Below are positions 1 through 64,000 of a DNA stretch of 64,000 bases, piece after piece (position 1 is the first letter of the stretch; every line of letters begins with the position of its first letter). This DNA comes from a virus, in the IMG/VR virus record IMGVR_UViG_3300027708_000025, positions 64,001-128,000 of that record. One strand, 5' to 3'. The position numbers and the translations under genes are program-made. The notes beneath the pieces are model-generated. The model ran no database searches and was not told the origin of the DNA. It saw only the letters and a program-made list of their open reading frames with translations.

Positions 1-979
1 ATACATCTGCCCAATCACCTTTTGTAGCACCCTTTGCATAGTCGGTTGCTCTGTTCTCAAAGAAATTAGTATGCGTTGGTGCATTAATCATTTCTTCAAC
101 CCAAGGTAATGGATTTCTTTTTACTTTAAAAATACCTTTCAATCCAAGACTGATAAGGCGCCTGTCTGCAATATAACGAATGTATTTCTTAACTTCTTCT
201 GAAGTAAGTCCTTCCATCTCATTGATGCCGAATGCTAAGTCAATAAACTTGTCTTCAAGTTCAACCATTCGTTCTGCTATAGTATATATGCGTGATTTCA
301 ATTCATCATTCCAAATCTCATTGTTTTCTTGAATGAATGATCTGAATAGTTTAATCATAGATTCACAATGTTGTGTCTCATCTACAATAGACCAAGTAAC
401 GATCTGTCCCATGCCTCTCATTTTACCCATGCGTGGAAAGTTCAAAAGCATGATGAATGAAGAGAACAACTGCATACCTTCTGTGAATGCGGAGAATACT
501 GCAATGTGTGTAGCAGTAGATTGCAAGTCACCATTTGCATTTGAAATGTCTAACACATAATCGTGTTTGTCTTTCATTTCTTGATATGCTAAGAACTCAT
601 TGTATGTTGTATCTGGTAGACCTAATGTTTCAATCAGATGCGAATATGCGGCAACGTGCAACGCTTCTCTAGCGGCAAAGCCAAGCAACATCATACGCAC
701 TTCTGGTTGCTTGAAGTATGGCAGATAGTTCTTTACATAACCACCAGCAACGTCAATGTCACCCTGTGTGAAGAAACGAAAAATGTTTGTGAGAAAATGT
801 TTCTCTTCTGCTGTTAACTTTTTCTTCCAATCTTTTACATCTTCAGCCATTGGAACTTCTGTATGTAACCAATGACTCTGTTCATGCTTTAACCATGCAT
901 CATATGCCCACGGATAGTTGAATGGCTTGAATGCATCTCTGCTATCCATTAAATTACTTTTTATTTTTGTTATACTCAT
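1..979 (-). CDS. nrdB: Ribonucleotide reductase class I beta subunit (3' end runs off window)
   Basis: Manual translation from ATG at 979: MSITKIKSNLMDSRDAFKPFNYPWAYDAWLKHEQSHW...FFTQGDIDV...EALHVAAYS...EGMQLFSSF...DETQH; di-iron ligand motifs; lies downstream of nrdA. Confidence 0.95.
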   Translation of the reverse strand, partial: MSITKIKSNLMDSRDAFKPFNYPWAYDAWLKHEQSHWLHTEVPMAEDVKDWKKKLTAEEKHFLTNIFRFFTQGDIDVAGGYVKNYLPYFKQPEVRMMLLGFAAREALHVAAYSHLIETLGLPDTTYNEFLAYQEMKDKHDYVLDISNANGDLQSTATHIAVFSAFTEGMQLFSSFIMLLNFPRMGKMRGMGQIVTWSIVDETQHCESMIKLFRSFIQENNEIWNDELKSRIYTIAERMVELEDKFIDLAFGINEMEGLTSEEVKKYIRYIADRRLISLGLKGIFKVKRNPLPWVEEMINAPTHTNFFENRATDYAKGATKGDWADV

Positions 980-982
980 TTG

Positions 983-1282
983 TTATTCTTCTCCGAAATG
1001 TATTCTTTGGCCAGGATAGTTATTCATAAAGTACGTGAATGTACTTTCGATGGTTGGTTGTTGTGTGATGAACACATTTGTTTTTCTTTCGTAAATAAAG
1101 ATTTGGTTATCATGCACTTCAGTTTTACAAATTAATATATCCATGTTTTTATATTTGACTTGTTCAGCTTCTCTCATCACTCTGTCAATTTCATTTTCTG
1201 CTTTATGCATTCTGTTTCTAATGAAAATGATTATGCAACTAACAAGAAAAATTAATTCCATTACACCAAAATTCCAATCCAT
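983..1282 (-). CDS. Hypothetical protein with N-terminal membrane anchor
   Basis: 99-aa ORF with hydrophobic N-terminus, packed between trx and nrdB. Confidence 0.7.
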   Translation of the reverse strand: MDWNFGVMELIFLVSCIIIFIRNRMHKAENEIDRVMREAEQVKYKNMDILICKTEVHDNQIFIYERKTNVFITQQPTIESTFTYFMNNYPGQRIHFGEE

Positions 1283-1525
1283 TTAAGCACCCAACCATTC
1301 TGTTAATTCATTTTTCATTTTCATGCCAGAAAATCTTTTAACTTCAATGTCACCATCTAACATGACTAAAGTGGGAACACCACGAATGCCATAGTCTACT
1401 GCGAGTTGTTGATTCTCATCAATGTCAATAACTTCAATTGGAATTTGAGTATCAACATCTTCTAATGTTTTTGCTAACATCTTACATGGCTGACACCATG
1501 ATGCTGTAAATCTAAGTACTTTCAT
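1283..1525 (-). CDS. Thioredoxin
   Basis: WCQPC active site, IRGVPTL cis-Pro motif; adjacent to nrdA. Confidence 0.95.
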   Translation of the reverse strand: MKVLRFTASWCQPCKMLAKTLEDVDTQIPIEVIDIDENQQLAVDYGIRGVPTLVMLDGDIEVKRFSGMKMKNELTEWLGA

Positions 1526-1528
1526 TTT

Positions 1529-3328
1529 TTATCCTTCACATGCAAGACATGCATCACCATCAATAAGTGCTTTCATATCTAGTTCTTTAATTACTTCACG
1601 TTCAATACGTTTAGATACTTTATCTGCTTTACCAATCTTTTCTGAACGACAATAGTACAATGTTTTGAGTCCTTGCTTCCATGCTTGAAAGTGTACTGCA
1701 TGTAGATACATAATGTTCACATCAGGTCGAAAAAATAGATTCAATGATTGTGCTTGGTCAATATACACTTGTCTATCTGCGGCATGATTAACTAACCAAC
1801 GTTGGTCAATCTCCATAGAAGTCTTGAATACATCTTTTGTCCAATCGTCCATCCATGTTAGATGTTGTACAGAACCATCGTTTGCAATGATTGAAGACCA
1901 AATATCATTGTAATCATTTTGTGATACTGTATCTCCATCACCTGAAAGATATTTTTGAATAACTCTATCTAACCATTTGTTTTTGGCTAACGATGACCCT
2001 GATAAAGTGTCCTGACGATAAGCATTAGCACGATAAGGTTCGATACTAGGGCTAGTATTTCCCATGATGATAGACGAAGAAGCATTTGGAGCAATAGCCA
2101 TAAGATGACTAAAACGTTGGCCAGTGCCAACAGCATCAATAGCTTCACCTCGCTCTTTACCCAATTTAAGATTCGCATCATTGAGTTGTTCCCTTATGTG
2201 TGAGAAGATTTGTTTGTTTCTTCCGACTGCAAGTGCGGATTCAAATGGGACGTTATTTCGTTGTAGATAAGCATGAAACCCCAAAGCACCGATGCCAATA
2301 CTGCGCTCACGTATGGCAGAGAACCTTGCACGTTCAACGGCGGCAGGAGCATTATCAATAAAATACTGAAGAACATTGTCGAGCATTTCAGCAATATCAG
2401 CAAGAAATAAAGGATCAGTTTTCCAATCATCAAAGTACTCCAAGTTAACTGAAGACAAACAACATACTGCTGTTCTATCTTTATCTGTAGGTAAAATAAT
2501 TTCAGAGCAAAGATTACTCTGCTTAATACTTAGTCCCAAATCTTTTTGAAACTGTGGCATAGCACGATTGCTTGCGTCAATGAAATGTAGATATGGCTCA
2601 CCAGTCTGCATACGGATGTCAAGTATACGTTGCCACAAGTCTTTTGCAGAAACCACTTCTCGCACTTCATTACTATGTGGGTCTTTTAATTCCCAAGAAT
2701 CATCTGCATCTTTGTCTTGCATACATCGTTCAACGATTTGCATAAATGAATCTGGAATGTTGATGCCATGATGTAGATTGAGTGTACGCAGATTAGGATC
2801 GCCCGTAGGCTTTCTCATTTCAAGAAATAGAAGAATATCAGGATGAGAGATATCAAGATATGTAGCATAAGAACCACGGCGGGTGCGCCCTTGACGATAT
2901 GCAAGACTTGATGCGTCATATGTGCGAAGGTGGGGCATGACTCCAACCGACTTATCATCCGAACTGCGAATGCTGACACCAATACCGACACCACCTCCCA
3001 ACATAGACAACCAATTTACTTCCGCAAGACAGTTAACAAGCCCTTCTGCGCTATCGTGTAGATATGGAAGAAAACATGAAATAGGCAGCCCACGGCTACT
3101 GCGACCAAAAGAAAGAATGGGAGTAGAATAAGACAACCAATGTTTACTGCTGTATTCGTATAATCGCTGTGCGTGTTCTGGATTGGAACCAAATGCTTTT
3201 GAGACATGAGCAAACCTTTCTTGTGGAGAGGTTTCATCCTCCTTCATATAACTTTCTTTCAATCTTTTAATACCTAACTCATCAAATAATGAGTCTCTAC
3301 TGTAGTCAATTACAATATCAGTTGACAT
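1529..3328 (-). CDS. nrdA: Ribonucleotide reductase class I alpha subunit (no ATP cone)
   Basis: ISCF, SNLCSEI, APNASSS, KTLYYCR, C-terminal CxxC (CLACEG). Confidence 0.97.
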   Translation of the reverse strand: MSTDIVIDYSRDSLFDELGIKRLKESYMKEDETSPQERFAHVSKAFGSNPEHAQRLYEYSSKHWLSYSTPILSFGRSSRGLPISCFLPYLHDSAEGLVNCLAEVNWLSMLGGGVGIGVSIRSSDDKSVGVMPHLRTYDASSLAYRQGRTRRGSYATYLDISHPDILLFLEMRKPTGDPNLRTLNLHHGINIPDSFMQIVERCMQDKDADDSWELKDPHSNEVREVVSAKDLWQRILDIRMQTGEPYLHFIDASNRAMPQFQKDLGLSIKQSNLCSEIILPTDKDRTAVCCLSSVNLEYFDDWKTDPLFLADIAEMLDNVLQYFIDNAPAAVERARFSAIRERSIGIGALGFHAYLQRNNVPFESALAVGRNKQIFSHIREQLNDANLKLGKERGEAIDAVGTGQRFSHLMAIAPNASSSIIMGNTSPSIEPYRANAYRQDTLSGSSLAKNKWLDRVIQKYLSGDGDTVSQNDYNDIWSSIIANDGSVQHLTWMDDWTKDVFKTSMEIDQRWLVNHAADRQVYIDQAQSLNLFFRPDVNIMYLHAVHFQAWKQGLKTLYYCRSEKIGKADKVSKRIEREVIKELDMKALIDGDACLACEG

Positions 3329-3355
3329 TCAAATTCCTTCTTATTAATTTTACGT

Positions 3356-4378
3356 TCATCTCATCTTCCATATGTTGAATTCAAGTAGTGCTTTAGGACC
3401 ACGAAAGGTAAATTTATTTATTGTATCCAAGATTTCATTCTGCGCTTTTCCGGCTAGTATCATATCATTTATATCTTTTTCTTGATATGATTTAGGCCAG
3501 ATTGCTACATTTGCACCTGCACTAATTGCGTCACCTATCTCTCTTACGATTTCTTTATTACGTGGTTCATTATCATAGATCAATACCAACTTATCTTTCG
3601 GTAAGTGATTGAGTGCATACTTCAGATTTGAATTTCCAACTGCAACTGCATTGGGTAAGAATAGACTGTCAATTGGTCCTTCAGTCACAAAAATAGTCTG
3701 TGTTATATCTATCCCGTTCATGTTGAAAATCATAGGCGAATCATCTTTTATTTTCATCACGATGTATCGCAACTTCTCACCACGAATACCACGTGCCGTT
3801 AGTCCAACCAATTCATCATCGCTATCATAGAACGGCAATACAATTCTAGGCTCGTCAGTTACAATCTTCTCTTCATACTCTGGCGAGAAAACTTTTAACT
3901 TTTGAACATTGTCAACATAGTATAACGACTTTAATCTATCCTCAGGAATCTTTCGTAAACGTGCATATACAATCGCTTCATGCGTATCGCTGAGTTTAGA
4001 TAGGGGAGTTAGAACACCTTTTAGATTGTCCGTTTTGTTGCTACCGAATACAACAGGCTTAAAAACGAATCCGTGTTCTTTGTGTGCTTTACGACCAGTC
4101 TCACCTTCTTTGTATCGCTCTAAGCAATACTCTTTGTAGAGATTGGGATCAACTGCTTTGATTAGACTGCCAAGCGAAATGCTGACAGCACAATTGTGGC
4201 ACTTGTAGAATAGCCCACCTTTTTGTGCAAAGATGTATCCACGTGCCTTGTTTCTATTTGTTTGGGAATCACCACAGATAGGGCATCTGAAGTTATAGGT
4301 GTAGTCGCCTTTGCGAACAAATTTGTCCAAGCGAACTGAAAGTGTACCAATATACTTTTGGTCTATCCAAATACTCAT
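3356..4378 (-). CDS. 61: T4 gp61-like DNA primase
   Basis: Zn-binding CPICGDS...CHNC; TOPRIM motifs VTEGPIDSLF, YDNEPRN, KDINDM. Confidence 0.95.
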   Translation of the reverse strand: MSIWIDQKYIGTLSVRLDKFVRKGDYTYNFRCPICGDSQTNRNKARGYIFAQKGGLFYKCHNCAVSISLGSLIKAVDPNLYKEYCLERYKEGETGRKAHKEHGFVFKPVVFGSNKTDNLKGVLTPLSKLSDTHEAIVYARLRKIPEDRLKSLYYVDNVQKLKVFSPEYEEKIVTDEPRIVLPFYDSDDELVGLTARGIRGEKLRYIVMKIKDDSPMIFNMNGIDITQTIFVTEGPIDSLFLPNAVAVGNSNLKYALNHLPKDKLVLIYDNEPRNKEIVREIGDAISAGANVAIWPKSYQEKDINDMILAGKAQNEILDTINKFTFRGPKALLEFNIWKMR

Positions 4379-4416
4379 AAATGTTTCTCATAATATACAA
4401 TGTCAATTGAATGTCT

Positions 4417-4445
4417 ATTATATCAGACATTCAGACGGAAGTCAA
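4417..4445 (-). promoter_or_regulatory. sigma70-type promoter for primase
   Basis: TTGACT-17bp-TATAAT on minus strand. Confidence 0.7.
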
Positions 4446-4877
4446 TTAGTTAAATATTTTTGATAGTGCGGTTAAGTTTACGTTAGAGATTACCCAAGCA
4501 AGAACAACCATACCACCAGCTACCATCCATTTCCATTGAAGAATTTTTTGCAAATCATTTTCTTCTTTTTTATTATGTTCTTGAATTTCTTCACGGAGTG
4601 CTTTAATCTCATCCATAATTCTACGTTCCGTCAATTCAACTTTATCCGATACCTCACGACTAATTGTAGTAATTCTGGAATGTAATTCCTTGATATCTGT
4701 ATTGGTATCGTTTTTTCTTTTTTCCATATCGTTATAGATTTGATTAACCATGCGGTCGTGGTTGTCCACCAGCTTCTCAATAACTGAGTCCATTTTACCA
4801 CAAAGCTGTGTGATAGTCAATACTTGATTCTTTAAGACTTCCACATCAACTTTTAATTCTACCGTAGCATCACTCAT
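4446..4877 (-). CDS. Coiled-coil protein with C-terminal TM helix (lysis-cassette associated; holin-like?)
   Basis: Start reassigned to MSDATVELK (ATGA overlap with o-spanin stop); heptad-rich body; C-terminal WKWMVAGGMVVLAWVI. Confidence 0.6.
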   Translation of the reverse strand: MSDATVELKVDVEVLKNQVLTITQLCGKMDSVIEKLVDNHDRMVNQIYNDMEKRKNDTNTDIKELHSRITTISREVSDKVELTERRIMDEIKALREEIQEHNKKEENDLQKILQWKWMVAGGMVVLAWVISNVNLTALSKIFN

Positions 4878-5143
4878 TTGTTTAACTTCTCGAAAATTAT
4901 TTTTTGGGTCTCGTACCATTCCGTCCAAGCATCGTGTTTAACTGCACATTCGTAATACGTTGTATAGTTTTCGGTTATTGTTTTGGCTATGTCAGATAAC
5001 TTAGCCTCTTCGCTTAGAGTTTTTAACTGAGGGCATCTGATTTTTATTCTATCTGGTGCATCAGGAAACTTGACTGTCACTGGAACGACAGTTGAACAGC
5101 CTGCTATTAATATAAGCAATAAAGGTGCAAGGTATTTAATCAT
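4874..5143 (-). CDS. o-spanin (Rz1-like outer-membrane lipoprotein)
   Basis: Lipobox LILIAGC, Pro-rich segment, further Cys (RCP, YYECAVKH); directly after i-spanin. Confidence 0.8.
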   Translation of the reverse strand: MIKYLAPLLLILIAGCSTVVPVTVKFPDAPDRIKIRCPQLKTLSEEAKLSDIAKTITENYTTYYECAVKHDAWTEWYETQKIIFEKLNK

Positions 5144-5586
5144 CTTGAATCCTTAGCCGAATCATTATGTGCTATGAAAAATTCTTTAGGTATCTCACAT
5201 ATACCACCTGGCGCAAATTTAATGTCATACTTGACAACTTCTCTGTCAACATATTTTATGACTTCGTTGCCTTGCACTCTAACAATTTCAAGTTTCTTGA
5301 CAACTTTTTCTACTATCTTTATATTTTCTTTAGCAGACTGTACTTGAACTTCTGCTACTTTTGCTTCAACATCTTTTACTTTAGCAAGCCATGACTCTTC
5401 ATTTGATATTGCTCCAGCCATGTATGTGCCAACAACAATAGCAATAATAGATATTACTTGAATAGGAATTTTATATGCAGAAAGAAAAGGAATGAATCCT
5501 AGTACGTATGTTGCAATAACTCCTAATATTCCTGCAAAGAAAATTGCATAGAATATCCAATTGGGAAGCCATTCCAAAATCCACAT
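5140..5586 (-). CDS. i-spanin (Rz-like)
   Basis: N-terminal hydrophobic segments, coiled coil, C-terminal CEIPKEFFIAHND; 4-nt overlap with the lipoprotein gene. Confidence 0.75.
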   Translation of the reverse strand: MWILEWLPNWIFYAIFFAGILGVIATYVLGFIPFLSAYKIPIQVISIIAIVVGTYMAGAISNEESWLAKVKDVEAKVAEVQVQSAKENIKIVEKVVKKLEIVRVQGNEVIKYVDREVVKYDIKFAPGGICEIPKEFFIAHNDSAKDSR

Positions 5587-5591
5587 AACAA

Positions 5592-5711
5592 TTACTCTTT
5601 ACTTGCAAATGCTGAACGCACTTTAGCTTCTATTGTTTTCGCCCATGAAGGTTGCGGAAAGTGCCAACCAACAAATGCACCGATTAAAATCCAAAAAATT
5701 GTTTCTAACAT
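5592..5711 (-). CDS. 39-aa membrane micro-protein (not in ORF track)
   Basis: MLETIFWILIGAFVGWHFPQPSWAKTIEAKVRSAFASKE; AAGGA SD upstream; fills the gap exactly. Confidence 0.7.
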   Translation of the reverse strand: MLETIFWILIGAFVGWHFPQPSWAKTIEAKVRSAFASKE

Positions 5712-5720
5712 ATTGTTTCC

Positions 5721-6761
5721 TTATACTGTGAATTTCTGATTATGCGTCATAAAGTTTTTCTTACGCATAACTGTCTTTGCTACTAAATCTAACTCTTCCG
5801 CATCTCTATCCCACTTCAATACAAATGGCAAATTGATTTGCGTCTTCATGTCATTCAATACTGCTTCAGCATCAGGTCCCAATGCGGGAATCTTTTTACC
5901 ATACTTTTGAATCGTCTTTTTAAATAACAACTGCAATTCATCTACTGTGATAGGTTTACCATTGCGTGAATCGTTAACTCTATCTAAAAAATGTTTAGTG
6001 AATGCAACATCAACATTTAACACTTTGAACAATTGATCTAGGTATTTTTCTAATTCATTTAATTGCGCCTGAGAAACTTCTTCAATTAATTGCTCTTTTT
6101 CAAATTGTTCTGTAAACATTCCACTACGCCCATGTCGTAAGAAAATCATTGAGCCAGTCTTTTCATCTTGTAGAATGATTGGCTTCTTAGGATACTTTCT
6201 GCCGTAGGTTCGTATTGCATTTCCAACTTCATCACTACCAACATACTTTTCATACTTAAGATATTTCTTTTTACCTGTACGTGCTTTGTTAAAACGCTCT
6301 GTGTCAACAACAAATACATCATTCTTTGCGAATCTACGTAAGAATGTTCTGCTTGCTGGAGGATTACCATCTAAGCCTGCAATGCCACTAGTTCCATTTG
6401 CAACATCTTCTTCTACGCCTTCAGACAAATATGTCTTGCCATTGTAATAGTCTAAGAATTGTTCTTCTAACGTTTCTTCTTTAATGTTCTTTTCTTCTTT
6501 GAGAAGGAACAATGCGGCCGCATAGGACGCAAGTTTGGTTTTACCAAATGGCAATTTTTCCAAAACTTTTTTAAGTTTTAGAATCAATAAGTCAAACTTA
6601 GTGAATGAATCATCTTGTGCTATTGTTCTTTTATCTGAAGGTACGACAATGTTTCCTTCGTCATCAATAACACCAGTTTTGTATGCTTCCCACTCTCCGA
6701 ACGGAGTAGTAAACAATCTTAAAATTCTATACACTAAGTATAAGTCTACTAAATTTGCCAC
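5721..6761 (-). CDS. T4-like conserved protein with appended domains (C-terminal RelE/BECR-like)
   Basis: N-terminal block typical of T4-like phages (RILRLFTTPFGEWEAYKTGVID...ASYAAALFLLKE); C-terminal FTKHFLDRVND...KTVMRK. Confidence 0.6.
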   Translation of the reverse strand: MANLVDLYLVYRILRLFTTPFGEWEAYKTGVIDDEGNIVVPSDKRTIAQDDSFTKFDLLILKLKKVLEKLPFGKTKLASYAAALFLLKEEKNIKEETLEEQFLDYYNGKTYLSEGVEEDVANGTSGIAGLDGNPPASRTFLRRFAKNDVFVVDTERFNKARTGKKKYLKYEKYVGSDEVGNAIRTYGRKYPKKPIILQDEKTGSMIFLRHGRSGMFTEQFEKEQLIEEVSQAQLNELEKYLDQLFKVLNVDVAFTKHFLDRVNDSRNGKPITVDELQLLFKKTIQKYGKKIPALGPDAEAVLNDMKTQINLPFVLKWDRDAEELDLVAKTVMRKKNFMTHNQKFTV

Positions 6762-7118
6762 TTATATACTCTTCTTTAATTTGTTGTACAATGCTAAATC
6801 TAAAACTCTTACGTCTTCTAATTTAACATACTCAAGATAAACTAAAAATGCATTCAATACATCATGGTTTTTTATATCTATCTTGAACCGTAACATATTG
6901 ACAGCCGCTTCAGCACCAAACACATTTGAAAGAGAAATTATGTGATTCAAAATCAATCTCTCTTTCAACTCACTCTTATCTACATATTTGTTTATAAGTC
7001 TTTTGATATACTTGATAATTTTCAGATCATCTAAAAACTCTAAAACTGATATGCAATTAGGATTAAAGTAGTTGCTTACTGCGTACTCATCAAAGTTATC
7101 ATCATTTAATGTAGACAT
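6762..7118 (-). CDS. Conserved T4-like hypothetical protein
   Basis: YFNPNC...EFLDDLKIIKYIKRL...ERLILNHII..SNVFG motif resembles a family common in T4-like phages. Confidence 0.75.
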   Translation of the reverse strand: MSTLNDDNFDEYAVSNYFNPNCISVLEFLDDLKIIKYIKRLINKYVDKSELKERLILNHIISLSNVFGAEAAVNMLRFKIDIKNHDVLNAFLVYLEYVKLEDVRVLDLALYNKLKKSI

Positions 7119-7654
7119 TAGAACGTGCTTAGTGCCACTCGCTTAATATGTGTCGTATTTGCCGCAATGTAAAGATAATTTGCATCCCAAGCAATTGTAC
7201 CTACTCCCCAACCAACTGCTGTATTGTTTGAACTTGCTGGTGTTCTAGCGGTACGCAAACGGACTGCATCAGAATTAATGTCGAATACTTCTGTTGGTGC
7301 ATTTGTTAAGAGACCAATTTTATCTGTAGTAGCATTAACATAAAACATGTTTGCCTGATTGTCAGATGAAATTCGTGTATCGGATGCAGAACCACTACTA
7401 TTGATAGTGATACCAGTATTGACTGTAAGTCCGTTTACTGAATTGATTGCAAATGTATTAGCTGAGAGTGTGCTTGTGCCTGATGCGCTAATGCTAATTG
7501 CGTTGACGCTGACTGTTGAAGTTGCGCCAAAGAAATTGTCTACAGTAATTTTTTTGCTTACTGGTGAACCCAATGGATCATCAATAACTAATAATAAATC
7601 TTCTTTTGTTGCTACAGTTAATGCTGTTAACTGCGTTACTTTTTTATCTGCCAT
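7118..7654 (-). CDS. Virion fibre/structural protein
   Basis: [13 protein letters not shown]...DLLLVIDD...KKIT N-terminus; Ser/Thr/Asn-rich body; C-terminal [11 protein letters not shown]...KRVAL. Confidence 0.65.
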
Positions 7655-7711
7655 TTTTCTTCCTTAATGTAAACCCAATTGAATGGGAATGCTACTTCCG
7701 GGACTCGGACC

Positions 7712-7741
7712 AAAAGGGGCAATGGTTTTACCCATCACCCC
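7712..7741 (-). terminator. Intrinsic terminator
   Basis: GGGGTGATGG-GTAAAA-CCATTGCCCC-TTTT on minus strand. Confidence 0.7.
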
Positions 7742-7749
7742 ATATAAGA

Positions 7750-8550
7750 TTAAACTGTTGTCAATGTTGCGTTTGCAGACACGACATTCGCTGAAATTCC
7801 AGTAGAAGACATTGTGACACGGTAGAGTGAATTTGAAAGTCCACCACCACCAGCCGCAATTGTATTGTTTGCAATCGTCAATGTTGTATTTGTTGTATTG
7901 CTGTATGTACCAGCGTTTGTCAAGTCCACGAATGCCGCATTTGAATTTGCGGCACGTTGCCAACGATAGTTGATCGTATTGCCAACTGGACGAATGCTTG
8001 CAACAATTGTGAATGTAGCGGCTGAGTTATTAGCGGCGCTATTAGCACTTGGTTGTGTGGTGATTGTGATAAAGCTATCACCGAATATTGCATCTTCTGC
8101 GTCACCAGTAATGGATCCCATTGAAACTAGAGTTTCAGTTTTTCTACGGCTGTTACCATGCATGTCAGTATACGTGTTTGTAAACTTCCAACCTGGTATT
8201 TCGTTGTAAGCTGTTGCTTCGTTTGTGTCAACACCAAATGTGTATGCGGTATTTGAAACTTGTGAACTTTGAACAGTTGCGCTGTTAGCGGCTAACCACT
8301 TTGGTGTGTCTTGTCCAGTAACTGTGCCTGCAACGTTAGCCGCAGTCCATGCTGGTTCAAAAGTCAATACTGTATTGCTTGTGATTCCAACAATTTTGCG
8401 TCTTGTTCCAGCAAGAACAAATGTGTCACCAACATCTAGTTCTGTTGTAAACACGGTTGATGTGCCTGTTAATATTGTAGTGTTAACAGTACTGTTTGCA
8501 AATGCAGTTCCTGTTACTGCGAATGTATCTCTGCTTCCCCATAGTGCCAT
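7750..8550 (-). CDS. Virion structural protein with C-terminal Ig-like domain (Hoc-like decoration candidate)
   Basis: MALWG start; ITITTQP...YRWQR...TLTI...YRVTMS...SANATLT Ig pattern; late promoter upstream. Confidence 0.7.
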   Translation of the reverse strand: MALWGSRDTFAVTGTAFANSTVNTTILTGTSTVFTTELDVGDTFVLAGTRRKIVGITSNTVLTFEPAWTAANVAGTVTGQDTPKWLAANSATVQSSQVSNTAYTFGVDTNEATAYNEIPGWKFTNTYTDMHGNSRRKTETLVSMGSITGDAEDAIFGDSFITITTQPSANSAANNSAATFTIVASIRPVGNTINYRWQRAANSNAAFVDLTNAGTYSNTTNTTLTIANNTIAAGGGGLSNSLYRVTMSSTGISANVVSANATLTTV

Positions 8551-8565
8551 GGTGTTCTCCTTTAA

Positions 8566-9060
8566 TTAATATCCGATTTTTCGTAATTGTGAAATAGTGT
8601 TAATACTATTTATATGTCTTATTCCTATTCCGCCCTTCGCAACCCACTCTTTTATGTTTTTTTCATAGTCATCTATTAAAAGATTAGGGGTTCCATCGCT
8701 AGTTACAGCGAATTTTTGTTTTTCTTCTCTTGGAACAAGATAAACATGCTCTACATTACCTAAATGTTTTCTAATCCATTCAAGTTTTTCTGGTTTACAA
8801 GTAGCCATACGCTTAGAAGGCGTAGACAATATGTAAGGCTGATGAGGCTTGATGTATCTCCATAACATCATAGCGTCAGACATAGGCTCTAAGTTAGCCC
8901 AAAACTTTGGTACTGAACGTAGTGCTTCCCATTTGACATCTTTTTCTCCTTGCTGAAAAGGCTGTAGACCTTTTGCCATTAATACTTTATTTGCGCCGCC
9001 CATAAAGTTGACTAGCACTTGGTCCATGTCACAATAAATTTGTGGCAATTCGTTATTCAT
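8566..9060 (-). CDS. HAD-family 5'(3')-deoxyribonucleotidase-like protein
   Basis: CDMDQVL (DxD), ILST, K, LIDD motifs. Confidence 0.85.
   Translation of the reverse strand: MNNELPQIYCDMDQVLVNFMGGANKVLMAKGLQPFQQGEKDVKWEALRSVPKFWANLEPMSDAMMLWRYIKPHQPYILSTPSKRMATCKPEKLEWIRKHLGNVEHVYLVPREEKQKFAVTSDGTPNLLIDDYEKNIKEWVAKGGIGIRHINSINTISQLRKIGY
8607..8614 (-). promoter_or_regulatory. T4-type late promoter
   Basis: TATAAATA upstream of 7750..8550. Confidence 0.7.
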
Positions 9061-9061
9061 T

Positions 9062-10897
9062 TTATTTTGCCGTATCTTTCAATTCAGGATTGATTTCAAT
9101 TGGTTCTCTTTTACCTGTCAATTGATCGCCTTTTTGAACTGTAGCCTTGTTAGGTGCTTCTTCATTCTTTGTTTTTTTTCTCATGTCTTTCCATGACTTC
9201 TTTTTAGCTTCAGTTACAATTTCAGTTTGTTCTTTGTTTAGAAGATTGTGATAGCGAACTGCTTTCTTCAAGTCTTTGCTTGCGTTTGCATTCTTTGGAT
9301 CACCTGCTTTGTCAAAATGATCGTCTGCTTTTTGTTGTGCTTCATTACCACGTTTGAGTTTATTAAGTTTGTCTTTAATAGTGGCTATGATGCTTTCAGA
9401 CATTTTTGGTTTCTTACCAGCCTTCTTCATTGCGATAGCGATAGCCGCTTGCTGTGCTGGTGATGCCGCTTCTTTAGCCAAACGCTTTTCTGCTCTGTCT
9501 TGTCCAATGCTTCTCATTGAAAATTTGTGTCCCGCTTTATTTGCAGACTTTGGATCGTTGTCTCTAATTCCTTTACCAATCTTGTTGAACTGATCGCCCT
9601 GATCTTTTTCAGATTTCTTAGCATAAGAGTGCAATGTGTCTTTGTTCAATTCGTCTAACTGAATCTCTTCGATGTACATGTTCAACTCATACTTGTGATT
9701 GTCCATATTGTACACTTGAAGGTGTAATTTCTTTTTAGATTCTTTGCCATCTTTCATTAGATTGACAGAGAATGAATTTGTTTTACCAGCAGATGGTTTC
9801 TTAGGACCAGTAGCAACTTTATCGTGCCAATCGTCCATGTCTACTTCAAAGCCACGCTTCTCTGCTTGTTTGATTGCTGTCTGTACTGCTGTGGAATAAT
9901 CTTTATGATAAACTTCGTAGTCAGATTTTGCTTCATCCATACGCCCATTAGATGCAAGTCTTTCTTTACGTCTTTGTGCGGCAAAGTCAGCACCTTGTGG
10001 TTTCTTTTTATTGCGAATTGCGGCTAAGTCAAAGCCATCAATCTTGCCGTTCTTGTTCTTGTCAAGTGCTTTTTGTTTTGGTGATAATTCTTCACCACGC
10101 AACTTTGCTAAATCAGAACCATCAATCTTGCCGTTCTTATTTTTATCTAATGCTTTTTGTTTTGGTGACAACTCTTCATTCTTTCGTTTTGCATAGTATG
10201 CGGCAAGAGCCATTTTCTTTCTCATCTCTTTAGACTTACCAGCAAACTTAGGATTATCAGAGTGTACAAAATCGTGAATAAAATCACCGGCGGTTGCATC
10301 TTTAGCAAGAACTTCAGCCAATTCAATATCTAATTCTTCATTTGTTTTCTTAGCATCATTGTCAAATTGCTTTCTAGTTGCTTTGATAATGCCAGAGAAA
10401 CGCTTGTTACCTTTTTTGATATCGCCTGCTTTGTCTGCGGCTGATGCATCAGCGCCAGCTTTCTTTTTGTAGTCTGCTAGTTTGTCGGTTGACAACTCAT
10501 CAATTTGCACTTCTTCTTTTTTCATGCTCTTTCTCATAACACGATTCTGTGCAAGTTTAGATACAAATTTTACATTTGCATCAGCAAGAGATTTTAAAGA
10601 TTTTAAATCTAATTTATCAAGCATAGCAATTAATTTCTTGTATGTGTCGCTATCCGGATCGATTGTATTAATCTTAGAGTACTCTGCTTTCAAAGCGGCA
10701 ATTTGAGATGCGCTAAATGATTCTGTCATTGTTTCTTCCTTCTGTAAAGATTTTTTTTGTGCTGAAAGTGCTTGACGTTCTTTATCTTGTTTCATACGTA
10801 ACTGAATCATTTTCAATGATAATTGGGCACGTTTTTCAGCAGTTTTATCTGCAATCGCTGTACCTGATCCAACTTTTGCTTCTTCTATATTTTTCAT
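9062..10897 (-). CDS. Modular Lys/Ala-rich putative internal head protein
   Basis: Start MKNIEEAK (GGAG SD); short modules separated by (I/L/M)-x-E; repeated units. Confidence 0.6.
   Translation of the reverse strand: MKNIEEAKVGSGTAIADKTAEKRAQLSLKMIQLRMKQDKERQALSAQKKSLQKEETMTESFSASQIAALKAEYSKINTIDPDSDTYKKLIAMLDKLDLKSLKSLADANVKFVSKLAQNRVMRKSMKKEEVQIDELSTDKLADYKKKAGADASAADKAGDIKKGNKRFSGIIKATRKQFDNDAKKTNEELDIELAEVLAKDATAGDFIHDFVHSDNPKFAGKSKEMRKKMALAAYYAKRKNEELSPKQKALDKNKNGKIDGSDLAKLRGEELSPKQKALDKNKNGKIDGFDLAAIRNKKKPQGADFAAQRRKERLASNGRMDEAKSDYEVYHKDYSTAVQTAIKQAEKRGFEVDMDDWHDKVATGPKKPSAGKTNSFSVNLMKDGKESKKKLHLQVYNMDNHKYELNMYIEEIQLDELNKDTLHSYAKKSEKDQGDQFNKIGKGIRDNDPKSANKAGHKFSMRSIGQDRAEKRLAKEAASPAQQAAIAIAMKKAGKKPKMSESIIATIKDKLNKLKRGNEAQQKADDHFDKAGDPKNANASKDLKKAVRYHNLLNKEQTEIVTEAKKKSWKDMRKKTKNEEAPNKATVQKGDQLTGKREPIEINPELKDTAK
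10020..10180 (-). repeat. Tandem duplication encoding EELSPKQKALDKNKNGKIDG(S/F)DLA
   Basis: Two near-identical ~27-codon units with synonymous differences; EF-hand-like loop DxNxNGxIDxxD. Confidence 0.9.
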
Positions 10898-10910
10898 GCG
10901 TATCTCCACT

Positions 10911-13793
10911 TTAATCTAATTCGCTTACGCTTTTGTCTGAACGCCACATTTGGCAAGACCAGTAGTTTGCTTTCCACTTTGGTCCAGGATTGTCGCAACC
11001 GTGTCTAGCACGATAACTTTTTAATCTTTCAGGATCGTCACGTTTGATTTCCATATTAGGATCACCAAAACGAACGACAACAACTTTACCATTTGGTCCC
11101 ATAGTGTATACACCAAACTTCTTTGGACCATCAGGTGTTCTGAATGGATCATTTAACTTAACAGATTTACCTTGATATTCTGCTTCATTGACAACTTGTT
11201 CCCAATCAACTTCTTCTCCAATTGAATCTTTTTCGCAATCACCGCAACAAGATTGATGATCTGCTGTTTGAATTTCTGTAGGTTGACCTGGAGTATCTGA
11301 GGCATATGCTTTACGCATCGCATCTGTACCCCATTCTAATGCTTCAGCAAATTTAGAAAACGCTTCATTCTTGTTAACCTTAGATGCTAGATCACTATCC
11401 GCACCACCCCATGTTCCTTTACCTTTTGTGATAAAAGAATTCACTCTAGCGAATGCCCATTGTTGTGATGTTGTTCCAGGACGATGGCCACCTTGCCATG
11501 CCGCCATGCCACGATTATATACTGCTTTTAGAATGCTATATGGTATACCAGATTTTTCTGCTTTCTTTTTCAATCCTTCGATTTCTTCTAAGATTGGTTT
11601 GAATTCTTCGTATGCATCACCAAACTCATCTGGTTGCATTTGACTTAGATGCATATCCATTTCTGCACCAGAAAACTCGCCATCATCTTCTTCACCATTA
11701 TCATCAATCTCAAAATTATCATCAAATTCTAGATAGTCACGAACTGTAGCAATGTAATCTTCTGCTTTAGTAATCTTAGATAAAACCCACTCATCAGGCT
11801 CTTCATCCATGTCATCTAACTGTTGGATTAAATCTTCTGCATCATCAATAATGTTAGACAATTGAATTTGTGCCATAGAGATTCCATCCATCTCTGCGGA
11901 ATCATCATATTCATCATCATATTCATTGTCTTCATTCATACCGACAAGTTTCATGCCAGTAACGTCTTGAATTAATTTCCAAGCGGCAGATTGATTTTTA
12001 TCTGCAATAAGTTTTTTAAGTTTTTCTTTTTCTTCTTTTGTTGCAACTTCAAAGAACTTCATCATTTCCATCATGCCAATGTTGCCTTTGTATGCGGCTT
12101 CATCAATAGACTCTTTTACAGTATTGAAATATGCTTCTGCTTCTCTTTTGCTTTTAAATGTCTTAGTCTGACTTGCAACAGAACCAGTTACTTTCCACTC
12201 AATGTGGTCTGTCGTTCTTCCAGCAGGCATTGAAATCTTTTCTATTTTTGGTGTTGTTTTTGTTGCAGGAATAATGTACTTTTTAAATCTATCGTCCACA
12301 GCCTCTTTTTGCAACTGTGTCTTTGTCATTCTAAACAATGCATCGCTTGAAGTTACCATATCAAGTAGCGTTGTCAACAAATCATTTGTGACATTGCGCT
12401 CTGAGGGACTTAACATGTCACCAGATTTTAATTTATCAACAGAACGTTTGATAACTGCAAGAGATTTAGTGTCTGCTAATCCCAAACGAACCAATTGGTC
12501 TAATCTAGAAACTTCTTTTCTTTGCTCTGGAGTTTTTACGCCTTCACCATACATCTGTTTGAATTTTTTTGTAAATTTAGATTGTGGTAAACCTTTTTCT
12601 CTAGCCTCTTTATCTCCAGGTGCATCTTTGTATGCGCTCTTATCTGAATCCGATTTCGGTCCATTTGTCGCAAAGTGTGATGCTCTAGCGTCTTTTGTAT
12701 CTTTGTCTAAACCAACATAATACTTCTTAGGTTGTGTTCCGTCTTTCTTTGCAACATCTTTGTCTTGTGGTAGAATTGGTTTTTCGATAATGAATTCTGC
12801 AAAGATATGATTGATATCTTCTTTGTTCATCATCATGGTTGCTTTACGTACAACTTCAGCGGATCTTGCTTTTGGAAATAAACGAACTGCAAGTTTTTTA
12901 ATAGCAGGTAAAGATTTTTGTAATCTCTTATCAACTGCAATTTTCTCTCCAGTACTTAAGTCTGCATAGTTTTTACCACCAGCAAGTCTTGATCTAAAGA
13001 ACTTGTATGCCATTTTAGTGGCACGACCTTTTAAATGTTTTGTATCTGCAAATCTTTTCATTTGCAATGCTCTAGCACGTTGAATGCGTTTTGACATTCT
13101 ACGTAACTGTTGCGCTCTCTGTCTACGTGCAGAGAAACTTAATACCGCTTCGTCTTGTTGTTCTATTTCTTCGTTCATGCCACCGCCTATGTATTTGTCT
13201 AAAAGTTTTTTCACCTTAGCTTTGTTTTTAGCTTTTGGATATAAATCATCAATGATTTTATCTCTACCTTCTGAGTCTGCGTCTGAATACATTTTTCTAA
13301 CTTGACTACCAGAGAATGCTTCTTTGCCATTAACTTTAAAGTCATGTTTCTTAGTCACAAAAATATATGCGTGTGTCTCAAATGATTCACACTTATCAAT
13401 GCTGACAAATGGTTGATAGTATGCTGGTGAACCATCTTTCTTTGTGTACTTCATGGGATCACGTTCAGAACGAATAAGAATGAGAACATCTTTCTTTTCG
13501 TCATACTTCTTCATAATCTCTTCTGGATTAATAGGCGAAACTGTTTGAACGAAATCGTCTGTAACTCCTGCTTGTTGTGCTAGGAATTCTTTGTCTTTGA
13601 ATGGGATTGGGCGGACTTTTGTGTCATTGCTAGATGCAACATAAAAGTCTGGAGTGTGGAATTTTTGTTTGGCTTGAGTGTAACTACTCAAATGACCGGC
13701 GTGAAATGGCTGAAAGCCACCACCGTATACGACAATTACTTTGCCCTTGGCTTTTGCTTCATCAAGCAATATTGATTCTTTAAACGATTTCAT
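10911..13793 (-). CDS. Multidomain protein: N-terminal HxGH nucleotidyltransferase (cytidylyltransferase-like) followed by many small modules
   Basis: GGGFQPFHAGH and SGSQVR motifs; later modules include YNRGMAAW..GHRPG...WAFARVNSF and FGDPNMEIK...RARHGC...YWSC. Confidence 0.75.
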   Translation of the reverse strand: MKSFKESILLDEAKAKGKVIVVYGGGFQPFHAGHLSSYTQAKQKFHTPDFYVASSNDTKVRPIPFKDKEFLAQQAGVTDDFVQTVSPINPEEIMKKYDEKKDVLILIRSERDPMKYTKKDGSPAYYQPFVSIDKCESFETHAYIFVTKKHDFKVNGKEAFSGSQVRKMYSDADSEGRDKIIDDLYPKAKNKAKVKKLLDKYIGGGMNEEIEQQDEAVLSFSARRQRAQQLRRMSKRIQRARALQMKRFADTKHLKGRATKMAYKFFRSRLAGGKNYADLSTGEKIAVDKRLQKSLPAIKKLAVRLFPKARSAEVVRKATMMMNKEDINHIFAEFIIEKPILPQDKDVAKKDGTQPKKYYVGLDKDTKDARASHFATNGPKSDSDKSAYKDAPGDKEAREKGLPQSKFTKKFKQMYGEGVKTPEQRKEVSRLDQLVRLGLADTKSLAVIKRSVDKLKSGDMLSPSERNVTNDLLTTLLDMVTSSDALFRMTKTQLQKEAVDDRFKKYIIPATKTTPKIEKISMPAGRTTDHIEWKVTGSVASQTKTFKSKREAEAYFNTVKESIDEAAYKGNIGMMEMMKFFEVATKEEKEKLKKLIADKNQSAAWKLIQDVTGMKLVGMNEDNEYDDEYDDSAEMDGISMAQIQLSNIIDDAEDLIQQLDDMDEEPDEWVLSKITKAEDYIATVRDYLEFDDNFEIDDNGEEDDGEFSGAEMDMHLSQMQPDEFGDAYEEFKPILEEIEGLKKKAEKSGIPYSILKAVYNRGMAAWQGGHRPGTTSQQWAFARVNSFITKGKGTWGGADSDLASKVNKNEAFSKFAEALEWGTDAMRKAYASDTPGQPTEIQTADHQSCCGDCEKDSIGEEVDWEQVVNEAEYQGKSVKLNDPFRTPDGPKKFGVYTMGPNGKVVVVRFGDPNMEIKRDDPERLKSYRARHGCDNPGPKWKANYWSCQMWRSDKSVSELD

Positions 13794-13857
13794 GTGTAAT
13801 AGAGTTTTCCGTAGACTTATCTGTACAGGTTTGCCTTAGCCTAACTGCGTTATAGTT

Positions 13858-13865
13858 TATTTATA
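13858..13865 (-). promoter_or_regulatory. T4-type late promoter
   Basis: TATAAATA 65 nt upstream of the 960-aa gene. Confidence 0.8.
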
Positions 13866-13883
13866 ATAATATCAAATTACATT

Positions 13884-14942
13884 TTAATGTGGTGCATAAA
13901 TGCCTTTGCCGACTTCCAAATAAAATTTAGCTTCATTTGCTGGAGGTGGTCTCAATTTCGTTCGAATTTGAAATATAGGAACATCAGTTTTTTTGTCTTT
14001 AAATACTAAATTATTTCCATTTGATACTGCGGTTAGCTGAACCGTTTTTCTTAAATTATTAAAATACTCTACGGTAATTTCTTTCAACCCTGAGGAATTA
14101 ACATCAACTACGTCAGACAAATCAGAACCAAAAATACTCTTAGATAAAAAGTCCAAGGCATTTTTTGTGAACTGAGGTTTATTAGATTCTTTTATGATTT
14201 CTGTTTTTAAATCATTATACAGAGATGTTATCAATTCAAACTTTGCTTTTTGTTCTACGGGACCGAAAAATGGTTTTGATAATCTAACGTAATCTTCTTT
14301 GGCTGTCCATTTTATACCCAATGCGTCTGCTATGTCTAACATGCCGTTATACGGAGATAAATTTGCTACAGTAACACTTTCTGATTTTAATGAAAATGGT
14401 AATGATCCAGCAATTAGTTTTTTAGTGGAACCTTTTCTAACTGCATGTACTTCTAATGTAACATCGCCCTTAAGTTCTCCTCCGCTAGCCTCTCCAGCAA
14501 TACCATCTGATATTACCATAAATGTAACCACTTCTCCATAATTATTATCTAAAAAGTAATTTACAGCACCAGCGGCTCTTTTAACAAAGTTTGCTGTAGT
14601 TGTGGCTTCGATAAGTTTGTCAATTTTTTTATTAATATTACCAATGTCTTTAGATGATTTATACAGGACTTCATATTCTTTGTCGAATGCTCCAACAACG
14701 GACTCTGGCTTCAAACGCATTTCAAATCCAACATTAAAAAAGTCTGGAGGGTTTTGGCCCTTCTGCCTCATGTGATTTTCAACTACGGAATATTTAAATC
14801 TTCCAGTACTAAATATTTTGGTGTCAATTTTAGTACGAATTTTATTCAATTCATTCTTATCAACTTTTCCATATGCAAGATATAGAGACAAGGCAATAGT
14901 AAAAATTCCCTCAATAACATCACCTTCATTTAATTTAGCCAC
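13884..14942 (-). CDS. Putative PD-(D/E)xK restriction-endonuclease-fold protein
   Basis: N-terminal helix E (NEGDVIEG), KGDV...FSLK catalytic-like motif; AGGAG SD. Confidence 0.45.
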   Translation of the reverse strand: MAKLNEGDVIEGIFTIALSLYLAYGKVDKNELNKIRTKIDTKIFSTGRFKYSVVENHMRQKGQNPPDFFNVGFEMRLKPESVVGAFDKEYEVLYKSSKDIGNINKKIDKLIEATTTANFVKRAAGAVNYFLDNNYGEVVTFMVISDGIAGEASGGELKGDVTLEVHAVRKGSTKKLIAGSLPFSLKSESVTVANLSPYNGMLDIADALGIKWTAKEDYVRLSKPFFGPVEQKAKFELITSLYNDLKTEIIKESNKPQFTKNALDFLSKSIFGSDLSDVVDVNSSGLKEITVEYFNNLRKTVQLTAVSNGNNLVFKDKKTDVPIFQIRTKLRPPPANEAKFYLEVGKGIYAPH

Positions 14943-14964
14943 ATTACTCTCCTTCTTTTAATTA

Positions 14965-15288
14965 TTATACACTAAAACTACTGCCACAACCGCAAGTGTG
15001 TTTTGCATTTGGATTAGTAATTACAAATTCTTTTCGCATAAACTCATCTTTGTAGTCTATGTTTGCATCTTGTAAATATTGCATACTCATTGCATCAATT
15101 AAAACTCTAAATTCGTCTAGAGGAAATTCAAAATCATCATCATTCTTAACTTCGTCCATTGTAAATCCGTAATTGAATCCAGAACATCCACCACCCACAA
15201 CAAACGTTCGTAGTGAAATGTTTGGATTGTTTTCTTCTCGTAACAAGTCTATGATCTTAGACTTTGCAACATCTGTTATTGTAATCAT
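14965..15288 (-). CDS. erpA: A-type Fe-S carrier (ErpA/IscA, HesB family)
   Basis: GGGCSGFNYGF, NPNAKHTCGCGSSF. Confidence 0.9.
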   Translation of the reverse strand: MITITDVAKSKIIDLLREENNPNISLRTFVVGGGCSGFNYGFTMDEVKNDDDFEFPLDEFRVLIDAMSMQYLQDANIDYKDEFMRKEFVITNPNAKHTCGCGSSFSV

Positions 15289-15640
15289 TTATGGCCGCCT
15301 TTATAGCATCTTCTGCAAGTATTGAACAATGAATTTTAACCGGTGGTAAGGCAAGTTCTTCAGCAATTTGTGAATTAGATATCTTTCCTGCTTCGTCAAG
15401 TGTTCTGCCCTTGACCCACTCTGTGACAAGACTGCTGGATGCAATTGCACTTCCACAGCCGTATGTTTTGAATTTTGCATCTGTAATTATTCCTTCTTCT
15501 ACTTTAATTTGAAGTTTCATAACATCGCCACATGCTGGCGCACCCACCATACCAGTGCCTATGTTATCAGCATCTTTATCAAATGATCCCACATTTCGTG
15601 GATTTTCGTAATGATCTAAAACTTTTTGAGAATATGACAT
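15257..15640 (-). CDS. iscU: Fe-S cluster scaffold IscU
   Basis: DHYENPRNVG, APACGDVM, GCGSAIASSS, LPPVKIHCS. Confidence 0.97.
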   Translation of the reverse strand: MSYSQKVLDHYENPRNVGSFDKDADNIGTGMVGAPACGDVMKLQIKVEEGIITDAKFKTYGCGSAIASSSLVTEWVKGRTLDEAGKISNSQIAEELALPPVKIHCSILAEDAIKAAINDYNNRCCKV

Positions 15641-15704
15641 ATTTGCCGTTAAAAATAGTTACCCGATGTATACATAAAGGTGTCCGGTTTCAATTTAAAC
15701 CTTA

Positions 15705-16931
15705 TTACCTCTGCCAACCTTTAATGATATCAGGTGAGAAGTTTGCATAGCTGAATTGCATTCTGTCAACTAACTTGACTGCATTGCCTTTGATCTTGTC
15801 AATAGCAACATACCCCTCAACACCAGTTACTTCGTAACCTTTTTTAGTCAACAAGAAAGTATTCAACGTCTTAACTTCATCCATTTTCTTAATCAAAATC
15901 AACTTCGCTTCTGCTAATAGATTCATCATTGTGAAAATGTCTTCTAAATGTGATTTGTTTTTTGGCGAGAAGAATTTAAGTACTTTGCTTTTCTTTAGCA
16001 TCTGAGTAGCACGACCACGTTCACCTTTACCTTCAGCCTGTTTCTCGTAGTAATCTTCAATGTATGTAATCAATTCTTTAACGTGCGCTTTGACGTTTGT
16101 GATTTTCAACTGTTGACGTACTTTTGAATTGTTGAATGTCTTAATGCGTTCAATCAAATCTTCATCTGTATTAATGTAGTTTAGAGTAGCGGCATCTAAT
16201 TTTTGGAATATCTTTCCAGCATCAGATAGAATTGCTGTCACTTCGTCACTCTCTGCTTGTGTCAACGTAGCTTTACCAGACACATCGTGATAGACTGCAC
16301 TTGTCATCCAAACGTTTGAATTTTTTGTAAGTGTGCTTAGAATGTCTTTACCAAAGACTGCTGATAGTGTCTCAAACGAATCACCTTCGTAAATTGTATG
16401 CCAAACGATACCAATCTTTGCTTTTTGTATCTCTTTAGCAAGTTCAGTTTCTGTCGGTACTGCATAGACTAAAGTATTTGGATGAAACGTAACATACGAT
16501 TCACCTTCAATTGTTTCTGTCTTTAAGTCTGCTTGTGTGAATAGCAAGTCGCCTTGAATGACACCTTTGATGTTGATCTTAGGCAAATACATCAAACATG
16601 CTTTGAGTTTGTCTGCTAAGTCGCCAGATGTGTCTGCATCAACTTCTGCTGGAGTTTTATACACTTTGGGATTTTTATTGAAGACGCCTTTTTTCGCAAC
16701 AAAGAATTTGCCGTCTGTTGGGTCTTGTCCTGCAAAGACTGCTGGCGCACCATCCCACTTGACTGAAATGTCAACTTTGCTTTTGGAATGTCCAGCAAGC
16801 ATATCACGCACCGCTCTGAGTGCGTTTATGCTATCTCTAGTACCTTCAACACCACCATTGAGAACATCGTCTTCCGCATGTTCCATGTGAGTGTTTTTCT
16901 TTTCAATAAGGTATTCTTTAAATTTAAACAT
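15705..16931 (-). CDS. DUF6267-like protein; ligase/nucleotidyltransferase-like motifs
   Basis: NTHMEHAED N-terminus; VKWDG, QGDLLF, EGYV, VKLVDR motifs. Confidence 0.65.
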   Translation of the reverse strand: MFKFKEYLIEKKNTHMEHAEDDVLNGGVEGTRDSINALRAVRDMLAGHSKSKVDISVKWDGAPAVFAGQDPTDGKFFVAKKGVFNKNPKVYKTPAEVDADTSGDLADKLKACLMYLPKINIKGVIQGDLLFTQADLKTETIEGESYVTFHPNTLVYAVPTETELAKEIQKAKIGIVWHTIYEGDSFETLSAVFGKDILSTLTKNSNVWMTSAVYHDVSGKATLTQAESDEVTAILSDAGKIFQKLDAATLNYINTDEDLIERIKTFNNSKVRQQLKITNVKAHVKELITYIEDYYEKQAEGKGERGRATQMLKKSKVLKFFSPKNKSHLEDIFTMMNLLAEAKLILIKKMDEVKTLNTFLLTKKGYEVTGVEGYVAIDKIKGNAVKLVDRMQFSYANFSPDIIKGWQR

Positions 16932-16964
16932 AATAGGTCTGTCGTTGCAATAGACCTATTTATA
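16932..16964 (-). promoter_or_regulatory. Late promoter overlapping a hairpin that abuts the start codon
   Basis: TATAAATA at 16957-16964; inverted repeat AATAGGTCT/AGACCTATT (16932-40, 16952-60). Confidence 0.75.
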
Positions 16965-16965
16965 A

Positions 16966-17304
16966 TTATCTTCGCATCAATGCTTGATCTTTTGCGTCAT
17001 CATTAGAAAAAATAGGAACTGCATTGCTTTTGTGCAACGTGCCGATGCCAATCATCTTGTCACCAGTGTAAACTTTTCCATAAACAGGCTTAGTGCAATT
17101 GTCGCCAACTGTAGCTAAACTGGGATAGTTGGGAGTTTCACGAATGTTTGCTTTTGGGGGTTTGTATGCTTCTACTATCTTAGGCTTTTTGAAACCTTTA
17201 GAAAATGAAGTTGTCGGAAGATTCTTTAGCCAAGTTTCATACTCTGCAACTTTCTTTGCAGGAGTTTTTTTCTTCTTTGATTTTTGATATGTGTAAATTA
17301 ACAT
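16966..17304 (-). CDS. Basic conserved phage hypothetical protein
   Basis: C-terminal YTG..MIGIGTLHKSNAVPIF motif resembles one seen in T4-like phages. Confidence 0.7.
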   Translation of the reverse strand: MLIYTYQKSKKKKTPAKKVAEYETWLKNLPTTSFSKGFKKPKIVEAYKPPKANIRETPNYPSLATVGDNCTKPVYGKVYTGDKMIGIGTLHKSNAVPIFSNDDAKDQALMRR

Positions 17305-17945
17305 GATGTAAGTTCGTCAACAAAGTTTAACAATAATTTATGGTTTCGTTCTTCGTGCCAATGTTTTGATATATACCCTCTAGGCTTTTCATACCAATAC
17401 TTCTGACTCTCAGGATGACAACCAATCACACCCACACGATTTTGAATGATTGCCATAGCGTCACCATTCGCATAAGTAGATACTATTTTAGCACGTTCTA
17501 GATTGCCTGTCAATGCACATCCATCGTAAAAAAACAACGTTTCAGGTTTGCCGTTCCAAGTAACATTTGCTACAGTAGAATATGATCTACGAATATCTGC
17601 TGTATTTTGTTTAATATACTGAACAGGTTCAATATCATCTAGTATATCAAAATAGTGACTGCCAGCCCAATATGCACCCATACATATTCCGAGATAATAT
17701 CCTTTAGATTCAACAAAATCTGCTATCATATTAGCACGTTTGCGTCTAAAGAATTTATCATAAGAATCTGCATCTCCGATACCTCCAGGAAATGCAACAA
17801 TATCTGTATTGTTCAAAACTGTCAGTAAATCACTATCTGTATTGAATAAATTAATCTTGTAATTTGACGATAATGCTTTAATCATTCCATCACAACAATC
17901 CGTAGAGCATTCTGGATGATTAACAAACAATGATATAGATTTCAC
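17298..17945 (-). CDS. Class I glutamine-amidotransferase-like (BPL_N-like) protein
   Basis: FPGG, YLGICMGAY nucleophile elbow, GCHPE triad. Confidence 0.8.
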   Translation of the reverse strand: MKSISLFVNHPECSTDCCDGMIKALSSNYKINLFNTDSDLLTVLNNTDIVAFPGGIGDADSYDKFFRRKRANMIADFVESKGYYLGICMGAYWAGSHYFDILDDIEPVQYIKQNTADIRRSYSTVANVTWNGKPETLFFYDGCALTGNLERAKIVSTYANGDAMAIIQNRVGVIGCHPESQKYWYEKPRGYISKHWHEERNHKLLLNFVDELTSC

Positions 17946-17946
17946 T

Positions 17947-18147
17947 CTATGCCATTCTGTCTACATTCTGTCCATTACGATTCATCATACGATTATTTTC
18001 AATTCGTGCTTGTTCTGCCACTTCACGTATTTGTTTAGTTCTGCGTTCTTCTAGTCGTAACTCGTCAAGCCTGCGTTCTGCATTTTTAATCTGCATGTTA
18101 CGATATATCTCAGCATTGTATTCTGCAATTCTATTGATAGTTGTCAT
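17947..18147 (-). CDS. Hypothetical protein
   Basis: 66-aa helical ORF in operon. Confidence 0.6.
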   Translation of the reverse strand: MTTINRIAEYNAEIYRNMQIKNAERRLDELRLEERRTKQIREVAEQARIENNRMMNRNGQNVDRMA

Positions 18148-18431
18148 TTTAACACCAAGAATGCTAACATAATACTTTGCAAGAAAAACCCAATACCGTT
18201 TGATAGCATATAGAGTTTATCTTTTGTAATTGCTGAACGAATAAAGAATAACAGTAAACCACTCCAGATTAATATAACCATACTTAATGGGGGCAATACT
18301 GTTGGTTCACCTTGAATTGCTAAGTATGTTACTGGTACTGTAGAGCCATGAATTAGAATCAATCCAATCCAACCACAAATCTCACCAAATTGAAGTACAA
18401 CCCAGTTATACCATTCTGTAATTTTAATCAT
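18144..18431 (-). CDS. Small multi-TM membrane protein
   Basis: Start reassigned to MIKITEWYNW; three hydrophobic segments. Confidence 0.65.
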   Translation of the reverse strand: MIKITEWYNWVVLQFGEICGWIGLILIHGSTVPVTYLAIQGEPTVLPPLSMVILIWSGLLLFFIRSAITKDKLYMLSNGIGFFLQSIMLAFLVLK

Positions 18432-18432
18432 T

Positions 18433-18912
18433 TCAAATGTCTTTCTTAAGTAATCTAAGAGTAGGTTTAAATTTTTGATAAAGGCCAATTTCACGTCCAT
18501 ATGCTTCAATCTCCCATAATGATTCCCAATATTCATCACCTTGATATTGTTCTCGTTGAAACGTTACCAAGTTCCTTTTTTCATGGAATTTTAATTCACC
18601 TTTTGCATATTGCTTTATGTGAACCATTTCATGTGCAAGACATTGTAAAACACGCTTGCCCATTTTATTCCATTCCAAATTTATTACAAATTGTTTATTG
18701 CTTGGTAGTCCTAGAACATCATCTTTAGGAAACGCTTCACCAAGTATTTTGTTTTTTGTATAAAAATCTTTTATGACGTTTACGTTGATTTCTAAAGAAT
18801 CCGACAATCGCTCGCTCATCAAACGGCTTGCATAAAAATGCGTAGCCATCTTTAAAATCTTTCTATCCCTTGGCGTCAAGGTTACCCCTTTTGTCCTGAG
18901 AATGAGTTTCAT
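18433..18912 (-). CDS. Zn metallopeptidase-like protein (HExxH)
   Basis: LAHEMVHIKQY...WEIEAY. Confidence 0.8.
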   Translation of the reverse strand: MKLILRTKGVTLTPRDRKILKMATHFYASRLMSERLSDSLEINVNVIKDFYTKNKILGEAFPKDDVLGLPSNKQFVINLEWNKMGKRVLQCLAHEMVHIKQYAKGELKFHEKRNLVTFQREQYQGDEYWESLWEIEAYGREIGLYQKFKPTLRLLKKDI

Positions 18913-18938
18913 TTTTGAGTTCCTTTCCTAGCATATCT

Positions 18939-18967
18939 ATTGTAATGCAGTTACGGCATCTTGTCAA
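18939..18967 (-). promoter_or_regulatory. sigma70-type early promoter
   Basis: TTGACA-17bp-TACAAT. Confidence 0.75.
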
Positions 18968-19006
18968 GGGATATTTAGGGAAAGGAGTATATTTCACATT
19001 ATGAAA

Positions 19007-20422
19007 TTATACCTTTAGATTGCCAAAGTCTCGGTTTTTTTGCATTCGTTTGCCGAATCCAGACTTATCAAATGCGGGTTTGTCATCTTCAATTTGTCCA
19101 CTATCGGAAATGTTAGTTTGTGCTGACTCTTCTGCATCATAGAGTTTCATTTTTGCTCTGTCAACACCAATCACAAAACGTTTGTTTGTTGTTGGATCGC
19201 TGTAACGATTCTTCAACTGCTTGACCATGATCTGATTTAAGTCTGCAAGTTCTTCGGTTGAAATCAAAGCAAACATCAAATCTGCTGTAGCTGGCAGACC
19301 AAACGATTCTGAAGTATCTTCAAGCCCAACGTCAGAGTTTGTGAAACCACTTCTTGTTGTTTGTGTAGCTGATACGACAGGCACTTTATGCTCAACTGCA
19401 AGTCCACGCAATTCTTCTGCAATTGCTTTAATATATGTGTAAGAGTTTATAGAAGAGCCCATCTTCATACGTGCGGAAGAACAGATGTTTAGATAGTCAA
19501 TGTAAATGATATCAGGAACAAATTGACGTTTCAATTTCAACTCATTCAACAAATGTGCAAAGTGATTTACGTTTGCACTAGCGGTTGGATATTCTTTGAT
19601 GATTAACTTACCTTTAGTCTTCTCACGTAGAGTTTCAACTTTCTTCAAGTATACGTCTTTAGGCATACCAATCAATCTGTCAAGTTCAACATTCATCAAG
19701 TTAGCATCAATACGTTCTGCAATACGTTCTTCAGCCATTTCCATTGTGATGTAGAGAACGTTCTTGCCCATTGTCAGATTGGCTGCCGCACAATGACACA
19801 TGAACAAAGATTTACCAACACCAGTACCAGCAAGAACGATGTTCAGAGATTTTTCTGCAAGCCCACCTTTAGTGATTCTATTCAAATAGTCGAGATCGAA
19901 TGGGATTCGTCTTTCAACTTTATGATAGAAATCATATCGTGTTTCTGCGTCATCAATAAAATCGTGCCCAATGTGATTGTCAAAAGAAACCGAAAGCGCA
20001 TCTGCTAGGATTTTAGGGATTGAACCTTTATCAAGTTTTTCTGTATTGTTCTTATTCTTGTCATCAAGAATCTGAATGCTTTGCATGATGCCATTATAGA
20101 TAGCTTTCTCTTGGCAGAAATCTTCTGTGGCGTCAATCAACCATTTGGTGTCGGACACCTCAGGATCAATTGTGATTTGTTTGACTAACGCAATAGTTTT
20201 CTTGTGTTGGTCATCTGTTAGATTAACTCTCTTGTCAATCTCAATAGCCAATGCTTCTTGCGTTGGCATTGTGTTATACTTATTTACATAACTTTCAATT
20301 TCAGAAAACAATAATTTTTCTGAAGAATCTTGAAAATACTCTCCTCTAATGAATGGTAAAGTCTTTCGTGTATACTCTTCATCCAATATCAGGTGTTTCA
20401 GTATTTTTTGTTCCAAGTTCAT
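19007..20422 (-). CDS. 41: T4 gp41-like replicative helicase
   Basis: AGTGVGKS Walker A, IYIDYLNI, SATQTTR, QLKNRY. Confidence 0.97.
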   Translation of the reverse strand: MNLEQKILKHLILDEEYTRKTLPFIRGEYFQDSSEKLLFSEIESYVNKYNTMPTQEALAIEIDKRVNLTDDQHKKTIALVKQITIDPEVSDTKWLIDATEDFCQEKAIYNGIMQSIQILDDKNKNNTEKLDKGSIPKILADALSVSFDNHIGHDFIDDAETRYDFYHKVERRIPFDLDYLNRITKGGLAEKSLNIVLAGTGVGKSLFMCHCAAANLTMGKNVLYITMEMAEERIAERIDANLMNVELDRLIGMPKDVYLKKVETLREKTKGKLIIKEYPTASANVNHFAHLLNELKLKRQFVPDIIYIDYLNICSSARMKMGSSINSYTYIKAIAEELRGLAVEHKVPVVSATQTTRSGFTNSDVGLEDTSESFGLPATADLMFALISTEELADLNQIMVKQLKNRYSDPTTNKRFVIGVDRAKMKLYDAEESAQTNISDSGQIEDDKPAFDKSGFGKRMQKNRDFGNLKV

Positions 20423-20723
20423 TCTTATACCTTTTTTCTGCTTCGTCTAATGAGTGTCTTAGAAGATCATTTAAAATTTCACCGAGGTGCGCTTCAAAGT
20501 CATTGTTACCATGTAACGCTTTGTGTTCTTCATCTATTATATCATAGTTGAAGCCAATTGAATACGTTCCGTCAGGATTTTCTTCTTCGGAGAAATTAAT
20601 TTCACCAAAAGTAAATTCAACATCTTTATATTTACCAGAATTAATTTTAATAGATGCGACTGTATCTTTGTCTTTATATTTGATATCACGCTGTGTGATT
20701 TCATAATCTTCATCAATCTTCAT
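20379..20723 (-). CDS. Hypothetical protein at the T4 gp40 position
   Basis: Acidic 114-aa ORF between uvsX and 41 (synteny only). Confidence 0.5.
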
Positions 20724-21795
20724 TTGCTAACTCCAATTCTACTTCATCATCAACAACACCCTCAACTGCATCTTGTCCGTACATGAATTCTTTTTTACAT
20801 GCTTCATCGATCAAGTCTAGAATTTCTTTAGTGAAATACTTTTCTGGTTCAGCATTAATGTTCTTACCAAAGACTTTCACACCATTCGACAATACGTATT
20901 GCGTAGACACTTTCTTAATAATGCCATACTTTTCTGCAATGTCAAGCAATCCGTAATAACGATCTAAGCCTTTGCTGTATGTGATTTTGATTTCAACAAA
21001 TTTATTTTCTTTTGTTAAACGGCTCTTGTGCAATTTTGCTTTAACAATGTTACCGATAACTTCAGTACCATCTTTGTCTTTCTTCTTAGACAGATATACG
21101 ATTGTAGATGCTGTGTACTTCAAACCAGAACCACCAGACATTTCTTTCATTGGCACATATGAACCAACAACATCATAAACGTGATTTGTTACGATCAAAG
21201 GCACACCAATCTTAGCAAGTTTCAAATTTAACACACGAAATGTCGCTTTGAGAATTGCACTCTTAGTCATGTCTTTTGTTTCTTTGCCTTCAGCAGTATC
21301 TTCCATTTCTTTTGTAGAAGATAACTGACCAAGAGAATCGAGAACCATCATCATTGGCTTACGTGCTGATTCTTTTTGTGCTTGATACTTTTCAATGATT
21401 TGCAATGCAGTATGACGAAACTTTTGAATCGTATCTGGTTCAGAGATAACAACTCGTTTAGTGTCTACACCACGACTGTCCATCATAGACTTTGTGACTG
21501 CCGCTTCGGTGTCAAAGTAGATAACACCGCCATCAGGATTTGCATCAAGAAATTGTTTGATAACACCAAGCACAAAGAAAGTCTTACCCGTTGAAGACTC
21601 GCCAGCAAATGCTGTCACTTTGTTGTTTGGTACACCACCATAGATGCTACCACTCAGTAGTGCATTAAGTGCATAAGAGCCAGTGTCAATGCTACCACTA
21701 AACTCTGCCGATGCGCCACCATCAGAAAGAATCTTTGTGTCATCATCTTTCAATTGCTCAACTAAATCTGTAAAAAAATTACTCATATCAATCAC
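20713..21795 (-). CDS. uvsX: UvsX RecA-like recombinase
   Basis: [28 protein letters not shown]. Confidence 0.95.
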
Positions 21796-21820
21796 CTTTT
21801 ATATTATTACACAATAAATT

Positions 21821-21849
21821 ATTATAACATTAATCGAACGAAAAATCAA
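21821..21849 (-). promoter_or_regulatory. sigma70-type promoter for uvsX
   Basis: TTGATT-17bp-TATAAT. Confidence 0.55.
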
Positions 21850-22832
21850 GTGTCTGCGTACTTTGCAAATTTTGATCTACCATCTCTGGTGTATTTGCGT
21901 TTAAAATCTTCCAGTTCTTCTTTTGTCATGGGTATGGGTTCCATGAGTGATGCATTCAAATTTTCATCACCAGTAGATTGTTGTGCCGTTTGTGTTTTTT
22001 GTTTTCTTTTTTGTTTTGGTGCAACTTCAGCAGATGGAATATCAATCTGATATCCACCAGACTTTTCTTCTTTTTTTCTTGCTATTTGCCTCAGAGAAAA
22101 GTTACCAGCGATAACAAGCAAGACTGCCATTGGGTCAAACACAAGAACCAAAAGAATAATAACGAATCGTACAGACTTATCTAGTAAACTGGAATCAACG
22201 CTGTCGCCGTAGATTAGCGCCGCAATATATTTAATCGGACCAACTTCTGCTTCCACTTTACGAATTTCGGTGGCGATAGGTGCTCTTTCTTCATTAAGAG
22301 TCGAAACCCGCTTGTTATATGTTTCGATTTCTTTAAGTAAGCGACCACGTTCAGCCTGTTGGGCTTTGCGTAGACTTGCCGCTTTTTCTGCACCCTTTTC
22401 GTTTGTTGAACGAACCATAACTTGGTCCACAGCTTCATCCATCTGTTTGAGAGTTTTGCGATTAACATCTATATTATCCTTTTCAACTTTAATCTTCTCA
22501 TCGATAAGTGCAATCTGTGCTTGTACATCACCACTTACTAAATTTTGATCGTTGTGTGCTTTAGAAAGATATCCAAAGATTCCCAATGATGTAATGAACA
22601 TTAAAATTATAACTGCTATTGTAAAATAGTACTTCAAAAATCTTGGTGCAATTGTCCAATTCTTATATGCCCATGATGCGGCAATGAGTTTAGAAAATTC
22701 AAGCGCACCACCCATGATTGCAATTGGAATGGGGCTAGCCGCAAAGATAGCCATTAGACCAATAACAGAATAGTATGCGGCAATAGCAGAAAGAGATATT
22801 GCACTCAATAATGTAATCAAAGCAAATAGCAT
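21846..22832 (-). CDS. Membrane protein: 3 TM + coiled coil + TM
   Basis: Hydrophobic N-terminus (AAYYSVIGL...LEFSKL...TSLGIFGYLS), coiled coil, EVGPIKY...VFDPMAVLL. Confidence 0.75.
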   Translation of the reverse strand: MLFALITLLSAISLSAIAAYYSVIGLMAIFAASPIPIAIMGGALEFSKLIAASWAYKNWTIAPRFLKYYFTIAVIILMFITSLGIFGYLSKAHNDQNLVSGDVQAQIALIDEKIKVEKDNIDVNRKTLKQMDEAVDQVMVRSTNEKGAEKAASLRKAQQAERGRLLKEIETYNKRVSTLNEERAPIATEIRKVEAEVGPIKYIAALIYGDSVDSSLLDKSVRFVIILLVLVFDPMAVLLVIAGNFSLRQIARKKEEKSGGYQIDIPSAEVAPKQKRKQKTQTAQQSTGDENLNASLMEPIPMTKEELEDFKRKYTRDGRSKFAKYADT

Positions 22833-22834
22833 AA

Positions 22835-23242
22835 TTATCCTCTAGTTAACAACAACACCTTATCAATCTGTTCTTGAATCTTTGCAGTACGATTCGGCCA
22901 ATAGATATATTCTTTCTCTGGATTCTTCATCAGGTTAACAAGCAAAGGCATAATGAGTTGTTCTAATTCTTTTAGATTCTTTTTTACATCTACTATCATG
23001 TTCTGACGTTCTGCATCAAGTCCAAGTTTACCTTGATTGTATAGTGATAACATCGAATCTAATTTTTCTTCTACACGTTGTAGAGATTCTGAAGATTGTG
23101 CTACCGTTTGTTTAACAGTAACCGTATCTTCTAATGTATTTGGATCTGTGAGTCTAGTTAACGTTGATTCGTCAACTGCACTAAATCCAAAATCATCTTC
23201 TTTTCTAAACGCTAGGTACTCTGATGGTATTTTTGTACTCAT
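22835..23242 (-). CDS. Conserved phage hypothetical protein
   Basis: DFGFSAVDE...PLLVNLMKNPEKEYIYWPNR; start overlaps gp43 stop. Confidence 0.75.
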   Translation of the reverse strand: MSTKIPSEYLAFRKEDDFGFSAVDESTLTRLTDPNTLEDTVTVKQTVAQSSESLQRVEEKLDSMLSLYNQGKLGLDAERQNMIVDVKKNLKELEQLIMPLLVNLMKNPEKEYIYWPNRTAKIQEQIDKVLLLTRG

Positions 23243-25737
23243 GTGAAAAAGTTCTCCAATGAAGAAACACGTTCTGTCTTCCAACCAATTGTGTTTACGA
23301 TTGTTTTTAATGGCTCAAGATATGCTTTATCAAACTGCGTATCGTAGTCGATATATTTTTCTACGCCAAACTCTTTTGGTAAGACTGTCAGAATAGAAAA
23401 TACATTTTCTTGAACGGGATTTGGAACTTTCATGTAACAGAATTTAGTCTTATCGCCATCCTGAATAAGCTGATACTTCTTAGTCAGTTTATACTTTTTC
23501 AGAAACGTATTAAACATTATCGCACCACGCACATGCATAGGTGTGCCTTTTGAATATAGTTCCGAACTGCTCATGTATTTAGATAGATCACTAACACCAC
23601 GTGGGAATGCAATGTCTTCGAATGGAAGAGTTTTGAATTCTTGTTTGAATGCTTCAACGAAAGATTGAAAGTCTGTTTCATTACCATTCATCACAATCTT
23701 CAGAGACTCTTTAATCTTATCTCTACATGACATTGGTGTGGAAGACTTGACAGCTTCGATGCCCATCATCTTTAGCTTTGGCTCTGCGAATCGAACACCT
23801 TCAGAATCATACACGTTTAGAATGTAACGCTTCTTTGCAGTCCAGATGCCTTTGTTGGCAATCACTTCACGTTTCATCTGCATCTTCTGGTCGAATGCAT
23901 TCATGTAGTCTGCTAGTTCTTGGTACGACTTGTCGATGAATGGTTCGAATTTTTCTGTACATGCTTTGTTGACGAAATCGACAATCGTTTCAACTTTCGT
24001 TTCACTCTTCGATCCATAGACCATATGTACCAGCGGACCAAGATTGACGTACACCGAGTCTGTATCTGACGCAATAACATAATCAATATCCTTAGTCTTC
24101 AATAGTTTGTTTAGATAACCATTCAACTTCATTTCAATCCATCGAATGGCTAGTTGACCAGACAGAGTAATTGCCTCTGCTTGGCGAATGTCAAAGAACC
24201 TAAAGTATTGATTACCAAGTGCGCCATAAGCGGAGTTCAATTGTACTTTCTTTGCGAGTTGTAAGTTCTTGTACTTTGAAATCTGATTTGTTATTTCACG
24301 TTTACGTTCTTTGTCTGTTTCTTTTTCGTAAGCCTTTTGAGCCTCAATCATTTTCTTTTTGTACAATGACCGATCATCATACATGCGTTGCATCATAGCA
24401 GGCAGAAAGCCTTGCTTGTCACGCTTGAAGTAATGCCCATTGGCTGCCATGCAATATTCACCCTGTGCTTGATATTCGCTGTTCAGCAAATTATCAATAG
24501 AGATACTTGTGTGGCGACCTTCAATAATTGTTTCAGGTGAAACATTGTACTGCATAATCAAGTGTGGATACAATGAGTTCAAGTCAAACGACACAACCCA
24601 TTCATGCATACCAACAATTGGATCTTTTACATAAGCGCCAGCATACTGTTCATCTTTTGGTGTACGAACATTCTGCGGAACAACAATCTTCTGTTCAATC
24701 AATTCATTATGAATCAAAGTATCCCACATGCGTACTTGCGTGAACACATCGGTGTAATTAACTTTAGCATCATATGCAAGTGCAAGTGCCATGTCAATCA
24801 ATTGCATCTTAGCATCAATACGATCCACAAGTTCAACGTCATGGATGTTATACTCAATAAACTTTTGAAAGTTTGTTCGGTACAACTGATGCAGACTTTC
24901 AACTTCAGAGTAGTCTAATTTCTTTTCACCAAGTTCAAGATACGCAATGTGATTAAGACTAAAACTTTCTTGTTGTGAGTATGTAAACTTCTTGTATAGT
25001 TCAATGTAATCAAGAATAGCAATACCCACCAAGTCAAATGCTACTTGCTGTTTGTTATGGATCGTAGTTGTACGTTCACCGATTCTACGAAATGGTGATA
25101 GACGTTTTGCAGTATTGTCGCCCATGAGTTTTGTGATACGATTGTTCAGATATGGAATATCAAAGAATTGAATGTTCCAACCAGTTACAATGTCTGGAGA
25201 TGTTTCTTCCCACATGTCAAGGAAGCGCATGATAAGATTATTCTCATCACGACACTTCATGTACGTTACGTCATCACGATTGGTTTCAAAGTCACCACAG
25301 CCAAACACATAGAAGTGTCCAGCTATCTTAAACGTGATTGCTGTAATTGGCTCAGTCGCAGACGCAGGTTCAGGAAAACCATTTTCAGAACCAACCTCAA
25401 TGTCAATATTTGCAATCTTAATTTGTTCTGGATCATAATCTACTTTACCAGGATACGCCTCATTGATATAAACGTAAGGGAAATTTGTTGAGCCATACAC
25501 TTTGAAGTTGTCAACGTCTTCATATCGTTTCATAAACTCAGTAGCATCACGCATGGTGCCTTGTGATACAGGCGCAACCGCTTGCCCGTCTAGTGTTTTA
25601 TAATCAGAGTCTTTACCACTAGCAGATACGTACAATACTGGATTGTATTCTATCTTATCATTGAATCTCTTGCCATTGTTATAACCACGAACAAGAATAT
25701 GATTTCCGAGTTTAGAGAAGTGTGTGTAAAATTTCAT
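23239..25737 (-). CDS. 43: T4 gp43-like family B DNA polymerase
   Basis: DIEV exonuclease motif, FDLNSLYPH, KVQLNSAYG, SDTDS; C-terminal clamp-binding peptide SLENFF. Confidence 0.98.
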   Translation of the reverse strand: MKFYTHFSKLGNHILVRGYNNGKRFNDKIEYNPVLYVSASGKDSDYKTLDGQAVAPVSQGTMRDATEFMKRYEDVDNFKVYGSTNFPYVYINEAYPGKVDYDPEQIKIANIDIEVGSENGFPEPASATEPITAITFKIAGHFYVFGCGDFETNRDDVTYMKCRDENNLIMRFLDMWEETSPDIVTGWNIQFFDIPYLNNRITKLMGDNTAKRLSPFRRIGERTTTIHNKQQVAFDLVGIAILDYIELYKKFTYSQQESFSLNHIAYLELGEKKLDYSEVESLHQLYRTNFQKFIEYNIHDVELVDRIDAKMQLIDMALALAYDAKVNYTDVFTQVRMWDTLIHNELIEQKIVVPQNVRTPKDEQYAGAYVKDPIVGMHEWVVSFDLNSLYPHLIMQYNVSPETIIEGRHTSISIDNLLNSEYQAQGEYCMAANGHYFKRDKQGFLPAMMQRMYDDRSLYKKKMIEAQKAYEKETDKERKREITNQISKYKNLQLAKKVQLNSAYGALGNQYFRFFDIRQAEAITLSGQLAIRWIEMKLNGYLNKLLKTKDIDYVIASDTDSVYVNLGPLVHMVYGSKSETKVETIVDFVNKACTEKFEPFIDKSYQELADYMNAFDQKMQMKREVIANKGIWTAKKRYILNVYDSEGVRFAEPKLKMMGIEAVKSSTPMSCRDKIKESLKIVMNGNETDFQSFVEAFKQEFKTLPFEDIAFPRGVSDLSKYMSSSELYSKGTPMHVRGAIMFNTFLKKYKLTKKYQLIQDGDKTKFCYMKVPNPVQENVFSILTVLPKEFGVEKYIDYDTQFDKAYLEPLKTIVNTIGWKTERVSSLENFFT

Positions 25738-26042
25738 TAAATAATAATAGATTGTGTCTTAGGCATAACTATACCTGAGCCGTATATCTCATTATACTTG
25801 TTTTCAATCTCGGGCGCAACTGTTACATCATAGATTACGTTGGCACGATTGATATCTACCTTCTTTTGTTCAGAGAAGATAAGCATAGGTTGCATTTGAA
25901 GACTTGCTTTGCCATTTGGTCCCATTGCAATTGCAAGTAAGCATGGGTTTTCAATTGAAAATATAGCACCATTACGTTCTGTAATGTTACCAACAATTTC
26001 TTCACCAGTGCTTAATTTTAAAATTCTAAGTTCATTTTGCAT
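25737..26042 (-). CDS. Small beta-rich (Sm-like) conserved phage protein
   Basis: ILKLSTGEEIVG...YNEIYGSGIVMP pattern. Confidence 0.7.
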   Translation of the reverse strand: MQNELRILKLSTGEEIVGNITERNGAIFSIENPCLLAIAMGPNGKASLQMQPMLIFSEQKKVDINRANVIYDVTVAPEIENKYNEIYGSGIVMPKTQSIII

Positions 26043-26059
26043 AATATATCTCCATAATT

Positions 26060-26086
26060 AAAAATGGGTGCCATTGCGGCACCCAT
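26060..26086 (-). terminator. Intrinsic terminator of the hsp20 operon
   Basis: ATGGGTGCC-5nt-GGCACCCAT stem followed by a T run on minus strand. Confidence 0.8.
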
Positions 26087-26090
26087 GGTG

Positions 26091-26156
26091 TTATTTAAAA
26101 CGCTCTGGGAAGTTTAAACGTTCCCACTCTTCATCGGATACTGGCCACCAGTTCAT
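26091..26156 (-). CDS. 21-aa micro-ORF
   Basis: MNWWPVSDEEWERLNFPERFK; ATGA overlap with previous ORF. Confidence 0.55.
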   Translation of the reverse strand: MNWWPVSDEEWERLNFPERFK

Positions 26157-26239
26157 ATCCAACCTTTTAGATCAATAATTGGATGTACTTCCCAACCATC
26201 TCTCTTCCATCTTAGAAGCATTAGTAGCGCATCAATCAT
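26153..26239 (-). CDS. 28-aa micro-ORF
   Basis: MIDALLMLLRWKRDGWEVHPIIDLKGWI; ATGA overlaps at both ends. Confidence 0.55.
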   Translation of the reverse strand: MIDALLMLLRWKRDGWEVHPIIDLKGWI

Positions 26240-26397
26240 AGCATACCTTTGCGTACTAATTCTTGCTGTTTGTTTTCCAAATCTTTATGGTCTACAGATT
26301 GCGATAGATAGTATTCAGCAAAACCTTTTGCTTTATAAGATTTTGCTTCTTGAATACCTTCAAGAATTGCCATGAAGAATTTTTTTACTGATTTCAT
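26236..26397 (-). CDS. 53-aa protein, DUF3563-like
   Basis: MKSVKKFFMAILEGIQEAKSYKAKGFAEYYLSQSVDHKDLENKQQELVRKGML; YLSQS.D..DLE motif; ATGA overlap with hsp20 stop. Confidence 0.7.
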   Translation of the reverse strand: MKSVKKFFMAILEGIQEAKSYKAKGFAEYYLSQSVDHKDLENKQQELVRKGML

Positions 26398-26897
26398 AAT
26401 ACATCATCCTCAGTTAAATATTCTTTAGAAGTTTTTTTAGTTTTAGATTCAGCATCCTTAACTTCAATCTTCTTTGGCTTCTTGTGTTCTGGAATGATTC
26501 GTTCCAAAGCAATCTTCAACATGCCATTAATCAAAGCGGCATCTTGAATTTCGATTTGGTCATCAAGTGCAAATGTGCGAGTGAATGCACGATTGGCGAT
26601 TCCTTTGAACAAGAAATTATCGTTATCGTCTTGTGTATTACCAGAAACAATAAGTTTATTGGCTTCTAATGTGATATCGATTTCTTGTTTACCAAAACCA
26701 GCAACAGCAATTTCAATGACATAAGTGTTGTCACCAGTCTTGCGAATGTTGTAAGGTGGGTAGTTTGGAATGTTTTTAGTTAAATCGTCATGCATCTTTG
26801 CCATGCGATTAAATTGGTCATCAAAGCCGACAAAGAATTTGTCAAAATCTTTAAAACCTGTTCCACCAAAGATAGTGGGTAATGGTGTGTGTCCCAT
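26394..26897 (-). CDS. Small heat-shock protein Hsp20 (IbpA-like)
   Basis: YPPYNI, IEIAVAGF, GIANRAFTRTF, NGMLKI. Confidence 0.95.
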   Translation of the reverse strand: MGHTPLPTIFGGTGFKDFDKFFVGFDDQFNRMAKMHDDLTKNIPNYPPYNIRKTGDNTYVIEIAVAGFGKQEIDITLEANKLIVSGNTQDDNDNFLFKGIANRAFTRTFALDDQIEIQDAALINGMLKIALERIIPEHKKPKKIEVKDAESKTKKTSKEYLTEDDVL

Positions 26898-27054
26898 AGT
26901 TTTTCTCCTATTAAGCGAGTTTAAAAAATTTGATACCCCGAAGGCATATCATTAAAATCCTGCTTACTGAATACAGGGGTACCATAACGTTGTACCAGCG
27001 TTAGACGCTCCTAAGGTAGAAGAGCCATTAACGTTCCCATCCCTGAGATACGTT
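26898..27054 (-). promoter_or_regulatory. Structured hsp20 5' leader with ROSE-like RNA thermometer
   Basis: CUCGCU-UAAU-AGGAG hairpin over the SD with bulged G; several upstream hairpins. Confidence 0.65.
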
Positions 27055-27062
27055 TATTTATA
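27055..27062 (-). promoter_or_regulatory. T4-type late promoter
   Basis: TATAAATA. Confidence 0.75.
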
Positions 27063-27067
27063 ACAGA

Positions 27068-27295
27068 TTAAGCCTGTCCAACCATTCTGCGTGAAACAAA
27101 ATATGTTGTGTTACCTTCTGTGTTCATATCTTTACGAACCTTGTAGCCGCTTTGGCGCAAGTCGCTGATACGGGCACGAAGGTTTTTAATGCCAAACAAA
27201 GACCTTGCTTGGGGTGCAGAGATTCCACGACCTGTACCACGCAAGTACGATACCAAGAGTTCTGTCTGTGTTTTGCTAGAATTTACAAATGCCAT
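27068..27295 (-). CDS. Small winged-HTH protein
   Basis: ISAPQARSLFGIKNLRARISDLRQSGYKV pattern. Confidence 0.7.
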   Translation of the reverse strand: MAFVNSSKTQTELLVSYLRGTGRGISAPQARSLFGIKNLRARISDLRQSGYKVRKDMNTEGNTTYFVSRRMVGQA

Positions 27296-27338
27296 TTTAA
27301 ATACCTCATCAATTAATGATAAAAAAGAATGCTAAGAA

Positions 27339-27563
27339 TTATTTCTTAGCAGGTGTTTCAGCCTCTGTTTTTTTTGCGGCTTTCTCTTTTGGAGTAATCA
27401 CTTTAGGATGTGGTTTCTCTTTAGAGTCTGCTTTAGCGGCAGGTGCTGATGCTGTTGTTGCAGGTTTGTCAGCAGGTTTTGTTTCTGCTGGTTTGTCTGC
27501 CGCAACGGCAACTAGGGAGAGAGTAGTAAGTGCTACTGCTGTCAATACTTTAATGGATTTCAT
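27339..27563 (-). CDS. Small secreted Ala/Lys/Pro-rich protein
   Basis: Signal peptide MKSIKVLTAVALTTLSLVAVA-AD; ADKPA repeats; AGGAG SD. Confidence 0.75.
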   Translation of the reverse strand: MKSIKVLTAVALTTLSLVAVAADKPAETKPADKPATTASAPAAKADSKEKPHPKVITPKEKAAKKTEAETPAKK

Positions 27564-27591
27564 AGAATCTCCTAATTTGTTTTGAGATAAC

Positions 27592-27620
27592 ATTATCTCA
27601 TAATATATAACGTTTGTCAA
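27592..27620 (-). promoter_or_regulatory. sigma70-type promoter
   Basis: TTGACA-17bp-GATAAT. Confidence 0.6.
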
Positions 27621-28054
27621 GCCTTTAAGGTTGACCTAATCATCCATGCGTGTTTACCAAATGCATCTTGGCGATCAGCCATAAAATTACTTATGTTGTG
27701 TGCATGATTTTGTTCGGCAAGTTCGTATGCACGTTCAATGCTTGCTAACATTACTGGAATGTCTTCTGATAATCTTTGTAACATTACTTCTGCTGGTGAC
27801 ACAGTTTCATCACCTTGAATTTGTGATAACTGAATAAATCGATTAAAACTTCCTGGTGCATATGAATCCAATGAACGAATTTCTTCTGCAATTTTATCCA
27901 CAACGCCGTAAACTTCAGTATAAATGTTTTCTAAGAATTCGTGATACTGAGGAAAGTTAGGACCAGTTATGTTCCAATGATAGTAATGTGCCTTCAAATA
28001 AAATGCGTAATGATTTGCCAAAACTACTTTTAATGATTGTACTAGTTCTTCCAT
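27617..28054 (-). CDS. dps: Dps family ferritin-like DNA-protection protein
   Basis: HYYHWNITGPNF..HEFLE...DKIAEEIR, KHAWM. Confidence 0.93.
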   Translation of the reverse strand: MEELVQSLKVVLANHYAFYLKAHYYHWNITGPNFPQYHEFLENIYTEVYGVVDKIAEEIRSLDSYAPGSFNRFIQLSQIQGDETVSPAEVMLQRLSEDIPVMLASIERAYELAEQNHAHNISNFMADRQDAFGKHAWMIRSTLKA

Positions 28055-28468
28055 TTAATTTTCTTCCCTCTTTTTGCTTCCGATGTTATACTTTGCTGTT
28101 AATAACCATTCATCTTTTTCTTTATATGAAATAATTTTAATCTGTGATAAAGGTGCAATTGGTTGTTCGGTATCTGTTGCTTTAGGAACAATTTCAATCA
28201 GTCCCCATTCAGCTAATAGTTTACCTATCGTATTACGTCTTGCTAAATCGTTTTCTTCAAAGTCAGTTGGTTTGCCATCTAATGCAAATAACTCTTTAAA
28301 ATGTACAATATAATATTTTCCTTTTTTATGTAAAATATGACACGATTGATATAGAGTTTTATCTTTTCTAGATGCTACACCTATTCTTGTCAATGTTTCT
28401 TTTACCTTAAGAAAATCATCATCTTGCTTTAATCTTACTTCAAGTAAGTCTTCAATGTTCACCGCCAT
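28055..28468 (-). CDS. regA: RegA translational repressor
   Basis: DDFLKVKETLTRIGVAS, QSCHILHK.GKYYIVHFKELF. Confidence 0.97.
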   Translation of the reverse strand: MAVNIEDLLEVRLKQDDDFLKVKETLTRIGVASRKDKTLYQSCHILHKKGKYYIVHFKELFALDGKPTDFEENDLARRNTIGKLLAEWGLIEIVPKATDTEQPIAPLSQIKIISYKEKDEWLLTAKYNIGSKKREEN

Positions 28469-28871
28469 TCTTTTTCTCCTTAGACTTCAATCCACCTTTT
28501 TCTAGTTTTTGTCGCATGATTTTAAGTTGATCGGAGGTTATGAGATTCTGTACTTGTTTAGCTTTAGCATAACTATAGCCAAAATATTCTGAAATCACAT
28601 TAATGTCCTCAACTATTTCATTCTTAAACCATTTGCTGAACCTTTTTCGTGGTCTGATGGTATTTAGTAAATAGAGAAACTGAGGTTTGTTGTCTAAGAG
28701 ATGACGGCTGTTCATCTCATTTGCATATAAGATTGTGTCTGAAAAGTAAGATAGTCCTTTATTAACGATGTACGCATTGTACGATTTTTCGGATAAGTCA
28801 TCATTGTCAGTACCAACCATCATGTTTTCTTTTGATTGGTTGATAGCGTTTAAATAGTCAAATGGTGTCAT
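28452..28871 (-). CDS. 62: Clamp loader small subunit gp62
   Basis: YLNAIN...ANEMN...RKRFSKW; synteny 45-44-62-regA. Confidence 0.93.
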   Translation of the reverse strand: MTPFDYLNAINQSKENMMVGTDNDDLSEKSYNAYIVNKGLSYFSDTILYANEMNSRHLLDNKPQFLYLLNTIRPRKRFSKWFKNEIVEDINVISEYFGYSYAKAKQVQNLITSDQLKIMRQKLEKGGLKSKEKKNGGEH

Positions 28872-29806
28872 TTGAATTCACAGTCAACCATTACTTCGGT
28901 TAAGAAAGCGACAAAGTTGATTTCTTGGTCAACGACAAATGCAGACTTGTATTGATAGTCAGCAAGCAATAGAACCATACGTGGAATAGAATCGGGTTTC
29001 AAACATTCGTTGCTATTGTCAAAGATTCGTTTGAATAATACTGATGGTTCATTGTCTAGATTTTCTGCAACCCACTTACGCATACCCGTGAAGTCTTTTG
29101 CTTTCAATCTTTCAACCAATGTCTTGAAATTGTCACTTGAGATATTTGCAAGAATTCCAGTATCAATCTTACCCGTAGCAGAGTAACGTTGCAGTTCATT
29201 GAGAACACGCCTCCAATCAGGAAAGTGTTTCATAATAAGTTCAGCAACAACTTTTTCTTCAAACTCTACATTTTCTTTTTGCAGAATGCCAGTCATGCGT
29301 TTCATAAAACGACCAGCAAGTTTTGGCTTGTCTGCGGCGTTTATCTTAAATTGTACAACAGAGCACCGGCTATGAAGTGGGGCGATGATACGATTAAGAA
29401 AGTTGCAAGTAAGGATAAAACCACAGTTAGCAGAAAACTCTTCCATGAAGTTCCTGAGTGCGGGTTGAGTAGATTGAGGGTTAAGGTAATCAGCCTCATC
29501 AAGTATGACATATTTTCTTCCACCAGAGAATGATACAGTTGATGCAAAGTTTTTAATTTCATTGCGTAGCGTATCAATGTTGCCGTTCATTGATCCATTG
29601 ATAACAATATAATTACATCCAAGTTCTTCAAGCATAGCCTTTGCGATAGTAGTTTTACCTACACCAGGACCGCCTGTAAGAATTAGATTGGGTACGTTCT
29701 TTTGCTCAACGAATTGTTGGAACGTAGCCTTTAAGTCTGCTGGAAGAATTGTGTCTTCAACAGTTTTTGGTCGATACTTCTCGACCCACAAAAAATCTTG
29801 TAGCAT
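28868..29806 (-). CDS. 44: Clamp loader ATPase gp44
   Basis: LWVEKYRP, GPGVGKTT, LDEAD, SRC. Confidence 0.97.
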   Translation of the reverse strand: MLQDFLWVEKYRPKTVEDTILPADLKATFQQFVEQKNVPNLILTGGPGVGKTTIAKAMLEELGCNYIVINGSMNGNIDTLRNEIKNFASTVSFSGGRKYVILDEADYLNPQSTQPALRNFMEEFSANCGFILTCNFLNRIIAPLHSRCSVVQFKINAADKPKLAGRFMKRMTGILQKENVEFEEKVVAELIMKHFPDWRRVLNELQRYSATGKIDTGILANISSDNFKTLVERLKAKDFTGMRKWVAENLDNEPSVLFKRIFDNSNECLKPDSIPRMVLLLADYQYKSAFVVDQEINFVAFLTEVMVDCEFK

Positions 29807-29871
29807 GTGTTCACCTTATCATAACATAAAAATATATTCTAACACATTGCATGTTAGAATGCAAGCGAGTG

Positions 29872-30135
29872 TTACTTAGCCACACTCTCATAGAGGGTCT
29901 CAACATCATCTTGTTCTTGTTGGACCTCGGTGAAGTTTTGTTTGTGATAAATCTTTGCAAGTTTGCGAGTATACTTTTTAGGCAACTCAAATTTATCTTC
30001 CACGCTAGTAAGAATGTCTTTAATCAAATCACGTTCTGCTTCAATGCGAGTAAGTGAGTTTGAAATTTCAACAAGTGCATCCAGAATCTTTTTACGATCC
30101 TCTGGAGAAGACGGAACAATTACGTTACTACTCAT
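29872..30135 (-). CDS. T4 DsbA-like double-stranded DNA-binding protein
   Basis: IKDI...KL..IYHKQN...ETLYESV resembles T4 DsbA; start reassigned to MSSNVIV. Confidence 0.7.
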   Translation of the reverse strand: MSSNVIVPSSPEDRKKILDALVEISNSLTRIEAERDLIKDILTSVEDKFELPKKYTRKLAKIYHKQNFTEVQQEQDDVETLYESVAK

Positions 30136-30139
30136 TATA

Positions 30140-30811
30140 TTAACCTTCGTACTTAGAGCCAGCTTCAGTAGCAATCCAATATTCAATTTGGTCAGTCGCA
30201 TGTTTGAAATGCGAAATGCCTTTAGATGAAATAGATACATCATATGTACCTGGAACCATCTTAAGATTTTCTGTATTGAAAATCATTTTGAAATTAGATG
30301 TAGTCTCACCAACTTTAATTGAGAAGTTGTCAGACTCATCATTCTTAACATCTAGTGCAGAGATAGAGATTTCAGTACCATCACCAACAACAGCAATGTT
30401 TGGAAGACCCAAGATACCAGACAACTTCAATACTTGATTCATATCGTCTTTTGTCAGTTTGAAATTCACTTCGGAGTTTTCAACCTTGATCTCTTTTGCT
30501 GGTGGTGCAACAATCATAGATTCATCAGCAAGTCCGTATGTAGTTTTAGATGTGCCAGATTTAACTGTAAGATTATTTGCATCAGTATTGATAACAATTT
30601 CTGGATCAGTTAAAGAACTGCAAAGAGAAAGGAATCGATTCAAGTCATAAATGACAAAATCTTTTTCAAATGTTTCTGTTACAGTTGCTTTGCCTAGTAC
30701 GTTCTGTCCTTTGGAGATAGTTCGCACTACAGAGCCTTCTTTGAATTGCATACCAGCATTAATGGTTGCAAAGTTTTTGAGAACGTTAATTGTTGATTCG
30801 CTTAATTTCAT
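30140..30811 (-). CDS. 45: Sliding clamp gp45
   Basis: MKLSESTINVLKNFATIN...IYDLNRFL...YWIATE. Confidence 0.95.
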   Translation of the reverse strand: MKLSESTINVLKNFATINAGMQFKEGSVVRTISKGQNVLGKATVTETFEKDFVIYDLNRFLSLCSSLTDPEIVINTDANNLTVKSGTSKTTYGLADESMIVAPPAKEIKVENSEVNFKLTKDDMNQVLKLSGILGLPNIAVVGDGTEISISALDVKNDESDNFSIKVGETTSNFKMIFNTENLKMVPGTYDVSISSKGISHFKHATDQIEYWIATEAGSKYEG

Positions 30812-31085
30812 TTTGTTTTCCTTCATTCAAGTCGTGTACGTGTAGCATGATTATAGCATAGTGTAAAATTTTTAGCAAGTCTTTACGATTTCGTCCGTCT
30901 TTCTTGCCATATCTTTGTGCATATTTCAGCACATTCCCAATACAGAATCCTTCACCATGTCCACCATCAATGATGAATTCTGTTGCTTGAAATTTGTCAC
31001 GGGAATAATGTTGCCCGTATGTTGAGTCAATGTAAGACTTCAATTCTGTTAAAGTCTTATCTTCATTGTATCGATAATCCGTCAT
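30786..31085 (-). CDS. DUF3310-like protein
   Basis: HYS...GFCIGNVLKYAQRYGKKDG...DLLKILHY. Confidence 0.75.
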   Translation of the reverse strand: MTDYRYNEDKTLTELKSYIDSTYGQHYSRDKFQATEFIIDGGHGEGFCIGNVLKYAQRYGKKDGRNRKDLLKILHYAIIMLHVHDLNEGKQNEIKRINN

Positions 31086-31939
31086 TTTAAATCCGAATCA
31101 CCACGCTTCATAACATCATCACCAGCAGTAGGTGAAACATTAATAGATGCAAGTGCTTGCAAAGAACCACCAAAGATATAACTACCAGCGTGTTTCAAAC
31201 GCAACCATGGAAGCAACCATACCTTACCACCAGCCTTACGCATCCATTGGCAGAACATGTAATCTTCTGATAGATAGCGTTTTGTGTCTGGACAAATAAC
31301 GCAATCAAAGTAAGCCATGATTTCTCTGCTACCATCAAAGTTTGCGGTACGCACATGATCTGGTTTATAACTTTGTGCTGGAAACGCTTTGTCGTATTTT
31401 TCAAGTCCGTCACGGGTAATGAGCATGAAGCCAGTACCGCTTTCTTTCACTTCAACTGGTTCGTCAACTCTGAATTTAGTTACACCATCTGCTGGATTGA
31501 AAACAAAGTCGCCAACAAATTCTTCCAAATTATTTGGATTCTGATCTGCATAGCCTTTGTCAACTGCAACTTTAATCTTCTCCCAAGAAATTGCTTTCTT
31601 TGGATATGGACCACAAACAACATCCATGTCATCACGGGTTGCCGCAAAGTGCATCATAACCAAAACATCCTGCGCCTCAAAATGAATATCACTATCAATA
31701 AAAATCATGTAGTCCATACCACTTCGGACAAATTCATCTGTTAGATAATTTCTAGCACGTTGCACTAGTGATTCATTAAAGATAAAAAATAGTTTTGCTT
31801 CAATACCATATTTGGTACAAAGAATCATAAGGTCTGTGATTGCCTTAGTATACGAACCATGACATTGCCCACCATACATTGGGGTTGCGACAAAAAGTTT
31901 TTTGGTTCTTAGTTTTTGAATATCAATTTCAAATTGCAT
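31082..31939 (-). CDS. GT-A fold glycosyltransferase-like protein
   Basis: ATPMYGG, RARN, FIDSDI (DxD), GTGFMLI, LSEDYMFC. Confidence 0.75.
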   Translation of the reverse strand: MQFEIDIQKLRTKKLFVATPMYGGQCHGSYTKAITDLMILCTKYGIEAKLFFIFNESLVQRARNYLTDEFVRSGMDYMIFIDSDIHFEAQDVLVMMHFAATRDDMDVVCGPYPKKAISWEKIKVAVDKGYADQNPNNLEEFVGDFVFNPADGVTKFRVDEPVEVKESGTGFMLITRDGLEKYDKAFPAQSYKPDHVRTANFDGSREIMAYFDCVICPDTKRYLSEDYMFCQWMRKAGGKVWLLPWLRLKHAGSYIFGGSLQALASINVSPTAGDDVMKRGDSDLK

Positions 31940-31980
31940 AATCTCTCCATGTTTAATAAAATTATCTCACTATTATATAT

Positions 31981-32009
31981 AAAAAAAGAGGCTACGTCAA
32001 GTAGCCTCT
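31981..32009 (-). terminator. Intrinsic terminator
   Basis: AGAGGCTAC-5nt-GTAGCCTCT + T run. Confidence 0.8.
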
Positions 32010-32031
32010 AAGGCATTACTGCCAAGGAGAT

Positions 32032-33219
32032 TTAGAAAGGAACTTCATCCTTATTTGATTCAGACTTCACTTCCGCAGTTGGATCAATACCAGCATCAAT
32101 TTTGCTGTACAAGTCAAGAAATGCAGTCTTTGTTTCGCCATCAAAACGATTGATACAATATTTGATTGCATCCATTTTATCATTGAAGATAGTGTATGCC
32201 TCGGCAATGTGAGACAAACGGCGAGTGGAAATCAATTCATCAATTGCACCTTCTTCAAATGTCTTACGAATGATATCAGCCCACTTCACAAGATTTTCTG
32301 CGAATGCTTTATCGTTGATACCAAGACTGTCAAACAGTTTAGTCAAAATCTTAGTTTCAACTTTAGTGTCAGGATATTCCTGTTCAACTGTAATTGGGAA
32401 ACGCTCAAGGAACGCATCATCAAGAATTGTTGCCGCCATGTAGCGACCAGTCTCATCACCTTTACCTTTGGTGTTTGCAGTAGCGATAATATTGAAACCT
32501 GTAATTGGTTCAACAAATTCACCAGTTTTCTTAACGAACAAACCTTTGCCTTCAAGTACACCTTGCAAGCACATTAGTTTATTTGAACCACGATCAATTT
32601 CATCAAGAATCAAAACGGCACCAGACTTCATTGCTTGAACAACTGGACCATCAAACCACTTTGTCTCTCCGTCAATCAAACGGAAGCCACCAATCAAATC
32701 ATCTTCATCAGTCTCAGGTGAAATATTTACACGGAGACATTCAACTTTCAATTGGGCACATGCTTGTTCAACCATGAAAGTCTTGCCGTTGCCAGAGAGA
32801 CCAGAAACGAATACTGGATAAAATTTCTTTGATGCAACAATACGTTTCATGTTGTCAAAGAATCCAAAAGGAACATATAATGAATTCACTTTGGGAATAA
32901 TTGCGCCTTCTTGCATACGTGCAACGGAAGACATTTTTGCTACCGCTTTTGCAACAGGAGCCATAATGGGTTCAGAGATTGGCATGGAAGAAACTGGATT
33001 GGATTTGACTAGTGCAAGACCAGCCATGTTAACATTAAATTCTTGGAGAGGCAATTGATACTTGCCACGTCCAACTCGGTACTGATCGGCTTCAAGCCAG
33101 AACTGGCGTTTGGTGCCAGTTTCTTCAGAAAGTGTTACCAATTGCTGACGGGTTACAACTTCACCAAAACGTTTTGCGGCTTCGGTAACAAATGCAACTT
33201 TTTCACTTTGCGTAATCAT
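32032..33219 (-). CDS. MoxR/CobS-like AAA+ ATPase
   Basis: GLSGNGKT, ETDEDDLIGG, LDEID, TANTKG, LERF. Confidence 0.9.
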   Translation of the reverse strand: MITQSEKVAFVTEAAKRFGEVVTRQQLVTLSEETGTKRQFWLEADQYRVGRGKYQLPLQEFNVNMAGLALVKSNPVSSMPISEPIMAPVAKAVAKMSSVARMQEGAIIPKVNSLYVPFGFFDNMKRIVASKKFYPVFVSGLSGNGKTFMVEQACAQLKVECLRVNISPETDEDDLIGGFRLIDGETKWFDGPVVQAMKSGAVLILDEIDRGSNKLMCLQGVLEGKGLFVKKTGEFVEPITGFNIIATANTKGKGDETGRYMAATILDDAFLERFPITVEQEYPDTKVETKILTKLFDSLGINDKAFAENLVKWADIIRKTFEEGAIDELISTRRLSHIAEAYTIFNDKMDAIKYCINRFDGETKTAFLDLYSKIDAGIDPTAEVKSESNKDEVPF

Positions 33220-33262
33220 AATATAATTTGCCTTTCAGTTAAAAATCAATTTCAATACTAGT

Positions 33263-33322
33263 AGTATAACAGAATATTTATGGCAAGTCAAGGGTTACTT
33301 TGACTGTTGTTTTTATACAACA
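33263..33322 (-). promoter_or_regulatory. sigma70-type promoter with upstream 18-bp palindrome
   Basis: TTGACT-17-TATACT; TGTTGTTTTTATACAACA at 33305-33322. Confidence 0.75.
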
Positions 33323-35515
33323 TCAAGCAATTTCCTTGATTACCTTAGAGAGAAGAACACGATTAGTCAAACGGTTTTGGTTCATCTTTAAGAATGCACC
33401 TTTCAACTTACGTGCAGAAACATCTTTGGTATCACCAAGAATATCATCTAACGAATCATCATCGGTAGTCAAATCATTACCACCAGGGATTAAGAAGTAC
33501 TCAGAGTATCCATATCCGTTGACAGAGAAAAACTTTTCGTTACGGAATTGCTTGTATCCATCATCCGTCATTATCATGTTGAAACGTGACATTGCATTTT
33601 GAAAATAACGTTTGCTTTTTGGCAGGATGTAGAATCCAATCAAATTGCAACCAGTACGATCTTTTAGAATTTGCAATAACGTTGGCGTCACACCTTTGTC
33701 ACTCACACGATAAGTTTTTGCAGAATCTTTATCTTCAACATAAGATACTGAACGGAAGTCAGAAGGTCCGATTCTAGTACCACGGCAATCGGCGGATGAA
33801 GTCCACAATGTAGTACTGTCTTCTCCGTCTGTCAAAAAGATAACATTCACAATTTCAGAGCGAGTACGTTTACGGAAATCATTCACAACATTAGATGCTA
33901 CTTGAATTGTCGCATTCAACGGAGTGCCACCAAGACCCATATCATTACGGATATAATTGGACTTGTAATTTCTGCGGTGCTGTACATAAGGTTGATATGC
34001 CTCAGCCACTTGCAACAAATCATTTGCAAATTTACGATATGTTTGGTTTTTCATACTGCTGGACAAAATGTTCAACAAAGAAAAATAGTCAATGTCTAAT
34101 TGATTTTCTTCAATATCTACAGGAGAATCAACTGGCATATCTTTTAGTTTCTTTGGATACTGAGTACTGAAAGCATAAACATCAAACGGAATATTCACTT
34201 TGCGGCAGAACGTTGACATTGTAATTAACTGTTCAATCGTACCAGACATATTGTCAGCCATTGAACCAGACCAATCAATGAACATTACAATACCATGATT
34301 CTTACCATCAGCAACGGCACCAATCTTACGGAAGATATCGTCATTGAATTTGTAAGTATGCAATTTGTTAGTGTCAAGTGTACCAGTATCGGAGACTGTT
34401 ACACGGCGCAACTCAGCCGCTTTCTTTTTCATTTCAAATTCTTTTATAAGATATGCAATAGCATTCTTATTCTTGGATTCAAATTTAGTCAATAGAGTAG
34501 CATCATAACGCTCATGCACTTCCAACTCAGGATCATCGTAAAAGTTATCTTCAAAGAACTTCAATTCTTTAAAAGGAACAATATAATTTTTCAAATCAAT
34601 TTTCTTTTGACTTGCAATCTTGCCAACATAAATTTCTTTTGTTTCTGCAAGACCTTTCAATGCTTGTTGAAATTTTTCATCTGTTACAGATTTAACTTCA
34701 TCACCATACACCTTTAACTCATTAGGCATAGTATTTTCAAACGTGGGTTCGTTAGAATACCCATTGTCAAAGCGGTCTTCGGATTCATAATCGTCATCAT
34801 CTTCACCGTCATCGGAGCCAGAACTGTTTGGATTTTTGTCTTCATAGTCTTCGGTATCATCACCAAAGCCATCTTCAGTATCAAACTCTTCATCATCAAA
34901 TTCGCCATTTTCTTTGCGTTTTTGAAATTCTTCTTTAGCCTCTTGACGTTTTTGTTCTAACTCTGCTTTGCAAAATTCATACAAACGTTCGGTGATATCT
35001 TTCACTTGCTCAAACGAATCTGCCGTTTCAACTTCTTTAACATACAGCATTTCTTCAGCATTGAATTTAATGCCTGCAATAGCACCAAGTTTAAAATGTA
35101 AATTGATTCTATCAATCAACATCATTGCGTTTACATCTTGACCTTTGATGCCAAAGAAGTCACGTTCAGTAAATTGACGATAAGCAATAGCCATTGGTTT
35201 ACGCAAACCTGGATATCTGTCTTTCATTCTACGTTCAATACGTGCATCTTCAATCACATTCAAGAATGTAGAAAATGCAGAACCACCAGCCTTAGCGGCA
35301 TCAACATATGATTGTGGTGTGTCTAATGCGTGACCCACTTCATGCCCGACCAAAAGGTCTGTCATTTCAGGTGTGGTGTCGTTCATAATGGGAAGAGTAA
35401 GACGGCGATTGACGATATCAAATGATGCAGTTTGCACCTTGCGATATTCTACCGAAATATTTTCTGTAGCAAGTAACTTTGCTAGAGTGGATTTTGAAAG
35501 TTGTGTATTAAGCAT
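33323..35515 (-). CDS. Metallopeptidase-vWA (CobT-like) partner of the AAA ATPase
   Basis: HEVGH...NVIEDARIE; acidic linker; MIDAS DWSGS...GGTPL...LTDGE. Confidence 0.85.
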   Translation of the reverse strand: MLNTQLSKSTLAKLLATENISVEYRKVQTASFDIVNRRLTLPIMNDTTPEMTDLLVGHEVGHALDTPQSYVDAAKAGGSAFSTFLNVIEDARIERRMKDRYPGLRKPMAIAYRQFTERDFFGIKGQDVNAMMLIDRINLHFKLGAIAGIKFNAEEMLYVKEVETADSFEQVKDITERLYEFCKAELEQKRQEAKEEFQKRKENGEFDDEEFDTEDGFGDDTEDYEDKNPNSSGSDDGEDDDDYESEDRFDNGYSNEPTFENTMPNELKVYGDEVKSVTDEKFQQALKGLAETKEIYVGKIASQKKIDLKNYIVPFKELKFFEDNFYDDPELEVHERYDATLLTKFESKNKNAIAYLIKEFEMKKKAAELRRVTVSDTGTLDTNKLHTYKFNDDIFRKIGAVADGKNHGIVMFIDWSGSMADNMSGTIEQLITMSTFCRKVNIPFDVYAFSTQYPKKLKDMPVDSPVDIEENQLDIDYFSLLNILSSSMKNQTYRKFANDLLQVAEAYQPYVQHRRNYKSNYIRNDMGLGGTPLNATIQVASNVVNDFRKRTRSEIVNVIFLTDGEDSTTLWTSSADCRGTRIGPSDFRSVSYVEDKDSAKTYRVSDKGVTPTLLQILKDRTGCNLIGFYILPKSKRYFQNAMSRFNMIMTDDGYKQFRNEKFFSVNGYGYSEYFLIPGGNDLTTDDDSLDDILGDTKDVSARKLKGAFLKMNQNRLTNRVLLSKVIKEIA

Positions 35516-35521
35516 GTATGT

Positions 35522-35586
35522 ATCTTAACTCAAGTGGATTGAAATGTCAAGCTGTTTCTGCCACAGGTTGTTGTATTATTGCAACA
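35522..35586 (-). promoter_or_regulatory. sigma70-type promoter with upstream 18-bp palindrome
   Basis: TTGACA-17-TAAGAT; TGTTGTATTATTGCAACA at 35569-35586. Confidence 0.65.
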
Positions 35587-36149
35587 ATCTTTGGACGGAT
35601 GATAACTGTCTGTGGAACTTCAATGTCGTTTTGTTTATAGTAGCGGTGCATTTTTACAGTAGCGGTAATTGTTGCAGTTTCACCTTCGGCAGGGAAATCT
35701 GCATTGCCGCTGAAGACAAGTACATTGCCATCGGTATCTTCACAGATACGGAGAAGACTTCTGCCAGAATCAGCCCAGTAGAATTTGGGGCGGTCAACTA
35801 CAATTGCTTTTTTAACTGTTAGAGTAACAGTAATCTTTTTCTTTTCGGTGCCAATGAATGTACGGGTTGCGTTTTTGGTAGCCGCTTGTGCAGTCCATTG
35901 TGCTTTGCGTTCGGCAAAGGTTGCGATAGACTTACGTACAGCAAGGACTTGTTTTTCTGTCAACTTGCCATAACTGTTCAACGAACCAAGAAGGTTTGAG
36001 TAGAACGAATTCTTCTCAGAATTAGAAATAAGGAACTGGACGATATCGCCAGCATCGGAATACGTTTTATAGAACGTTTTGGTGGCATTGTTTATGATGT
36101 TCCGCTTGATGGCGGCATTATAAGCGCAAGGGTGTTCAATGTGTGACAT
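35547..36149 (-). CDS. Hypothetical early protein (possible C-terminal OB-like beta domain)
   Basis: YGKLTEKQ motif; beta-rich C-terminus ending QTVIIRPK. Confidence 0.65.
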   Translation of the reverse strand: MSHIEHPCAYNAAIKRNIINNATKTFYKTYSDAGDIVQFLISNSEKNSFYSNLLGSLNSYGKLTEKQVLAVRKSIATFAERKAQWTAQAATKNATRTFIGTEKKKITVTLTVKKAIVVDRPKFYWADSGRSLLRICEDTDGNVLVFSGNADFPAEGETATITATVKMHRYYKQNDIEVPQTVIIRPKIVAIIQQPVAETA

Positions 36150-36180
36150 AAATTCCTCTGTAATCTCAATCTATATATAG

Positions 36181-36242
36181 AGTATAGCACAGTAGGAACA
36201 GAAGTCAACAACTATTTTACGTAGTGTAGCACTAAAACAACA
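36181..36242 (-). promoter_or_regulatory. sigma70-type promoter (extended -10) with upstream palindrome
   Basis: TTGACT-16-TATACT preceded by TG; TGTAGCACTAAAACAACA at 36225-36242. Confidence 0.7.
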
Positions 36243-36306
36243 CATTTGTGTAAAATAAAGGGCTTTTCCTTAAAAGAACAGGAAAAAACCCTTTAGAATC
36301 AACAAG

Positions 36307-37881
36307 TTACGGCTTGTAAAAAACAAAAATCGGTTCATACTTCAACCACATCCCGTTCACCTTGCAAAAATTCTTTGCTTTCGGCAAACCAGTGTCAGGA
36401 TCAATACGATTGCCACCTGGCATTTGTGCTAGTGCCATTTTGACTACACCTTTGAATTGCATACCGAGTGATTCCAAAATGTCTTTGCTATCTTTTTCAA
36501 GTGGCAACATGTCAGCACCAAATTTAGCGTCAGCAATATTCCAAAGTAAGTATCTGTCATTACGCAAATACTCAACAGCAGTTTCTAACGTTGGTCGCAA
36601 GAAACCTTCACGCCATGCATCATAGCCAGTAAACTTTTTATACGATTGCGTTGGGTCTTCGCTATACGCTTCCTTAGCAAAGTAAGGAGGGCTAGTGAAC
36701 ACCATGTCTAATTCGCCCTTGTACTTTTGGAACGAACTATCATCTCGGACAACTTCAGAACCAAGTTGAAAAATTTCATAAGTATTGGACTGTTCGAACA
36801 AAACTCCTTCGTTCTTTGCGGAGTTATAGAACTCAGCCAAATCGGCATATTTAGTACTAGGAGTGACGCCATCCCCACCAATAGTGTGATCGGTATTAGG
36901 ATCAGTACCCACATAGTGTAAAGGAATAGAAGTGCGAGAAGCCATAGCACCCAAGATACGCCCACCCCAACCAGAAGAGGGATCGTAAACAACAATTCTA
37001 TCTTGGTTCTTAACGTGTCTAGTAAATTTTTCATAAAGAAGTTTTGCAGTCAATGGTGGAAAGTTAACAGCATATTGGCACCACGATACTCGGAATGCTT
37101 TCAAGCCGACAGGAAAAATCTTTTGTCCATACTTGTACATACGCAGACGATACTTCTTTTGGTCATGTGACTTTATGTTCATTGTAGACTTAGTTGGAAT
37201 TGTCTCTAGAATATCTTGCGTCACTTCAAGATACTTTACGCCTTTGAGTTGTTCATTGTAACCACTATACTCTTCGTCATCATCACGACTCTCTACCCAA
37301 TAGTCATAACCATATTGACGAATGTTATTGTCTTCAAACCAACGAACAAAGTCATTGCCATTCTTAAATTTTACATTATAAGAACCAACAGAAATAATCT
37401 CATTGACTTTAACTGTATTTGAATATGCATAGAATGAATCACGCTTGAAGTGTCGTTTGGAATACTTCAATGTCTTCTCAAGTAATTCATCTTTTAGAAA
37501 GTGGTCATAGATTGAAAGCCCATCGTCATTCTTAGAGTAGTTAATGCGTGTTTTCATCATGGTTGGGAACCATTGATTAGCCGCATTGCCGACTACGCTA
37601 GTATTTCTGATTACATCTTTTTCACCAGTCAATTCATCAACATGTTCAAATTCATGCACAGAGAATCCATACATCTCTTTGAATTGTTTTTTGATCGCAC
37701 CTTCATCCCAACCAACTCTAGGGGGTTGACCCATAGTGTCCCATGAGTGTACAACTGCTTTACGCAAATCAATGAACCATTGACGAAATTCGTCTTCAGT
37801 CATCCATTGCACTTCTTCAAATGTCTTGTTTGTTTCGTGGTTCAATAACCAATCGTTACGTTCATAAAAATGTTTTGTCAT
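36307..37881 (-). CDS. SAM-dependent amino-methyltransferase (N4-C/N6-A DNA MTase-like) with long N-terminal extension
   Basis: YDPSSGWGGR (motif I), FTSPPY (motif IV); start MTKHFYE overlaps the deaminase stop. Confidence 0.8.
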   Translation of the reverse strand: MTKHFYERNDWLLNHETNKTFEEVQWMTEDEFRQWFIDLRKAVVHSWDTMGQPPRVGWDEGAIKKQFKEMYGFSVHEFEHVDELTGEKDVIRNTSVVGNAANQWFPTMMKTRINYSKNDDGLSIYDHFLKDELLEKTLKYSKRHFKRDSFYAYSNTVKVNEIISVGSYNVKFKNGNDFVRWFEDNNIRQYGYDYWVESRDDDEEYSGYNEQLKGVKYLEVTQDILETIPTKSTMNIKSHDQKKYRLRMYKYGQKIFPVGLKAFRVSWCQYAVNFPPLTAKLLYEKFTRHVKNQDRIVVYDPSSGWGGRILGAMASRTSIPLHYVGTDPNTDHTIGGDGVTPSTKYADLAEFYNSAKNEGVLFEQSNTYEIFQLGSEVVRDDSSFQKYKGELDMVFTSPPYFAKEAYSEDPTQSYKKFTGYDAWREGFLRPTLETAVEYLRNDRYLLWNIADAKFGADMLPLEKDSKDILESLGMQFKGVVKMALAQMPGGNRIDPDTGLPKAKNFCKVNGMWLKYEPIFVFYKP

Positions 37882-38342
37882 ATTATTTGTTTTACTGTTA
37901 TTCCGCATTTATTTAGGAAACTGATTCCTGTGTCATCACGATAATCTTCACCATAGAAGACTTCTTTAATTCCGCTTTGAAATATCATTTTAGCACAGTC
38001 CATGCATGGGGCGCAAGTGATAAACATACTTGCACCATCACCACTCTCGGTAGACTTAGCAAGTTTTGCGATTGCGTTAGACTCTGCATGGAGAACTTCG
38101 GATTTTGTTTTGAGTTCTGTTTTTTTTGTCAAAGAAAAAACACCAGGAGAAATTTCTTCTTGGGTAATAAACATGTCCTCACAATTATTATCCCATCCGC
38201 TTGGCATACCATTGTAGCCGATTGAAATGATCCTGTCATCTTTTACAATGACAGCACCAACATGTTTTCTTTTTGCGCTACTCAATTCGGCAAAGACTTT
38301 TGCAGTCTTCATGTATGCGCCTAGATATTTTTCTTTAATCAT
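37878..38342 (-). CDS. dCMP deaminase
   Basis: GYNG, HAESNA, PCMDC. Confidence 0.93.
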   Translation of the reverse strand: MIKEKYLGAYMKTAKVFAELSSAKRKHVGAVIVKDDRIISIGYNGMPSGWDNNCEDMFITQEEISPGVFSLTKKTELKTKSEVLHAESNAIAKLAKSTESGDGASMFITCAPCMDCAKMIFQSGIKEVFYGEDYRDDTGISFLNKCGITVKQII

Positions 38343-38589
38343 TGTCTTCGTATTTTTCAGTTTGTTCAAAACGTCTTTCTTGAATTGTTTTTTCTTTCCA
38401 GACTTTTCTAGGATTTGCACACATCACACAATTTGGATTTCCGCAATCTAGTACATGATGTTTAGCTAATTGATGAGGAGACTCAACTGATATATTATAT
38501 GCTTTAGCAATTTTTAATTGTTTTCGTATTGCATTTTCGTCTTTAAGGATTCGTTTAGATTTTTTGAATTTATCTTCTTCGTTACTCAT
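38335..38589 (-). CDS. Small basic Cys/His-rich hypothetical protein
   Basis: KHHVLDCGNPNCVMCANPRK. Confidence 0.7.
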   Translation of the reverse strand: MSNEEDKFKKSKRILKDENAIRKQLKIAKAYNISVESPHQLAKHHVLDCGNPNCVMCANPRKVWKEKTIQERRFEQTEKYEDND

Positions 38590-38611
38590 GTTCGTTTCCT
38601 TTGAATATTTG

Positions 38612-39376
38612 TTACGCTACATTCCAGATTAGTGCGCCTGGTTTCCCACTACTCACTACGAACTGCCAAAGTTTAGCATCGTAGTACTTCTCAGATGGAT
38701 ATGGAGGTGCTTGATCCTCTTCTATTGCTTGGTCATACTTATATGGTGAACGCATAGTAATAGCACGACCTTTTTCATAGTCACTCATCTTATGTCCAAT
38801 CTCTACTGCATATGCAGGCACATCAGGAAATGCTAATTGCAATCCACGATTCAATGTTCCACTTGATGCAACAGTCCAAATCTCTGTTGGTTTAATTTTC
38901 AAATCTGTTGCGACTTTAACAATTGATGCAAGCACAGACGGATGTTCTAATCCTAAAGGCAAGCATTGTCTGCGTTTTGTATCTTCTTCTTGATATCGTC
39001 TTGCTCTTGCTTTTGTCACAGTAAGCATACCATTGTCAACCCAATGAATAGTGCCGCCAAGGTCCAACACTCTTTGTTGATGCCATGTAGGCTCTTTGCG
39101 TTTAGCCATGAAGAACGTTGCTTTTTTTCCATACAGATTGCACACATATGTTAAAGATATAGGACCCCAACCAACTTTGTTTGCACCACCAAAGACCCAT
39201 TCATCACATTGAGTAGTTTTCACAAGATGGTCAATGAATCTACTTTTGCTTCCATACTCTAACAAGTCATCACGCACAACATGAAAGCCATGGTGCATTT
39301 CAACTATTGGTGCAGGGTTTGGGTCTTTCCATCCTTGTATTATATCATAAGATTCTTCAGGATACAAGCGACTCAT
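38612..39376 (-). CDS. PLP-dependent enzyme-like protein (fold type II; ACC deaminase/D-Cys desulfhydrase-like)
   Basis: VVRDDLL..GSKSR Schiff-base Lys motif; VASSGT loop; YDAK; C-terminal IWNVA. Confidence 0.7.
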   Translation of the reverse strand: MSRLYPEESYDIIQGWKDPNPAPIVEMHHGFHVVRDDLLEYGSKSRFIDHLVKTTQCDEWVFGGANKVGWGPISLTYVCNLYGKKATFFMAKRKEPTWHQQRVLDLGGTIHWVDNGMLTVTKARARRYQEEDTKRRQCLPLGLEHPSVLASIVKVATDLKIKPTEIWTVASSGTLNRGLQLAFPDVPAYAVEIGHKMSDYEKGRAITMRSPYKYDQAIEEDQAPPYPSEKYYDAKLWQFVVSSGKPGALIWNVA

Positions 39377-40469
39377 ACAGGTCTCCTTCCGAGATTGCAT
39401 CTATGACTAAGTGAATTCTATTTTCAGTTCCATTGTTGATAGCTTGATGTGGCTTACGTGTATCTAGAAACCACAAGTCTCCAACATCCATATGTACCTT
39501 TTGTGGATTGCCTTTTGGATCCCACACAGTAAAAATCATGTTTGGATTAGTAATGATTGGTATGTGTAGTCTTGCAAGTTTGCCTTTAGAACCACCAGAG
39601 TCTTTATCTACTTGATCGGTATGTCGTTCAAGTTCTCCACCGCCAGGTTTCAATTGCATGAAACGAACACGATGCACTTGTTTATATTTACTCAACAACT
39701 CACGCACTTCAGGAAACATATCATAGAGTGGTGTGTCTTGCAATTCAAATTTTATGTCTTTGTTTTTTTCTTTCCAGTCATCACTCATCTCTGAAGGCTT
39801 TGTAATGAAGTCTGATTCTGGACGATAGCCACGTAGTGACAATGCAGACCATGCTTTATCTTTGTTGTAGTTACTATAATGATTTGTGAATGCTGGTAAC
39901 GTTGCTAACTTAGCAGAAACAGATTCAATAAATTCTGATGTGATTGCACCAATCTTTTTGATGCTTAGATATTCTGTTGATTCAACTTTAGGAAATGAAC
40001 GTGGAATAGGACTGTTACTCTTAAAGTAAATTGCATGTACTTCTCCGTATGTTGTAATCTTAGGACCAACATAACAGAAACCCAACTCTTCAGCTAAGTC
40101 ACAATGTGCTTTGTTTTCTGCCCATACAGTTAACCAAAAATTGTTTCCTGACAATAAAGAAATTTGATGCTTAATCGTATTAATATTGCCTGAAAGTTTT
40201 CCGATTGAAACATCACCTTTTACTTTTGTTGCAATAACTGTGTCTCCATGCATTGTAATATCTGATGCAACTTTACTATTCGTAACTTCAAACATTGAAG
40301 GTTCAAGACCAAATTCACTAAAAATAAGATTACCTTTTTTCAAAGACTCTGCAATGTTGTTCTTCTTATACTTTGCGAAAGGAGATAATGTATATGCATT
40401 GTAGTCTGCATACTGTGCCTCAAGCCCTTTGAGATAATCTATGTCATATCCATGTTGCCAAGGTTTCAT
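39357..40469 (-). CDS. Two-domain protein: degenerate GNAT-like N-terminus + AspH-type 2OG-Fe(II) oxygenase
   Basis: LTVWAEN...AEELGF (GNAT-like); HTD...RLHIPIITN...DTRKPHQAINNG...RIHLVID. Confidence 0.75.
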   Translation of the reverse strand: MKPWQHGYDIDYLKGLEAQYADYNAYTLSPFAKYKKNNIAESLKKGNLIFSEFGLEPSMFEVTNSKVASDITMHGDTVIATKVKGDVSIGKLSGNINTIKHQISLLSGNNFWLTVWAENKAHCDLAEELGFCYVGPKITTYGEVHAIYFKSNSPIPRSFPKVESTEYLSIKKIGAITSEFIESVSAKLATLPAFTNHYSNYNKDKAWSALSLRGYRPESDFITKPSEMSDDWKEKNKDIKFELQDTPLYDMFPEVRELLSKYKQVHRVRFMQLKPGGGELERHTDQVDKDSGGSKGKLARLHIPIITNPNMIFTVWDPKGNPQKVHMDVGDLWFLDTRKPHQAINNGTENRIHLVIDAISEGDLYESLVS

Positions 40470-40972
40470 TTTTTTACCTTACGTTTTAAAATCATGCGTT
40501 TGCGTATAGCACGTTGTGTTTCAAATGATGATGCCTTTTGAGTATATACTTTTCCAAGCATATGGTCAAATTCGTGCAATGCAATTCGTGCAGTCATGCC
40601 AATAAACTTTTCAGTTCTTGTTTCACCTGTCTCATCTTGAAAACGAATACGTATTGAGTCTGGACGTTTAACGTTTAGATACAATAGAGGAAAACTTAAA
40701 CATCCTTCTTTCATTGTCAGTTCTTTATCTGATACATCAACTATTTTTGGATTAAATACTGCATATGGTTTCTCACTAGTTCTCATAACAAAAACACGAT
40801 ATGGTTGCCCAACTTGATTAGCTGACAATCCAAGTCCATCATTCTTAATCATCTTATCATGCAATGCTTGTGCAAACTCTTTTGGATCAAATGGTGGGTT
40901 ATTAAAATCAAACTCTTTACATTCTTGCAAAAGAACGGGTGATGTTTCCGAAACTAAATTCAATTCAATCAT
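40466..40972 (-). CDS. def: Peptide deformylase
   Basis: GLSANQVG, EGCLS, HEFDH. Confidence 0.95.
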   Translation of the reverse strand: MIELNLVSETSPVLLQECKEFDFNNPPFDPKEFAQALHDKMIKNDGLGLSANQVGQPYRVFVMRTSEKPYAVFNPKIVDVSDKELTMKEGCLSFPLLYLNVKRPDSIRIRFQDETGETRTEKFIGMTARIALHEFDHMLGKVYTQKASSFETQRAIRKRMILKRKVKK

Positions 40973-42681
40973 TTTGTTATCCTTGAGAAATTATTTACTT
41001 TTTCAAATCTAATCACGTTGGCAAACTTGTCTTGCAGAATATCACCTTTGTGTGATATGACAAACAGGTTTGATCCTTCAAGCATGTTTAGAATTTTCAT
41101 CAAATCTTCTGTACCATTTGTATCTAATGATGAATCAAAGATTTCGTCAAGTATCAATATGTTTGTACTTGCTGAATTCTTCAACTTGGCAACAGCACGC
41201 CAAGTCAACATCAATGCCATATCAATACGTTGCTTTTCACCTTCGCTGAATGATGCATATGTGAAATCATCACGATGGCGAGACTTGATTGTTTCTTTGA
41301 ATGACTCATCTAAATTAAAGTTCACAAAGAAATCTAATGATGCAAGATACTTGTTAACTAACTTGTTGATGACTGGTATGTATTGACGAATAATTTTCGT
41401 TTTGATACCGGTATCTTTTAATAAGTTCGTTGCAATCTCATAATACAAACGTTCTTCAGAAATAACTTTAATCTCAGATTCCAATTCAGCAAGTTCTTGA
41501 TTCAATGTTTCAAGTTTTGTTTGTTCAGTTTGCAGGTCATCTTTGACTAACGACAATCGTTCAATTTCTTTTTCAAGACTTTCAATGTATCTACGATTGG
41601 CTTTAATCTCGCTCTGTTCAAATGTCAATTGTGAATTCAACGTTTGAATTTGTCCTACAATCTTTTCAATCTCATCACATCTAACATTAAGTGTATCAAT
41701 CTCTTCATCAACTTTTTTCAATGCGATATCAACTTCTTCAAGTTTTTTAGATCGCTCTTCAATGATGTGTGATTTGTATTCATCACCGATTGTCTGCTTA
41801 CATGTTGGGCAATCATTGTTGTCGTGATAGAATGAAATGTCAGTATTAACTTTCTTAAGTGTTTTACCTAGATTGAGTTTGATGCCTGAGAATTTTGTTA
41901 TCTTTCCATCAACTTTATCTTTGTCTGAAATCTGTGTACACAAATCAGACAAACTTTGACGTAACGTTGTACAGTTAGTTTCACTCTCTATAACTAAATG
42001 TTGAGTGTTAGCAATGTCTTGTTGCTTAGATGAAAGTTGTGCGGCATTACTTTTGTTTAACGAATCAATAAATTGAATTTGATATTGTATCTTTTCACTC
42101 TTCAAATCAACTGCGTATTTTGTTTGAGAATGTTTTTCTTTCAACAACAAAAACTTATCTTTAAGTGCGCTATTCATGCGAGAGAAGATTTGAATGTCTA
42201 ACAAGTCTTCAATGATAGAACGTCTATCGCTTGCAGACAATTGCATGAATGGAGTAAATGATGCTGAACCCAATAGAACGATTTGAGTAAATGATTTATA
42301 GTTGAGTTTGAGAATGAATTTCTCTAGATGTTCCTGATAGTCTTTGACTGCGGCATCTTGATTGACTAGATGCCCATTACAATAAATCTCAAAGATATTT
42401 GGTTTGATACCACGAACAATTTTGTATGTCTTGTTGCCTGTGTCAAATTCAATTTCGGCAACGCAATCTTTTTGATTGATCGTATTAACAAGTTGCCCTT
42501 TGTTAATATTGCGAAATGGTTTACCAAACAGCACAAAGCACAATGCGTCAAGCATCGTAGACTTACCTGAACCATTAGCGCCAACAATCAATGTAGTATT
42601 GTTGCTATCTAAGTTCAGTTCAGTAAAAAAGTTACCTGTAGATAGAAGGTTCTTCCATCTTAAATTACGAAAAATTATCAT
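40969..42681 (-). CDS. 46: gp46 SMC-like recombination ATPase
   Basis: GANGSGKS, CPTC hook, FSEGEK, LDEIFD. Confidence 0.96.
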   Translation of the reverse strand: MIIFRNLRWKNLLSTGNFFTELNLDSNNTTLIVGANGSGKSTMLDALCFVLFGKPFRNINKGQLVNTINQKDCVAEIEFDTGNKTYKIVRGIKPNIFEIYCNGHLVNQDAAVKDYQEHLEKFILKLNYKSFTQIVLLGSASFTPFMQLSASDRRSIIEDLLDIQIFSRMNSALKDKFLLLKEKHSQTKYAVDLKSEKIQYQIQFIDSLNKSNAAQLSSKQQDIANTQHLVIESETNCTTLRQSLSDLCTQISDKDKVDGKITKFSGIKLNLGKTLKKVNTDISFYHDNNDCPTCKQTIGDEYKSHIIEERSKKLEEVDIALKKVDEEIDTLNVRCDEIEKIVGQIQTLNSQLTFEQSEIKANRRYIESLEKEIERLSLVKDDLQTEQTKLETLNQELAELESEIKVISEERLYYEIATNLLKDTGIKTKIIRQYIPVINKLVNKYLASLDFFVNFNLDESFKETIKSRHRDDFTYASFSEGEKQRIDMALMLTWRAVAKLKNSASTNILILDEIFDSSLDTNGTEDLMKILNMLEGSNLFVISHKGDILQDKFANVIRFEKVNNFSRITK

Positions 42682-43766
42682 TCAATGTTTTCTGTGGATA
42701 GTGCCTCAACATAAAGTTCACGCATCAATGTTTTAAGTTTATTTGTATCAGAAATATTTAGGCTTTGTGCATCAATGAATGTAGAAAGAATTGTCATAGT
42801 ATCTTGCGCTTGGTCAATAATATCTTTTTCAGTTGTCTCTTCATTCAATTCTGTAAAGTCTTCAACAATTGTCACATCAACTGGACCAACTTTATAAATT
42901 TCATCTATAAGTTTCTCAAACAAATATGGGTCTTGTTTATTAGCAACAATGACTTTCACATAAGCATTTGCATATTTACTGAAATCAAGTTTCTTTAAGT
43001 CTTCAATTTTTAATTTGTCTGTGCTATTGTTATCGTCATAATTTACTTTGTAAAACATTCTGTGAGGATTCTCTAAGAATGTTGTCTTCATTGTTTCAGT
43101 ATCTAAGATGCCAAATTGTTTTTTATCTTTGTAGTCATTCCAAAACAATTCATATGGTGCACCAACATATGTGATGTTGTCGTGCTGTGATGGCGTATGA
43201 TAGTGTCCGCTGTATACATGATTATAATTGTTTAGAAACTTATAGTCAAGTCCTTCATGGCTATCTACACCACGGAACAATGGAAAACCAGCGAGTTCAA
43301 AGTGTCCCATGCACAATGGAGAAGATGTGTTCTTTACAAACTCAAAAACTTCTGCTTCATTGCTTTTGCAAATCCATGGTATCATATCAATTTTGATTCC
43401 ATCAACTTCAAGTGTTCCTGGTTTCTGCCATAGAACAATATTGTGATAGTCTCTCAACAACAAGTCTGGTGAATTAACTTCTAAACTTTCTTTCCAGAAG
43501 ATATCGTGATTGCCAATCAATGCGTGAACAGTAATGCCTTCTTCAACGCATCTATCAAAAAAGTATCTACGACTTTCCATCAGCGAAAGAAAGTTAATAT
43601 ACTTTCGTCTGTCAAACAAATCACCAAGTTGAATGATTGTTCTTACGCCATGCTCTTCTAATTTTGGAAAGAATGTTTCATCATAAAATTTTTCATAGTA
43701 AGCATGAAACGCTTTGGAGTCATTTCTAACACCAAAGTGCGTATCACCTAATAGACATATTCTCAT
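42678..43766 (-). CDS. 47: gp47 Mre11-like nuclease
   Basis: DTHFG, GDLFD, GNHD, GHYH. Confidence 0.96.
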   Translation of the reverse strand: MRICLLGDTHFGVRNDSKAFHAYYEKFYDETFFPKLEEHGVRTIIQLGDLFDRRKYINFLSLMESRRYFFDRCVEEGITVHALIGNHDIFWKESLEVNSPDLLLRDYHNIVLWQKPGTLEVDGIKIDMIPWICKSNEAEVFEFVKNTSSPLCMGHFELAGFPLFRGVDSHEGLDYKFLNNYNHVYSGHYHTPSQHDNITYVGAPYELFWNDYKDKKQFGILDTETMKTTFLENPHRMFYKVNYDDNNSTDKLKIEDLKKLDFSKYANAYVKVIVANKQDPYLFEKLIDEIYKVGPVDVTIVEDFTELNEETTEKDIIDQAQDTMTILSTFIDAQSLNISDTNKLKTLMRELYVEALSTENIE

Positions 43767-43932
43767 ACTTCCGTTGCCCTTGCTTCTTCATTGTTGTACC
43801 TAAAGATTTATCAATTATAGCACGAATTGCAGTCAAATGCAAGATAGCGGCATCTCTTAAATCTTGCGGCGATCTTTTATTATTCACAATCTTTAGCCAG
43901 TTTTCAAGTTGGACTGGAATGGGTGTCTGCAT
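43744..43932 (-). CDS. Small hypothetical protein
   Basis: Start reassigned to MQTPIPVQLENW; between 55 and 47. Confidence 0.55.
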   Translation of the reverse strand: MQTPIPVQLENWLKIVNNKRSPQDLRDAAILHLTAIRAIIDKSLGTTMKKQGQRKYENMSIR

Positions 43933-44530
43933 TATCTTTCTCCAGAAATTCATCAAATATAGTTTCTTTCTTTTTCTTTCTAGGCTTTGCATTGGCAATC
44001 TTTTTTTCTTTGTTTGCTTCAAATGCATTAATGAAATCACTAATGAATTCTTCGCTGTATGCGTCATGTAATACTCCATTGAGTCCTGAAGTCACATAGT
44101 CTTCTCCATTGTTTTCGATGAGTGAAGTAATGATAAGATTGTCCATGCTCTTGTATTTTATATATAAATGTTTTTTCTCTTTTTGAATTCTTCGCAAGAA
44201 TGCATAGTAAATGATTTGAGTAAAGTATGCAAATGGATTTTTAGACTTCTCAGGATCAAAGTTATCAATGTACAGTAGACAGTTTTCAATACCATCAGAT
44301 ACCATATCTTCTTTGAATGTATAGTTTGCAAAGTTTGGTTTACGTGCCAAGTGCGTTGCAATTTTAAACAAGCATTCGCCAATGTACTCAGGTACTCTTG
44401 GACGTTCTCCATTTATTTCTTTTGCTTCTTTAACAGCCGCACGAAAAACAACCATCTCTTGTAGGAAATGTTCGTTGTTTACGTAATGCTTCACTTTTGT
44501 TGTTTTCACGGTAGTGGTAGTAATAGTCAT
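43904..44530 (-). CDS. 55: Late sigma factor gp55
   Basis: HYVNN..F, YIGECLFKIA, NPFAYFTQI..AFLRRIQKEK; acidic/Phe C-terminal tail. Confidence 0.96.
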   Translation of the reverse strand: MTITTTTVKTTKVKHYVNNEHFLQEMVVFRAAVKEAKEINGERPRVPEYIGECLFKIATHLARKPNFANYTFKEDMVSDGIENCLLYIDNFDPEKSKNPFAYFTQIIYYAFLRRIQKEKKHLYIKYKSMDNLIITSLIENNGEDYVTSGLNGVLHDAYSEEFISDFINAFEANKEKKIANAKPRKKKKETIFDEFLEKDNADTHSSPT

Positions 44531-44599
44531 GTTTCACCTCAGTTAGTTGACAAACACTTGACAATGAGTTATTATTGCTGTGTCCTGTTTGATAAAGAC

Positions 44600-44998
44600 T
44601 TAATGTAATATATGATTGTTAGATGAAGTCATTGCCATTCTCATCCTATCAATCTCTTCCTTAATTTCAGACATCCTGTCTTCCGATTGATTTTCATCAT
44701 CAATCTCAATATCAGGTTCATTGTCCGAATCAAATTCGTTATACGCTTCCCCATAAACTCTAACAATTTCTGTAGTAGCTTCTGATACGGAAACAATACT
44801 TTGCTTAAAGATTCTAGCGGGAATGCTAAAATTCATAAGTGGATCCCATTTTGTAAGAGATAAACTATACATGTGTTCATCTCTAGGAACAACAACAACT
44901 CTCATAGGGCGATGCACTTCAATGAAGCCTCTACTTTCTTCAACAACATTTCCGATGAGAGTATCACCGTTTGTTAATTTTAGTACTTTGCACAGCAT
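44600..44998 (-). CDS. Conserved T4-like hypothetical protein (Sm-like)
   Basis: VLKLTNGDTLIG N-terminus; between uvsW and 55. Confidence 0.7.
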   Translation of the reverse strand: MLCKVLKLTNGDTLIGNVVEESRGFIEVHRPMRVVVVPRDEHMYSLSLTKWDPLMNFSIPARIFKQSIVSVSEATTEIVRVYGEAYNEFDSDNEPDIEIDDENQSEDRMSEIKEEIDRMRMAMTSSNNHILH

Positions 44999-46458
44999 TA
45001 TTCTTCCTTTAAATTTAACGTATAGATTTTATATTCAAACTTTTCATCGTTGTAGATTTTCATCCGTTCAATAAAATGTTCTAACGTAAAATTCTTTCTA
45101 CTTTTATAAGTCATGTCATCAGATATGTCATATAGAATAGCTTCTTTTTTATTGTCACCCAAACGCAATCCTCGCCCAATAGACTGTAGTGTTCTAATCT
45201 TACTCTTGCTTGGTGAAGCAAAAATAACATTGTGTAGATTACGAATATTGATACCAGTAGAGAATGTTCCATACGATGCTACGATGATTGCATTCTCTTC
45301 TTCTTCAGTAATTCTACGAACTTCTTCTCGTTCATCTACTCCAACAGCACCATGAATAAAAAATACAGGTCTATTTTCTTCTACTGCGTCCTTAATCATA
45401 TTATACAGTATTCTGCCGTGCTTTTCAACGAATTGATACAGCAACAGAGTGTTACCTTCTAAACCCATAGTTAGATTTCTAATGAATCTATTACGTGACG
45501 GCTTACCTATAATATAATTTATCTCATCTTGATATTTAAAATTCTTACCTAGCTTACATGATTCTTCGTTATGCTTAAGCACCAATGCTTTGATTCTAAA
45601 CTTAGCTAATCGTCCAGAGTCAATCAATTCTTTTGTTGTTGTAATCTGTTTGACTTTACCAAACAATCCTTCTAAAACTAATCTATGTGTCTGTGTGCCA
45701 TCTAGTGTGCCTGTCAATCCAAATCTATATTTGCACTCTGTTAGTTTTGTTAGAATTGATATCAACGACTTTGCTTTAAACAAATGCGCTTCATCTCCAA
45801 CAACTAATTCAAATTCTTCAAACCATTCTTTTGGCATCTTGTAAATTGATTGCCATGTAGATATGACAATGGGGCAATCAGTTTCTTTGCTTGCACCTGA
45901 CATAATCTGGTGTATGTATTTATCACTCTCGAATCCATAGTCTGCAAAGTCTTTGTATAACTGTGCAACAAGTGATATCGTAGGAACAATGATAAGAGTT
46001 TTGCAATTTAAATATCTCGCAATGAGATATATGATAAGCGACTTGCCAGATGCTGTTGGTGATACTAATAAGTTTCTTCTACTACGTACTGCATGAATGA
46101 ATGCATCTATTTGATAGTCTCTAACTTCAAATGGTACACCTAGCGTATCAATAAAGTCTTTTGCTTCTGTTACAGAAAATTCGTCATACGTTTCTACTGA
46201 TTCATCAAATTCAATTACGTAGTCACGTTCTTTAGCAAACTTTTCTAAGTATGGAATCAAACCATAATAAATTTGTCTGTTCTGAGAATTGAATAGACGT
46301 ATCTTTCCATCCCACACTTTGTTTCTGAATGCGGGCATGAATTTGTAACCGGGAACGTAGAACGTGAAGTATTCATTCAACTCCATTGCATCGGAGTTCT
46401 CACACTTGATGTGTGCGTAGACTTCATCTACTTTTGAGATATAGAGTTTATTGTACAC
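44998..46458 (-). CDS. uvsW: UvsW helicase
   Basis: RDYQ, PTASGKS, DEAH, QSIGRGLR. Confidence 0.96.
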   Translation of the reverse strand: MYNKLYISKVDEVYAHIKCENSDAMELNEYFTFYVPGYKFMPAFRNKVWDGKIRLFNSQNRQIYYGLIPYLEKFAKERDYVIEFDESVETYDEFSVTEAKDFIDTLGVPFEVRDYQIDAFIHAVRSRRNLLVSPTASGKSLIIYLIARYLNCKTLIIVPTISLVAQLYKDFADYGFESDKYIHQIMSGASKETDCPIVISTWQSIYKMPKEWFEEFELVVGDEAHLFKAKSLISILTKLTECKYRFGLTGTLDGTQTHRLVLEGLFGKVKQITTTKELIDSGRLAKFRIKALVLKHNEESCKLGKNFKYQDEINYIIGKPSRNRFIRNLTMGLEGNTLLLYQFVEKHGRILYNMIKDAVEENRPVFFIHGAVGVDEREEVRRITEEEENAIIVASYGTFSTGINIRNLHNVIFASPSKSKIRTLQSIGRGLRLGDNKKEAILYDISDDMTYKSRKNFTLEHFIERMKIYNDEKFEYKIYTLNLKEE

Positions 46459-46885
46459 CTTGCGTAAACTTCTTCCATTCTATAGCATTCTTAATCTGAA
46501 AATTGCGTTGGTTGACGTTCTTAAGTACTTCTTCCAGAAACGCTAATTTTTCTTTTTGATTGATTATGCGAACATTGTTGTGTATAATATCTTTATCAGA
46601 GTCAAGATACATATCAACTTCATTCTTCATCAAACGTTTAACGAAAGGCTCCCAATTGAGTTCGTCAAGTTCTTCTTGTGAAAGTTTTCCATTGTAATAC
46701 TCATACTTCTTCAAAGATAAATCTTTGCTTTGAAACTCAAGTGCTTTGAGTTTGCGTCTTTCATCAAAATAAATTTTGAGATATTTGCTGTGCAGTTCTG
46801 GTATCTTCAAAGATGCGATACCTAACTCTGTGGAGTCAACTGTAGCGTCAAGTCTCCACTCTTCCATCATTTGATCTAACGTCAT
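46448..46885 (-). CDS. uvsY: UvsY recombination mediator
   Basis: IPELHSKYL...RNFQIKNAIEWKKF. Confidence 0.93.
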   Translation of the reverse strand: MTLDQMMEEWRLDATVDSTELGIASLKIPELHSKYLKIYFDERRKLKALEFQSKDLSLKKYEYYNGKLSQEELDELNWEPFVKRLMKNEVDMYLDSDKDIIHNNVRIINQKEKLAFLEEVLKNVNQRNFQIKNAIEWKKFTQGVQ

Positions 46886-46920
46886 AATAATCCTTCAATT
46901 CAATATTCGTATTCATCATT

Positions 46921-46949
46921 ATAATAACACATTCCAAGGCAAATGTCAA
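46921..46949 (-). promoter_or_regulatory. sigma70-type promoter for uvsY
   Basis: TTGACA-17-TATTAT. Confidence 0.6.
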
Positions 46950-47461
46950 ATGTTTGTTGCTTCGTAGTAGGTGTAGTTAAACGTTACTGTAGAGGTAATA
47001 AACTCTTGATTGTCCACGGCTGAAAATTGCATGTCTCCCAATTCGGTAGGATATGCACCATAGAAATCAATTTTAAAGTTTGGATTGTTTGCGTTTGTTT
47101 TAATGAATAGTGTTGCATCAGAAGTTACGCTGTCAAGCAATTCATCATTATCTTTTAGCCCACCTCTTTTATCATAGCCTTTTGGATTACCTAGTTTAAA
47201 TATCCAATTATATAATTCATACCATGATTGCATATCTTCATCGACTATAAACGTCAATGTTAATGTGCCAAAGCTGATTTGATTTCCTGGTACACTCAAT
47301 GCAGAAAATGGTGTGTTAATGCTAGTTGATTGTAGCGACATGCTTGGTAAATTTACAGCTTGCACAAAATATGTGAAGTTGGGAATTCGTCTAAGAACAA
47401 AATCAAATTTATTATTAGAAAGAAAACTTCTATTTGCTGGTGTTGTTGATAGTGTAGCCAT
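46946..47461 (-). CDS. 3: Tail completion/tube terminator gp3
   Basis: FVQAVNLP, FIVDEDM..W.E.YNW; synteny 23-3-uvsY. Confidence 0.85.
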   Translation of the reverse strand: MATLSTTPANRSFLSNNKFDFVLRRIPNFTYFVQAVNLPSMSLQSTSINTPFSALSVPGNQISFGTLTLTFIVDEDMQSWYELYNWIFKLGNPKGYDKRGGLKDNDELLDSVTSDATLFIKTNANNPNFKIDFYGAYPTELGDMQFSAVDNQEFITSTVTFNYTYYEATNI

Positions 47462-47493
47462 GTTATCTCCTCTTGTCTTCTATTTATGCAGAC

Positions 47494-47520
47494 AAAAAAA
47501 GAGGACCCTAAGGTCCTCTT
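47494..47520 (-). terminator. Intrinsic terminator after major capsid gene
   Basis: AAGAGGACC-4nt-GGTCCTCTT + T run. Confidence 0.85.
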
Positions 47521-47551
47521 CTTAATACCGATGTGTTCTCGGTTTAATCAA

Positions 47552-48904
47552 TTACATCAAGTTCGTAATTGAAAATCTACGATAGTAGATGTTCTTGTTA
47601 GCGAAAGTCAATGTACCATCAGCAGCCGATGTTGCGAATGGGTTTGCGACCATACCGTAACGTGTTTTGAAACCAATCTTTGGTTGGAATGTGTCTTGAC
47701 CAACTGCACGAACCATTTGCAATGGAACGTATGGGCAATAGAACAAGCCAGCATCAAAAGCTGAAGTGCCTTTGTAGCCGATTGTTGCATAGTGTGTACC
47801 AGATGTTGCGGCAAAATATGGATCAATATAAACTTTGATACGACCATTCAATACACCAGCGAATGTGTTACCTGTGTCATCAACTTGTAAGTTGTTAGAT
47901 GCAAGTGCTGGAGTGTAATCAAGAACACCAGCCATTTGCAATGCAGATGCTACGTCTGAAGAACAGATAAGCACGTTACCTTTACCTCTACGAGTTGCTT
48001 TAGCAATTGCATTGGCTTCACGCTCTAATTGGAACATCAAACCTTTGAACTTCTCAACAGACCAACGACCGTTAGAGTCAACATCAAGGTTGAATGTGCC
48101 AGCAGTTGTAACGTTCTCTTGTGCGCCAATAGTAGCTGTCAAGTTGATAGTACGAACAACTTCACGGTTAATTTCAGCTAAGATTTCTGTAGAAAGAATG
48201 TTTGCTAATTCTTGTTCAGCATCCAAACCATGGACTGCTTTCAAGTCTTGTGCAAGTTCCATTGTGTATTCTGCTTTCAAAGCACGGCTCTTTGCAGTAA
48301 CAGCAATCTTTTCAATGGAGAATGCCATCTCTTGGAATTGATTACCAGAACCATCACCTAATGCTTCAGCATTGGCTGTTGTCATACCTGTACCACGTGT
48401 GTACTCTGTACCACCTGACAAGTCAGCTGGAGATGCACCTGTGTGGGCTGCGGCAACTGGAGATGTTCCACCTGCAACAGAAGAGAATGAAGTGTTTGCT
48501 TCGTTGAACAATGCTTCAGTTCCACCTTGTGTGGTGTAACGGCTACGCATTGCAAAGATCAAGCCTGTTGGACCTGTCATTGGTTGAACACCGCAAATGT
48601 CGTATGCGATTAAGTTAGGTGCAGAACGGCGAACCAAGCTAATTAAAACTGGATCATAAATGTCGATTGCACCATCGGCCGCTGTAGATGAAGATGCGCC
48701 CATTGCGTTAGCAGGTGCAGTTTCAGACAACAACGATGTTTGATTGCGATAACCACCAGAACCCTGTGCATCTTCACGGCAAGCACGTTCTTGGTTCTCA
48801 AGAAGTTGTGCTGTTACGGCACGCTTATGGGAATCCTTGATTGAGGCTAAAGCGCCATGGTCAAGAACTGGTGCCCATTTTTTTAAAAGATTTTCTACGC
48901 TCAT
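47552..48904 (-). CDS. 23: Major capsid protein gp23
   Basis: GVQPMTGPTGLIFAMR, KSRALKAEYTMELAQDLKAVHG, FQPKIGFKTRYG; processing site LLSE|T. Confidence 0.99.
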   Translation of the reverse strand: MSVENLLKKWAPVLDHGALASIKDSHKRAVTAQLLENQERACREDAQGSGGYRNQTSLLSETAPANAMGASSSTAADGAIDIYDPVLISLVRRSAPNLIAYDICGVQPMTGPTGLIFAMRSRYTTQGGTEALFNEANTSFSSVAGGTSPVAAAHTGASPADLSGGTEYTRGTGMTTANAEALGDGSGNQFQEMAFSIEKIAVTAKSRALKAEYTMELAQDLKAVHGLDAEQELANILSTEILAEINREVVRTINLTATIGAQENVTTAGTFNLDVDSNGRWSVEKFKGLMFQLEREANAIAKATRRGKGNVLICSSDVASALQMAGVLDYTPALASNNLQVDDTGNTFAGVLNGRIKVYIDPYFAATSGTHYATIGYKGTSAFDAGLFYCPYVPLQMVRAVGQDTFQPKIGFKTRYGMVANPFATSAADGTLTFANKNIYYRRFSITNLM

Positions 48905-48932
48905 GTTTTTCTCCTTTGAGTATTGTTTAATT

Positions 48933-48940
48933 TATTTATA
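48933..48940 (-). promoter_or_regulatory. T4-type late promoter (gp23)
   Basis: TATAAATA. Confidence 0.85.
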
Positions 48941-48945
48941 AAAAC

Positions 48946-49854
48946 TTATTTCTTGAGTGTTCTAGAAATATTTTGTACATAGTGGTTCATTACTGGAGTG
49001 AATGATTCTTCAATAGTAGAAACATCATCGTCCATTGGAGCCGCTTTTTTAACTGTATCTTGTGAAGATTCATCAAAATATTTCTTTTTTGTTAAAAGAA
49101 GTTTTTCTTTGTAGTCTTGTTCTGAAACGAATTCAATTCCTTCTGCAAGAGATTTTAATTTTGCAAATTGAACTTCGCTAAGGCCTTCTGAAACTTCGCT
49201 AACAATGTGTTCTTTTTTGAAGATATTGATTTGTGAATTCAAGTTTGCAACTTCAGTAACTGCTTTGTCTAGTTCAGATTCAAGTGTTTCAACTTGTTCT
49301 GCAAATTCCTCAACAACATTTACTTTGTCTTCTGGAATGTCAACATAATGCTCTGTGAATAGGTTCTTTAAACCAATCATAAAATCTTCAGCTAATTCAG
49401 CCTTGATACCCTTTTCGATAGCAAGTTTGTTTTCTTCCATCCACTCAGTAACGACATACTCAAGGTATTCGTCAACTTTTGTAACCAAATTTTCGTTGAT
49501 AGATGCAACTTCTGTTTCTAATTTTTCTGCATATTCTTCTTCTAATGCAGTTGTTGCTTCTTCTACTTTAGCAAAAATAGCCGCTTCAAAAATAGCTTTA
49601 GCATTATTTTTAAATTCTTCAGAAAGAGATTCACCAGAGAAAATAGCATCAATGTCTTCTTTTACTTTTGCTTGTTTTTTCTCTTTCATCATTTTTTCTT
49701 TTTCGTCTTCTTTTTCATCCGCCGCTTTTCCTTTTGGTTCATCGGCATCATCATCTTTCATTTCTTTAGCTTTTTTCTTTTCGATGGCCGCTTTTAACGC
49801 AGGTGGAAGTTCTCCTTCCAACAATTCATCATCCTTGTTATTTACATCAGTCAT
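48946..49854 (-). CDS. 22: Prohead core scaffold gp22
   Basis: LSEEFK..AKAIFEAA, VDEYLEYVVTEWMEENKLAIE.GIKAE. Confidence 0.95.
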   Translation of the reverse strand: MTDVNNKDDELLEGELPPALKAAIEKKKAKEMKDDDADEPKGKAADEKEDEKEKMMKEKKQAKVKEDIDAIFSGESLSEEFKNNAKAIFEAAIFAKVEEATTALEEEYAEKLETEVASINENLVTKVDEYLEYVVTEWMEENKLAIEKGIKAELAEDFMIGLKNLFTEHYVDIPEDKVNVVEEFAEQVETLESELDKAVTEVANLNSQINIFKKEHIVSEVSEGLSEVQFAKLKSLAEGIEFVSEQDYKEKLLLTKKKYFDESSQDTVKKAAPMDDDVSTIEESFTPVMNHYVQNISRTLKK

Positions 49855-49896
49855 AATAGGTCTCCTTTATACGATATTTAAAATTATTAGTATATG

Positions 49897-49904
49897 TATT
49901 TATA
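49897..49904 (-). promoter_or_regulatory. T4-type late promoter (gp22)
   Basis: TATAAATA. Confidence 0.8.
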
Positions 49905-49909
49905 CAAAA

Positions 49910-50560
49910 TTATAGCTTGGAGAGGAAATCTTTAAACACTTTTATCATGTTTTCTTCCAAGTCTTTCTTAGAAGACTTCTGAATGACTTGTCTCTGTGTT
50001 GAAATGTCGGCTTCTCTAATGATTCCGTTATCCCAAACCCATGCTTTATTTTCCATAATACCACGTACATATGCATCTGGTGCTGAAGGATCGGCTACGA
50101 TATCTGCACATGTTGCGAGATAAAAATCGTTACCAACAACTTTAGTTCCATCTTTTCCTTCTACGAGACTACCTAAGCCTCTTGTAGATACGCCTAGCGT
50201 TGCGCCTTCAGTCATTAAATTCTTTACGATGTTACCGTATGGTGTTTCCATAATCTTTGCTTTACCGATGAAGTTGTTTCCATCTTGACGCAAACTCTTA
50301 GTAATGTGTGACACACGTTCTAAATTGATAGTTGGACCATCTGGATGCCCTAACTCACCATAAGCACGATTCTTCATTACACTTTCAGTAACATATCGAT
50401 CTGTTTCTTTTTGCAAAACTGCTAATGGATACATTCTTCCATTACGATTCTTTTGTTCTGCTTGCATGAAGATACCTTCAATGTAGAAACTTCTACCGCC
50501 AGCTTCGTTTGCTTCAGTAATGATATTTACTTGCTCATTAATTTCTGTGATTAGTTTCAT
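49910..50560 (-). CDS. 21: Prohead protease gp21
   Basis: MKLITE, NRNGRMY, GELGHP, GVSTRGLGS, DIVADPSAPDA. Confidence 0.97.
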   Translation of the reverse strand: MKLITEINEQVNIITEANEAGGRSFYIEGIFMQAEQKNRNGRMYPLAVLQKETDRYVTESVMKNRAYGELGHPDGPTINLERVSHITKSLRQDGNNFIGKAKIMETPYGNIVKNLMTEGATLGVSTRGLGSLVEGKDGTKVVGNDFYLATCADIVADPSAPDAYVRGIMENKAWVWDNGIIREADISTQRQVIQKSSKKDLEENMIKVFKDFLSKL

Positions 50561-50847
50561 TTTAGTCCTGCCGATGTTCTTTTTCTAAGTGACCTTGTTC
50601 TTTTGCGTAGAATCAAAGCAAGTTTTGGTGCACGTTTTCTAGCCGCTTTGCGTTGTGCCATTTTACGATGCATTTTTTCTTGTGAAGACATTCTTACAAG
50701 TTTGCCTCCTAAGACTTTATATCCAGGTGTTGCTGATACAATTTTTCTGCGCTGAACAATTCCAGCACGTACTCTATTGACTTTAACAAGCCTAGCTTCG
50801 TCTACCTGTTCGTCAGACAAAGATATAAAATCTTTAAATTTTAACAT
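50557..50847 (-). CDS. Prohead core protein gp68-like
   Basis: Very basic; immediately upstream of 21; MLKFKDFI leader. Confidence 0.7.
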   Translation of the reverse strand: MLKFKDFISLSDEQVDEARLVKVNRVRAGIVQRRKIVSATPGYKVLGGKLVRMSSQEKMHRKMAQRKAARKRAPKLALILRKRTRSLRKRTSAGLK

Positions 50848-51314
50848 TACGTCTGACCGTCATCCGTAGTTTCACGACTAGAATATCCAGCAGTTTTCTT
50901 ACCTTCAAGAACTAATGTATATGCGGCATTAGCAGTAAATCCAGTAGTAGATAATAGAATGCTACCTGCTGTGTTTGGCGCATTGTTTGTGAATGGTGCT
51001 TGCAAGTTTACTGTTAAATCTACAATACCAGAACCACTTAAAGTTGCAATAGTTGTATTTGCGCCACCATTAATTGAGTTAGCCCAAAATAAAGTAACTC
51101 TAGGATCCATAGTGGATGACGTTCCTTTTGATACATTCCAAAATAATTTTGTGATTGATAACCGTGTGCTACCATCACCATTAGATGCAATTAAAGTATT
51201 TGCATTAACTTTAGTTATGTTAGTTTCACCAGTGCCATCAGAAATGTTTGTTAACTTAACCGCCCATGCTGATGCATGATCTTTTAGCGTTTGTGAGGTT
51301 ACGGTATCTGCCAT
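50847..51314 (-). CDS. Virion-associated beta-rich protein
   Basis: MADTVTSQTL.D...VKLTNISDGTGE...YTLVLEGKK; located in the head locus. Confidence 0.65.
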   Translation of the reverse strand: MADTVTSQTLKDHASAWAVKLTNISDGTGETNITKVNANTLIASNGDGSTRLSITKLFWNVSKGTSSTMDPRVTLFWANSINGGANTTIATLSGSGIVDLTVNLQAPFTNNAPNTAGSILLSTTGFTANAAYTLVLEGKKTAGYSSRETTDDGQT

Positions 51315-51315
51315 T

Positions 51316-51822
51316 TTATTCTTTCGCTATAGTTTTTGCAAATGCTAAAAGTACTTCAGCATCTTCTTCCAACTGATTCAAAAAGATTTCTTGATTGCTT
51401 TCGTCTAACTGATCGTAAAGATTAGAGAGTAAATCAACATCTTCGTTTTTCAAAGCACCACGTGCCTGTGCGGCTTTAAGCATTGCAACTCTATCTTTGT
51501 ATCCAGCAACACCAGGTTTGATATCTTTAGCGGCTTTCTTTTCAGCGGCATTTGGATTACTAATGTGTTTCATTGTAGTCTTAGACTGATGACTATCAAC
51601 TTCACCAAATGGTTGCTTGTTGTCGAGTCTATCAGCAGGACGTTTGCCAGAACCTTTTTTAGTGTCGTGTGGTCCGATTTCTTCAGGTCCGACTTTTTCT
51701 AAATCTCCAGGGTCTTTAGTTTGAGCAAGATATGACACGGCTGCCATTTTATTGGCAATAGCATCTTTGTACTTTACTCTTTCTATTTCATCCAACTGGA
51801 TAAAACTTTTAAAGTTCTTCAT
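51316..51822 (-). CDS. Putative internal head/core protein
   Basis: MKNFKSFIQLDE leader; LKNE|D site; located in the head locus. Confidence 0.6.
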   Translation of the reverse strand: MKNFKSFIQLDEIERVKYKDAIANKMAAVSYLAQTKDPGDLEKVGPEEIGPHDTKKGSGKRPADRLDNKQPFGEVDSHQSKTTMKHISNPNAAEKKAAKDIKPGVAGYKDRVAMLKAAQARGALKNEDVDLLSNLYDQLDESNQEIFLNQLEEDAEVLLAFAKTIAKE

Positions 51823-52030
51823 CTACATTTCCTTCTGAACTGGATTGAAATTCCTCTTCACCAGATGCGACTTCTTCTTCGCTATCTTTAAAAATAGACC
51901 CTGCCAATTCCATTCTTTTAACTTCAATATGATCCTGTATCTTGTCGTTTAGTGCGTCAAGAATTGAGTTTTTAAACTCGGCCGGTTTTGCATCATATGC
52001 GTGTTGAATTGCTGTCTGTACATTTTCCAT
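51809..52030 (-). CDS. Prohead core protein gp67-like
   Basis: Small, acidic C-terminus; F...L.DKI...IE.KR.ELA pattern; late promoter 52058-52065. Confidence 0.7.
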   Translation of the reverse strand: MENVQTAIQHAYDAKPAEFKNSILDALNDKIQDHIEVKRMELAGSIFKDSEEEVASGEEEFQSSSEGNVDEEL

Positions 52031-52057
52031 ATTATATTTCCTTTTTGTCTGTTAACT

Positions 52058-52065
52058 TATTTATA
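52058..52065 (-). promoter_or_regulatory. T4-type late promoter
   Basis: TATAAATA. Confidence 0.8.
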
Positions 52066-52076
52066 CAATACCGTTT

Positions 52077-53039
52077 TTAAGCATTGTAATATGGCATCAA
52101 GTAATCTCTTCCATCTATATTTATGGACATAAATCCTGCCGGATTATTTGGTAAAGTTGCGCTTCCTGATGTTGCAGTTTCTGAAAGGGTACTTGATGGA
52201 TTAACCCTAATACCTCCAGCAATAACTGTAGCATCGTTTCCGCCAATCTTAGAAATATTATCATCTTTAAAGACAAGCAACCTATGAATATTGTCTATGA
52301 ATCCAGCAGTACCAAAGTTAACAGTTGTTGCTATACTCAACGGCTTGATAATAAATTTAACGCTTGGATTTGGTATTACTAAAGTAGATGTAATTGATGG
52401 GAATGGAACATCTTTAATTCCCATATTAATCTTTGACGTACCAAATGCAAGCGCAGATTCATATGAATTAGGATATAATATATAATTTAATTTTGATGTT
52501 CCAAAACTATTCTGTATTGTAACAGACTGTGGTGCAATCAATGGCACAATAGAAGGGGTGCCAAAACTTAATGCAGAATTTACAGAATTTACAGTTACAG
52601 TAAAGTTTAAATTCTCAGAACCAAATGCTAATGTAGATACTACACTTTGTGCATAAATTATTGTATTTAATTGTGATGAACCAAATGCAAGTGTAGATTC
52701 GCCTGAATTTGGATGTATCTGAACAAATAGATTGTTTACGCCAAAAGAAAGTCCACTTGCAATAGAACGGTCAAAGGCATCAGTTAATTGCTGAATTGTA
52801 TTTGACTGATATACTTGAATTTCTGCGTTTTCAATACCAAATAAAGTATCAGAAAGATATAAATTCTGTCTAACATTTACATATACATAATGCGTGTCTG
52901 GAAACACCACCGTAGAGTCAATTGCTCTATCGTTGGTGTCTATGAATTGTATTATCGGTGTGTCTTGAAGTGCTGATAAAAATGTACTAGCAAATTCTGA
53001 TAATGCAACATCTAAGACAATCACTTGATCCATAATCAA
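52077..53039 (-). CDS. Structural protein with ~21-aa S..S.LAFG repeats
   Basis: About seven degenerate repeats (STLAFGSSQL, STLAFGSENL, SALSFGTPSI, SALAFGTSKI...). Confidence 0.6.
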   Translation of the reverse strand: MIMDQVIVLDVALSEFASTFLSALQDTPIIQFIDTNDRAIDSTVVFPDTHYVYVNVRQNLYLSDTLFGIENAEIQVYQSNTIQQLTDAFDRSIASGLSFGVNNLFVQIHPNSGESTLAFGSSQLNTIIYAQSVVSTLAFGSENLNFTVTVNSVNSALSFGTPSIVPLIAPQSVTIQNSFGTSKLNYILYPNSYESALAFGTSKINMGIKDVPFPSITSTLVIPNPSVKFIIKPLSIATTVNFGTAGFIDNIHRLLVFKDDNISKIGGNDATVIAGGIRVNPSSTLSETATSGSATLPNNPAGFMSINIDGRDYLMPYYNA

Positions 53040-53066
53040 GGTTTCTTTATTTTTTAATTAATTATT

Positions 53067-53468
53067 TTAAAGTGCAAATATTCTACTTGCGCCAGAAGAG
53101 AATACAACTGTAATATCACCGCCGTTAGGAAGAATTGGCAAACCAGTTGCGCTATCAATATAAGCAATCAATCTGGAAGTAGATTGTACTCCAGTATCTT
53201 GAAATATCAATAATGCTTCACAATTTGCACCAGTAACGGATGTGAATGTTGCGTCATCTGCGTCAAAAACTCCGTTGGTAACAGTTTTATTAGCTAATGT
53301 TGTACTTGATATTACAGCACTATTTGAAACATCACTACGATATTGATGTGATGTGCTATAAGTGTATACTCCAGTGTCAACAAGCGCAATAGTAATTGTA
53401 TTTGCACTCATGTTGATATGAGCATTAATGAATGATTCTTTTGCTTTTGGGTACAATGCGTTTGCCAT
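53067..53468 (-). CDS. Phage structural (tail/fibre-associated) protein
   Basis: MANALYPKAKE...GVFDADD..F...LIAYID...GLP..PNGGDITV; late promoter upstream. Confidence 0.65.
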   Translation of the reverse strand: MANALYPKAKESFINAHINMSANTITIALVDTGVYTYSTSHQYRSDVSNSAVISSTTLANKTVTNGVFDADDATFTSVTGANCEALLIFQDTGVQSTSRLIAYIDSATGLPILPNGGDITVVFSSGASRIFAL

Positions 53469-53490
53469 AAAATTCTCCTTAATTTTTACT

Positions 53491-53498
53491 TATTTATA
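53491..53498 (-). promoter_or_regulatory. T4-type late promoter
   Basis: TATAAATA. Confidence 0.75.
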
Positions 53499-55395
53499 AT
53501 ACGATTGGTGTTCCGATTTTTATAAATGCTTTTGTTGCCGATATAGCGTATCCAAGTTTCAATGAAAATGATGCACCATTGATTGTTGATGTTGCCACAA
53601 TATTACCATTACTTCCAAGATATAAAGATTGTTCTGCTGTCCAAGTCCACGATGGATTAGTTATTGAACCAAAAGTTACTGTCTCTCCTGAAACGTCCAA
53701 AACTCCTAAAACTTTATCTACTTGTGCTATATCTAATGCTGAAGCCAAAACAGTATTGGCTGTAGAATTCAAAGCAACAACTTTATACGCATCACCGGTA
53801 CTATTGCTAAATTTAACATTTAATGATTCTGTTGCACCTCCAGCTGTAACTGCTGTATTAGACGAATTGCTAATCGCATTTGCAGTTAAGGTGCCACCGG
53901 TGGTAGATACCGTACCTATAGTTCCTGTAGGCGACACAACAACACCTGTTGGGTTTGGATTTTCTACAGTTGGCTGCGGAATTATTGCAATTGCTCCGGT
54001 AACAACATCTGCTTTAATTGAAGCACCACCTAAATTAATACTGCTTCCACTTAAATATAAATCTCTGAATCTAGAAGTTGGCGCTCCTAAATCATATGTG
54101 ATGTTTGCTGAAGGAATAACATGTTGAACTATTGTATTTCCTGCTACAGTTAATCCAACAAAAGAAACTGTGTTTGATGTATTAAGATTTTGGTCATATC
54201 CAACTCCTCCACCTCCAGTATTTGCTTGTGCAAACGCAGATTGTGCAATGCTAAGTGCTGAGTTTGCTGTAGAAAATGAACTATTTGCAATAGAACGTGC
54301 AAGATTATCTGTGCCAGCGGCACCACCAGTATTGGCTTTTGCAAATGCTGACTGTGCAATACTTAATGCAGAATTTGATTGTGTGTATGAATTATTTGAG
54401 GTAGAGAATGCGCTGTTGGCTTGTGAATATGCTAAGTTTGCTGTGTACCAAGCGGATGTTGATCTTGTTCTTGCTACGGTATCTACGGTACCTCCACCGC
54501 CACCAGATTGTTCTACGAATACAAACTTCTGTGATGCTTGATTGTAAGATAAAACATAACCATCTGTGATACTATCTCTATCAACGTCATCCAAGTATCT
54601 TAAATTGACTTCACCAGAACCAGTTGAACCTCCGTGCTGTCCACCAGATTTAATAATTACTGCATTGACTCTTGTTTTAAATGCGTTAACATCTCTCTGA
54701 ACATTATCAATAAACTTTTGAAACTTCTCTTCAACAGGTTTTATGTCTCCGTCTTTACCATCCTTACCTGCAATGCCTTGAACGCCCTGTGGTCCAATTT
54801 CACCTTGTGATCCTGTTGGTCCTGCGAGTCCTTGTTGTCCGTCTTTTCCTCGTTCGCCTTTGTCGCCCTTAAGTCCTCGTTCACCTTGAATTCCTTGCGG
54901 ACCAACTGGTCCAATCGGACCAACTGCGCCTGTTTGTCCATCTCTTCCGTCCAGACCATTTTTTCCATCTGCGCCCCTATCACCTTTCTCGCCTTTGTCG
55001 CCACGATCACCAGTAATACCTTGTATGCCTTGTTCACCTTGAAGACCAACATCACCTTGTTCGCCCTTGTCTCCCTTATCACCTTTTAATCCACGTGGTC
55101 CATCATGCCCCATGTTTCCTTGGGGTCCAACTTCGCCTTTATCACCACGCTCACCCGCATCTCCCTTATCTCCTTTGTCACCCTTAGAACCTTGTGCGCC
55201 AGTTGCGCCAAGAGATCCACGTGGACCAACAGGACCAGGAACTTGTTCAACGATTACTTCTGTTGTTTTCTTTTCTAAAAGAGATACTAACTCTGTTTTA
55301 AGTTTTTGTATCTCTTGTCTTGTATATGCTACAGACGTTGCAACAGAAACCGCTTCGCTGAGAGTAGTGCTAAGATTAGTTTCCTTCTTTGTCAC
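53494..55395 (-). CDS. Collagen-like fibre protein
   Basis: Long Gly-X-Y tract, GSGEVNLRYLDDV motif, ANSAF/ANSAL repeats, beta-rich C-terminus; likely GTG start at 55395 (GAGG SD). Confidence 0.8.
   Translation of the reverse strand: MTKKETNLSTTLSEAVSVATSVAYTRQEIQKLKTELVSLLEKKTTEVIVEQVPGPVGPRGSLGATGAQGSKGDKGDKGDAGERGDKGEVGPQGNMGHDGPRGLKGDKGDKGEQGDVGLQGEQGIQGITGDRGDKGEKGDRGADGKNGLDGRDGQTGAVGPIGPVGPQGIQGERGLKGDKGERGKDGQQGLAGPTGSQGEIGPQGVQGIAGKDGKDGDIKPVEEKFQKFIDNVQRDVNAFKTRVNAVIIKSGGQHGGSTGSGEVNLRYLDDVDRDSITDGYVLSYNQASQKFVFVEQSGGGGGTVDTVARTRSTSAWYTANLAYSQANSAFSTSNNSYTQSNSALSIAQSAFAKANTGGAAGTDNLARSIANSSFSTANSALSIAQSAFAQANTGGGGVGYDQNLNTSNTVSFVGLTVAGNTIVQHVIPSANITYDLGAPTSRFRDLYLSGSSINLGGASIKADVVTGAIAIIPQPTVENPNPTGVVVSPTGTIGTVSTTGGTLTANAISNSSNTAVTAGGATESLNVKFSNSTGDAYKVVALNSTANTVLASALDIAQVDKVLGVLDVSGETVTFGSITNPSWTWTAEQSLYLGSNGNIVATSTINGASFSLKLGYAISATKAFIKIGTPIVL
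54745..55240 (-). repeat. Collagen Gly-X-Y repeat tract
   Basis: Roughly 55 consecutive GXY triplets (GPVGPRG...GKDGKDG). Confidence 0.9.
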
Positions 55396-57037
55396 CTTTA
55401 GCCTCTTCAACTAATGTGCCAAAAAATGCAGTCATAGATTTAGCTAATTCTTTTTGATCCGCATCATCAATTTCTCTTGCGGCTTCTTCTTTTTTTACGC
55501 TAACAACAAGTTGTTGTGGTGGCGGCGCAGGTGGTGGAGAAGGTGGCAATTCTTCTGAAGACATACCATCTTCATCCATATTTGCCTTGTCTTCTTCCAT
55601 CTCTTCATCCATTTGCTTAATATCATCTTCACTCTGATGTAGAATGTTTGTTCTGATATATTTTACAGAGAAGTATTTACCAACATATCCATCAATGTCA
55701 GAAAGAATGCCTAAACGTTCTTTCATAATTTCAACGTTCTTTAGTTCTGCAAAATGTGCGTCTGATTGATAGTCATAACTAATTTCTTCTTTCATTTGAT
55801 CCCATTCTTTACGGGTACAAACGCCTTTAAGAAGAAGCTGTGTCTCAAGCATTTTATCAAATAGGATAGAGAATCTTAAACGCAAACGTGAAATGAATTT
55901 ACCAAATTTCAATTCATCTCTAGTAATTTCTGAAGCACGTCCTAAAGAGAATCCTGTGTCGGCCTCTAAACGTGAAACTGGAACATTCAATGACTTAAAC
56001 ATTTTCTTTTGAAAGTACAATACGTCATCAATCTCTCCAAGATTCTGGCCACCTGATAGTGTAGTAATCTCTGTACCTTTACCACCTTCTCTACGTGGCA
56101 ACCAAAAGTCTTCAAGCATTGTCTGATAGCGTCTATCGTCACGAATCTCACCAGTGTTTGCATCATACACTAGTTTGTTTTTATACTTCTGCATGATTTC
56201 ACGTAAGTATTGCTCTGCCTTCATCTTAGGCAAGTTACCTACGTCAATGTAAAAGATTCTACGTTCTGGTGCTCTTGAAATACGATAGATAACTGTCGCA
56301 TCTTCAAGCATACGTAATTGATTGAGTGGTTTGATTGCTTTGTGTAGATGTGAAACAATAATCTTACCATCTTTGTCTGAGATGCCAGAGTTTGCATAGC
56401 AAATTGCATCTACTGCAATCTTAATGCCCTGTGCGCCATCTCTAGAAAAACCTTTATCTGAATAGATAAAATATTCATGGAATTTTTGTGTCGTGTTTGC
56501 TATTCCTGGATTATTAGGTTGTTTCTTATCTTCACGCACTTTACGAATTTTACGTGGGTCAATGTAACGAACTTCTTTTAATCCTGCTCTAGGATTTTTA
56601 TCGTCAATCAACATGTGATAGTACAAACGTCCATCAACATACCATCTACGGAAAATATCGTAGCCTTGATTGTTGAAGTCAAGTAGTTTCATTATGTAAT
56701 AGAACTCATCACGAATCTTTTTCTTGATTGATTCGGGTTGCTGGAGTTTATCTAAAATAATTTGAACTGGATAATCACCATCTTCAAAGACTAGTGCTTC
56801 GTTAACAATGTCTTCAATTGCGGCATCGCATTCTGGTTGAAGTGCCATCTCACGATATTTTTTAATTAAATCGGCATCGCTTCTAATCTGACCTTCAAGG
56901 TCCATGTATGTTCCATATACACCACCACCAGAAATTGATACTGCCGCATCATCATCGGTAGGTGTGACAAACGATTTTAACTGTTCTGATTCAACATCAT
57001 CCTTACCAATTTTATATCCAAAAAGTTTTATCGCCAT
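55376..57037 (-). CDS. 20: Portal protein gp20
   Basis: WYVDGR, YRISRAPERRIFYIDVGNLP, EDFWLPRREGGKGTEI. Confidence 0.98.
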   Translation of the reverse strand: MAIKLFGYKIGKDDVESEQLKSFVTPTDDDAAVSISGGGVYGTYMDLEGQIRSDADLIKKYREMALQPECDAAIEDIVNEALVFEDGDYPVQIILDKLQQPESIKKKIRDEFYYIMKLLDFNNQGYDIFRRWYVDGRLYYHMLIDDKNPRAGLKEVRYIDPRKIRKVREDKKQPNNPGIANTTQKFHEYFIYSDKGFSRDGAQGIKIAVDAICYANSGISDKDGKIIVSHLHKAIKPLNQLRMLEDATVIYRISRAPERRIFYIDVGNLPKMKAEQYLREIMQKYKNKLVYDANTGEIRDDRRYQTMLEDFWLPRREGGKGTEITTLSGGQNLGEIDDVLYFQKKMFKSLNVPVSRLEADTGFSLGRASEITRDELKFGKFISRLRLRFSILFDKMLETQLLLKGVCTRKEWDQMKEEISYDYQSDAHFAELKNVEIMKERLGILSDIDGYVGKYFSVKYIRTNILHQSEDDIKQMDEEMEEDKANMDEDGMSSEELPPSPPPAPPPQQLVVSVKKEEAAREIDDADQKELAKSMTAFFGTLVEEAKGDKEGN

Positions 57038-57051
57038 ATTTGAGTCTCTCT

Positions 57052-57082
57052 AAAAAGAAATGGGGGCGTAATAGCCCCCATT
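57052..57082 (-). terminator. Intrinsic terminator after tail tube genes
   Basis: AATGGGGGC-6nt-GCCCCCATT + TCTTTTT. Confidence 0.8.
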
Positions 57083-57138
57083 ATTGACAACTATTACGCA
57101 ATTATTTATGTTGCGTAAAATTCATTATTTAAGTCTTT

Positions 57139-57777
57139 TTATACTTTGGCTGGCGTTTTGGCAGCCGTTGTGCCTTTTACATTACTCGCTGAAGCCGCAC
57201 TAGAAACACCAGCACTAGGTTCGCTGGCATTAGTACCGGATTCAGAAGTGCCACCAACATCCAAATAGTGATATTGGAAAGTAACAGTAAACTCTTGAAC
57301 TGCATCTGTAGTATCGTAAGACAAATCAATAGCAGAAACATCAGTTGGAAATGCATCGTACAATTCATACACTCTAGAAACTGTGCCGTCTGGTCTCAAT
57401 TGCTGAACGGTAATCTTGCAACGATATGAATTTGTTCCGTCTCTTAGTGAATTCTCACCATTAACATCGATGATGCTGTTTAACCAATTATCAAAAGATT
57501 TACGAACGTTTTGTGCGTCATCGTTAACAATTGTTGCTGTCCAATCTGCATATGTTCTATCTCCAGGAACTTTAATTCGTCTTCCTCTAAATGGAACTTC
57601 AATCACACCCAATGTAAATGCTGGAATTGCACCAGACTTACATAGGATGGAAAGATTGCTTAAGTCAACGCCAGCTATATTTTCTTCCGGTTCAATTTGA
57701 ATTCGGAATAAATTTGCTTTTGAACCGCCATTTAGTTTTGATCTAAATGTATTGATATTGAAAAATTCGTTTGCCAT
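57139..57777 (-). CDS. 19: Tail tube protein gp19 paralog 2
   Basis: IEVPFRGRRIKVPGDRTYADW, FPTDVSAIDLSYD; Ser/Ala-rich C-terminal tail. Confidence 0.9.
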   Translation of the reverse strand: MANEFFNINTFRSKLNGGSKANLFRIQIEPEENIAGVDLSNLSILCKSGAIPAFTLGVIEVPFRGRRIKVPGDRTYADWTATIVNDDAQNVRKSFDNWLNSIIDVNGENSLRDGTNSYRCKITVQQLRPDGTVSRVYELYDAFPTDVSAIDLSYDTTDAVQEFTVTFQYHYLDVGGTSESGTNASEPSAGVSSAASASNVKGTTAAKTPAKV

Positions 57778-57787
57778 TTTTTATTCC

Positions 57788-58315
57788 TTATTCGAATGTA
57801 AAGTAGTCATAAGACCAAGTTACAGTAAACTCTTCAAGCGTATCTGTAGAGTCATACGATAAGTCAATTGTACTAACATCACTAGGCCAGCAGTTAACTA
57901 GCGTGTATGAATAAACTACGTCACCTGCTTGATTAAGCTGTTCAACTAAAATAGATGAGAAATCTGTTGCATCTCCTCCAGTTAATGTTTTAGCTGTTTC
58001 TGAGTTGTAGTCTGTAGTACCATATTGTTTTTGTAAGTCTTCTAACGCTTCTCTGATTCTGTGATTAGAATCATTGATAACTGTTGTTGTCCAGTCAGCA
58101 AATGTTCTGTCTCCAGCCGCTTTGAATCGTCTACCGGCTGCAAATGGAACTTCAATAACACCTACTGTGGAGCCTGGAAGTTGAGCGGCTTTGCACAAGT
58201 AAGTGAAATCTTCATTCAAATCATTAGATAGTCCAGATAGAGTAACTCTAAACAAATTTGAACGGGCGCCCGTTTTAAGAACGTCCTTCAAATTTTGAAT
58301 TGTTGTAATTGCCAT
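57788..58315 (-). CDS. 19: Tail tube protein gp19 paralog 1
   Basis: GARSNLF, CKAAQLPGS, AGDRTFADW, WPSDVSTIDLSYD. Confidence 0.92.
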   Translation of the reverse strand: MAITTIQNLKDVLKTGARSNLFRVTLSGLSNDLNEDFTYLCKAAQLPGSTVGVIEVPFAAGRRFKAAGDRTFADWTTTVINDSNHRIREALEDLQKQYGTTDYNSETAKTLTGGDATDFSSILVEQLNQAGDVVYSYTLVNCWPSDVSTIDLSYDSTDTLEEFTVTWSYDYFTFE

Positions 58316-58343
58316 ATAATTCTCCTTGTTTATTCTCTAGTAT

Positions 58344-60233
58344 TTATGCGGCAATTTCAGCAAATGTGGCGGTACCTCTTACAGAGACAAAGTTAAGTTG
58401 AATGAAGTTGACAGAACGAATTGGTTGTACGAAAATATCGCAAACAAATTCATTGGCATTTACTACATCTTCTGGATTATTTGTTTCATCACAAACAACT
58501 CTGAATGCTGTAATACCTCTTCTAGACTGAACGCTTCTCAAGTAAGGAACAACTAGACTTACAAAACCGCTTCTTGTTATTGCATCGTTTTGGTCAAACA
58601 ATACATTGTCTGCGGCTTGTCCAATTGTTCTTTGCAATTCAATAAACAATCTACGAACATTAACACGATTCATTGATGTGTTCTTCAATGTGAATGTCTT
58701 GTCACCAAACAATACTGTGCCACGACCAATTTGTGTGATAATTGGATTGATGGCTGCCTTGTACAATGTGTCTCTGTCAGCTTGTGTTGGATTGTATGCT
58801 AAACGAACTAAGTTTTGAATACGACCATTTTGGAAACCAGCTGGAGACAACCATGGTTCACGATTCAAATCGTTACGTGCCATACAACCTGCTGTGTCAG
58901 CATTCAACGGAACATAAACATATACGTCATTGTATTTGTCGTACTGATATTTCCAACCGCTGTCCGCAACTGCGTATGTTGAGCGTGAAACTGTGTCTGC
59001 CCATGTGCTAATAGCAGATGCTTCAGAACCAGCATTGCTAACAACGTTTGCTCTCAATGGAGAGATACAAACAACAGCATCTTTTCTAGTTTCGGCAACA
59101 TCAGCTATAATTCTATTTACTACTGTAGCAGTTGCTTGACCAGCTACAATAATAGATGTTGGAACCTCTTGTTTGTTTGAAAGCAATACATAAGATGTTG
59201 ATCTGTCGCCATCTGTCAATGCGTTACCATCAGAACCACCAGCTAAAGAATATGCTTTAGGTGTCGTTACTGCTGTGTAAGTTGTGGCAGACAATGTGTT
59301 ACCCCAATTAGAGCCAGCATTGTCATGTGCAGTCCACCAAACGTAGTTAGAACGATCATTAACTACATCTTTGTAGTAATTGCTACCACCACTATCCGCT
59401 TTAGCATTAGAACCTTTAGAGAGATAACCAAATTTCTCTAAAACTGTATTTGCTGTACCAGTAATTTCACCTGTTCTGTCTTGAACAACAACGTGCAATT
59501 CATCGCCAGATGCGCCTGCGGCTGTTCCGGCTGTAGATGTTCCTGGTGCAGAATCAAATTCACCAAAGAATTCCCAACGGCGTGTTCCTGAAACAGCAGT
59601 AGCACCAGTTAAGTGTGCAGACTCTAATGTAAATGATGTTGCATTAGCAATCGCAACAACTTTAGTTGAACGACCAGACAATACAATAAAATCACCAACT
59701 TGCATTTGTGTATTTGCAAGACTTCCTGAACCGGTAACTGTTGTAGAACCTGCTGTTACAGTAAATGTTCCAGTTAATGTGTTAGAATAAGCCGCTGAAC
59801 TTGGGCAAACAGAAACTTTAACTGCGTTTCCTAATGCACCAGAATAGCGAGCCGCCCATGGACCAACGTTCCAAGATGCTGTATTAATGTATGCATCATC
59901 ATTCTTAATAGCTGTACCAGTACCTGCTGTGCCTGAACCAGTTGTTGCTTCTGCTGTAGCATTCAACGCTGTGTTTGCACTACGAACAATATACAATGAA
60001 CCAGAATAACCTAAAAAGTTAGCGGCTGTTAAAAAGTCAACTACGTTAGTTGCATTTGGTTTACCAAATCTAGTAACTAAATCGGTTTCGTTTGTAACTT
60101 GTACTGCTTTATCGATAGGACCCCAACGGAATTGACCAGCAAATGCGCCAGATGTTGTAGATACCGACTGTGAGGAAGACACCAAATCTGTTTCGGTGAT
60201 CTTGATTCCTGGTGAAATTAGACTTATAGCCAT
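58344..60233 (-). CDS. 18: Tail sheath protein gp18
   Basis: SPGI...E.D, FRWGP, YDKYND, PWLSPAG..NG, RVNVRRLF. Confidence 0.97.
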   Translation of the reverse strand: MAISLISPGIKITETDLVSSSQSVSTTSGAFAGQFRWGPIDKAVQVTNETDLVTRFGKPNATNVVDFLTAANFLGYSGSLYIVRSANTALNATAEATTGSGTAGTGTAIKNDDAYINTASWNVGPWAARYSGALGNAVKVSVCPSSAAYSNTLTGTFTVTAGSTTVTGSGSLANTQMQVGDFIVLSGRSTKVVAIANATSFTLESAHLTGATAVSGTRRWEFFGEFDSAPGTSTAGTAAGASGDELHVVVQDRTGEITGTANTVLEKFGYLSKGSNAKADSGGSNYYKDVVNDRSNYVWWTAHDNAGSNWGNTLSATTYTAVTTPKAYSLAGGSDGNALTDGDRSTSYVLLSNKQEVPTSIIVAGQATATVVNRIIADVAETRKDAVVCISPLRANVVSNAGSEASAISTWADTVSRSTYAVADSGWKYQYDKYNDVYVYVPLNADTAGCMARNDLNREPWLSPAGFQNGRIQNLVRLAYNPTQADRDTLYKAAINPIITQIGRGTVLFGDKTFTLKNTSMNRVNVRRLFIELQRTIGQAADNVLFDQNDAITRSGFVSLVVPYLRSVQSRRGITAFRVVCDETNNPEDVVNANEFVCDIFVQPIRSVNFIQLNFVSVRGTATFAEIAA

Positions 60234-60281
60234 TGAATTCTCCTTGTTATAATGATGTTTTGTTGTTAGGTTTGTTTAATT

Positions 60282-60289
60282 TATTTATA
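60282..60289 (-). promoter_or_regulatory. T4-type late promoter (gp18)
   Basis: TATAAATA. Confidence 0.8.
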
Positions 60290-61913
60290 AAAAATCAGAT
60301 TTGTGATAATTCTCTACCTGCCAAACCTGTCCACTCACATCAACTAATTGATTCTCTTCTTCTCCATTATTTATGAAGCCAAAAGGAGTAATTTCCTCTT
60401 CAATCATTTTGATTCTTGCTTCGTACAATTCTTTTCGTATATTAATGTTAGTTAACTCTTTGAAATAAGAGTTTGTTGTCAACCACGAAAATAACACTAA
60501 AGGCATAACTAAGTCATCGTGATATCCCTCATCAGCAGAGTAACTGTTTCTTTTTTCAATGAACGTTGAAATTTCTGCTATAGTGTCAGCATCTGTAATG
60601 ATAAGTTTTTTTTCTTCAACCATTGATTTAAAGTTAGAACATCCGATGCGTTTAACTTTCTTGTCTGTAATAACACCTAGTTGTGTCTTACCCCCACCAA
60701 ATCCCCCATTGACAACTTGCCCTTGAGGTGTTCTAGAAACGGATATGATATTCTCATATTCGTATTCCGCATAAAGAATCTCTGCAACTTGTTCTGAAGA
60801 ATTGATTTCAATTAGAACGTATGCTTCATTGTATTCTTTACCTATTCTGTAAAGTACTGATGGATATAAAAGTGGGCTGATTTGATTGTTTCTGTATTTG
60901 CCTACAATTTTATATGGCATCTGAGTTATGTCAATAATCTGAAATGCTGAATAGTCACCACCGACACCTTTAGCGGTGTCTGCAACAATACAATACGCAT
61001 GATCTTTTTCTACCTTCTCATATATATCTAACCCATCTTTTTGATACATGATAGGTTTAGCAGACATTTGTGCAATAGAGTCTGAAGCAATGAGTGTCAA
61101 ACTAGAACCTAAGAAGTTACATAGCACTTCTTGATTGAACTTTAATTCACCAAGTAATCTTCGCTGTTCAGTCGCCCATGCTTCGTCACGTCCAGGAATC
61201 TCCCAATAGGGAATAAACAAATTGACAAATCCATTTCTGTCGCTCTCTGCATCATTCCAAAACTTCCAGAAATGATTGTATCCTAGAGGGGTAGAACTTA
61301 GCAAAATCTTTGTTGTTTCACCAGCAGAAATCGTAGGATAAACTGAGGTGAAGAATTGTTCTGCTACATTGTTCGGTATGATAGCGGCTTCGTCAACATA
61401 CAATAAGTTAACTGATTTACCACGAATACCTGATGCGCTTGTTGCGGCTGTGAATACGATTGACCCATTCTCTAAAGCAATGTCACCTTTGTTCCATGTG
61501 GTGACACCTTGCTGAAGCCACGTAGGAAGATTCTCATACATGATTTGATAACGATATAAAACCTCTCTAGCGGCAGTCGCTTTGTTTGCTAGAATTGCTA
61601 CAGTCTTGCTTCCTTGAAACAATGTGTACCAAAGAATATATGCGGCTGAAGTTGTTGTTTTGCCTTGTTGGCGCCCTTCCATAAGAATAACTTTACGATT
61701 CTCATGGATGATTTTTACTTTATTCTTTTGACAATCATAAAGTTTGAATGGCTGAAGCCCGTGATCTAGCGTGACAATCTTACAATAACTTTCTATGAAG
61801 TATATCGGATCGTCAGCGCATTTCAAGTATTCTTCAATTTCGTCTTTTGTGAAATTTAATGGAACACCAGATGCTTTTAAAAGAGAATTTCCTAGATAGG
61901 ATTTTGCTGTCAT
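60285..61913 (-). CDS. 17: Terminase large subunit gp17
   Basis: GRQQGKTT, YVDEAA, SSTPLG, DTAKGVGGDYS, HDDLVM. Confidence 0.97.
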   Translation of the reverse strand: MTAKSYLGNSLLKASGVPLNFTKDEIEEYLKCADDPIYFIESYCKIVTLDHGLQPFKLYDCQKNKVKIIHENRKVILMEGRQQGKTTTSAAYILWYTLFQGSKTVAILANKATAAREVLYRYQIMYENLPTWLQQGVTTWNKGDIALENGSIVFTAATSASGIRGKSVNLLYVDEAAIIPNNVAEQFFTSVYPTISAGETTKILLSSTPLGYNHFWKFWNDAESDRNGFVNLFIPYWEIPGRDEAWATEQRRLLGELKFNQEVLCNFLGSSLTLIASDSIAQMSAKPIMYQKDGLDIYEKVEKDHAYCIVADTAKGVGGDYSAFQIIDITQMPYKIVGKYRNNQISPLLYPSVLYRIGKEYNEAYVLIEINSSEQVAEILYAEYEYENIISVSRTPQGQVVNGGFGGGKTQLGVITDKKVKRIGCSNFKSMVEEKKLIITDADTIAEISTFIEKRNSYSADEGYHDDLVMPLVLFSWLTTNSYFKELTNINIRKELYEARIKMIEEEITPFGFINNGEEENQLVDVSGQVWQVENYHKSDFL

Positions 61914-62335
61914 CTCTTACCAATTAGTTTTTGTAATTCTGCTGTGCTACCAACAAACAATGCATTAGTGACATGCTGTGGTTGTTGTGTGTCATCTTTT
62001 TTAGATTTCAAGTCTTTTACTTTTTTACCTAAGTCTAACAAATCTTTGTTAGTGTCTGACAATGTTTTAATCAATTGTCCAACAACTTCATATGCTCTTG
62101 GTGATTCGCCTTCTTTAGCTAAAAAGATAATGTTTTCCATAGCAACTTTGCCTTGCTCAATGAATAGCTTTAGATTCTCTCTCGCATATTCATAGTCAGC
62201 ATCAATAGATTCATCATTTGGTGCGCCAGTAGTTTCTTTTGGTTGTTCTACTACTACAGGTACCGATGCTTGTTCAACAATCTTACCTTGCACATCAAAA
62301 ATGTCATTCAATTTATCATTAACAGATTTTTTCAT
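61910..62335 (-). CDS. 16: Terminase small subunit gp16
   Basis: DYEYARENL, SPRAYEV, NALFVGSTAELQK. Confidence 0.95.
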   Translation of the reverse strand: MKKSVNDKLNDIFDVQGKIVEQASVPVVVEQPKETTGAPNDESIDADYEYARENLKLFIEQGKVAMENIIFLAKEGESPRAYEVVGQLIKTLSDTNKDLLDLGKKVKDLKSKKDDTQQPQHVTNALFVGSTAELQKLIGKR

Positions 62336-63072
62336 GTATTATTTGTAATTGTTTCACTAACGTTAAATTCGGAATCACCACTAAATGACTGTATATTTAT
62401 GATGTTAGAATTAATCCCATTTGTTACTGAAGTGTTAACATCTGCATTCGAAATATATTTGAACTTTATGCTAGGTCCAAATAGATATCCTTTGACAGTA
62501 AAGTCCATCTGCCACGAAAGGACTCTACGTCCATCAAAATCGCCTTCATATGAATCATCGACACTTACGTTGGTTAATTCAATTGGTACGTCCATGTTAA
62601 TTCCTAATTCAGGAATAAGTTTCATTGTAACAATCCAATCTGGTGTAAAAAATGGAATAATTTGTTCTACAATTTGCGTACCATCTTCTGCATATCGAAC
62701 CAATGCATATAAAGAAAAGTTGATATCATATGGAACTGGTGTGTAAGTATAACTAAAATCATTACCTCCAGTATTGAGTCCTTTTACGGTCTTATGTGCG
62801 CTATTTAATTTTCTTTGTGGTGCATATGTGATGCTGGTAAACTCAAACCCCATTCTAGGAAGAGTAACAGCAAGTGGACGATTCAATGTTGGATCGGCTA
62901 AAACACGTTGAACAAATTTTTGTTTAGGCGAATATTCAATAGGAACGCTGATTGTTTGTTGTTTATTTCCATCGCTATCATATCTTTCGACTTGAATTTC
63001 ATTAAACAAGTTTCCAAACATAACGACATAGCGCCTTAAAGTGCCGTGATAAAAATCGTGACCGAACATCAT
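62332..63072 (-). CDS. 15: Tail sheath stabilizer/completion gp15
   Basis: FYHGTLRRYVVMFGNLFN, LPRMGFE, QIVEQIIPFF.P. Confidence 0.95.
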   Translation of the reverse strand: MMFGHDFYHGTLRRYVVMFGNLFNEIQVERYDSDGNKQQTISVPIEYSPKQKFVQRVLADPTLNRPLAVTLPRMGFEFTSITYAPQRKLNSAHKTVKGLNTGGNDFSYTYTPVPYDINFSLYALVRYAEDGTQIVEQIIPFFTPDWIVTMKLIPELGINMDVPIELTNVSVDDSYEGDFDGRRVLSWQMDFTVKGYLFGPSIKFKYISNADVNTSVTNGINSNIINIQSFSGDSEFNVSETITNNT

Positions 63073-63074
63073 AG

Positions 63075-63890
63075 TTAATAAGTCCTTGTAAGTGCAAATG
63101 GATTTTGTTCAGAGAAGTCGAGAATATCACCGTCAATGATTTTCTGTCCAATTATTTCGTTGTCCGCAGCCACCTCAAATGGTATGATTGTATCTCCTTC
63201 TGCAAGGAGTCTAGTGCCATCTTCTAAAGCAAAAATACTGTTATCTACTTCATCTAATAGTTTTTCAATATTATCAGTAGAAAGACTGTATTGATCTTCG
63301 ATTGCATCGATCTCTGCAACACCAGTATCAAGTTTTTCGCTAGAGTATTCAAATCTATCACAACGCATTTCGAATGTGTATACGTCACCTAACTGATAAA
63401 AATTTTCAATGTTCTCTGCAAATTTAATTTCGTACATATAACCAAGCAAAGGAATCCAAATTAAGTCTCCCTCTCTTGGTCTTAAAATATCTGTGTAGTC
63501 ATATGTTTGCATATCTATGAGATATCCATCATCTTCAAGTCGAATATTGTATCCATACTCAGTATTGATTAGTGGCTTGAGTGATTCAATGAATCTGTGC
63601 TGTGCAACAAGAAACGTAATCGATTCATCAATCTGAAGACCAAATTTAGATAAGAAATCTTCTTGTCCTTGAAAGCCATCATAACTCTTGACATACATTT
63701 CCATAGACAATGCATCTTCATATTTTACTAATCCATCTTCACCATAAATTTTATCCAAGTTAACTTGTGTTCTTGGGATGTAATATCCATCTATACCATA
63801 AATTTTTATAGCTTCAGAGACTAAACTGTGGATTAGATTCTGCTCTTGTTTTACAAAAGCATACTGATTAAAATAACGATTACGTGCCAT
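63075..63890 (-). CDS. 14: Neck protein gp14
   Basis: EAIKIYG..YYIPR, SKFGLQI, RPREGDLI, FYQLG, FSEQNPF. Confidence 0.95.
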   Translation of the reverse strand: MARNRYFNQYAFVKQEQNLIHSLVSEAIKIYGIDGYYIPRTQVNLDKIYGEDGLVKYEDALSMEMYVKSYDGFQGQEDFLSKFGLQIDESITFLVAQHRFIESLKPLINTEYGYNIRLEDDGYLIDMQTYDYTDILRPREGDLIWIPLLGYMYEIKFAENIENFYQLGDVYTFEMRCDRFEYSSEKLDTGVAEIDAIEDQYSLSTDNIEKLLDEVDNSIFALEDGTRLLAEGDTIIPFEVAADNEIIGQKIIDGDILDFSEQNPFALTRTY

Positions 63891-63892
63891 GA

Positions 63893-64000
63893 TTACCCTA
63901 GCATGTCAGTAACAGGTAAAGAATACGAACTAATCATTTCAGCTTCTATAGCTTGAATTTCGTCTGTAGCTTCATCCCATATCTTCTGCCCATTGAACGT
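63893..64000 (-). CDS. 13: Neck protein gp13, C-terminal fragment
   Basis: ...TFNGQKIWDEATDEIQAIEAEMISSYSLPVTDMLG*; synteny 13-14-15. Confidence 0.85.
   Translation of the reverse strand, partial: TFNGQKIWDEATDEIQAIEAEMISSYSLPVTDMLG

Follow-up and report, generated by a model that had tools for sequence, protein, structure and literature searches.

Leaders of the T4 type, found together with a gp21-type protease and late promoters, point to head-loaded, protease-matured enzymes in an uncultured aquatic phage that is T4-like (genome of ~37% G+C, 150 kb, 212 ORFs), a reading that agrees with each of the sequence-based tests run. We consider it about 70% probable that the tagged enzymes are cargo from a late-transcribed block, loaded into the head, matured by gp21 and co-delivered with the DNA. 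Two enzyme products, one RNA-ligase-like and the other a multi-enzyme chain of 960 residues, are probably packed, freed by the head protease and delivered in this way; for the proteins of the window (the whole stretch of DNA analysed, 64,000 nucleotides) we infer encapsidation, cleavage and injection from T4. An earlier note on this DNA had described a packaged enzyme set in an island between a helicase and a primase. Both flanking genes were identified (DnaB-like helicase, 19007-20422; primase, 3356-4378), and proteins of 408 and 960 aa carry the leader, while the other island proteins have no convincing one. Since several island genes lack a leader, the island and the cargo set are not equivalent. 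All window genes described below lie on the minus strand.

Four proteins begin with M-x-x-F-K-x-[FYS]-[IL]…E, namely MFKFKEYLIE↓K in the 408-aa protein, MKSFKESILLDE↓A in the 960-aa protein, MKNFKSFIQLDE↓I in a 168-aa protein and MLKFKDFISLSDEQVDE↓A in a 96-aa protein (↓, cut site, predicted for the window). Their register equals that of the T4 tags in NC_000866 (IPII/IPIII, MKTYQEFIAE↓A; IPI, MKTFKEF…ITE↓A). Mutagenesis in T4 assigned targeting to residues 4 and 7 and processing to residues 8 and 10 (PMC9026906). In the four window leaders residue 4 is F, residue 7 is Y, F or S, and residue 8 is L or I. The 408-aa protein has its Glu at position 10; in the remaining three leaders the earliest plausible Glu for cleavage comes at positions 12 to 17. 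A scan of all 212 ORFs of the genome with the strict motif gave six N-terminal matches, where chance would give 0.2 (Poisson p = 7e-8). When all ORFs were ranked with a weight matrix trained solely on the leaders that DUF6267 homologues carry in other phages, the four proteins came out on top (15.9, 13.8, 12.4 and 11.7), followed by a gap. The four strong leaders named in the earlier note are as described there. The leader was enriched in related loci as well: of the forward ORFs in 80 such IMG/VR loci, 186 of 1188 scored at least 8, while the two controls, reverse-strand ORFs and internal Met windows, gave 10 of 1732 and 6 of 5504, which amounts to a 25- to 150-fold enrichment. Leaders in the 80 loci have their first Glu most commonly at position 10, I or L at P3 in 79% and mostly A, E, Q, D or G at P1', and the leader is kept in diverged homologues. 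The shorter leaders that had also been proposed, MKNIEE (615-aa protein) and MAKLNE (352-aa protein), did not score among the top 15 with the matrix. Of the 212 ORFs, 45 have [IL]xE somewhere in their first 20 residues, and these two leaders are not distinguishable from chance.

Two of the leader-bearing proteins are encoded in the head locus: the 168-aa protein (51316..51822) and the 96-aa protein (50557..50847; phrog_3503), the latter a prohead-core or internal protein that is very basic (net +23, pI 12). The gp21-type prohead protease (49910..50560), already recognised by the first reading of this DNA, matches phrog_207 (E=3e-76) and is 40% identical to T4 gp21, with the GEL(G/N)HP and GVS(T/S)RGLGS blocks conserved. 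Sequence matches to the T4-type late promoter box, TATAAATA, were present, as reported before, on the minus strand upstream of the DUF6267 gene (16957..16964), the 960-aa gene (13858..13865) and the 266-aa gene (8607..8614); the six other copies precede sheath, gp22, gp23 and further head and tail genes. Every one of the 9 copies in the window reads along the minus (coding) strand and stands directly upstream of a gene start. The raw count, 9 versus 5.1 expected, is not significant, and the signal is the strand and position bias, not the copy number.

The 408-aa protein (15705..16931), a predicted RNA-ligase-like covalent nucleotidyltransferase, matches Pfam DUF6267 from residue 13 (E=1.8e-105). 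Its leader occupies codons 16902-16931 and is followed by the conserved mature start KKNTHMEH. K58/D60/G61, E372/G373 and K386 are invariant in DUF6267, in keeping with the KxDG ligase-like assignment made previously. Residues 1-10 of the AF2 model (pLDDT 94) fall below 50, a modelled disorder that is as expected of a propeptide. All 13 best matches in a fold search with this model were RNA or DNA ligases (Z 8.1-6.3), the closest being Rnl2, REL1 and Rnl1; the fold matches of this model and of the RelE-like model described below are middling (Z 6-8). Of the 150 best DUF6267 representatives the majority have the leader, most full-length members being 36-55% identical, and in leaderless homologues the protein begins with KNxH, where the mature end is predicted. 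DUF6267 fusions keep tag-like or (I/L/M)xE linkers ahead of KNTH. The fusions seen, which link the enzymes functionally, were kinase-DUF6267, DUF6267-CTase-DUF5824, CTase-DUF6267, leader-CTase-kinase and RelE-like domain-DUF6267 (P0259).

The 960-aa polyprotein (10911..13793; leader at 13758-13793) matches Pfam CTP_transf_like and DUF5824. Its modules are a nucleotidyltransferase at residues ~13-208, identified earlier by HxGH and now by CTP_transf_like, a basic module (209-417), further modules in between, an acidic module (622-737), DUF5824 (738-870; 11184-11582) and a C-terminal module (871-960; 10914-11183), with Glu residues at the junctions (208/215, 417, 621, 736/737 and 860/870). In C48C1, Melnitz and IMG/VR relatives these modules are encoded by ORFs of their own that bear leaders, and leader-like linkers within the chain coincide with the points where relatives have separate leader-bearing genes. 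The leader Glu of stand-alone orthologues of the DUF5824, middle and C-terminal modules maps to residues 202-215, 624, 722-737 and 843-869, where the chain reads MNE/QDE, MNE, ILEE and IGE/VNE. Its junction at residue 417 reads FKQMYGE↓G, the matching junctions of relatives YKQMFGE↓D and FKDMYEE↓V. The 13 [LIVM]xE sites of the chain are not above chance in number, and their coincidence with module borders is the sole informative aspect. About half of the nucleotidyltransferase homologues have a leader and the remainder begin at the first beta-strand; HxGH is retained.

Among the other island proteins, the 615-aa protein (9062..10909) is very basic (net +38) and has an EF-hand-like repeat that is duplicated. 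Its N-terminus is atypical, M(EIRM)KNIEE↓A; distant homologues begin MKSFKQIRE↓A and MKSFKELRE↓K, and solely through these the protein is a candidate internal protein. The 352-aa protein (13884..14942) has a low matrix score and no convincing N-terminal leader. Pfam, PHROG, PDB and phage searches with it gave no match, and the PD-(D/E)xK-like nuclease proposed before comes down to a weak protein-atlas lead from a language model, to restriction-endonuclease-like clusters (RE_HaeIII/RE_HpaII). The 346-aa protein (5721..6761) joins an N-terminal domain, phrog_18642, to a RelE/RegB-like C-domain (residues 229-346; 5724-6077), which is preceded by an internal leader relic, MFTEQFEKEQLIEE (6078-6119). 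The best AF2 model of the C-domain reached pLDDT 80.8, four of five models being of low confidence; its best Foldseek matches were HigB2/RelE, and VIA-align gave Z 6.4 for both RelE and T4 RegB. The RelE/BECR-like domain once listed as cargo is thus matched at the level of fold, but the 346-aa protein has no N-terminal leader; stand-alone homologues of the domain begin MRKFSELRE↓. Leaders are likewise absent from the IscU/NifU-like Fe-S scaffold (15257..15640; NifU_N, E=1.5e-52), a passenger metabolic gene, from the IscA/HesB-like Fe-S protein (14965..15288; Fe-S_biosyn, E=1.1e-15) and, as noted at the outset for a HAD nucleotidase, from the HAD-family 5'(3')-deoxyribonucleotidase (8566..9060; Pfam NT5C, 31.1 bits, cutoff 24.8; phrog_2643). 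The 266-aa virion structural protein homologue (7750..8550; phrog_613 head protein), also leaderless, is homologous to S-SZBM1_136, a protein detected in virions, and its gene is followed by a terminator-like hairpin (7716-7741).

By analogy with T4 IPI, IPII and IPIII, the tag would bind the proteins to the scaffolding core during prohead assembly. The gp21-type protease would cleave past the Glu of (I/L)-x-E, removing the tag, and would also split the 960-aa chain at the internal tag-like junctions; the mature enzymes would remain in the head and exit with the DNA at infection. The T4 internal proteins share with the window an N-terminal tag of ~10 residues (aromatic at 4, hydrophobic at 7 and 8, Glu where the cut falls), the presence of a gp21-type protease gene in the head cluster, late genes, and diverse mature parts behind one conserved tag; the 96-aa tagged protein resembles them in being small and very basic. 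However, they are small, non-enzymatic and basic, whereas the window cargo would include large enzymes (ligase-like and HxGH nucleotidyltransferase) and a 960-aa chain with internal tag-like junctions. Unlike the T4 ip loci, the enzyme cargo genes lie between helicase and primase, and the targeting and cleavage of their products are predicted. T4 Alt is a head-packaged, gp21-processed and injected ADP-ribosyltransferase (PMC9026906). The window enzymes would similarly travel in the head, lose a segment to its protease and be delivered in time for an early takeover of the host, but Alt is a single enzyme, its propeptide is shorter and of another kind, and it is unrelated in sequence to the window proteins. 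In the giant phages phiKZ and SPN3US, which have ejection-protein sets, a gp21-related protease reportedly cleaves many head-internal proteins behind a Glu; these phages differ in cleavage motif and lineage, and we know of no description of a T4-type N-terminal tag on their head proteins.

Virion mass spectrometry of cyanophages detected S-SZBM1_140 (MRFRQFIIE↓A) and S-CREM2_154 (MKNFSSFLTE↓A), together with neighbouring island proteins. Both are leader-bearing nucleotidyltransferases (leaders read from sequence) at the same gene position as that of the window. The leaderless DUF6267 protein S-SZBM1_141 is absent from the S-SZBM1 virion protein list, and NMNAT-like proteins were reported also in S-SCSM1 and S-CBWM1 particles. 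These cyanomyovirus NMNAT-like 'cytidylyltransferases' share with the window enzyme the CTP_transf_like family and the position beside DUF6267, between helicase and primase, and those of S-SZBM1 and S-CREM2 also the type of leader, but they are of a different subfamily (FGRFNPP(H/T)xGH versus GGGFQPFHAGH). Since BLAST detected no similarity between the window nucleotidyltransferase and the cyanophage virion enzymes (E=0.07), the proteomes support the cargo reading by analogy only, through a common Pfam family and gene position; tblastn with the window enzyme gave no cyanophage match. The targeting tag and protease processing are unmentioned in the cyanophage proteome papers. Packing as cargo, if it occurs, would explain the recurrent detection of such enzymes in purified cyanophage particles.

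It is unlikely that the enzymes instead act as cytoplasmic proteins of late infection, for instance in the metabolism of nucleotides or cofactors or the processing of DNA or RNA, with the motif serving some other end, such as localisation to assembly sites, regulated turnover or translation efficiency, and the proteomic detections due to contamination. The island does stand among replication and nucleotide-metabolism genes, with NT5C, IscU and IscA leaderless, and the S-CREM2 authors themselves cautioned that abundant proteins were possibly carried over through CsCl purification. However, the motif is in register with an experimentally defined T4 tag, is common to head-locus proteins of the same genome, terminates in a protease motif and is kept inside fusion proteins, where a role in translation initiation is impossible; moreover, the enzyme family is reported in four or more independent proteomes of cyanophage particles. 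The leader on the 96-aa protein, which matches a head-scaffolding PHROG, and the strongly acidic and low-complexity basic modules of the 960-aa chain, which look structural rather than enzymatic, would fit accessory scaffold or core parts, degraded and expelled at maturation like most T4 gp22, gp67 and gp68, with nothing functional delivered. We regard this as quite improbable: the ligase-type catalytic residues are invariant across DUF6267 and HxGH is kept in the nucleotidyltransferase, which points to selection for enzyme activity, and tryptic peptides of an enzyme of the homologous family were found in mature cyanophage particles. Chance likeness among lysine-rich N-termini, favoured by the A+T-rich genome and indeed apparent in MKNIEE and MAKLNE, was rejected for the four strong leaders by the Poisson p of 7e-8 and the enrichment over controls.

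The proposed cargo looks nucleic-acid- or nucleotide-directed, judging from DUF6267, the HxGH nucleotidyltransferase and the RelE/RegB-like domain; relatives add a tagged AAA_33/Zeta-type P-loop kinase, a tagged HAD-like (DxDxT) protein and an HD hydrolase. A ligase fold closest to Rnl2/REL1/Rnl1, with kinase and HAD-like protein tagged in relatives, resembles the T4 RNA repair by Pnkp and Rnl1/Rnl2, and the C-domain of the 346-aa protein resembles in fold the T4 endoribonuclease RegB. These T4 enzymes are early, cytoplasmic and not packaged, whereas the window activities are predicted, and no sequence-level homology of the window proteins to Pnkp, Rnl1/Rnl2 or RegB was detected. Our best guess, plausible from the folds and gene fusions, is that the delivered enzymes would form an immediately available kit for handling RNA and nucleotides, able to join RNA ends, transfer nucleotidyl groups and cut RNA in the manner of RelE/RegB, which may help the phage to take over its host or to evade defences directed at RNA or nucleotides. 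The principle of capsid targeting is known from T4; a cargo of enzymes and a polyprotein would be new.

The 408-aa (DUF6267) and 960-aa proteins of the island between the helicase and primase genes (5721-16964), together with the 168-aa and 96-aa proteins of the head locus, begin with leaders of the T4 capsid targeting sequence (CTS) type, M-x-x-F-K-x-[FYS]-[IL]…E, and all four N-termini read exactly as the earlier note had written them. Across the whole genome, 6 N-termini carry the strict motif, where 0.2 would be expected by chance (p = 7e-8). When the 212 ORFs were ranked with a weight matrix trained solely on the leaders of 94 DUF6267 homologues from other phages, the 408-aa, 168-aa, 960-aa and 96-aa proteins took the top places, followed by two small ORFs outside the window and then by a clear gap. 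These two, a 77-aa ORF (whole genome G000:C1, 2266-2499, minus strand; MKKFKEFIQG…) and a 100-aa ORF (G000:C1, 55978-56280, minus strand; MFKKIKEFFTNSKPAVE/A, the slash here and below marking a predicted cut after Glu), have leader-like N-termini with matrix scores of 8.3 and 9.2, and are candidates for further head cargo. The shorter leaders that had also been proposed, MKNIEE of the 615-aa protein and MAKLNE of the 352-aa protein, did not stand out in the matrix and were rejected as evidence on their own; one ORF in five has [IL]xE somewhere among its first 20 residues.

The leaders were compared with those of the T4 internal proteins, taken from NC_000866, where IPII and IPIII begin with MKTYQEFIAE/A and IPI with MKTFKEFTSTTTPVSTITE/A. 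Mutagenesis of the T4 tag has assigned residues 4 and 7 to targeting, and residues 8 and 10 to processing (PMC9026906). The window leaders match all three T4 proteins in register, with F at position 4, Y, F or S at 7, and L or I at 8. The Glu of the predicted cut occupies position 10 of the 408-aa leader and lies further along, at positions 12 to 17, in the other three, as in T4 IPI. The phage also encodes a gp21-type prohead protease (49910-50560), which matches phrog_207 (E=3e-76) and shares 40% identity with T4 gp21 across the catalytic core, with conserved His and Ser blocks. No tag was found on the IscU, IscA, NT5C, 352-aa, 178-aa and DUF7207 proteins of the island, and these need not be cargo.

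The window covers bases 64001-128000 of a 150,107-bp phage genome; all genes of this region lie on the minus strand, and the head genes match the T4 gp21, gp22 and gp23 families. The island is flanked by genes of a DnaB-like helicase (19007-20422) and a primase (3356-4378), the latter sharing 41% identity with its counterpart in Methylophilales phage Melnitz. At the DNA level it matched none of 50,697 phage records; by protein, the nearest records were Phage C48C1, Melnitz, Pelagibacter phage HTVC008M and cyanomyoviruses, and synteny across the island from helicase to primase extends to S-WAM1, S-SZBM1, C48C1 and Melnitz. Along the minus strand, a T4-type late promoter box, TATAAATA, at 16957 is followed by the 408-aa DUF6267 gene, IscU-like and IscA-like genes (14965-15640), the gene of a 352-aa protein of unknown family, a second late box at 13858, and the 960-aa gene, whose product comprises CTP_transf_like, DUF5824 and a C-terminal module. 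Then come the gene of a very basic 615-aa protein (9062-10909), an NT5C nucleotidase gene with a third late box (8607) within its 3' end, the gene of a head-protein homologue of 266 aa with a terminator-like hairpin downstream of it, and the genes of the 178-aa, DUF7207 and 346-aa proteins. The boxes said to drive the island were located upstream of the 408-aa, 960-aa and 266-aa genes, which they may control, and their pattern of strand and position is that of the head and tail genes. The raw number of TATAAATA copies in the window is not significant (9 vs 5.1 expected); the signal lies in strand and position only. The nucleotidase, described earlier as a HAD enzyme without a leader, scored 31.1 bits against the NT5C gathering cutoff of 24.8, and carries CDMDQV at residues 10-15, a DxDxV/T motif near the N-terminus.

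Several other features of the region were observed. The IscU (NifU_N) and IscA-type Fe-S assembly genes are in overlapping frames, untagged and inside the late island, and form an auxiliary metabolic gene pair unusual for a T4-like phage. The DUF6267 gene lacks an obvious Shine-Dalgarno sequence; a perfect 5-bp hairpin (GGTCT…AGACC; 16935-16955) separates its start codon from the late box. Immediately upstream of the island, 17298-17945 encodes a 215-aa class-I glutamine amidotransferase-like/BPL_N-like protein, and a 638-aa collagen-repeat tail-fibre-like protein (53494-55410), encoded between the portal and head-core genes, breaks the T4 order 20-67-68-21.

The leader is conserved among relatives. 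In close DUF6267 homologues (71-97% identity), M-x-x-F-x-x-[YF]-[LI]-x-E precedes a conserved KNTH(M/L)EH, and most full-length members among the best 150 of 2627 DUF6267 cluster representatives retain it. A minority of these 150, with cyanophages S-WAM1 and S-SZBM1 as leaderless examples, begin 1-5 residues before KNxH, that is, at the predicted mature end, and fusion proteins keep tag-like or (I/L/M)xE linkers ahead of KNTH. The nucleotidyltransferase family is likewise split into leader-bearing and leaderless forms. In 80 IMG/VR loci around DUF6267 genes, the leader heads 186 of 1188 forward ORFs; of the controls, it was scored in 10 of 1732 ORFs on the reverse strand and in 6 of 5504 windows at internal Met codons. 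Position 10 is where the first Glu of these leaders most often falls, and of 185 leaders 79% have I or L at P3, as in the (L/I)-x-E motif after which the tag would be cut. Of these leader-bearing ORFs, 81 form 32 further sequence clusters, among them a Zeta/AAA_33 P-loop kinase, a hydrolase of the HD_4 (SpoT) type and a protein that contains DxDxT as in HAD enzymes; individual examples are a stand-alone Zeta-toxin/AAA_33 P-loop kinase (L080:5542-6225) and an HD_4 (RelA/SpoT-type) hydrolase (L047:15203-15760), both in IMG/VR relatives. The leaderless DUF6267 genes of S-WAM1 (L002:7995-9188) and S-SZBM1 (L006:13478-14671) start with M[SA]KNTHLEH, the exact predicted mature N-terminus, and overlap the start of a leader-bearing nucleotidyltransferase gene. 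Such a gene pair is a natural with-and-without pair for the tag.

The 960-aa protein is, as far as its sequence indicates, a polyprotein. Its parts occur as separate leader-bearing genes in C48C1, Melnitz and many IMG/VR relatives, and when the leader Glu of each stand-alone orthologue was mapped onto it, the positions fell at residues 202-215, 624, 722-737 and 843-869, where the sequence reads GGGMNE-EIEQQDE/A, VGMNE/D, FKPILEE/IEGLKKKAEKSG and SIGE/E…VVNE/AEYQG. The junction at residue 417, FKQMYGE/G, corresponds to YKQMFGE/D and FKDMYEE/V, which in relatives precede a different module; modules have therefore swapped precisely at the joint. The charge of the modules differs greatly, from +24 (residues 209-417) to -39 (residues 622-737). 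The number of [LIVM]xE sites in the protein is not above chance. At its head, HxGH follows the first beta-strand (VVYGGGFQPFHAGH), the CTP_transf_like (PF01467) score is 27.2 bits against a cutoff of 21, and the domain aligns weakly to PPAT structures. In line with the original assignment, the domain is an HxGH nucleotidyltransferase of the NMNAT/PPAT/GCT kind; it lacks any close relative that has been characterised, with NMN, phosphopantetheine, glycerol-3-P or another compound as the candidate substrate.

The 408-aa protein scored 353.8 bits against Pfam DUF6267 (PF19782; cutoff 27). Across 110 diverged sequences, motif I (KxDG, with K58 as the putative catalytic lysine) has K58 and D60 without exception and G61 in at least 90%. 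G373 and K386 likewise never vary, and at least 90% of the sequences keep E372; these residues are located in strands of the modelled nucleotidyltransferase core, and E372/G373 and K386 were assigned to motifs IV (EG) and V (K-x-K-like) by position, not by superposition. The AF2 model is of high confidence (pLDDT 94, pTM 0.91), with the first ten residues disordered. Its top 13 VIA-align matches are all nucleotidyltransferase domains of ligases, RNA ligases ahead: REL1 (Z 8.1, rmsd 4.1, 191 aligned), NgrRnl (7.8), T4 Rnl2 (7.6), Trl1 (7.5) and T4 Rnl1 (7.2), compared with 6.6 or below for DNA ligases. Foldseek matches were weak (E about 0.1), and PDB sequence searches with the single sequence and with a profile returned nothing meaningful. 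Because the Z values are middling, we grade the protein as ligase-like, as the earlier reading had it, with RNA as the provisionally preferred substrate. The family also occurs in fusions, namely kinase-DUF6267, DUF6267-nucleotidyltransferase-DUF5824, nucleotidyltransferase-DUF6267 and RelE-like domain-DUF6267, alongside leader-nucleotidyltransferase-kinase, and these gene fusions tie the putative cargo activities together. We infer the functions of the cargo from folds and fusions only.

The RelE/BECR-like cargo proposed earlier is the C-domain of the 346-aa protein (residues 229-346); its modelled fold is RelE-like, but an N-terminal leader is lacking. The domain has more than 1000 stand-alone homologues beginning with MRKFSELRE/ or similar, and invariant His, Arg, Asp, Asn and Lys residues; in this phage, it is preceded by an internal tag relic, MFTEQFEKEQLIEE/V, and the protein has no N-terminal tag. 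The best AF2 model reached pLDDT 80.8 and the other four 53-65. With this model of moderate and uneven confidence, VIA-align gave Z 6.4 for both RelE (rmsd 3.0, 76 aligned) and T4 RegB (rmsd 6.0, 118 aligned), and Foldseek matched HigB2/RelE at E 0.04-0.3, so that the modelled domain resembles RelE-family toxins and T4 RegB (BECR-type endoribonuclease fold). The stand-alone RelE-like family (homologues P0391-P0510) predominantly carries a second form of the tag, M-R-[KS]-F-[SK]-x-[LI]-R-E, nine residues long with Arg at P2, and distant relatives of the 615-aa protein begin with it as well. The 615-aa protein itself contains, at about residues 235-300, a tandemly duplicated stretch of about 35 residues (ELSPKQKALDKNKNGKIDG[SF]DLA…), which scores slightly under the Pfam thresholds as an EF-hand or dockerin-type calcium-binding loop. 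The 352-aa protein gave no Pfam, PHROG or phage tblastn match and nothing meaningful in a PDB sequence search, and its one homologue in the 80 related loci is leaderless too; its assignment as a PD-(D/E)xK nuclease is a tentative lead.

Published particle proteomes of cyanophages S-SZBM1 (PMC9146016) and S-CREM2 (PMC10665884) list a "cytidylyltransferase" and neighbouring island proteins. The nucleotidyltransferase counterpart is called NMNAT-like in the cyanophage literature, and the S-SCSM1 and S-CREM2 (PMC10665884) papers state that such proteins are often found in cyanophage particles and ask whether they are genuine or carried over. The virion-detected enzymes begin with MRFRQFIIE/A (S-SZBM1_140) and MKNFSSFLTE/A (S-CREM2_154), and the leaderless DUF6267 protein of S-SZBM1 is missing from its particle protein list. 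Among the abundant particle proteins is S-SZBM1_136, a homologue of the window's 266-aa protein. Orthology of the window and cyanophage nucleotidyltransferases could not be demonstrated: they share a Pfam family and gene position, BLASTP against the virion enzymes gave E=0.07, and tblastn found only two non-cyanomyovirus records. The proteomic support is by analogy, since the window enzyme belongs to another subfamily.

Very probably, this aquatic T4-like phage applies the T4 capsid-targeting principle to cargo made up of enzymes and a polyprotein. In general terms, such targeting is already anticipated in the T4 literature (PMC9026906). The S-SZBM1, S-CREM2 and S-SCSM1 papers make no mention of a targeting tag, and our literature search found no paper linking the CTS to cyanophage proteomes and none mentioning DUF6267 or DUF5824; no earlier description seems to exist of the cargo, the joints or the connection with the cyanophage proteome puzzle. 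A broader and tentative hypothesis, to which we give a probability of about one in three, is that the CTS peptide serves T4-related aquatic phages as a general grammar, both address and cleavable joint, by which leader-bearing genes could fuse, split and swap into polyproteins, yielding a shuffled, capsid-delivered kit for RNA and nucleotide processing that is active before phage gene expression. In the window, this kit would consist of the RNA-ligase-like enzyme, the HxGH nucleotidyltransferase and the RelE/RegB-like RNase domain, to which relatives would add the P-loop kinase, the HD (SpoT-like) hydrolase and the HAD-like protein.

Capsid targeting of such cargo would offer a concrete mechanism for a recurring puzzle, the presence of NMNAT-like "cytidylyltransferases" and other enzymes in purified cyanophage particles, and would widen the T4 CTS rule from three small proteins of an E. 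coli phage to an abundant aquatic group of T4-like phages; DUF6267 by itself comprises more than 2600 clusters at 50% identity. The analysis also provides DUF6267 and DUF5824, both listed as domains of unknown function, with an initial putative fold and setting, and the tag could list candidate virion cargo straight from metagenomes. If delivered with the DNA, the cargo would let infection start with ready-made RNA-joining, RNA-cutting and nucleotide-transfer activities, which, if true, would matter for how slow-growing hosts are taken over and how defences based on RNA or nucleotides are evaded.

Follow-up and report, generated by a model that had tools for sequence, protein, structure and literature searches.

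The GNAT-like protein Mom of phage Mu makes N6-carbamoylmethyl-adenine on phage DNA, and TYW2 is an aminocarboxypropyl (acp) transferase with a methyltransferase fold which transfers the aminocarboxypropyl group of SAM. The side chain of wybutosine is in turn hydroxylated by the 2OG hydroxylase TYW5 (PMC2938197). In the thymidine hypermodification of phages M6, ViI and PaMx11, replication is followed by tailoring of an amino-acid-like group on a DNA base; M6 gp52, a PLP decarboxylase, was shown to decarboxylate an amino acid carried by thymidine in DNA, and tailoring of DNA-attached amino-acid adducts by an acetyltransferase has been demonstrated as well (Lee et al., NAR 2021, PMC8989533). Likewise, in the CmoA/CmoX/CmoY 5-carboxymethylcytosine system of Synechococcus phage S-B43, the methyltransferase-fold enzyme CmoX adds a non-methyl group derived from SAM as a handle for tailoring (PMC12783734).

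The locus considered here lies in a window of 64,000 nucleotides (IMGVR_UViG_3300027708_000025:64001-128000) from the 150 kb genome of an uncultured T4-like phage with 24 tRNA genes. As a sequence-only reading had described, five ORFs are found at 36307-40469, all on the minus strand and directly downstream of gp47 (42678-43766), gp46 (40969-42681) and a peptide deformylase gene (40466-40972; PF01327, 4.9e-37). They encode AspH370 (39357-40469), which joins a GNAT fold to an AspH-type 2OG oxygenase, PLP262 (38612-39400), a short fold-type-II PLP enzyme, cys84 (38335-38589), a small Cys/His protein, cd180 (37878-38420), a dCMP deaminase, and MT533 (36307-37908), a 533-aa SPPY methyltransferase-fold protein. 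Adjacent genes abut or overlap by 4 to ~45 nt. Each of the proteins is backed by conserved homologues in the hundreds to thousands, and thus these are real genes and no chance ORFs. No late promoter motif was found within the 35-45 kb stretch, and expression of the module formed by MT533, AspH370 and PLP262 alongside the early/middle recombination genes is, on balance, what we would expect.

MT533, most likely the initiator of the proposed DNA modification, probably starts at Met10 (37881). In an AlphaFold model (pLDDT 83), its catalytic domain (aa 283-533; 36310..37062, minus strand) adopts a class I fold of unpermuted order, with motif I (YDPSSGWGGR, aa 308-317) placed before motif IV (FTSPPYF, aa 404-410, including SPPY at aa 406-409). 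Both motifs are invariant in the family; the latter extends to FTSPPYF..E.YSEDP, and GWGGR as well as PPY..E.YS.D are distinctive of the MT533 subfamily. MT533 is the sole PF01555-like gene of the genome and scores 19.2 bits, under the cut-off of 26.7, while PF01555 matches 28/28 family members (best 5.8e-7), confined to the surroundings of motif IV. In addition, the PADLOC Type II MTase model matches MT533 (1.4e-6), and the BFVD structural neighbours of the catalytic domain are annotated N4-cytosine DNA MTases (E 4e-12). According to these profiles and neighbours, MT533 belongs to the kin of DNA amino-methyltransferases. Among solved structures, tRNA m2G methyltransferases rank at the top (VIA Z 14.7 to aTrm11, 14.3 to TrmN and 13.7 to Trm14, followed by 13.1 to METTL5), merely 1-2 Z units over generic methyltransferases. 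The catalytic domain is preceded by ~280 residues, in good agreement with the ~290 extra residues noted before. This N-terminal domain (aa 10-282; 37063..37881, minus strand) is strongly conserved, with many invariant residues in the family alignment A1. The structure prediction suggested for it gave a model, as part of the whole protein, and no recognised fold or family: it had no Pfam match and no useful Atlas lead, and lies outside all structural matches.

The fusion of an AspH-type hydroxylase to a GNAT-like domain is borne out by the AlphaFold model of AspH370 (pLDDT 91), in which both folds are found. The GNAT-fold domain (aa 9-155; 40005..40445, minus strand) aligns to 2pc1 over 141 residues (VIA Z 12.8, rmsd 3.5), and over 10 other GNATs match it at Z 10-12. 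Pfam GNAT families had no match in AspH370, and the acyl-CoA loop is partial, reading K-L-x-G94-N versus the consensus Q/R-x-x-G-x-G/A, with G94 being invariant. The 2OG-Fe(II) oxygenase domain of the AspH/proline-hydroxylase type (aa 163-366; 39372..39983, minus strand) is recognised by PF05118 at aa 175-358 (9.4e-13, 48.7 bits vs. a cut-off of 22.6) and by structure (Z 15.4 to 4p7x, 14.9 to 7v4p and 14.7 to human AspH), the closest structures including free-proline hydroxylases. Moreover, its iron triad H283-x-D285...H341 and the 2OG-binding R351 are invariant.

PLP262, with a probable start at Met9 (39376), matches phrog_7093 (4.9e-30). Its own PALP (PF00291) score of 15.8 bits lies below the cut-off of 35, and 13/27 family members match PALP (best 1.9e-7); the cut-off is passed by the homologues gp1 of Erythrobacter phage R6L (40.6 bits) and a protein of Microcystis phage Mae-JY30 (46.3 bits). 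K52, located within RDD..GSK.R, is invariant in 27 sequences. The family profile (A2) finds Pseudomonas phage M6 gp52 (E 1.6e-10), and hhalign aligns the two over 217 columns (97.5%, E 8e-12), with K52 on K36, the proposed Schiff-base lysine of M6 gp52. K52 is also aligned to the GGNK lysine of E. coli DcyD, in an alignment that on its own is not significant; ViI gp226 did not come through the first-look filter of the family profile. Judged by the homology to M6 gp52, PLP262 is placed in a family of amino-acid decarboxylases that act on DNA.

Only MT533, AspH370 and PLP262 form the conserved unit of the locus. The trio occurs in conserved order at 22 de-duplicated IMG/VR loci, and the AspH-MT pair at 11 more. 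In relatives with a gp46 merely ~56% identical, the three genes abut, with 72-81% identity for PLP262 and ~62% for MT533. AspH-MT pairs without PLP262 exist in near-complete genomes, and the MT gene is alone in the slot at a few loci; the MT533 family is the largest of the three, with 2280 matches vs. 1068 and 412 for the other two. Natural fusions connect the enzymes. P0363 (1081 aa) and P0377 (1138 aa) combine MTase, AspH and PLP domains in a single polypeptide, the MTase part of P0363-P0377 being 29-31% identical to the MT533 catalytic domain. AspH and PLP domains are joined in P0180, P0187 and P0371, and the MTase domain occurs together with a PLP domain in 15 of 28 long family representatives, some with ParB; P0477 adds ParB_N to the fusion. 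MT533, AspH370 and PLP262 are functionally coupled, and the earlier view of the three as one functional unit is upheld by the synteny kept in divergent phages and by the double and triple fusions. A published description of this three-enzyme module was not found in the literature.

Related genes are carried by the unrelated cultured siphophages R6L and Mae-JY30. In R6L gp1, a ParB-like region, as read from its sequence, occupies the N-terminus; MTase motif I and motif IV follow, and a PALP domain (2.5e-10, above cut-off) inserted between them places the PLP domain within the SAM-binding domain. In Mae-JY30, MTase and PALP genes are adjacent, and hhalign relates them to the MT533 family (A1; 90%, E 1.4e-6) and the PLP262 family (A2; E 2e-42), respectively. 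A link of the module to DNA is given by the ParB fusions, the DNA-methyltransferase profile matches and the homology of PLP262 to a proven DNA-acting decarboxylase.

Judging from the hydroxymethylase search, the usual entry by way of 5-hydroxymethyl-pyrimidines is missing. The ThyA family (PF00303) had no match in this phage (G000, complete), a complete relative (G004) and the R6L and Mae-JY30 records, with phage M6 being found as a control (5.5e-20), which extends the remark that no hmU synthase is visible to four module genomes. ThyX was likewise not found in the whole 150-kb genome. A single-query search with M6 gp51, the amino acid:DNA transferase (aGPT-Pplase2), recovered nothing but the query, not even the known homologue in ViI; the search for this enzyme is thus insensitive.

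Compared with the M6, ViI and PaMx11 pathways (PMC8989533), the tailoring would likewise take place after replication, on an amino-acid-like group carried by a DNA base; the M6 gp52 decarboxylase has a homologue by sequence in PLP262, and the GNAT fold of AspH370 parallels the acetyltransferase step of PaMx11. In contrast, the four searched genomes with this module are devoid of a ThyA-type dUMP hydroxymethylase, no amino acid:DNA transferase was detected by the insensitive search, the PLP partner is an amino-methyltransferase-fold protein accompanied by an AspH-type oxygenase, and modification probably takes place on an exocyclic nitrogen instead of C5 of thymidine. With CmoX, MT533 would share the addition of a non-methyl SAM-derived group as a tailoring handle. 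Nevertheless, CmoX is homologous to C5-cytosine methyltransferases and depends on CmoA (PMC12783734), whereas MT533 carries the S-PPY motif of amino-methyltransferases, with PLP and 2OG enzymes as partners in place of an amide ligase; a Cx-SAM synthase was not noticed here. ParB-fused phage N6/N4 DNA methyltransferases (PF01555 + PF02195), the architecture common to R6L gp1 and P0477, resemble MT533 in motif IV and in the PF01555 and PADLOC Type II MTase matches. Still, MT533 lacks ParB, carries the unrecognised 280-aa N-terminal domain and belongs to a subfamily with the order I then IV, motifs of its own and a link to PLP domains. Compared by description, TYW2/TYW5 provide a precedent for acp transfer by a class I fold followed by 2OG-dependent side-chain hydroxylation, although on tRNA, with a JmjC instead of an AspH-type enzyme and no PLP step. 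Mom, also compared by description, is a GNAT-fold protein modifying an exocyclic base nitrogen of phage DNA, but acts alone without a methyltransferase, oxygenase or PLP partner.

We lean towards the view that MT533, AspH370 and PLP262 constitute one module which modifies the bases of the phage's own DNA after replication. Together they would probably make a complex base of DNA that is as yet undescribed, bypassing the usual thymidine pathway. As the PLP enzyme needs a primary amine beside a carboxylate and is fused to or inserted in a SAM-binding domain, the methyltransferase-fold enzyme would be the one to place an amino-acid-like group. Most likely, MT533 would transfer this group to an exocyclic base nitrogen, for which the S/C-PPY motif favors N4 of cytosine and leaves N6 of adenine as another candidate; the simplest source would be the 3-amino-3-carboxypropyl group of SAM. 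Decarboxylation of the adduct by PLP262 would next leave an aminopropyl-type side chain, which the AspH domain would hydroxylate and whose amine might be acylated by the GNAT domain. Non-methyl transfer by a phage MTase-fold enzyme has a precedent in CmoX with Cx-SAM (PMC12783734). The expected benefit would be the shielding of phage DNA from host nucleases. The route sketched by the sequence-only reading, led by the MTase-fold enzyme without hmU enzymes, fits the fusions, the DNA links and the missing hydroxymethylase, while its chemistry is something we infer, with PLP262 and MT533 scoring below the Pfam cut-offs of PALP and PF01555. Furthermore, AspH-MT pairs without PLP262 and loci with MT alone imply that the steps are separable and that MT533 could simply methylate. 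We are not aware of any description of a DNA aminocarboxypropyl transferase. That MT533 is the first of this kind, using SAM as amino-acid donor, and no methyl donor, for an exocyclic nitrogen of a base which PLP, AspH and GNAT domains convert to an aminopropyl-type, hydroxylated and possibly acylated form, is a tentative and rather doubtful proposal. If true, aquatic T4-like phages, some siphophages and bacterial mobile elements would share a new class of DNA hypermodification with a wide distribution.

Instead of acting on DNA, PLP262 with or without AspH370 could alter SAM, e.g., by decarboxylation, or a free amino acid, and MT533 would transfer the altered group to DNA. CmoA making Cx-SAM for CmoX is a precedent and a model for such cofactor editing, as is spermidine synthase using decarboxylated SAM; the PLP domain within the SAM-binding domain of R6L gp1 and the free amino acids which fold-type-II PLP enzymes normally use would suit it. 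We regard it as unlikely, given that M6 gp52 as the nearest characterised relative works on a DNA-bound adduct and no cofactor, and that MT533, being paired with AspH in near-complete genomes that lack PLP262, has to be independent of the PLP enzyme's product. A comparably small probability is given to RNA modification, in which MT533 would modify an exocyclic amine of phage or host tRNA or rRNA and the other enzymes would tailor it, like TYW2/TYW5 for wybutosine. The 24 tRNA genes make an RNA target conceivable, the top solved structures are the tRNA m2G methyltransferases and METTL5, and acp transfer with subsequent 2OG hydroxylation is known on tRNA (PMC2938197). However, that structural margin is small, the matching sequence profiles are DNA MTase families, ParB-domain fusions suggest DNA, and the characterised relative of PLP262 acts on DNA.

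The same coupling of the enzymes speaks against MT533 as an ordinary orphan N4-cytosine/N6-adenine DNA methyltransferase directed against restriction, with AspH370 and PLP262 as unrelated auxiliary metabolic genes for free amino acids. SPPY is the classic amino-methyltransferase motif, the MT533 family is the most widespread of the three and alone in the slot at a few loci, and free-proline hydroxylases are among the closest AspH-domain structures. Nevertheless, it is difficult to account for independent fusions, both double and triple, and for an MTase domain that harbours a PLP domain, unless the substrate is shared, and two of the 'MT only' loci in fact carry split AspH and GNAT genes beside the MT gene, which leaves this explanation a slim chance. 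Finally, AspH370 might hydroxylate and MT533 methylate a virion or host protein, e.g., the collagen-like fibre or a translation factor. AspH and prolyl hydroxylases do have protein substrates, methylation of glutamine is known from PrmC-type NPPY enzymes and the AspH370 gene adjoins peptide deformylase. Still, internal protein residues are no substrate for PLP enzymes, these genes have no late promoters, ParB fusions and M6 gp52 homology favor DNA, and no protein substrate gene was observed to co-vary with the module. Protein modification is accordingly very improbable, and nothing was found in favor of the virion-protein (collagen fibre) hydroxylation once offered as an alternative.

The dCMP deaminase and the Cys-rich protein, formerly counted as part of the cluster, do not occupy the slot in divergent relatives and are not found in any of the fusions. 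The zinc motifs HAE / PCxxC of cd180 (PF00383 6.6e-22, 77.8 bits vs. a cut-off of 25; phrog_174 1e-50) are visible in the translation as LHAESNA and CAPCMDC. The gene is missing between the PLP and MTase genes of the divergent relatives and located elsewhere in L036 and L128; it is an ordinary nucleotide-metabolism gene inserted in this lineage and no part of the core module. Likewise, cys84 (phrog_4499, 1.9e-8, a family without assigned function) is a lineage-specific insert outside the core module, being present only where cd180 also occupies the slot.

The source virus is a T4-like myovirus, and its IMG/VR record of 150,107 bp, rated complete with direct terminal repeats, contributes bases 64001-128000 as the window. 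Its gp46 is at most 49% identical to the gp46 of Methylophilales phage Melnitz and of cyanomyoviruses, and a DNA similarity search against cultured phages gave no match. Every gene of the region lies on the minus strand, where gp47, gp46 and peptide deformylase are followed by five genes, all of which the sequence-only reading had located correctly: AspH370, a GNAT fold joined to an AspH-type 2OG oxygenase (39357-40469, minus); PLP262, a fold-type-II PLP enzyme (38612-39400, minus); cys84, a small Cys/His protein (38335-38589, minus); the dCMP deaminase cd180 (37878-38420, minus); and MT533, an SPPY methyltransferase-fold protein (36307-37908, minus). Neighbours among the five abut or share a few overlapping bases. 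The late-promoter motif TATAAATA does not occur in 35-45 kb, and the absence of this late motif is consistent with co-expression with the recombination genes at an early or middle stage; counts of sigma-70-like promoters and terminators were not above chance. Just downstream, a CobS-like AAA_5/CbbQ_C ATPase (phrog_249, 7e-113) and a 730-aa partner (phrog_459, 4e-184) occupy window positions 32032-35515 (minus), and their synteny with AspH370, PLP262 and MT533 is kept in most related loci.

The window proteins were mapped by tblastn onto 166 related IMG/VR loci, which were then de-duplicated. The slot holds AspH-PLP-cys84-deaminase-MT in 17 loci, AspH-PLP-MT in five, AspH-MT in 11, PLP-MT in one and MT alone in eight. 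The first two arrangements bear out the proposed co-occurrence of the three enzymes, which are here termed the module. The dCMP deaminase and cys84 had likewise been counted as parts of the cluster, and both were rejected as members: in relatives with about 56% identity in gp46, the slot lacks both genes and the three enzyme genes adjoin one another, while the deaminase is located elsewhere in some relatives (L036, L128). Accordingly, both are regarded as inserts of this lineage. In the same relatives PLP262 retains 72-81% and MT533 about 62% identity, and thus both are better conserved than gp46. PLP262 was found nowhere in the near-complete genomes carrying AspH-MT, and the PLP step is therefore an optional addition. 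A strict class with the methyltransferase only was not upheld, since in two of five such contigs rechecked AspH and GNAT are encoded by separate genes, in swapped order, adjoining the methyltransferase gene. In these contigs, behind L091 and L123 (G007:C1:10258-11165 and G009:C1:14580-15526), the AspH ORF comes first and the GNAT ORF follows, directly upstream of the MT533 homologue; the GNAT piece of the second contains two stop codons. Word-index searches returned 2280 homologues of MT533, 1068 of AspH370 and 412 of PLP262, and a scan of bacterial genomes (genome_contigs) yielded only MAG contigs resembling phage DNA. With families this large, and more strongly conserved than gp46, freshwater and marine T4-like phages would commonly carry the modification.

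Natural fusions show, at the level of sequence, that methyltransferase, AspH and PLP domains form one coupled module. AspH-PLP fusions occur in P0180 and P0187, and an exhaustive search with the PLP262 family profile gave 1465 representative clusters, with 30 long proteins among the best 150. In P0363 (1081 aa) and P0377 (1138 aa), two of the proteins found, Pfam and BLASTP place the PLP domain and the AspH370 region in one chain with a catalytic domain like that of MT533 (31% identity, about 1e-26 by BLASTP). In 15 of 28 long representatives a methyltransferase domain adjoins or surrounds the PLP domain, and P0477 has ParB_N in addition. All fused methyltransferase domains carry the extended motif IV (T/S)(S/C)PPY..E.YS.D, and MT533 and the triple fusions have the GWGGR of motif I in common. 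YunG (PF24585) and DUF3102 are additional fusion partners of the PLP262 family, among P0371, P0392, P0401, P0452, P0456 and P0467, and such modules may include these domains as well. The 18-kb contig that encodes P0363 (L180 6520-9765) also has two serine recombinases, PemK and genes resembling glmS and glmU, and the neighbouring proteins of 397 and 140 aa match no family; this contig suggests that the module is carried by bacterial mobile elements as well.

PLP262 itself scores weakly against PALP, which is matched by 13 of 27 family members, and hits phrog_7093 at 4.9e-30; K52 within RDD..GSK.R is invariant. Searches of the PDB with its sequence and profile found no PLP enzyme, and an hhalign comparison of the family with E. 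coli DcyD aligned the lysine motif at a non-significant E of 0.14. The family profile matches a single ORF in Pseudomonas phage M6 (E 1.6e-10), which sits after an aGPT-Pplase-like ORF and before a radical-SAM ORF and whose lysine is K36 counting from MIVNN. By ORF order and K36 numbering, this ORF is gp52, and hhalign places K52 on K36 (97.5%, E 8e-12, 217 columns). Purified M6 gp52 and ViI gp226 were shown to decarboxylate thymidine-linked amino acids in DNA (Lee et al., PMC8989533), and an acetyltransferase of PaMx11 acts on amino acid-thymidine adducts in DNA (PMC8989533). As ViI gp226 gave no match to the family profile at its first-look filter, M6 gp52 is the sole anchor to proven enzymes. 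PLP262 is thereby assigned, by sequence comparison, to a family of DNA-adduct decarboxylases.

At aa 283-533, the MT533 model (pLDDT 83) shows a class I methyltransferase domain in unpermuted order, with YDPSSGWGGR as motif I and FTSPPYF as motif IV. The top solved structures are tRNA m2G methyltransferases (aTrm11, Z 14.7; TrmN, 14.3), which exceed generic methyltransferases by only 1-2 Z units, and the best named matches among predicted viral structures are annotated N4-cytosine DNA methyltransferases. PF01555 is matched around motif IV by all 28 family members, and the PADLOC Type II MTase model also matches MT533. Its N-terminal domain of 280 residues is strongly conserved; structural hits do not extend over it, and Pfam and an Atlas feature search (scores at most 0.84) assigned it no fold or family. 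Apart from MT533, the genome contains no PF01555-like gene, and no Dam-type gene was found in it.

For AspH370, the AlphaFold model (pLDDT 91) agrees with the earlier view of an oxygenase joined to a GNAT-like domain. Residues 9-155 are predicted to adopt the GNAT fold (VIA Z 12.8 against 2pc1 over 141 aligned residues, rmsd 3.5; many further GNATs at Z 10-12), with the acyl-CoA loop recognisable in part only. Residues 163-366 resemble the AspH/proline-hydroxylase fold, matching L-proline cis-4-hydroxylase (4p7x) at Z 15.4, a beta-hydroxylase from a nucleoside-antibiotic pathway (7v4p) at Z 14.9 and human AspH at Z 14.7. Across 29 homologues, H283-x-D285...H341 and R351 do not vary. The NCBIfam library returned nothing useful for any of the three enzymes. 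The sole sizeable AspH370 match in cultured phages is gene 4 of Mycobacterium phage LilMcDreamy (NC_051582.1 3016-3687), annotated as hypothetical, with E 2e-25 and 30% identity across aa 129-354. A further 2OG-oxygenase ORF, short at 179 aa (G000:C1:38714-39061) and 35% identical to AspH370 aa 229-358, lies outside the window beside an array of 24 tRNA genes (L184 2235-8367, equal to G000:C1:38234-44367, minus), three of them for tRNA-Met and none for tRNA-Phe.

To our knowledge, known phage DNA hypermodifications begin with hydroxymethyl-pyrimidines, deazaguanines or products of C5-methyltransferases. PF00303 and PF02511 have no match in the complete genome, so that the hmU synthase missed in the window is, for the ThyA family, missing from the whole genome as well; PF00303 likewise has no match in the related complete genome G004, R6L and Mae-JY30, with M6 as a matching control (5.5e-20). 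A supply of hydroxymethyl-pyrimidines is, by these searches, absent. For the amino acid:DNA transferase, an insensitive search with M6 gp51 as single query recovered only M6 gp51 itself and missed the known ViI homologue. The genome encodes a dCMP deaminase, with neither ThyA nor ThyX, and dUMP from the phage deaminase must therefore go to the host thymidylate synthase. PLP enzymes require a free alpha-amino acid or amine. From this requirement and the fusion to a SAM-binding domain, it follows that the methyltransferase-fold enzyme probably installs an amino-acid-like group. MT533 would place this group on a base, the simplest candidate being the aminocarboxypropyl of SAM, onto cytosine N4 or adenine N6; PLP262 might then decarboxylate the adduct, with the AspH domain hydroxylating the side chain and the GNAT domain acylating its amine. 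TYW2 is a precedent for the aminocarboxypropyl route, on tRNA. There, TYW5 acts after TYW2 as a 2OG hydroxylase (PMC2938197), and CmoX, which uses Cx-SAM, provides a precedent as well (PMC12783734).

Several rival explanations have to be weighed, one of them being a cofactor-editing variant of DNA hypermodification. The module might instead target RNA, for which the 24 tRNA genes of the genome speak, or modify protein; by sequence kinship MT533 belongs with DNA-type methyltransferases, and the PLP family has ParB fusions. Plain methylation by MT533, with its neighbours unrelated, has to be set against the natural fusions. Literature searches found no description of a MTase-AspH-PLP module. If modification of DNA holds true, a start by an amino-methyltransferase fold followed by PLP, 2OG and GNAT tailoring would represent a novel entry chemistry and would probably generate a novel modified base, with effects on restriction resistance and sequencing signals and new enzymes for DNA labelling.

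In cultured phages, tblastn matches of PLP262 are limited to genes with a DNA methylase annotation in the Erythrobacter phages R6L and ZS04 and the Microcystis phage Mae-JY30. R6L and Mae-JY30 carry the minimal MTase-PLP pair, which makes a direct test possible. In Mae-JY30, an uninterrupted methyltransferase gene (hhalign to the MT533 family, 90%, E 1.4e-6) is followed by the PLP gene (E 2e-42 to the PLP262 family). The gp1 of vB_EliS_R6L (L176 4843-7263, 807 aa as read), annotated 'DNA modification methylase', comprises a ParB-like N-terminus, motif I (DPFAGGSVRG), an inserted PALP domain and motif IV (FSCPPYGDLEVYSDDP). The PALP domain (aa 387-621, 2.5e-10) scores above the cut-off between motifs I and IV, and the ParB-like N-terminus was read from the sequence, its sole profile support being the PADLOC Type II MTase model at aa 12-153. 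The R6L record also contains gp7, a PAPS-reductase-like gene, at a distance of about 1.4 kb from gp1.
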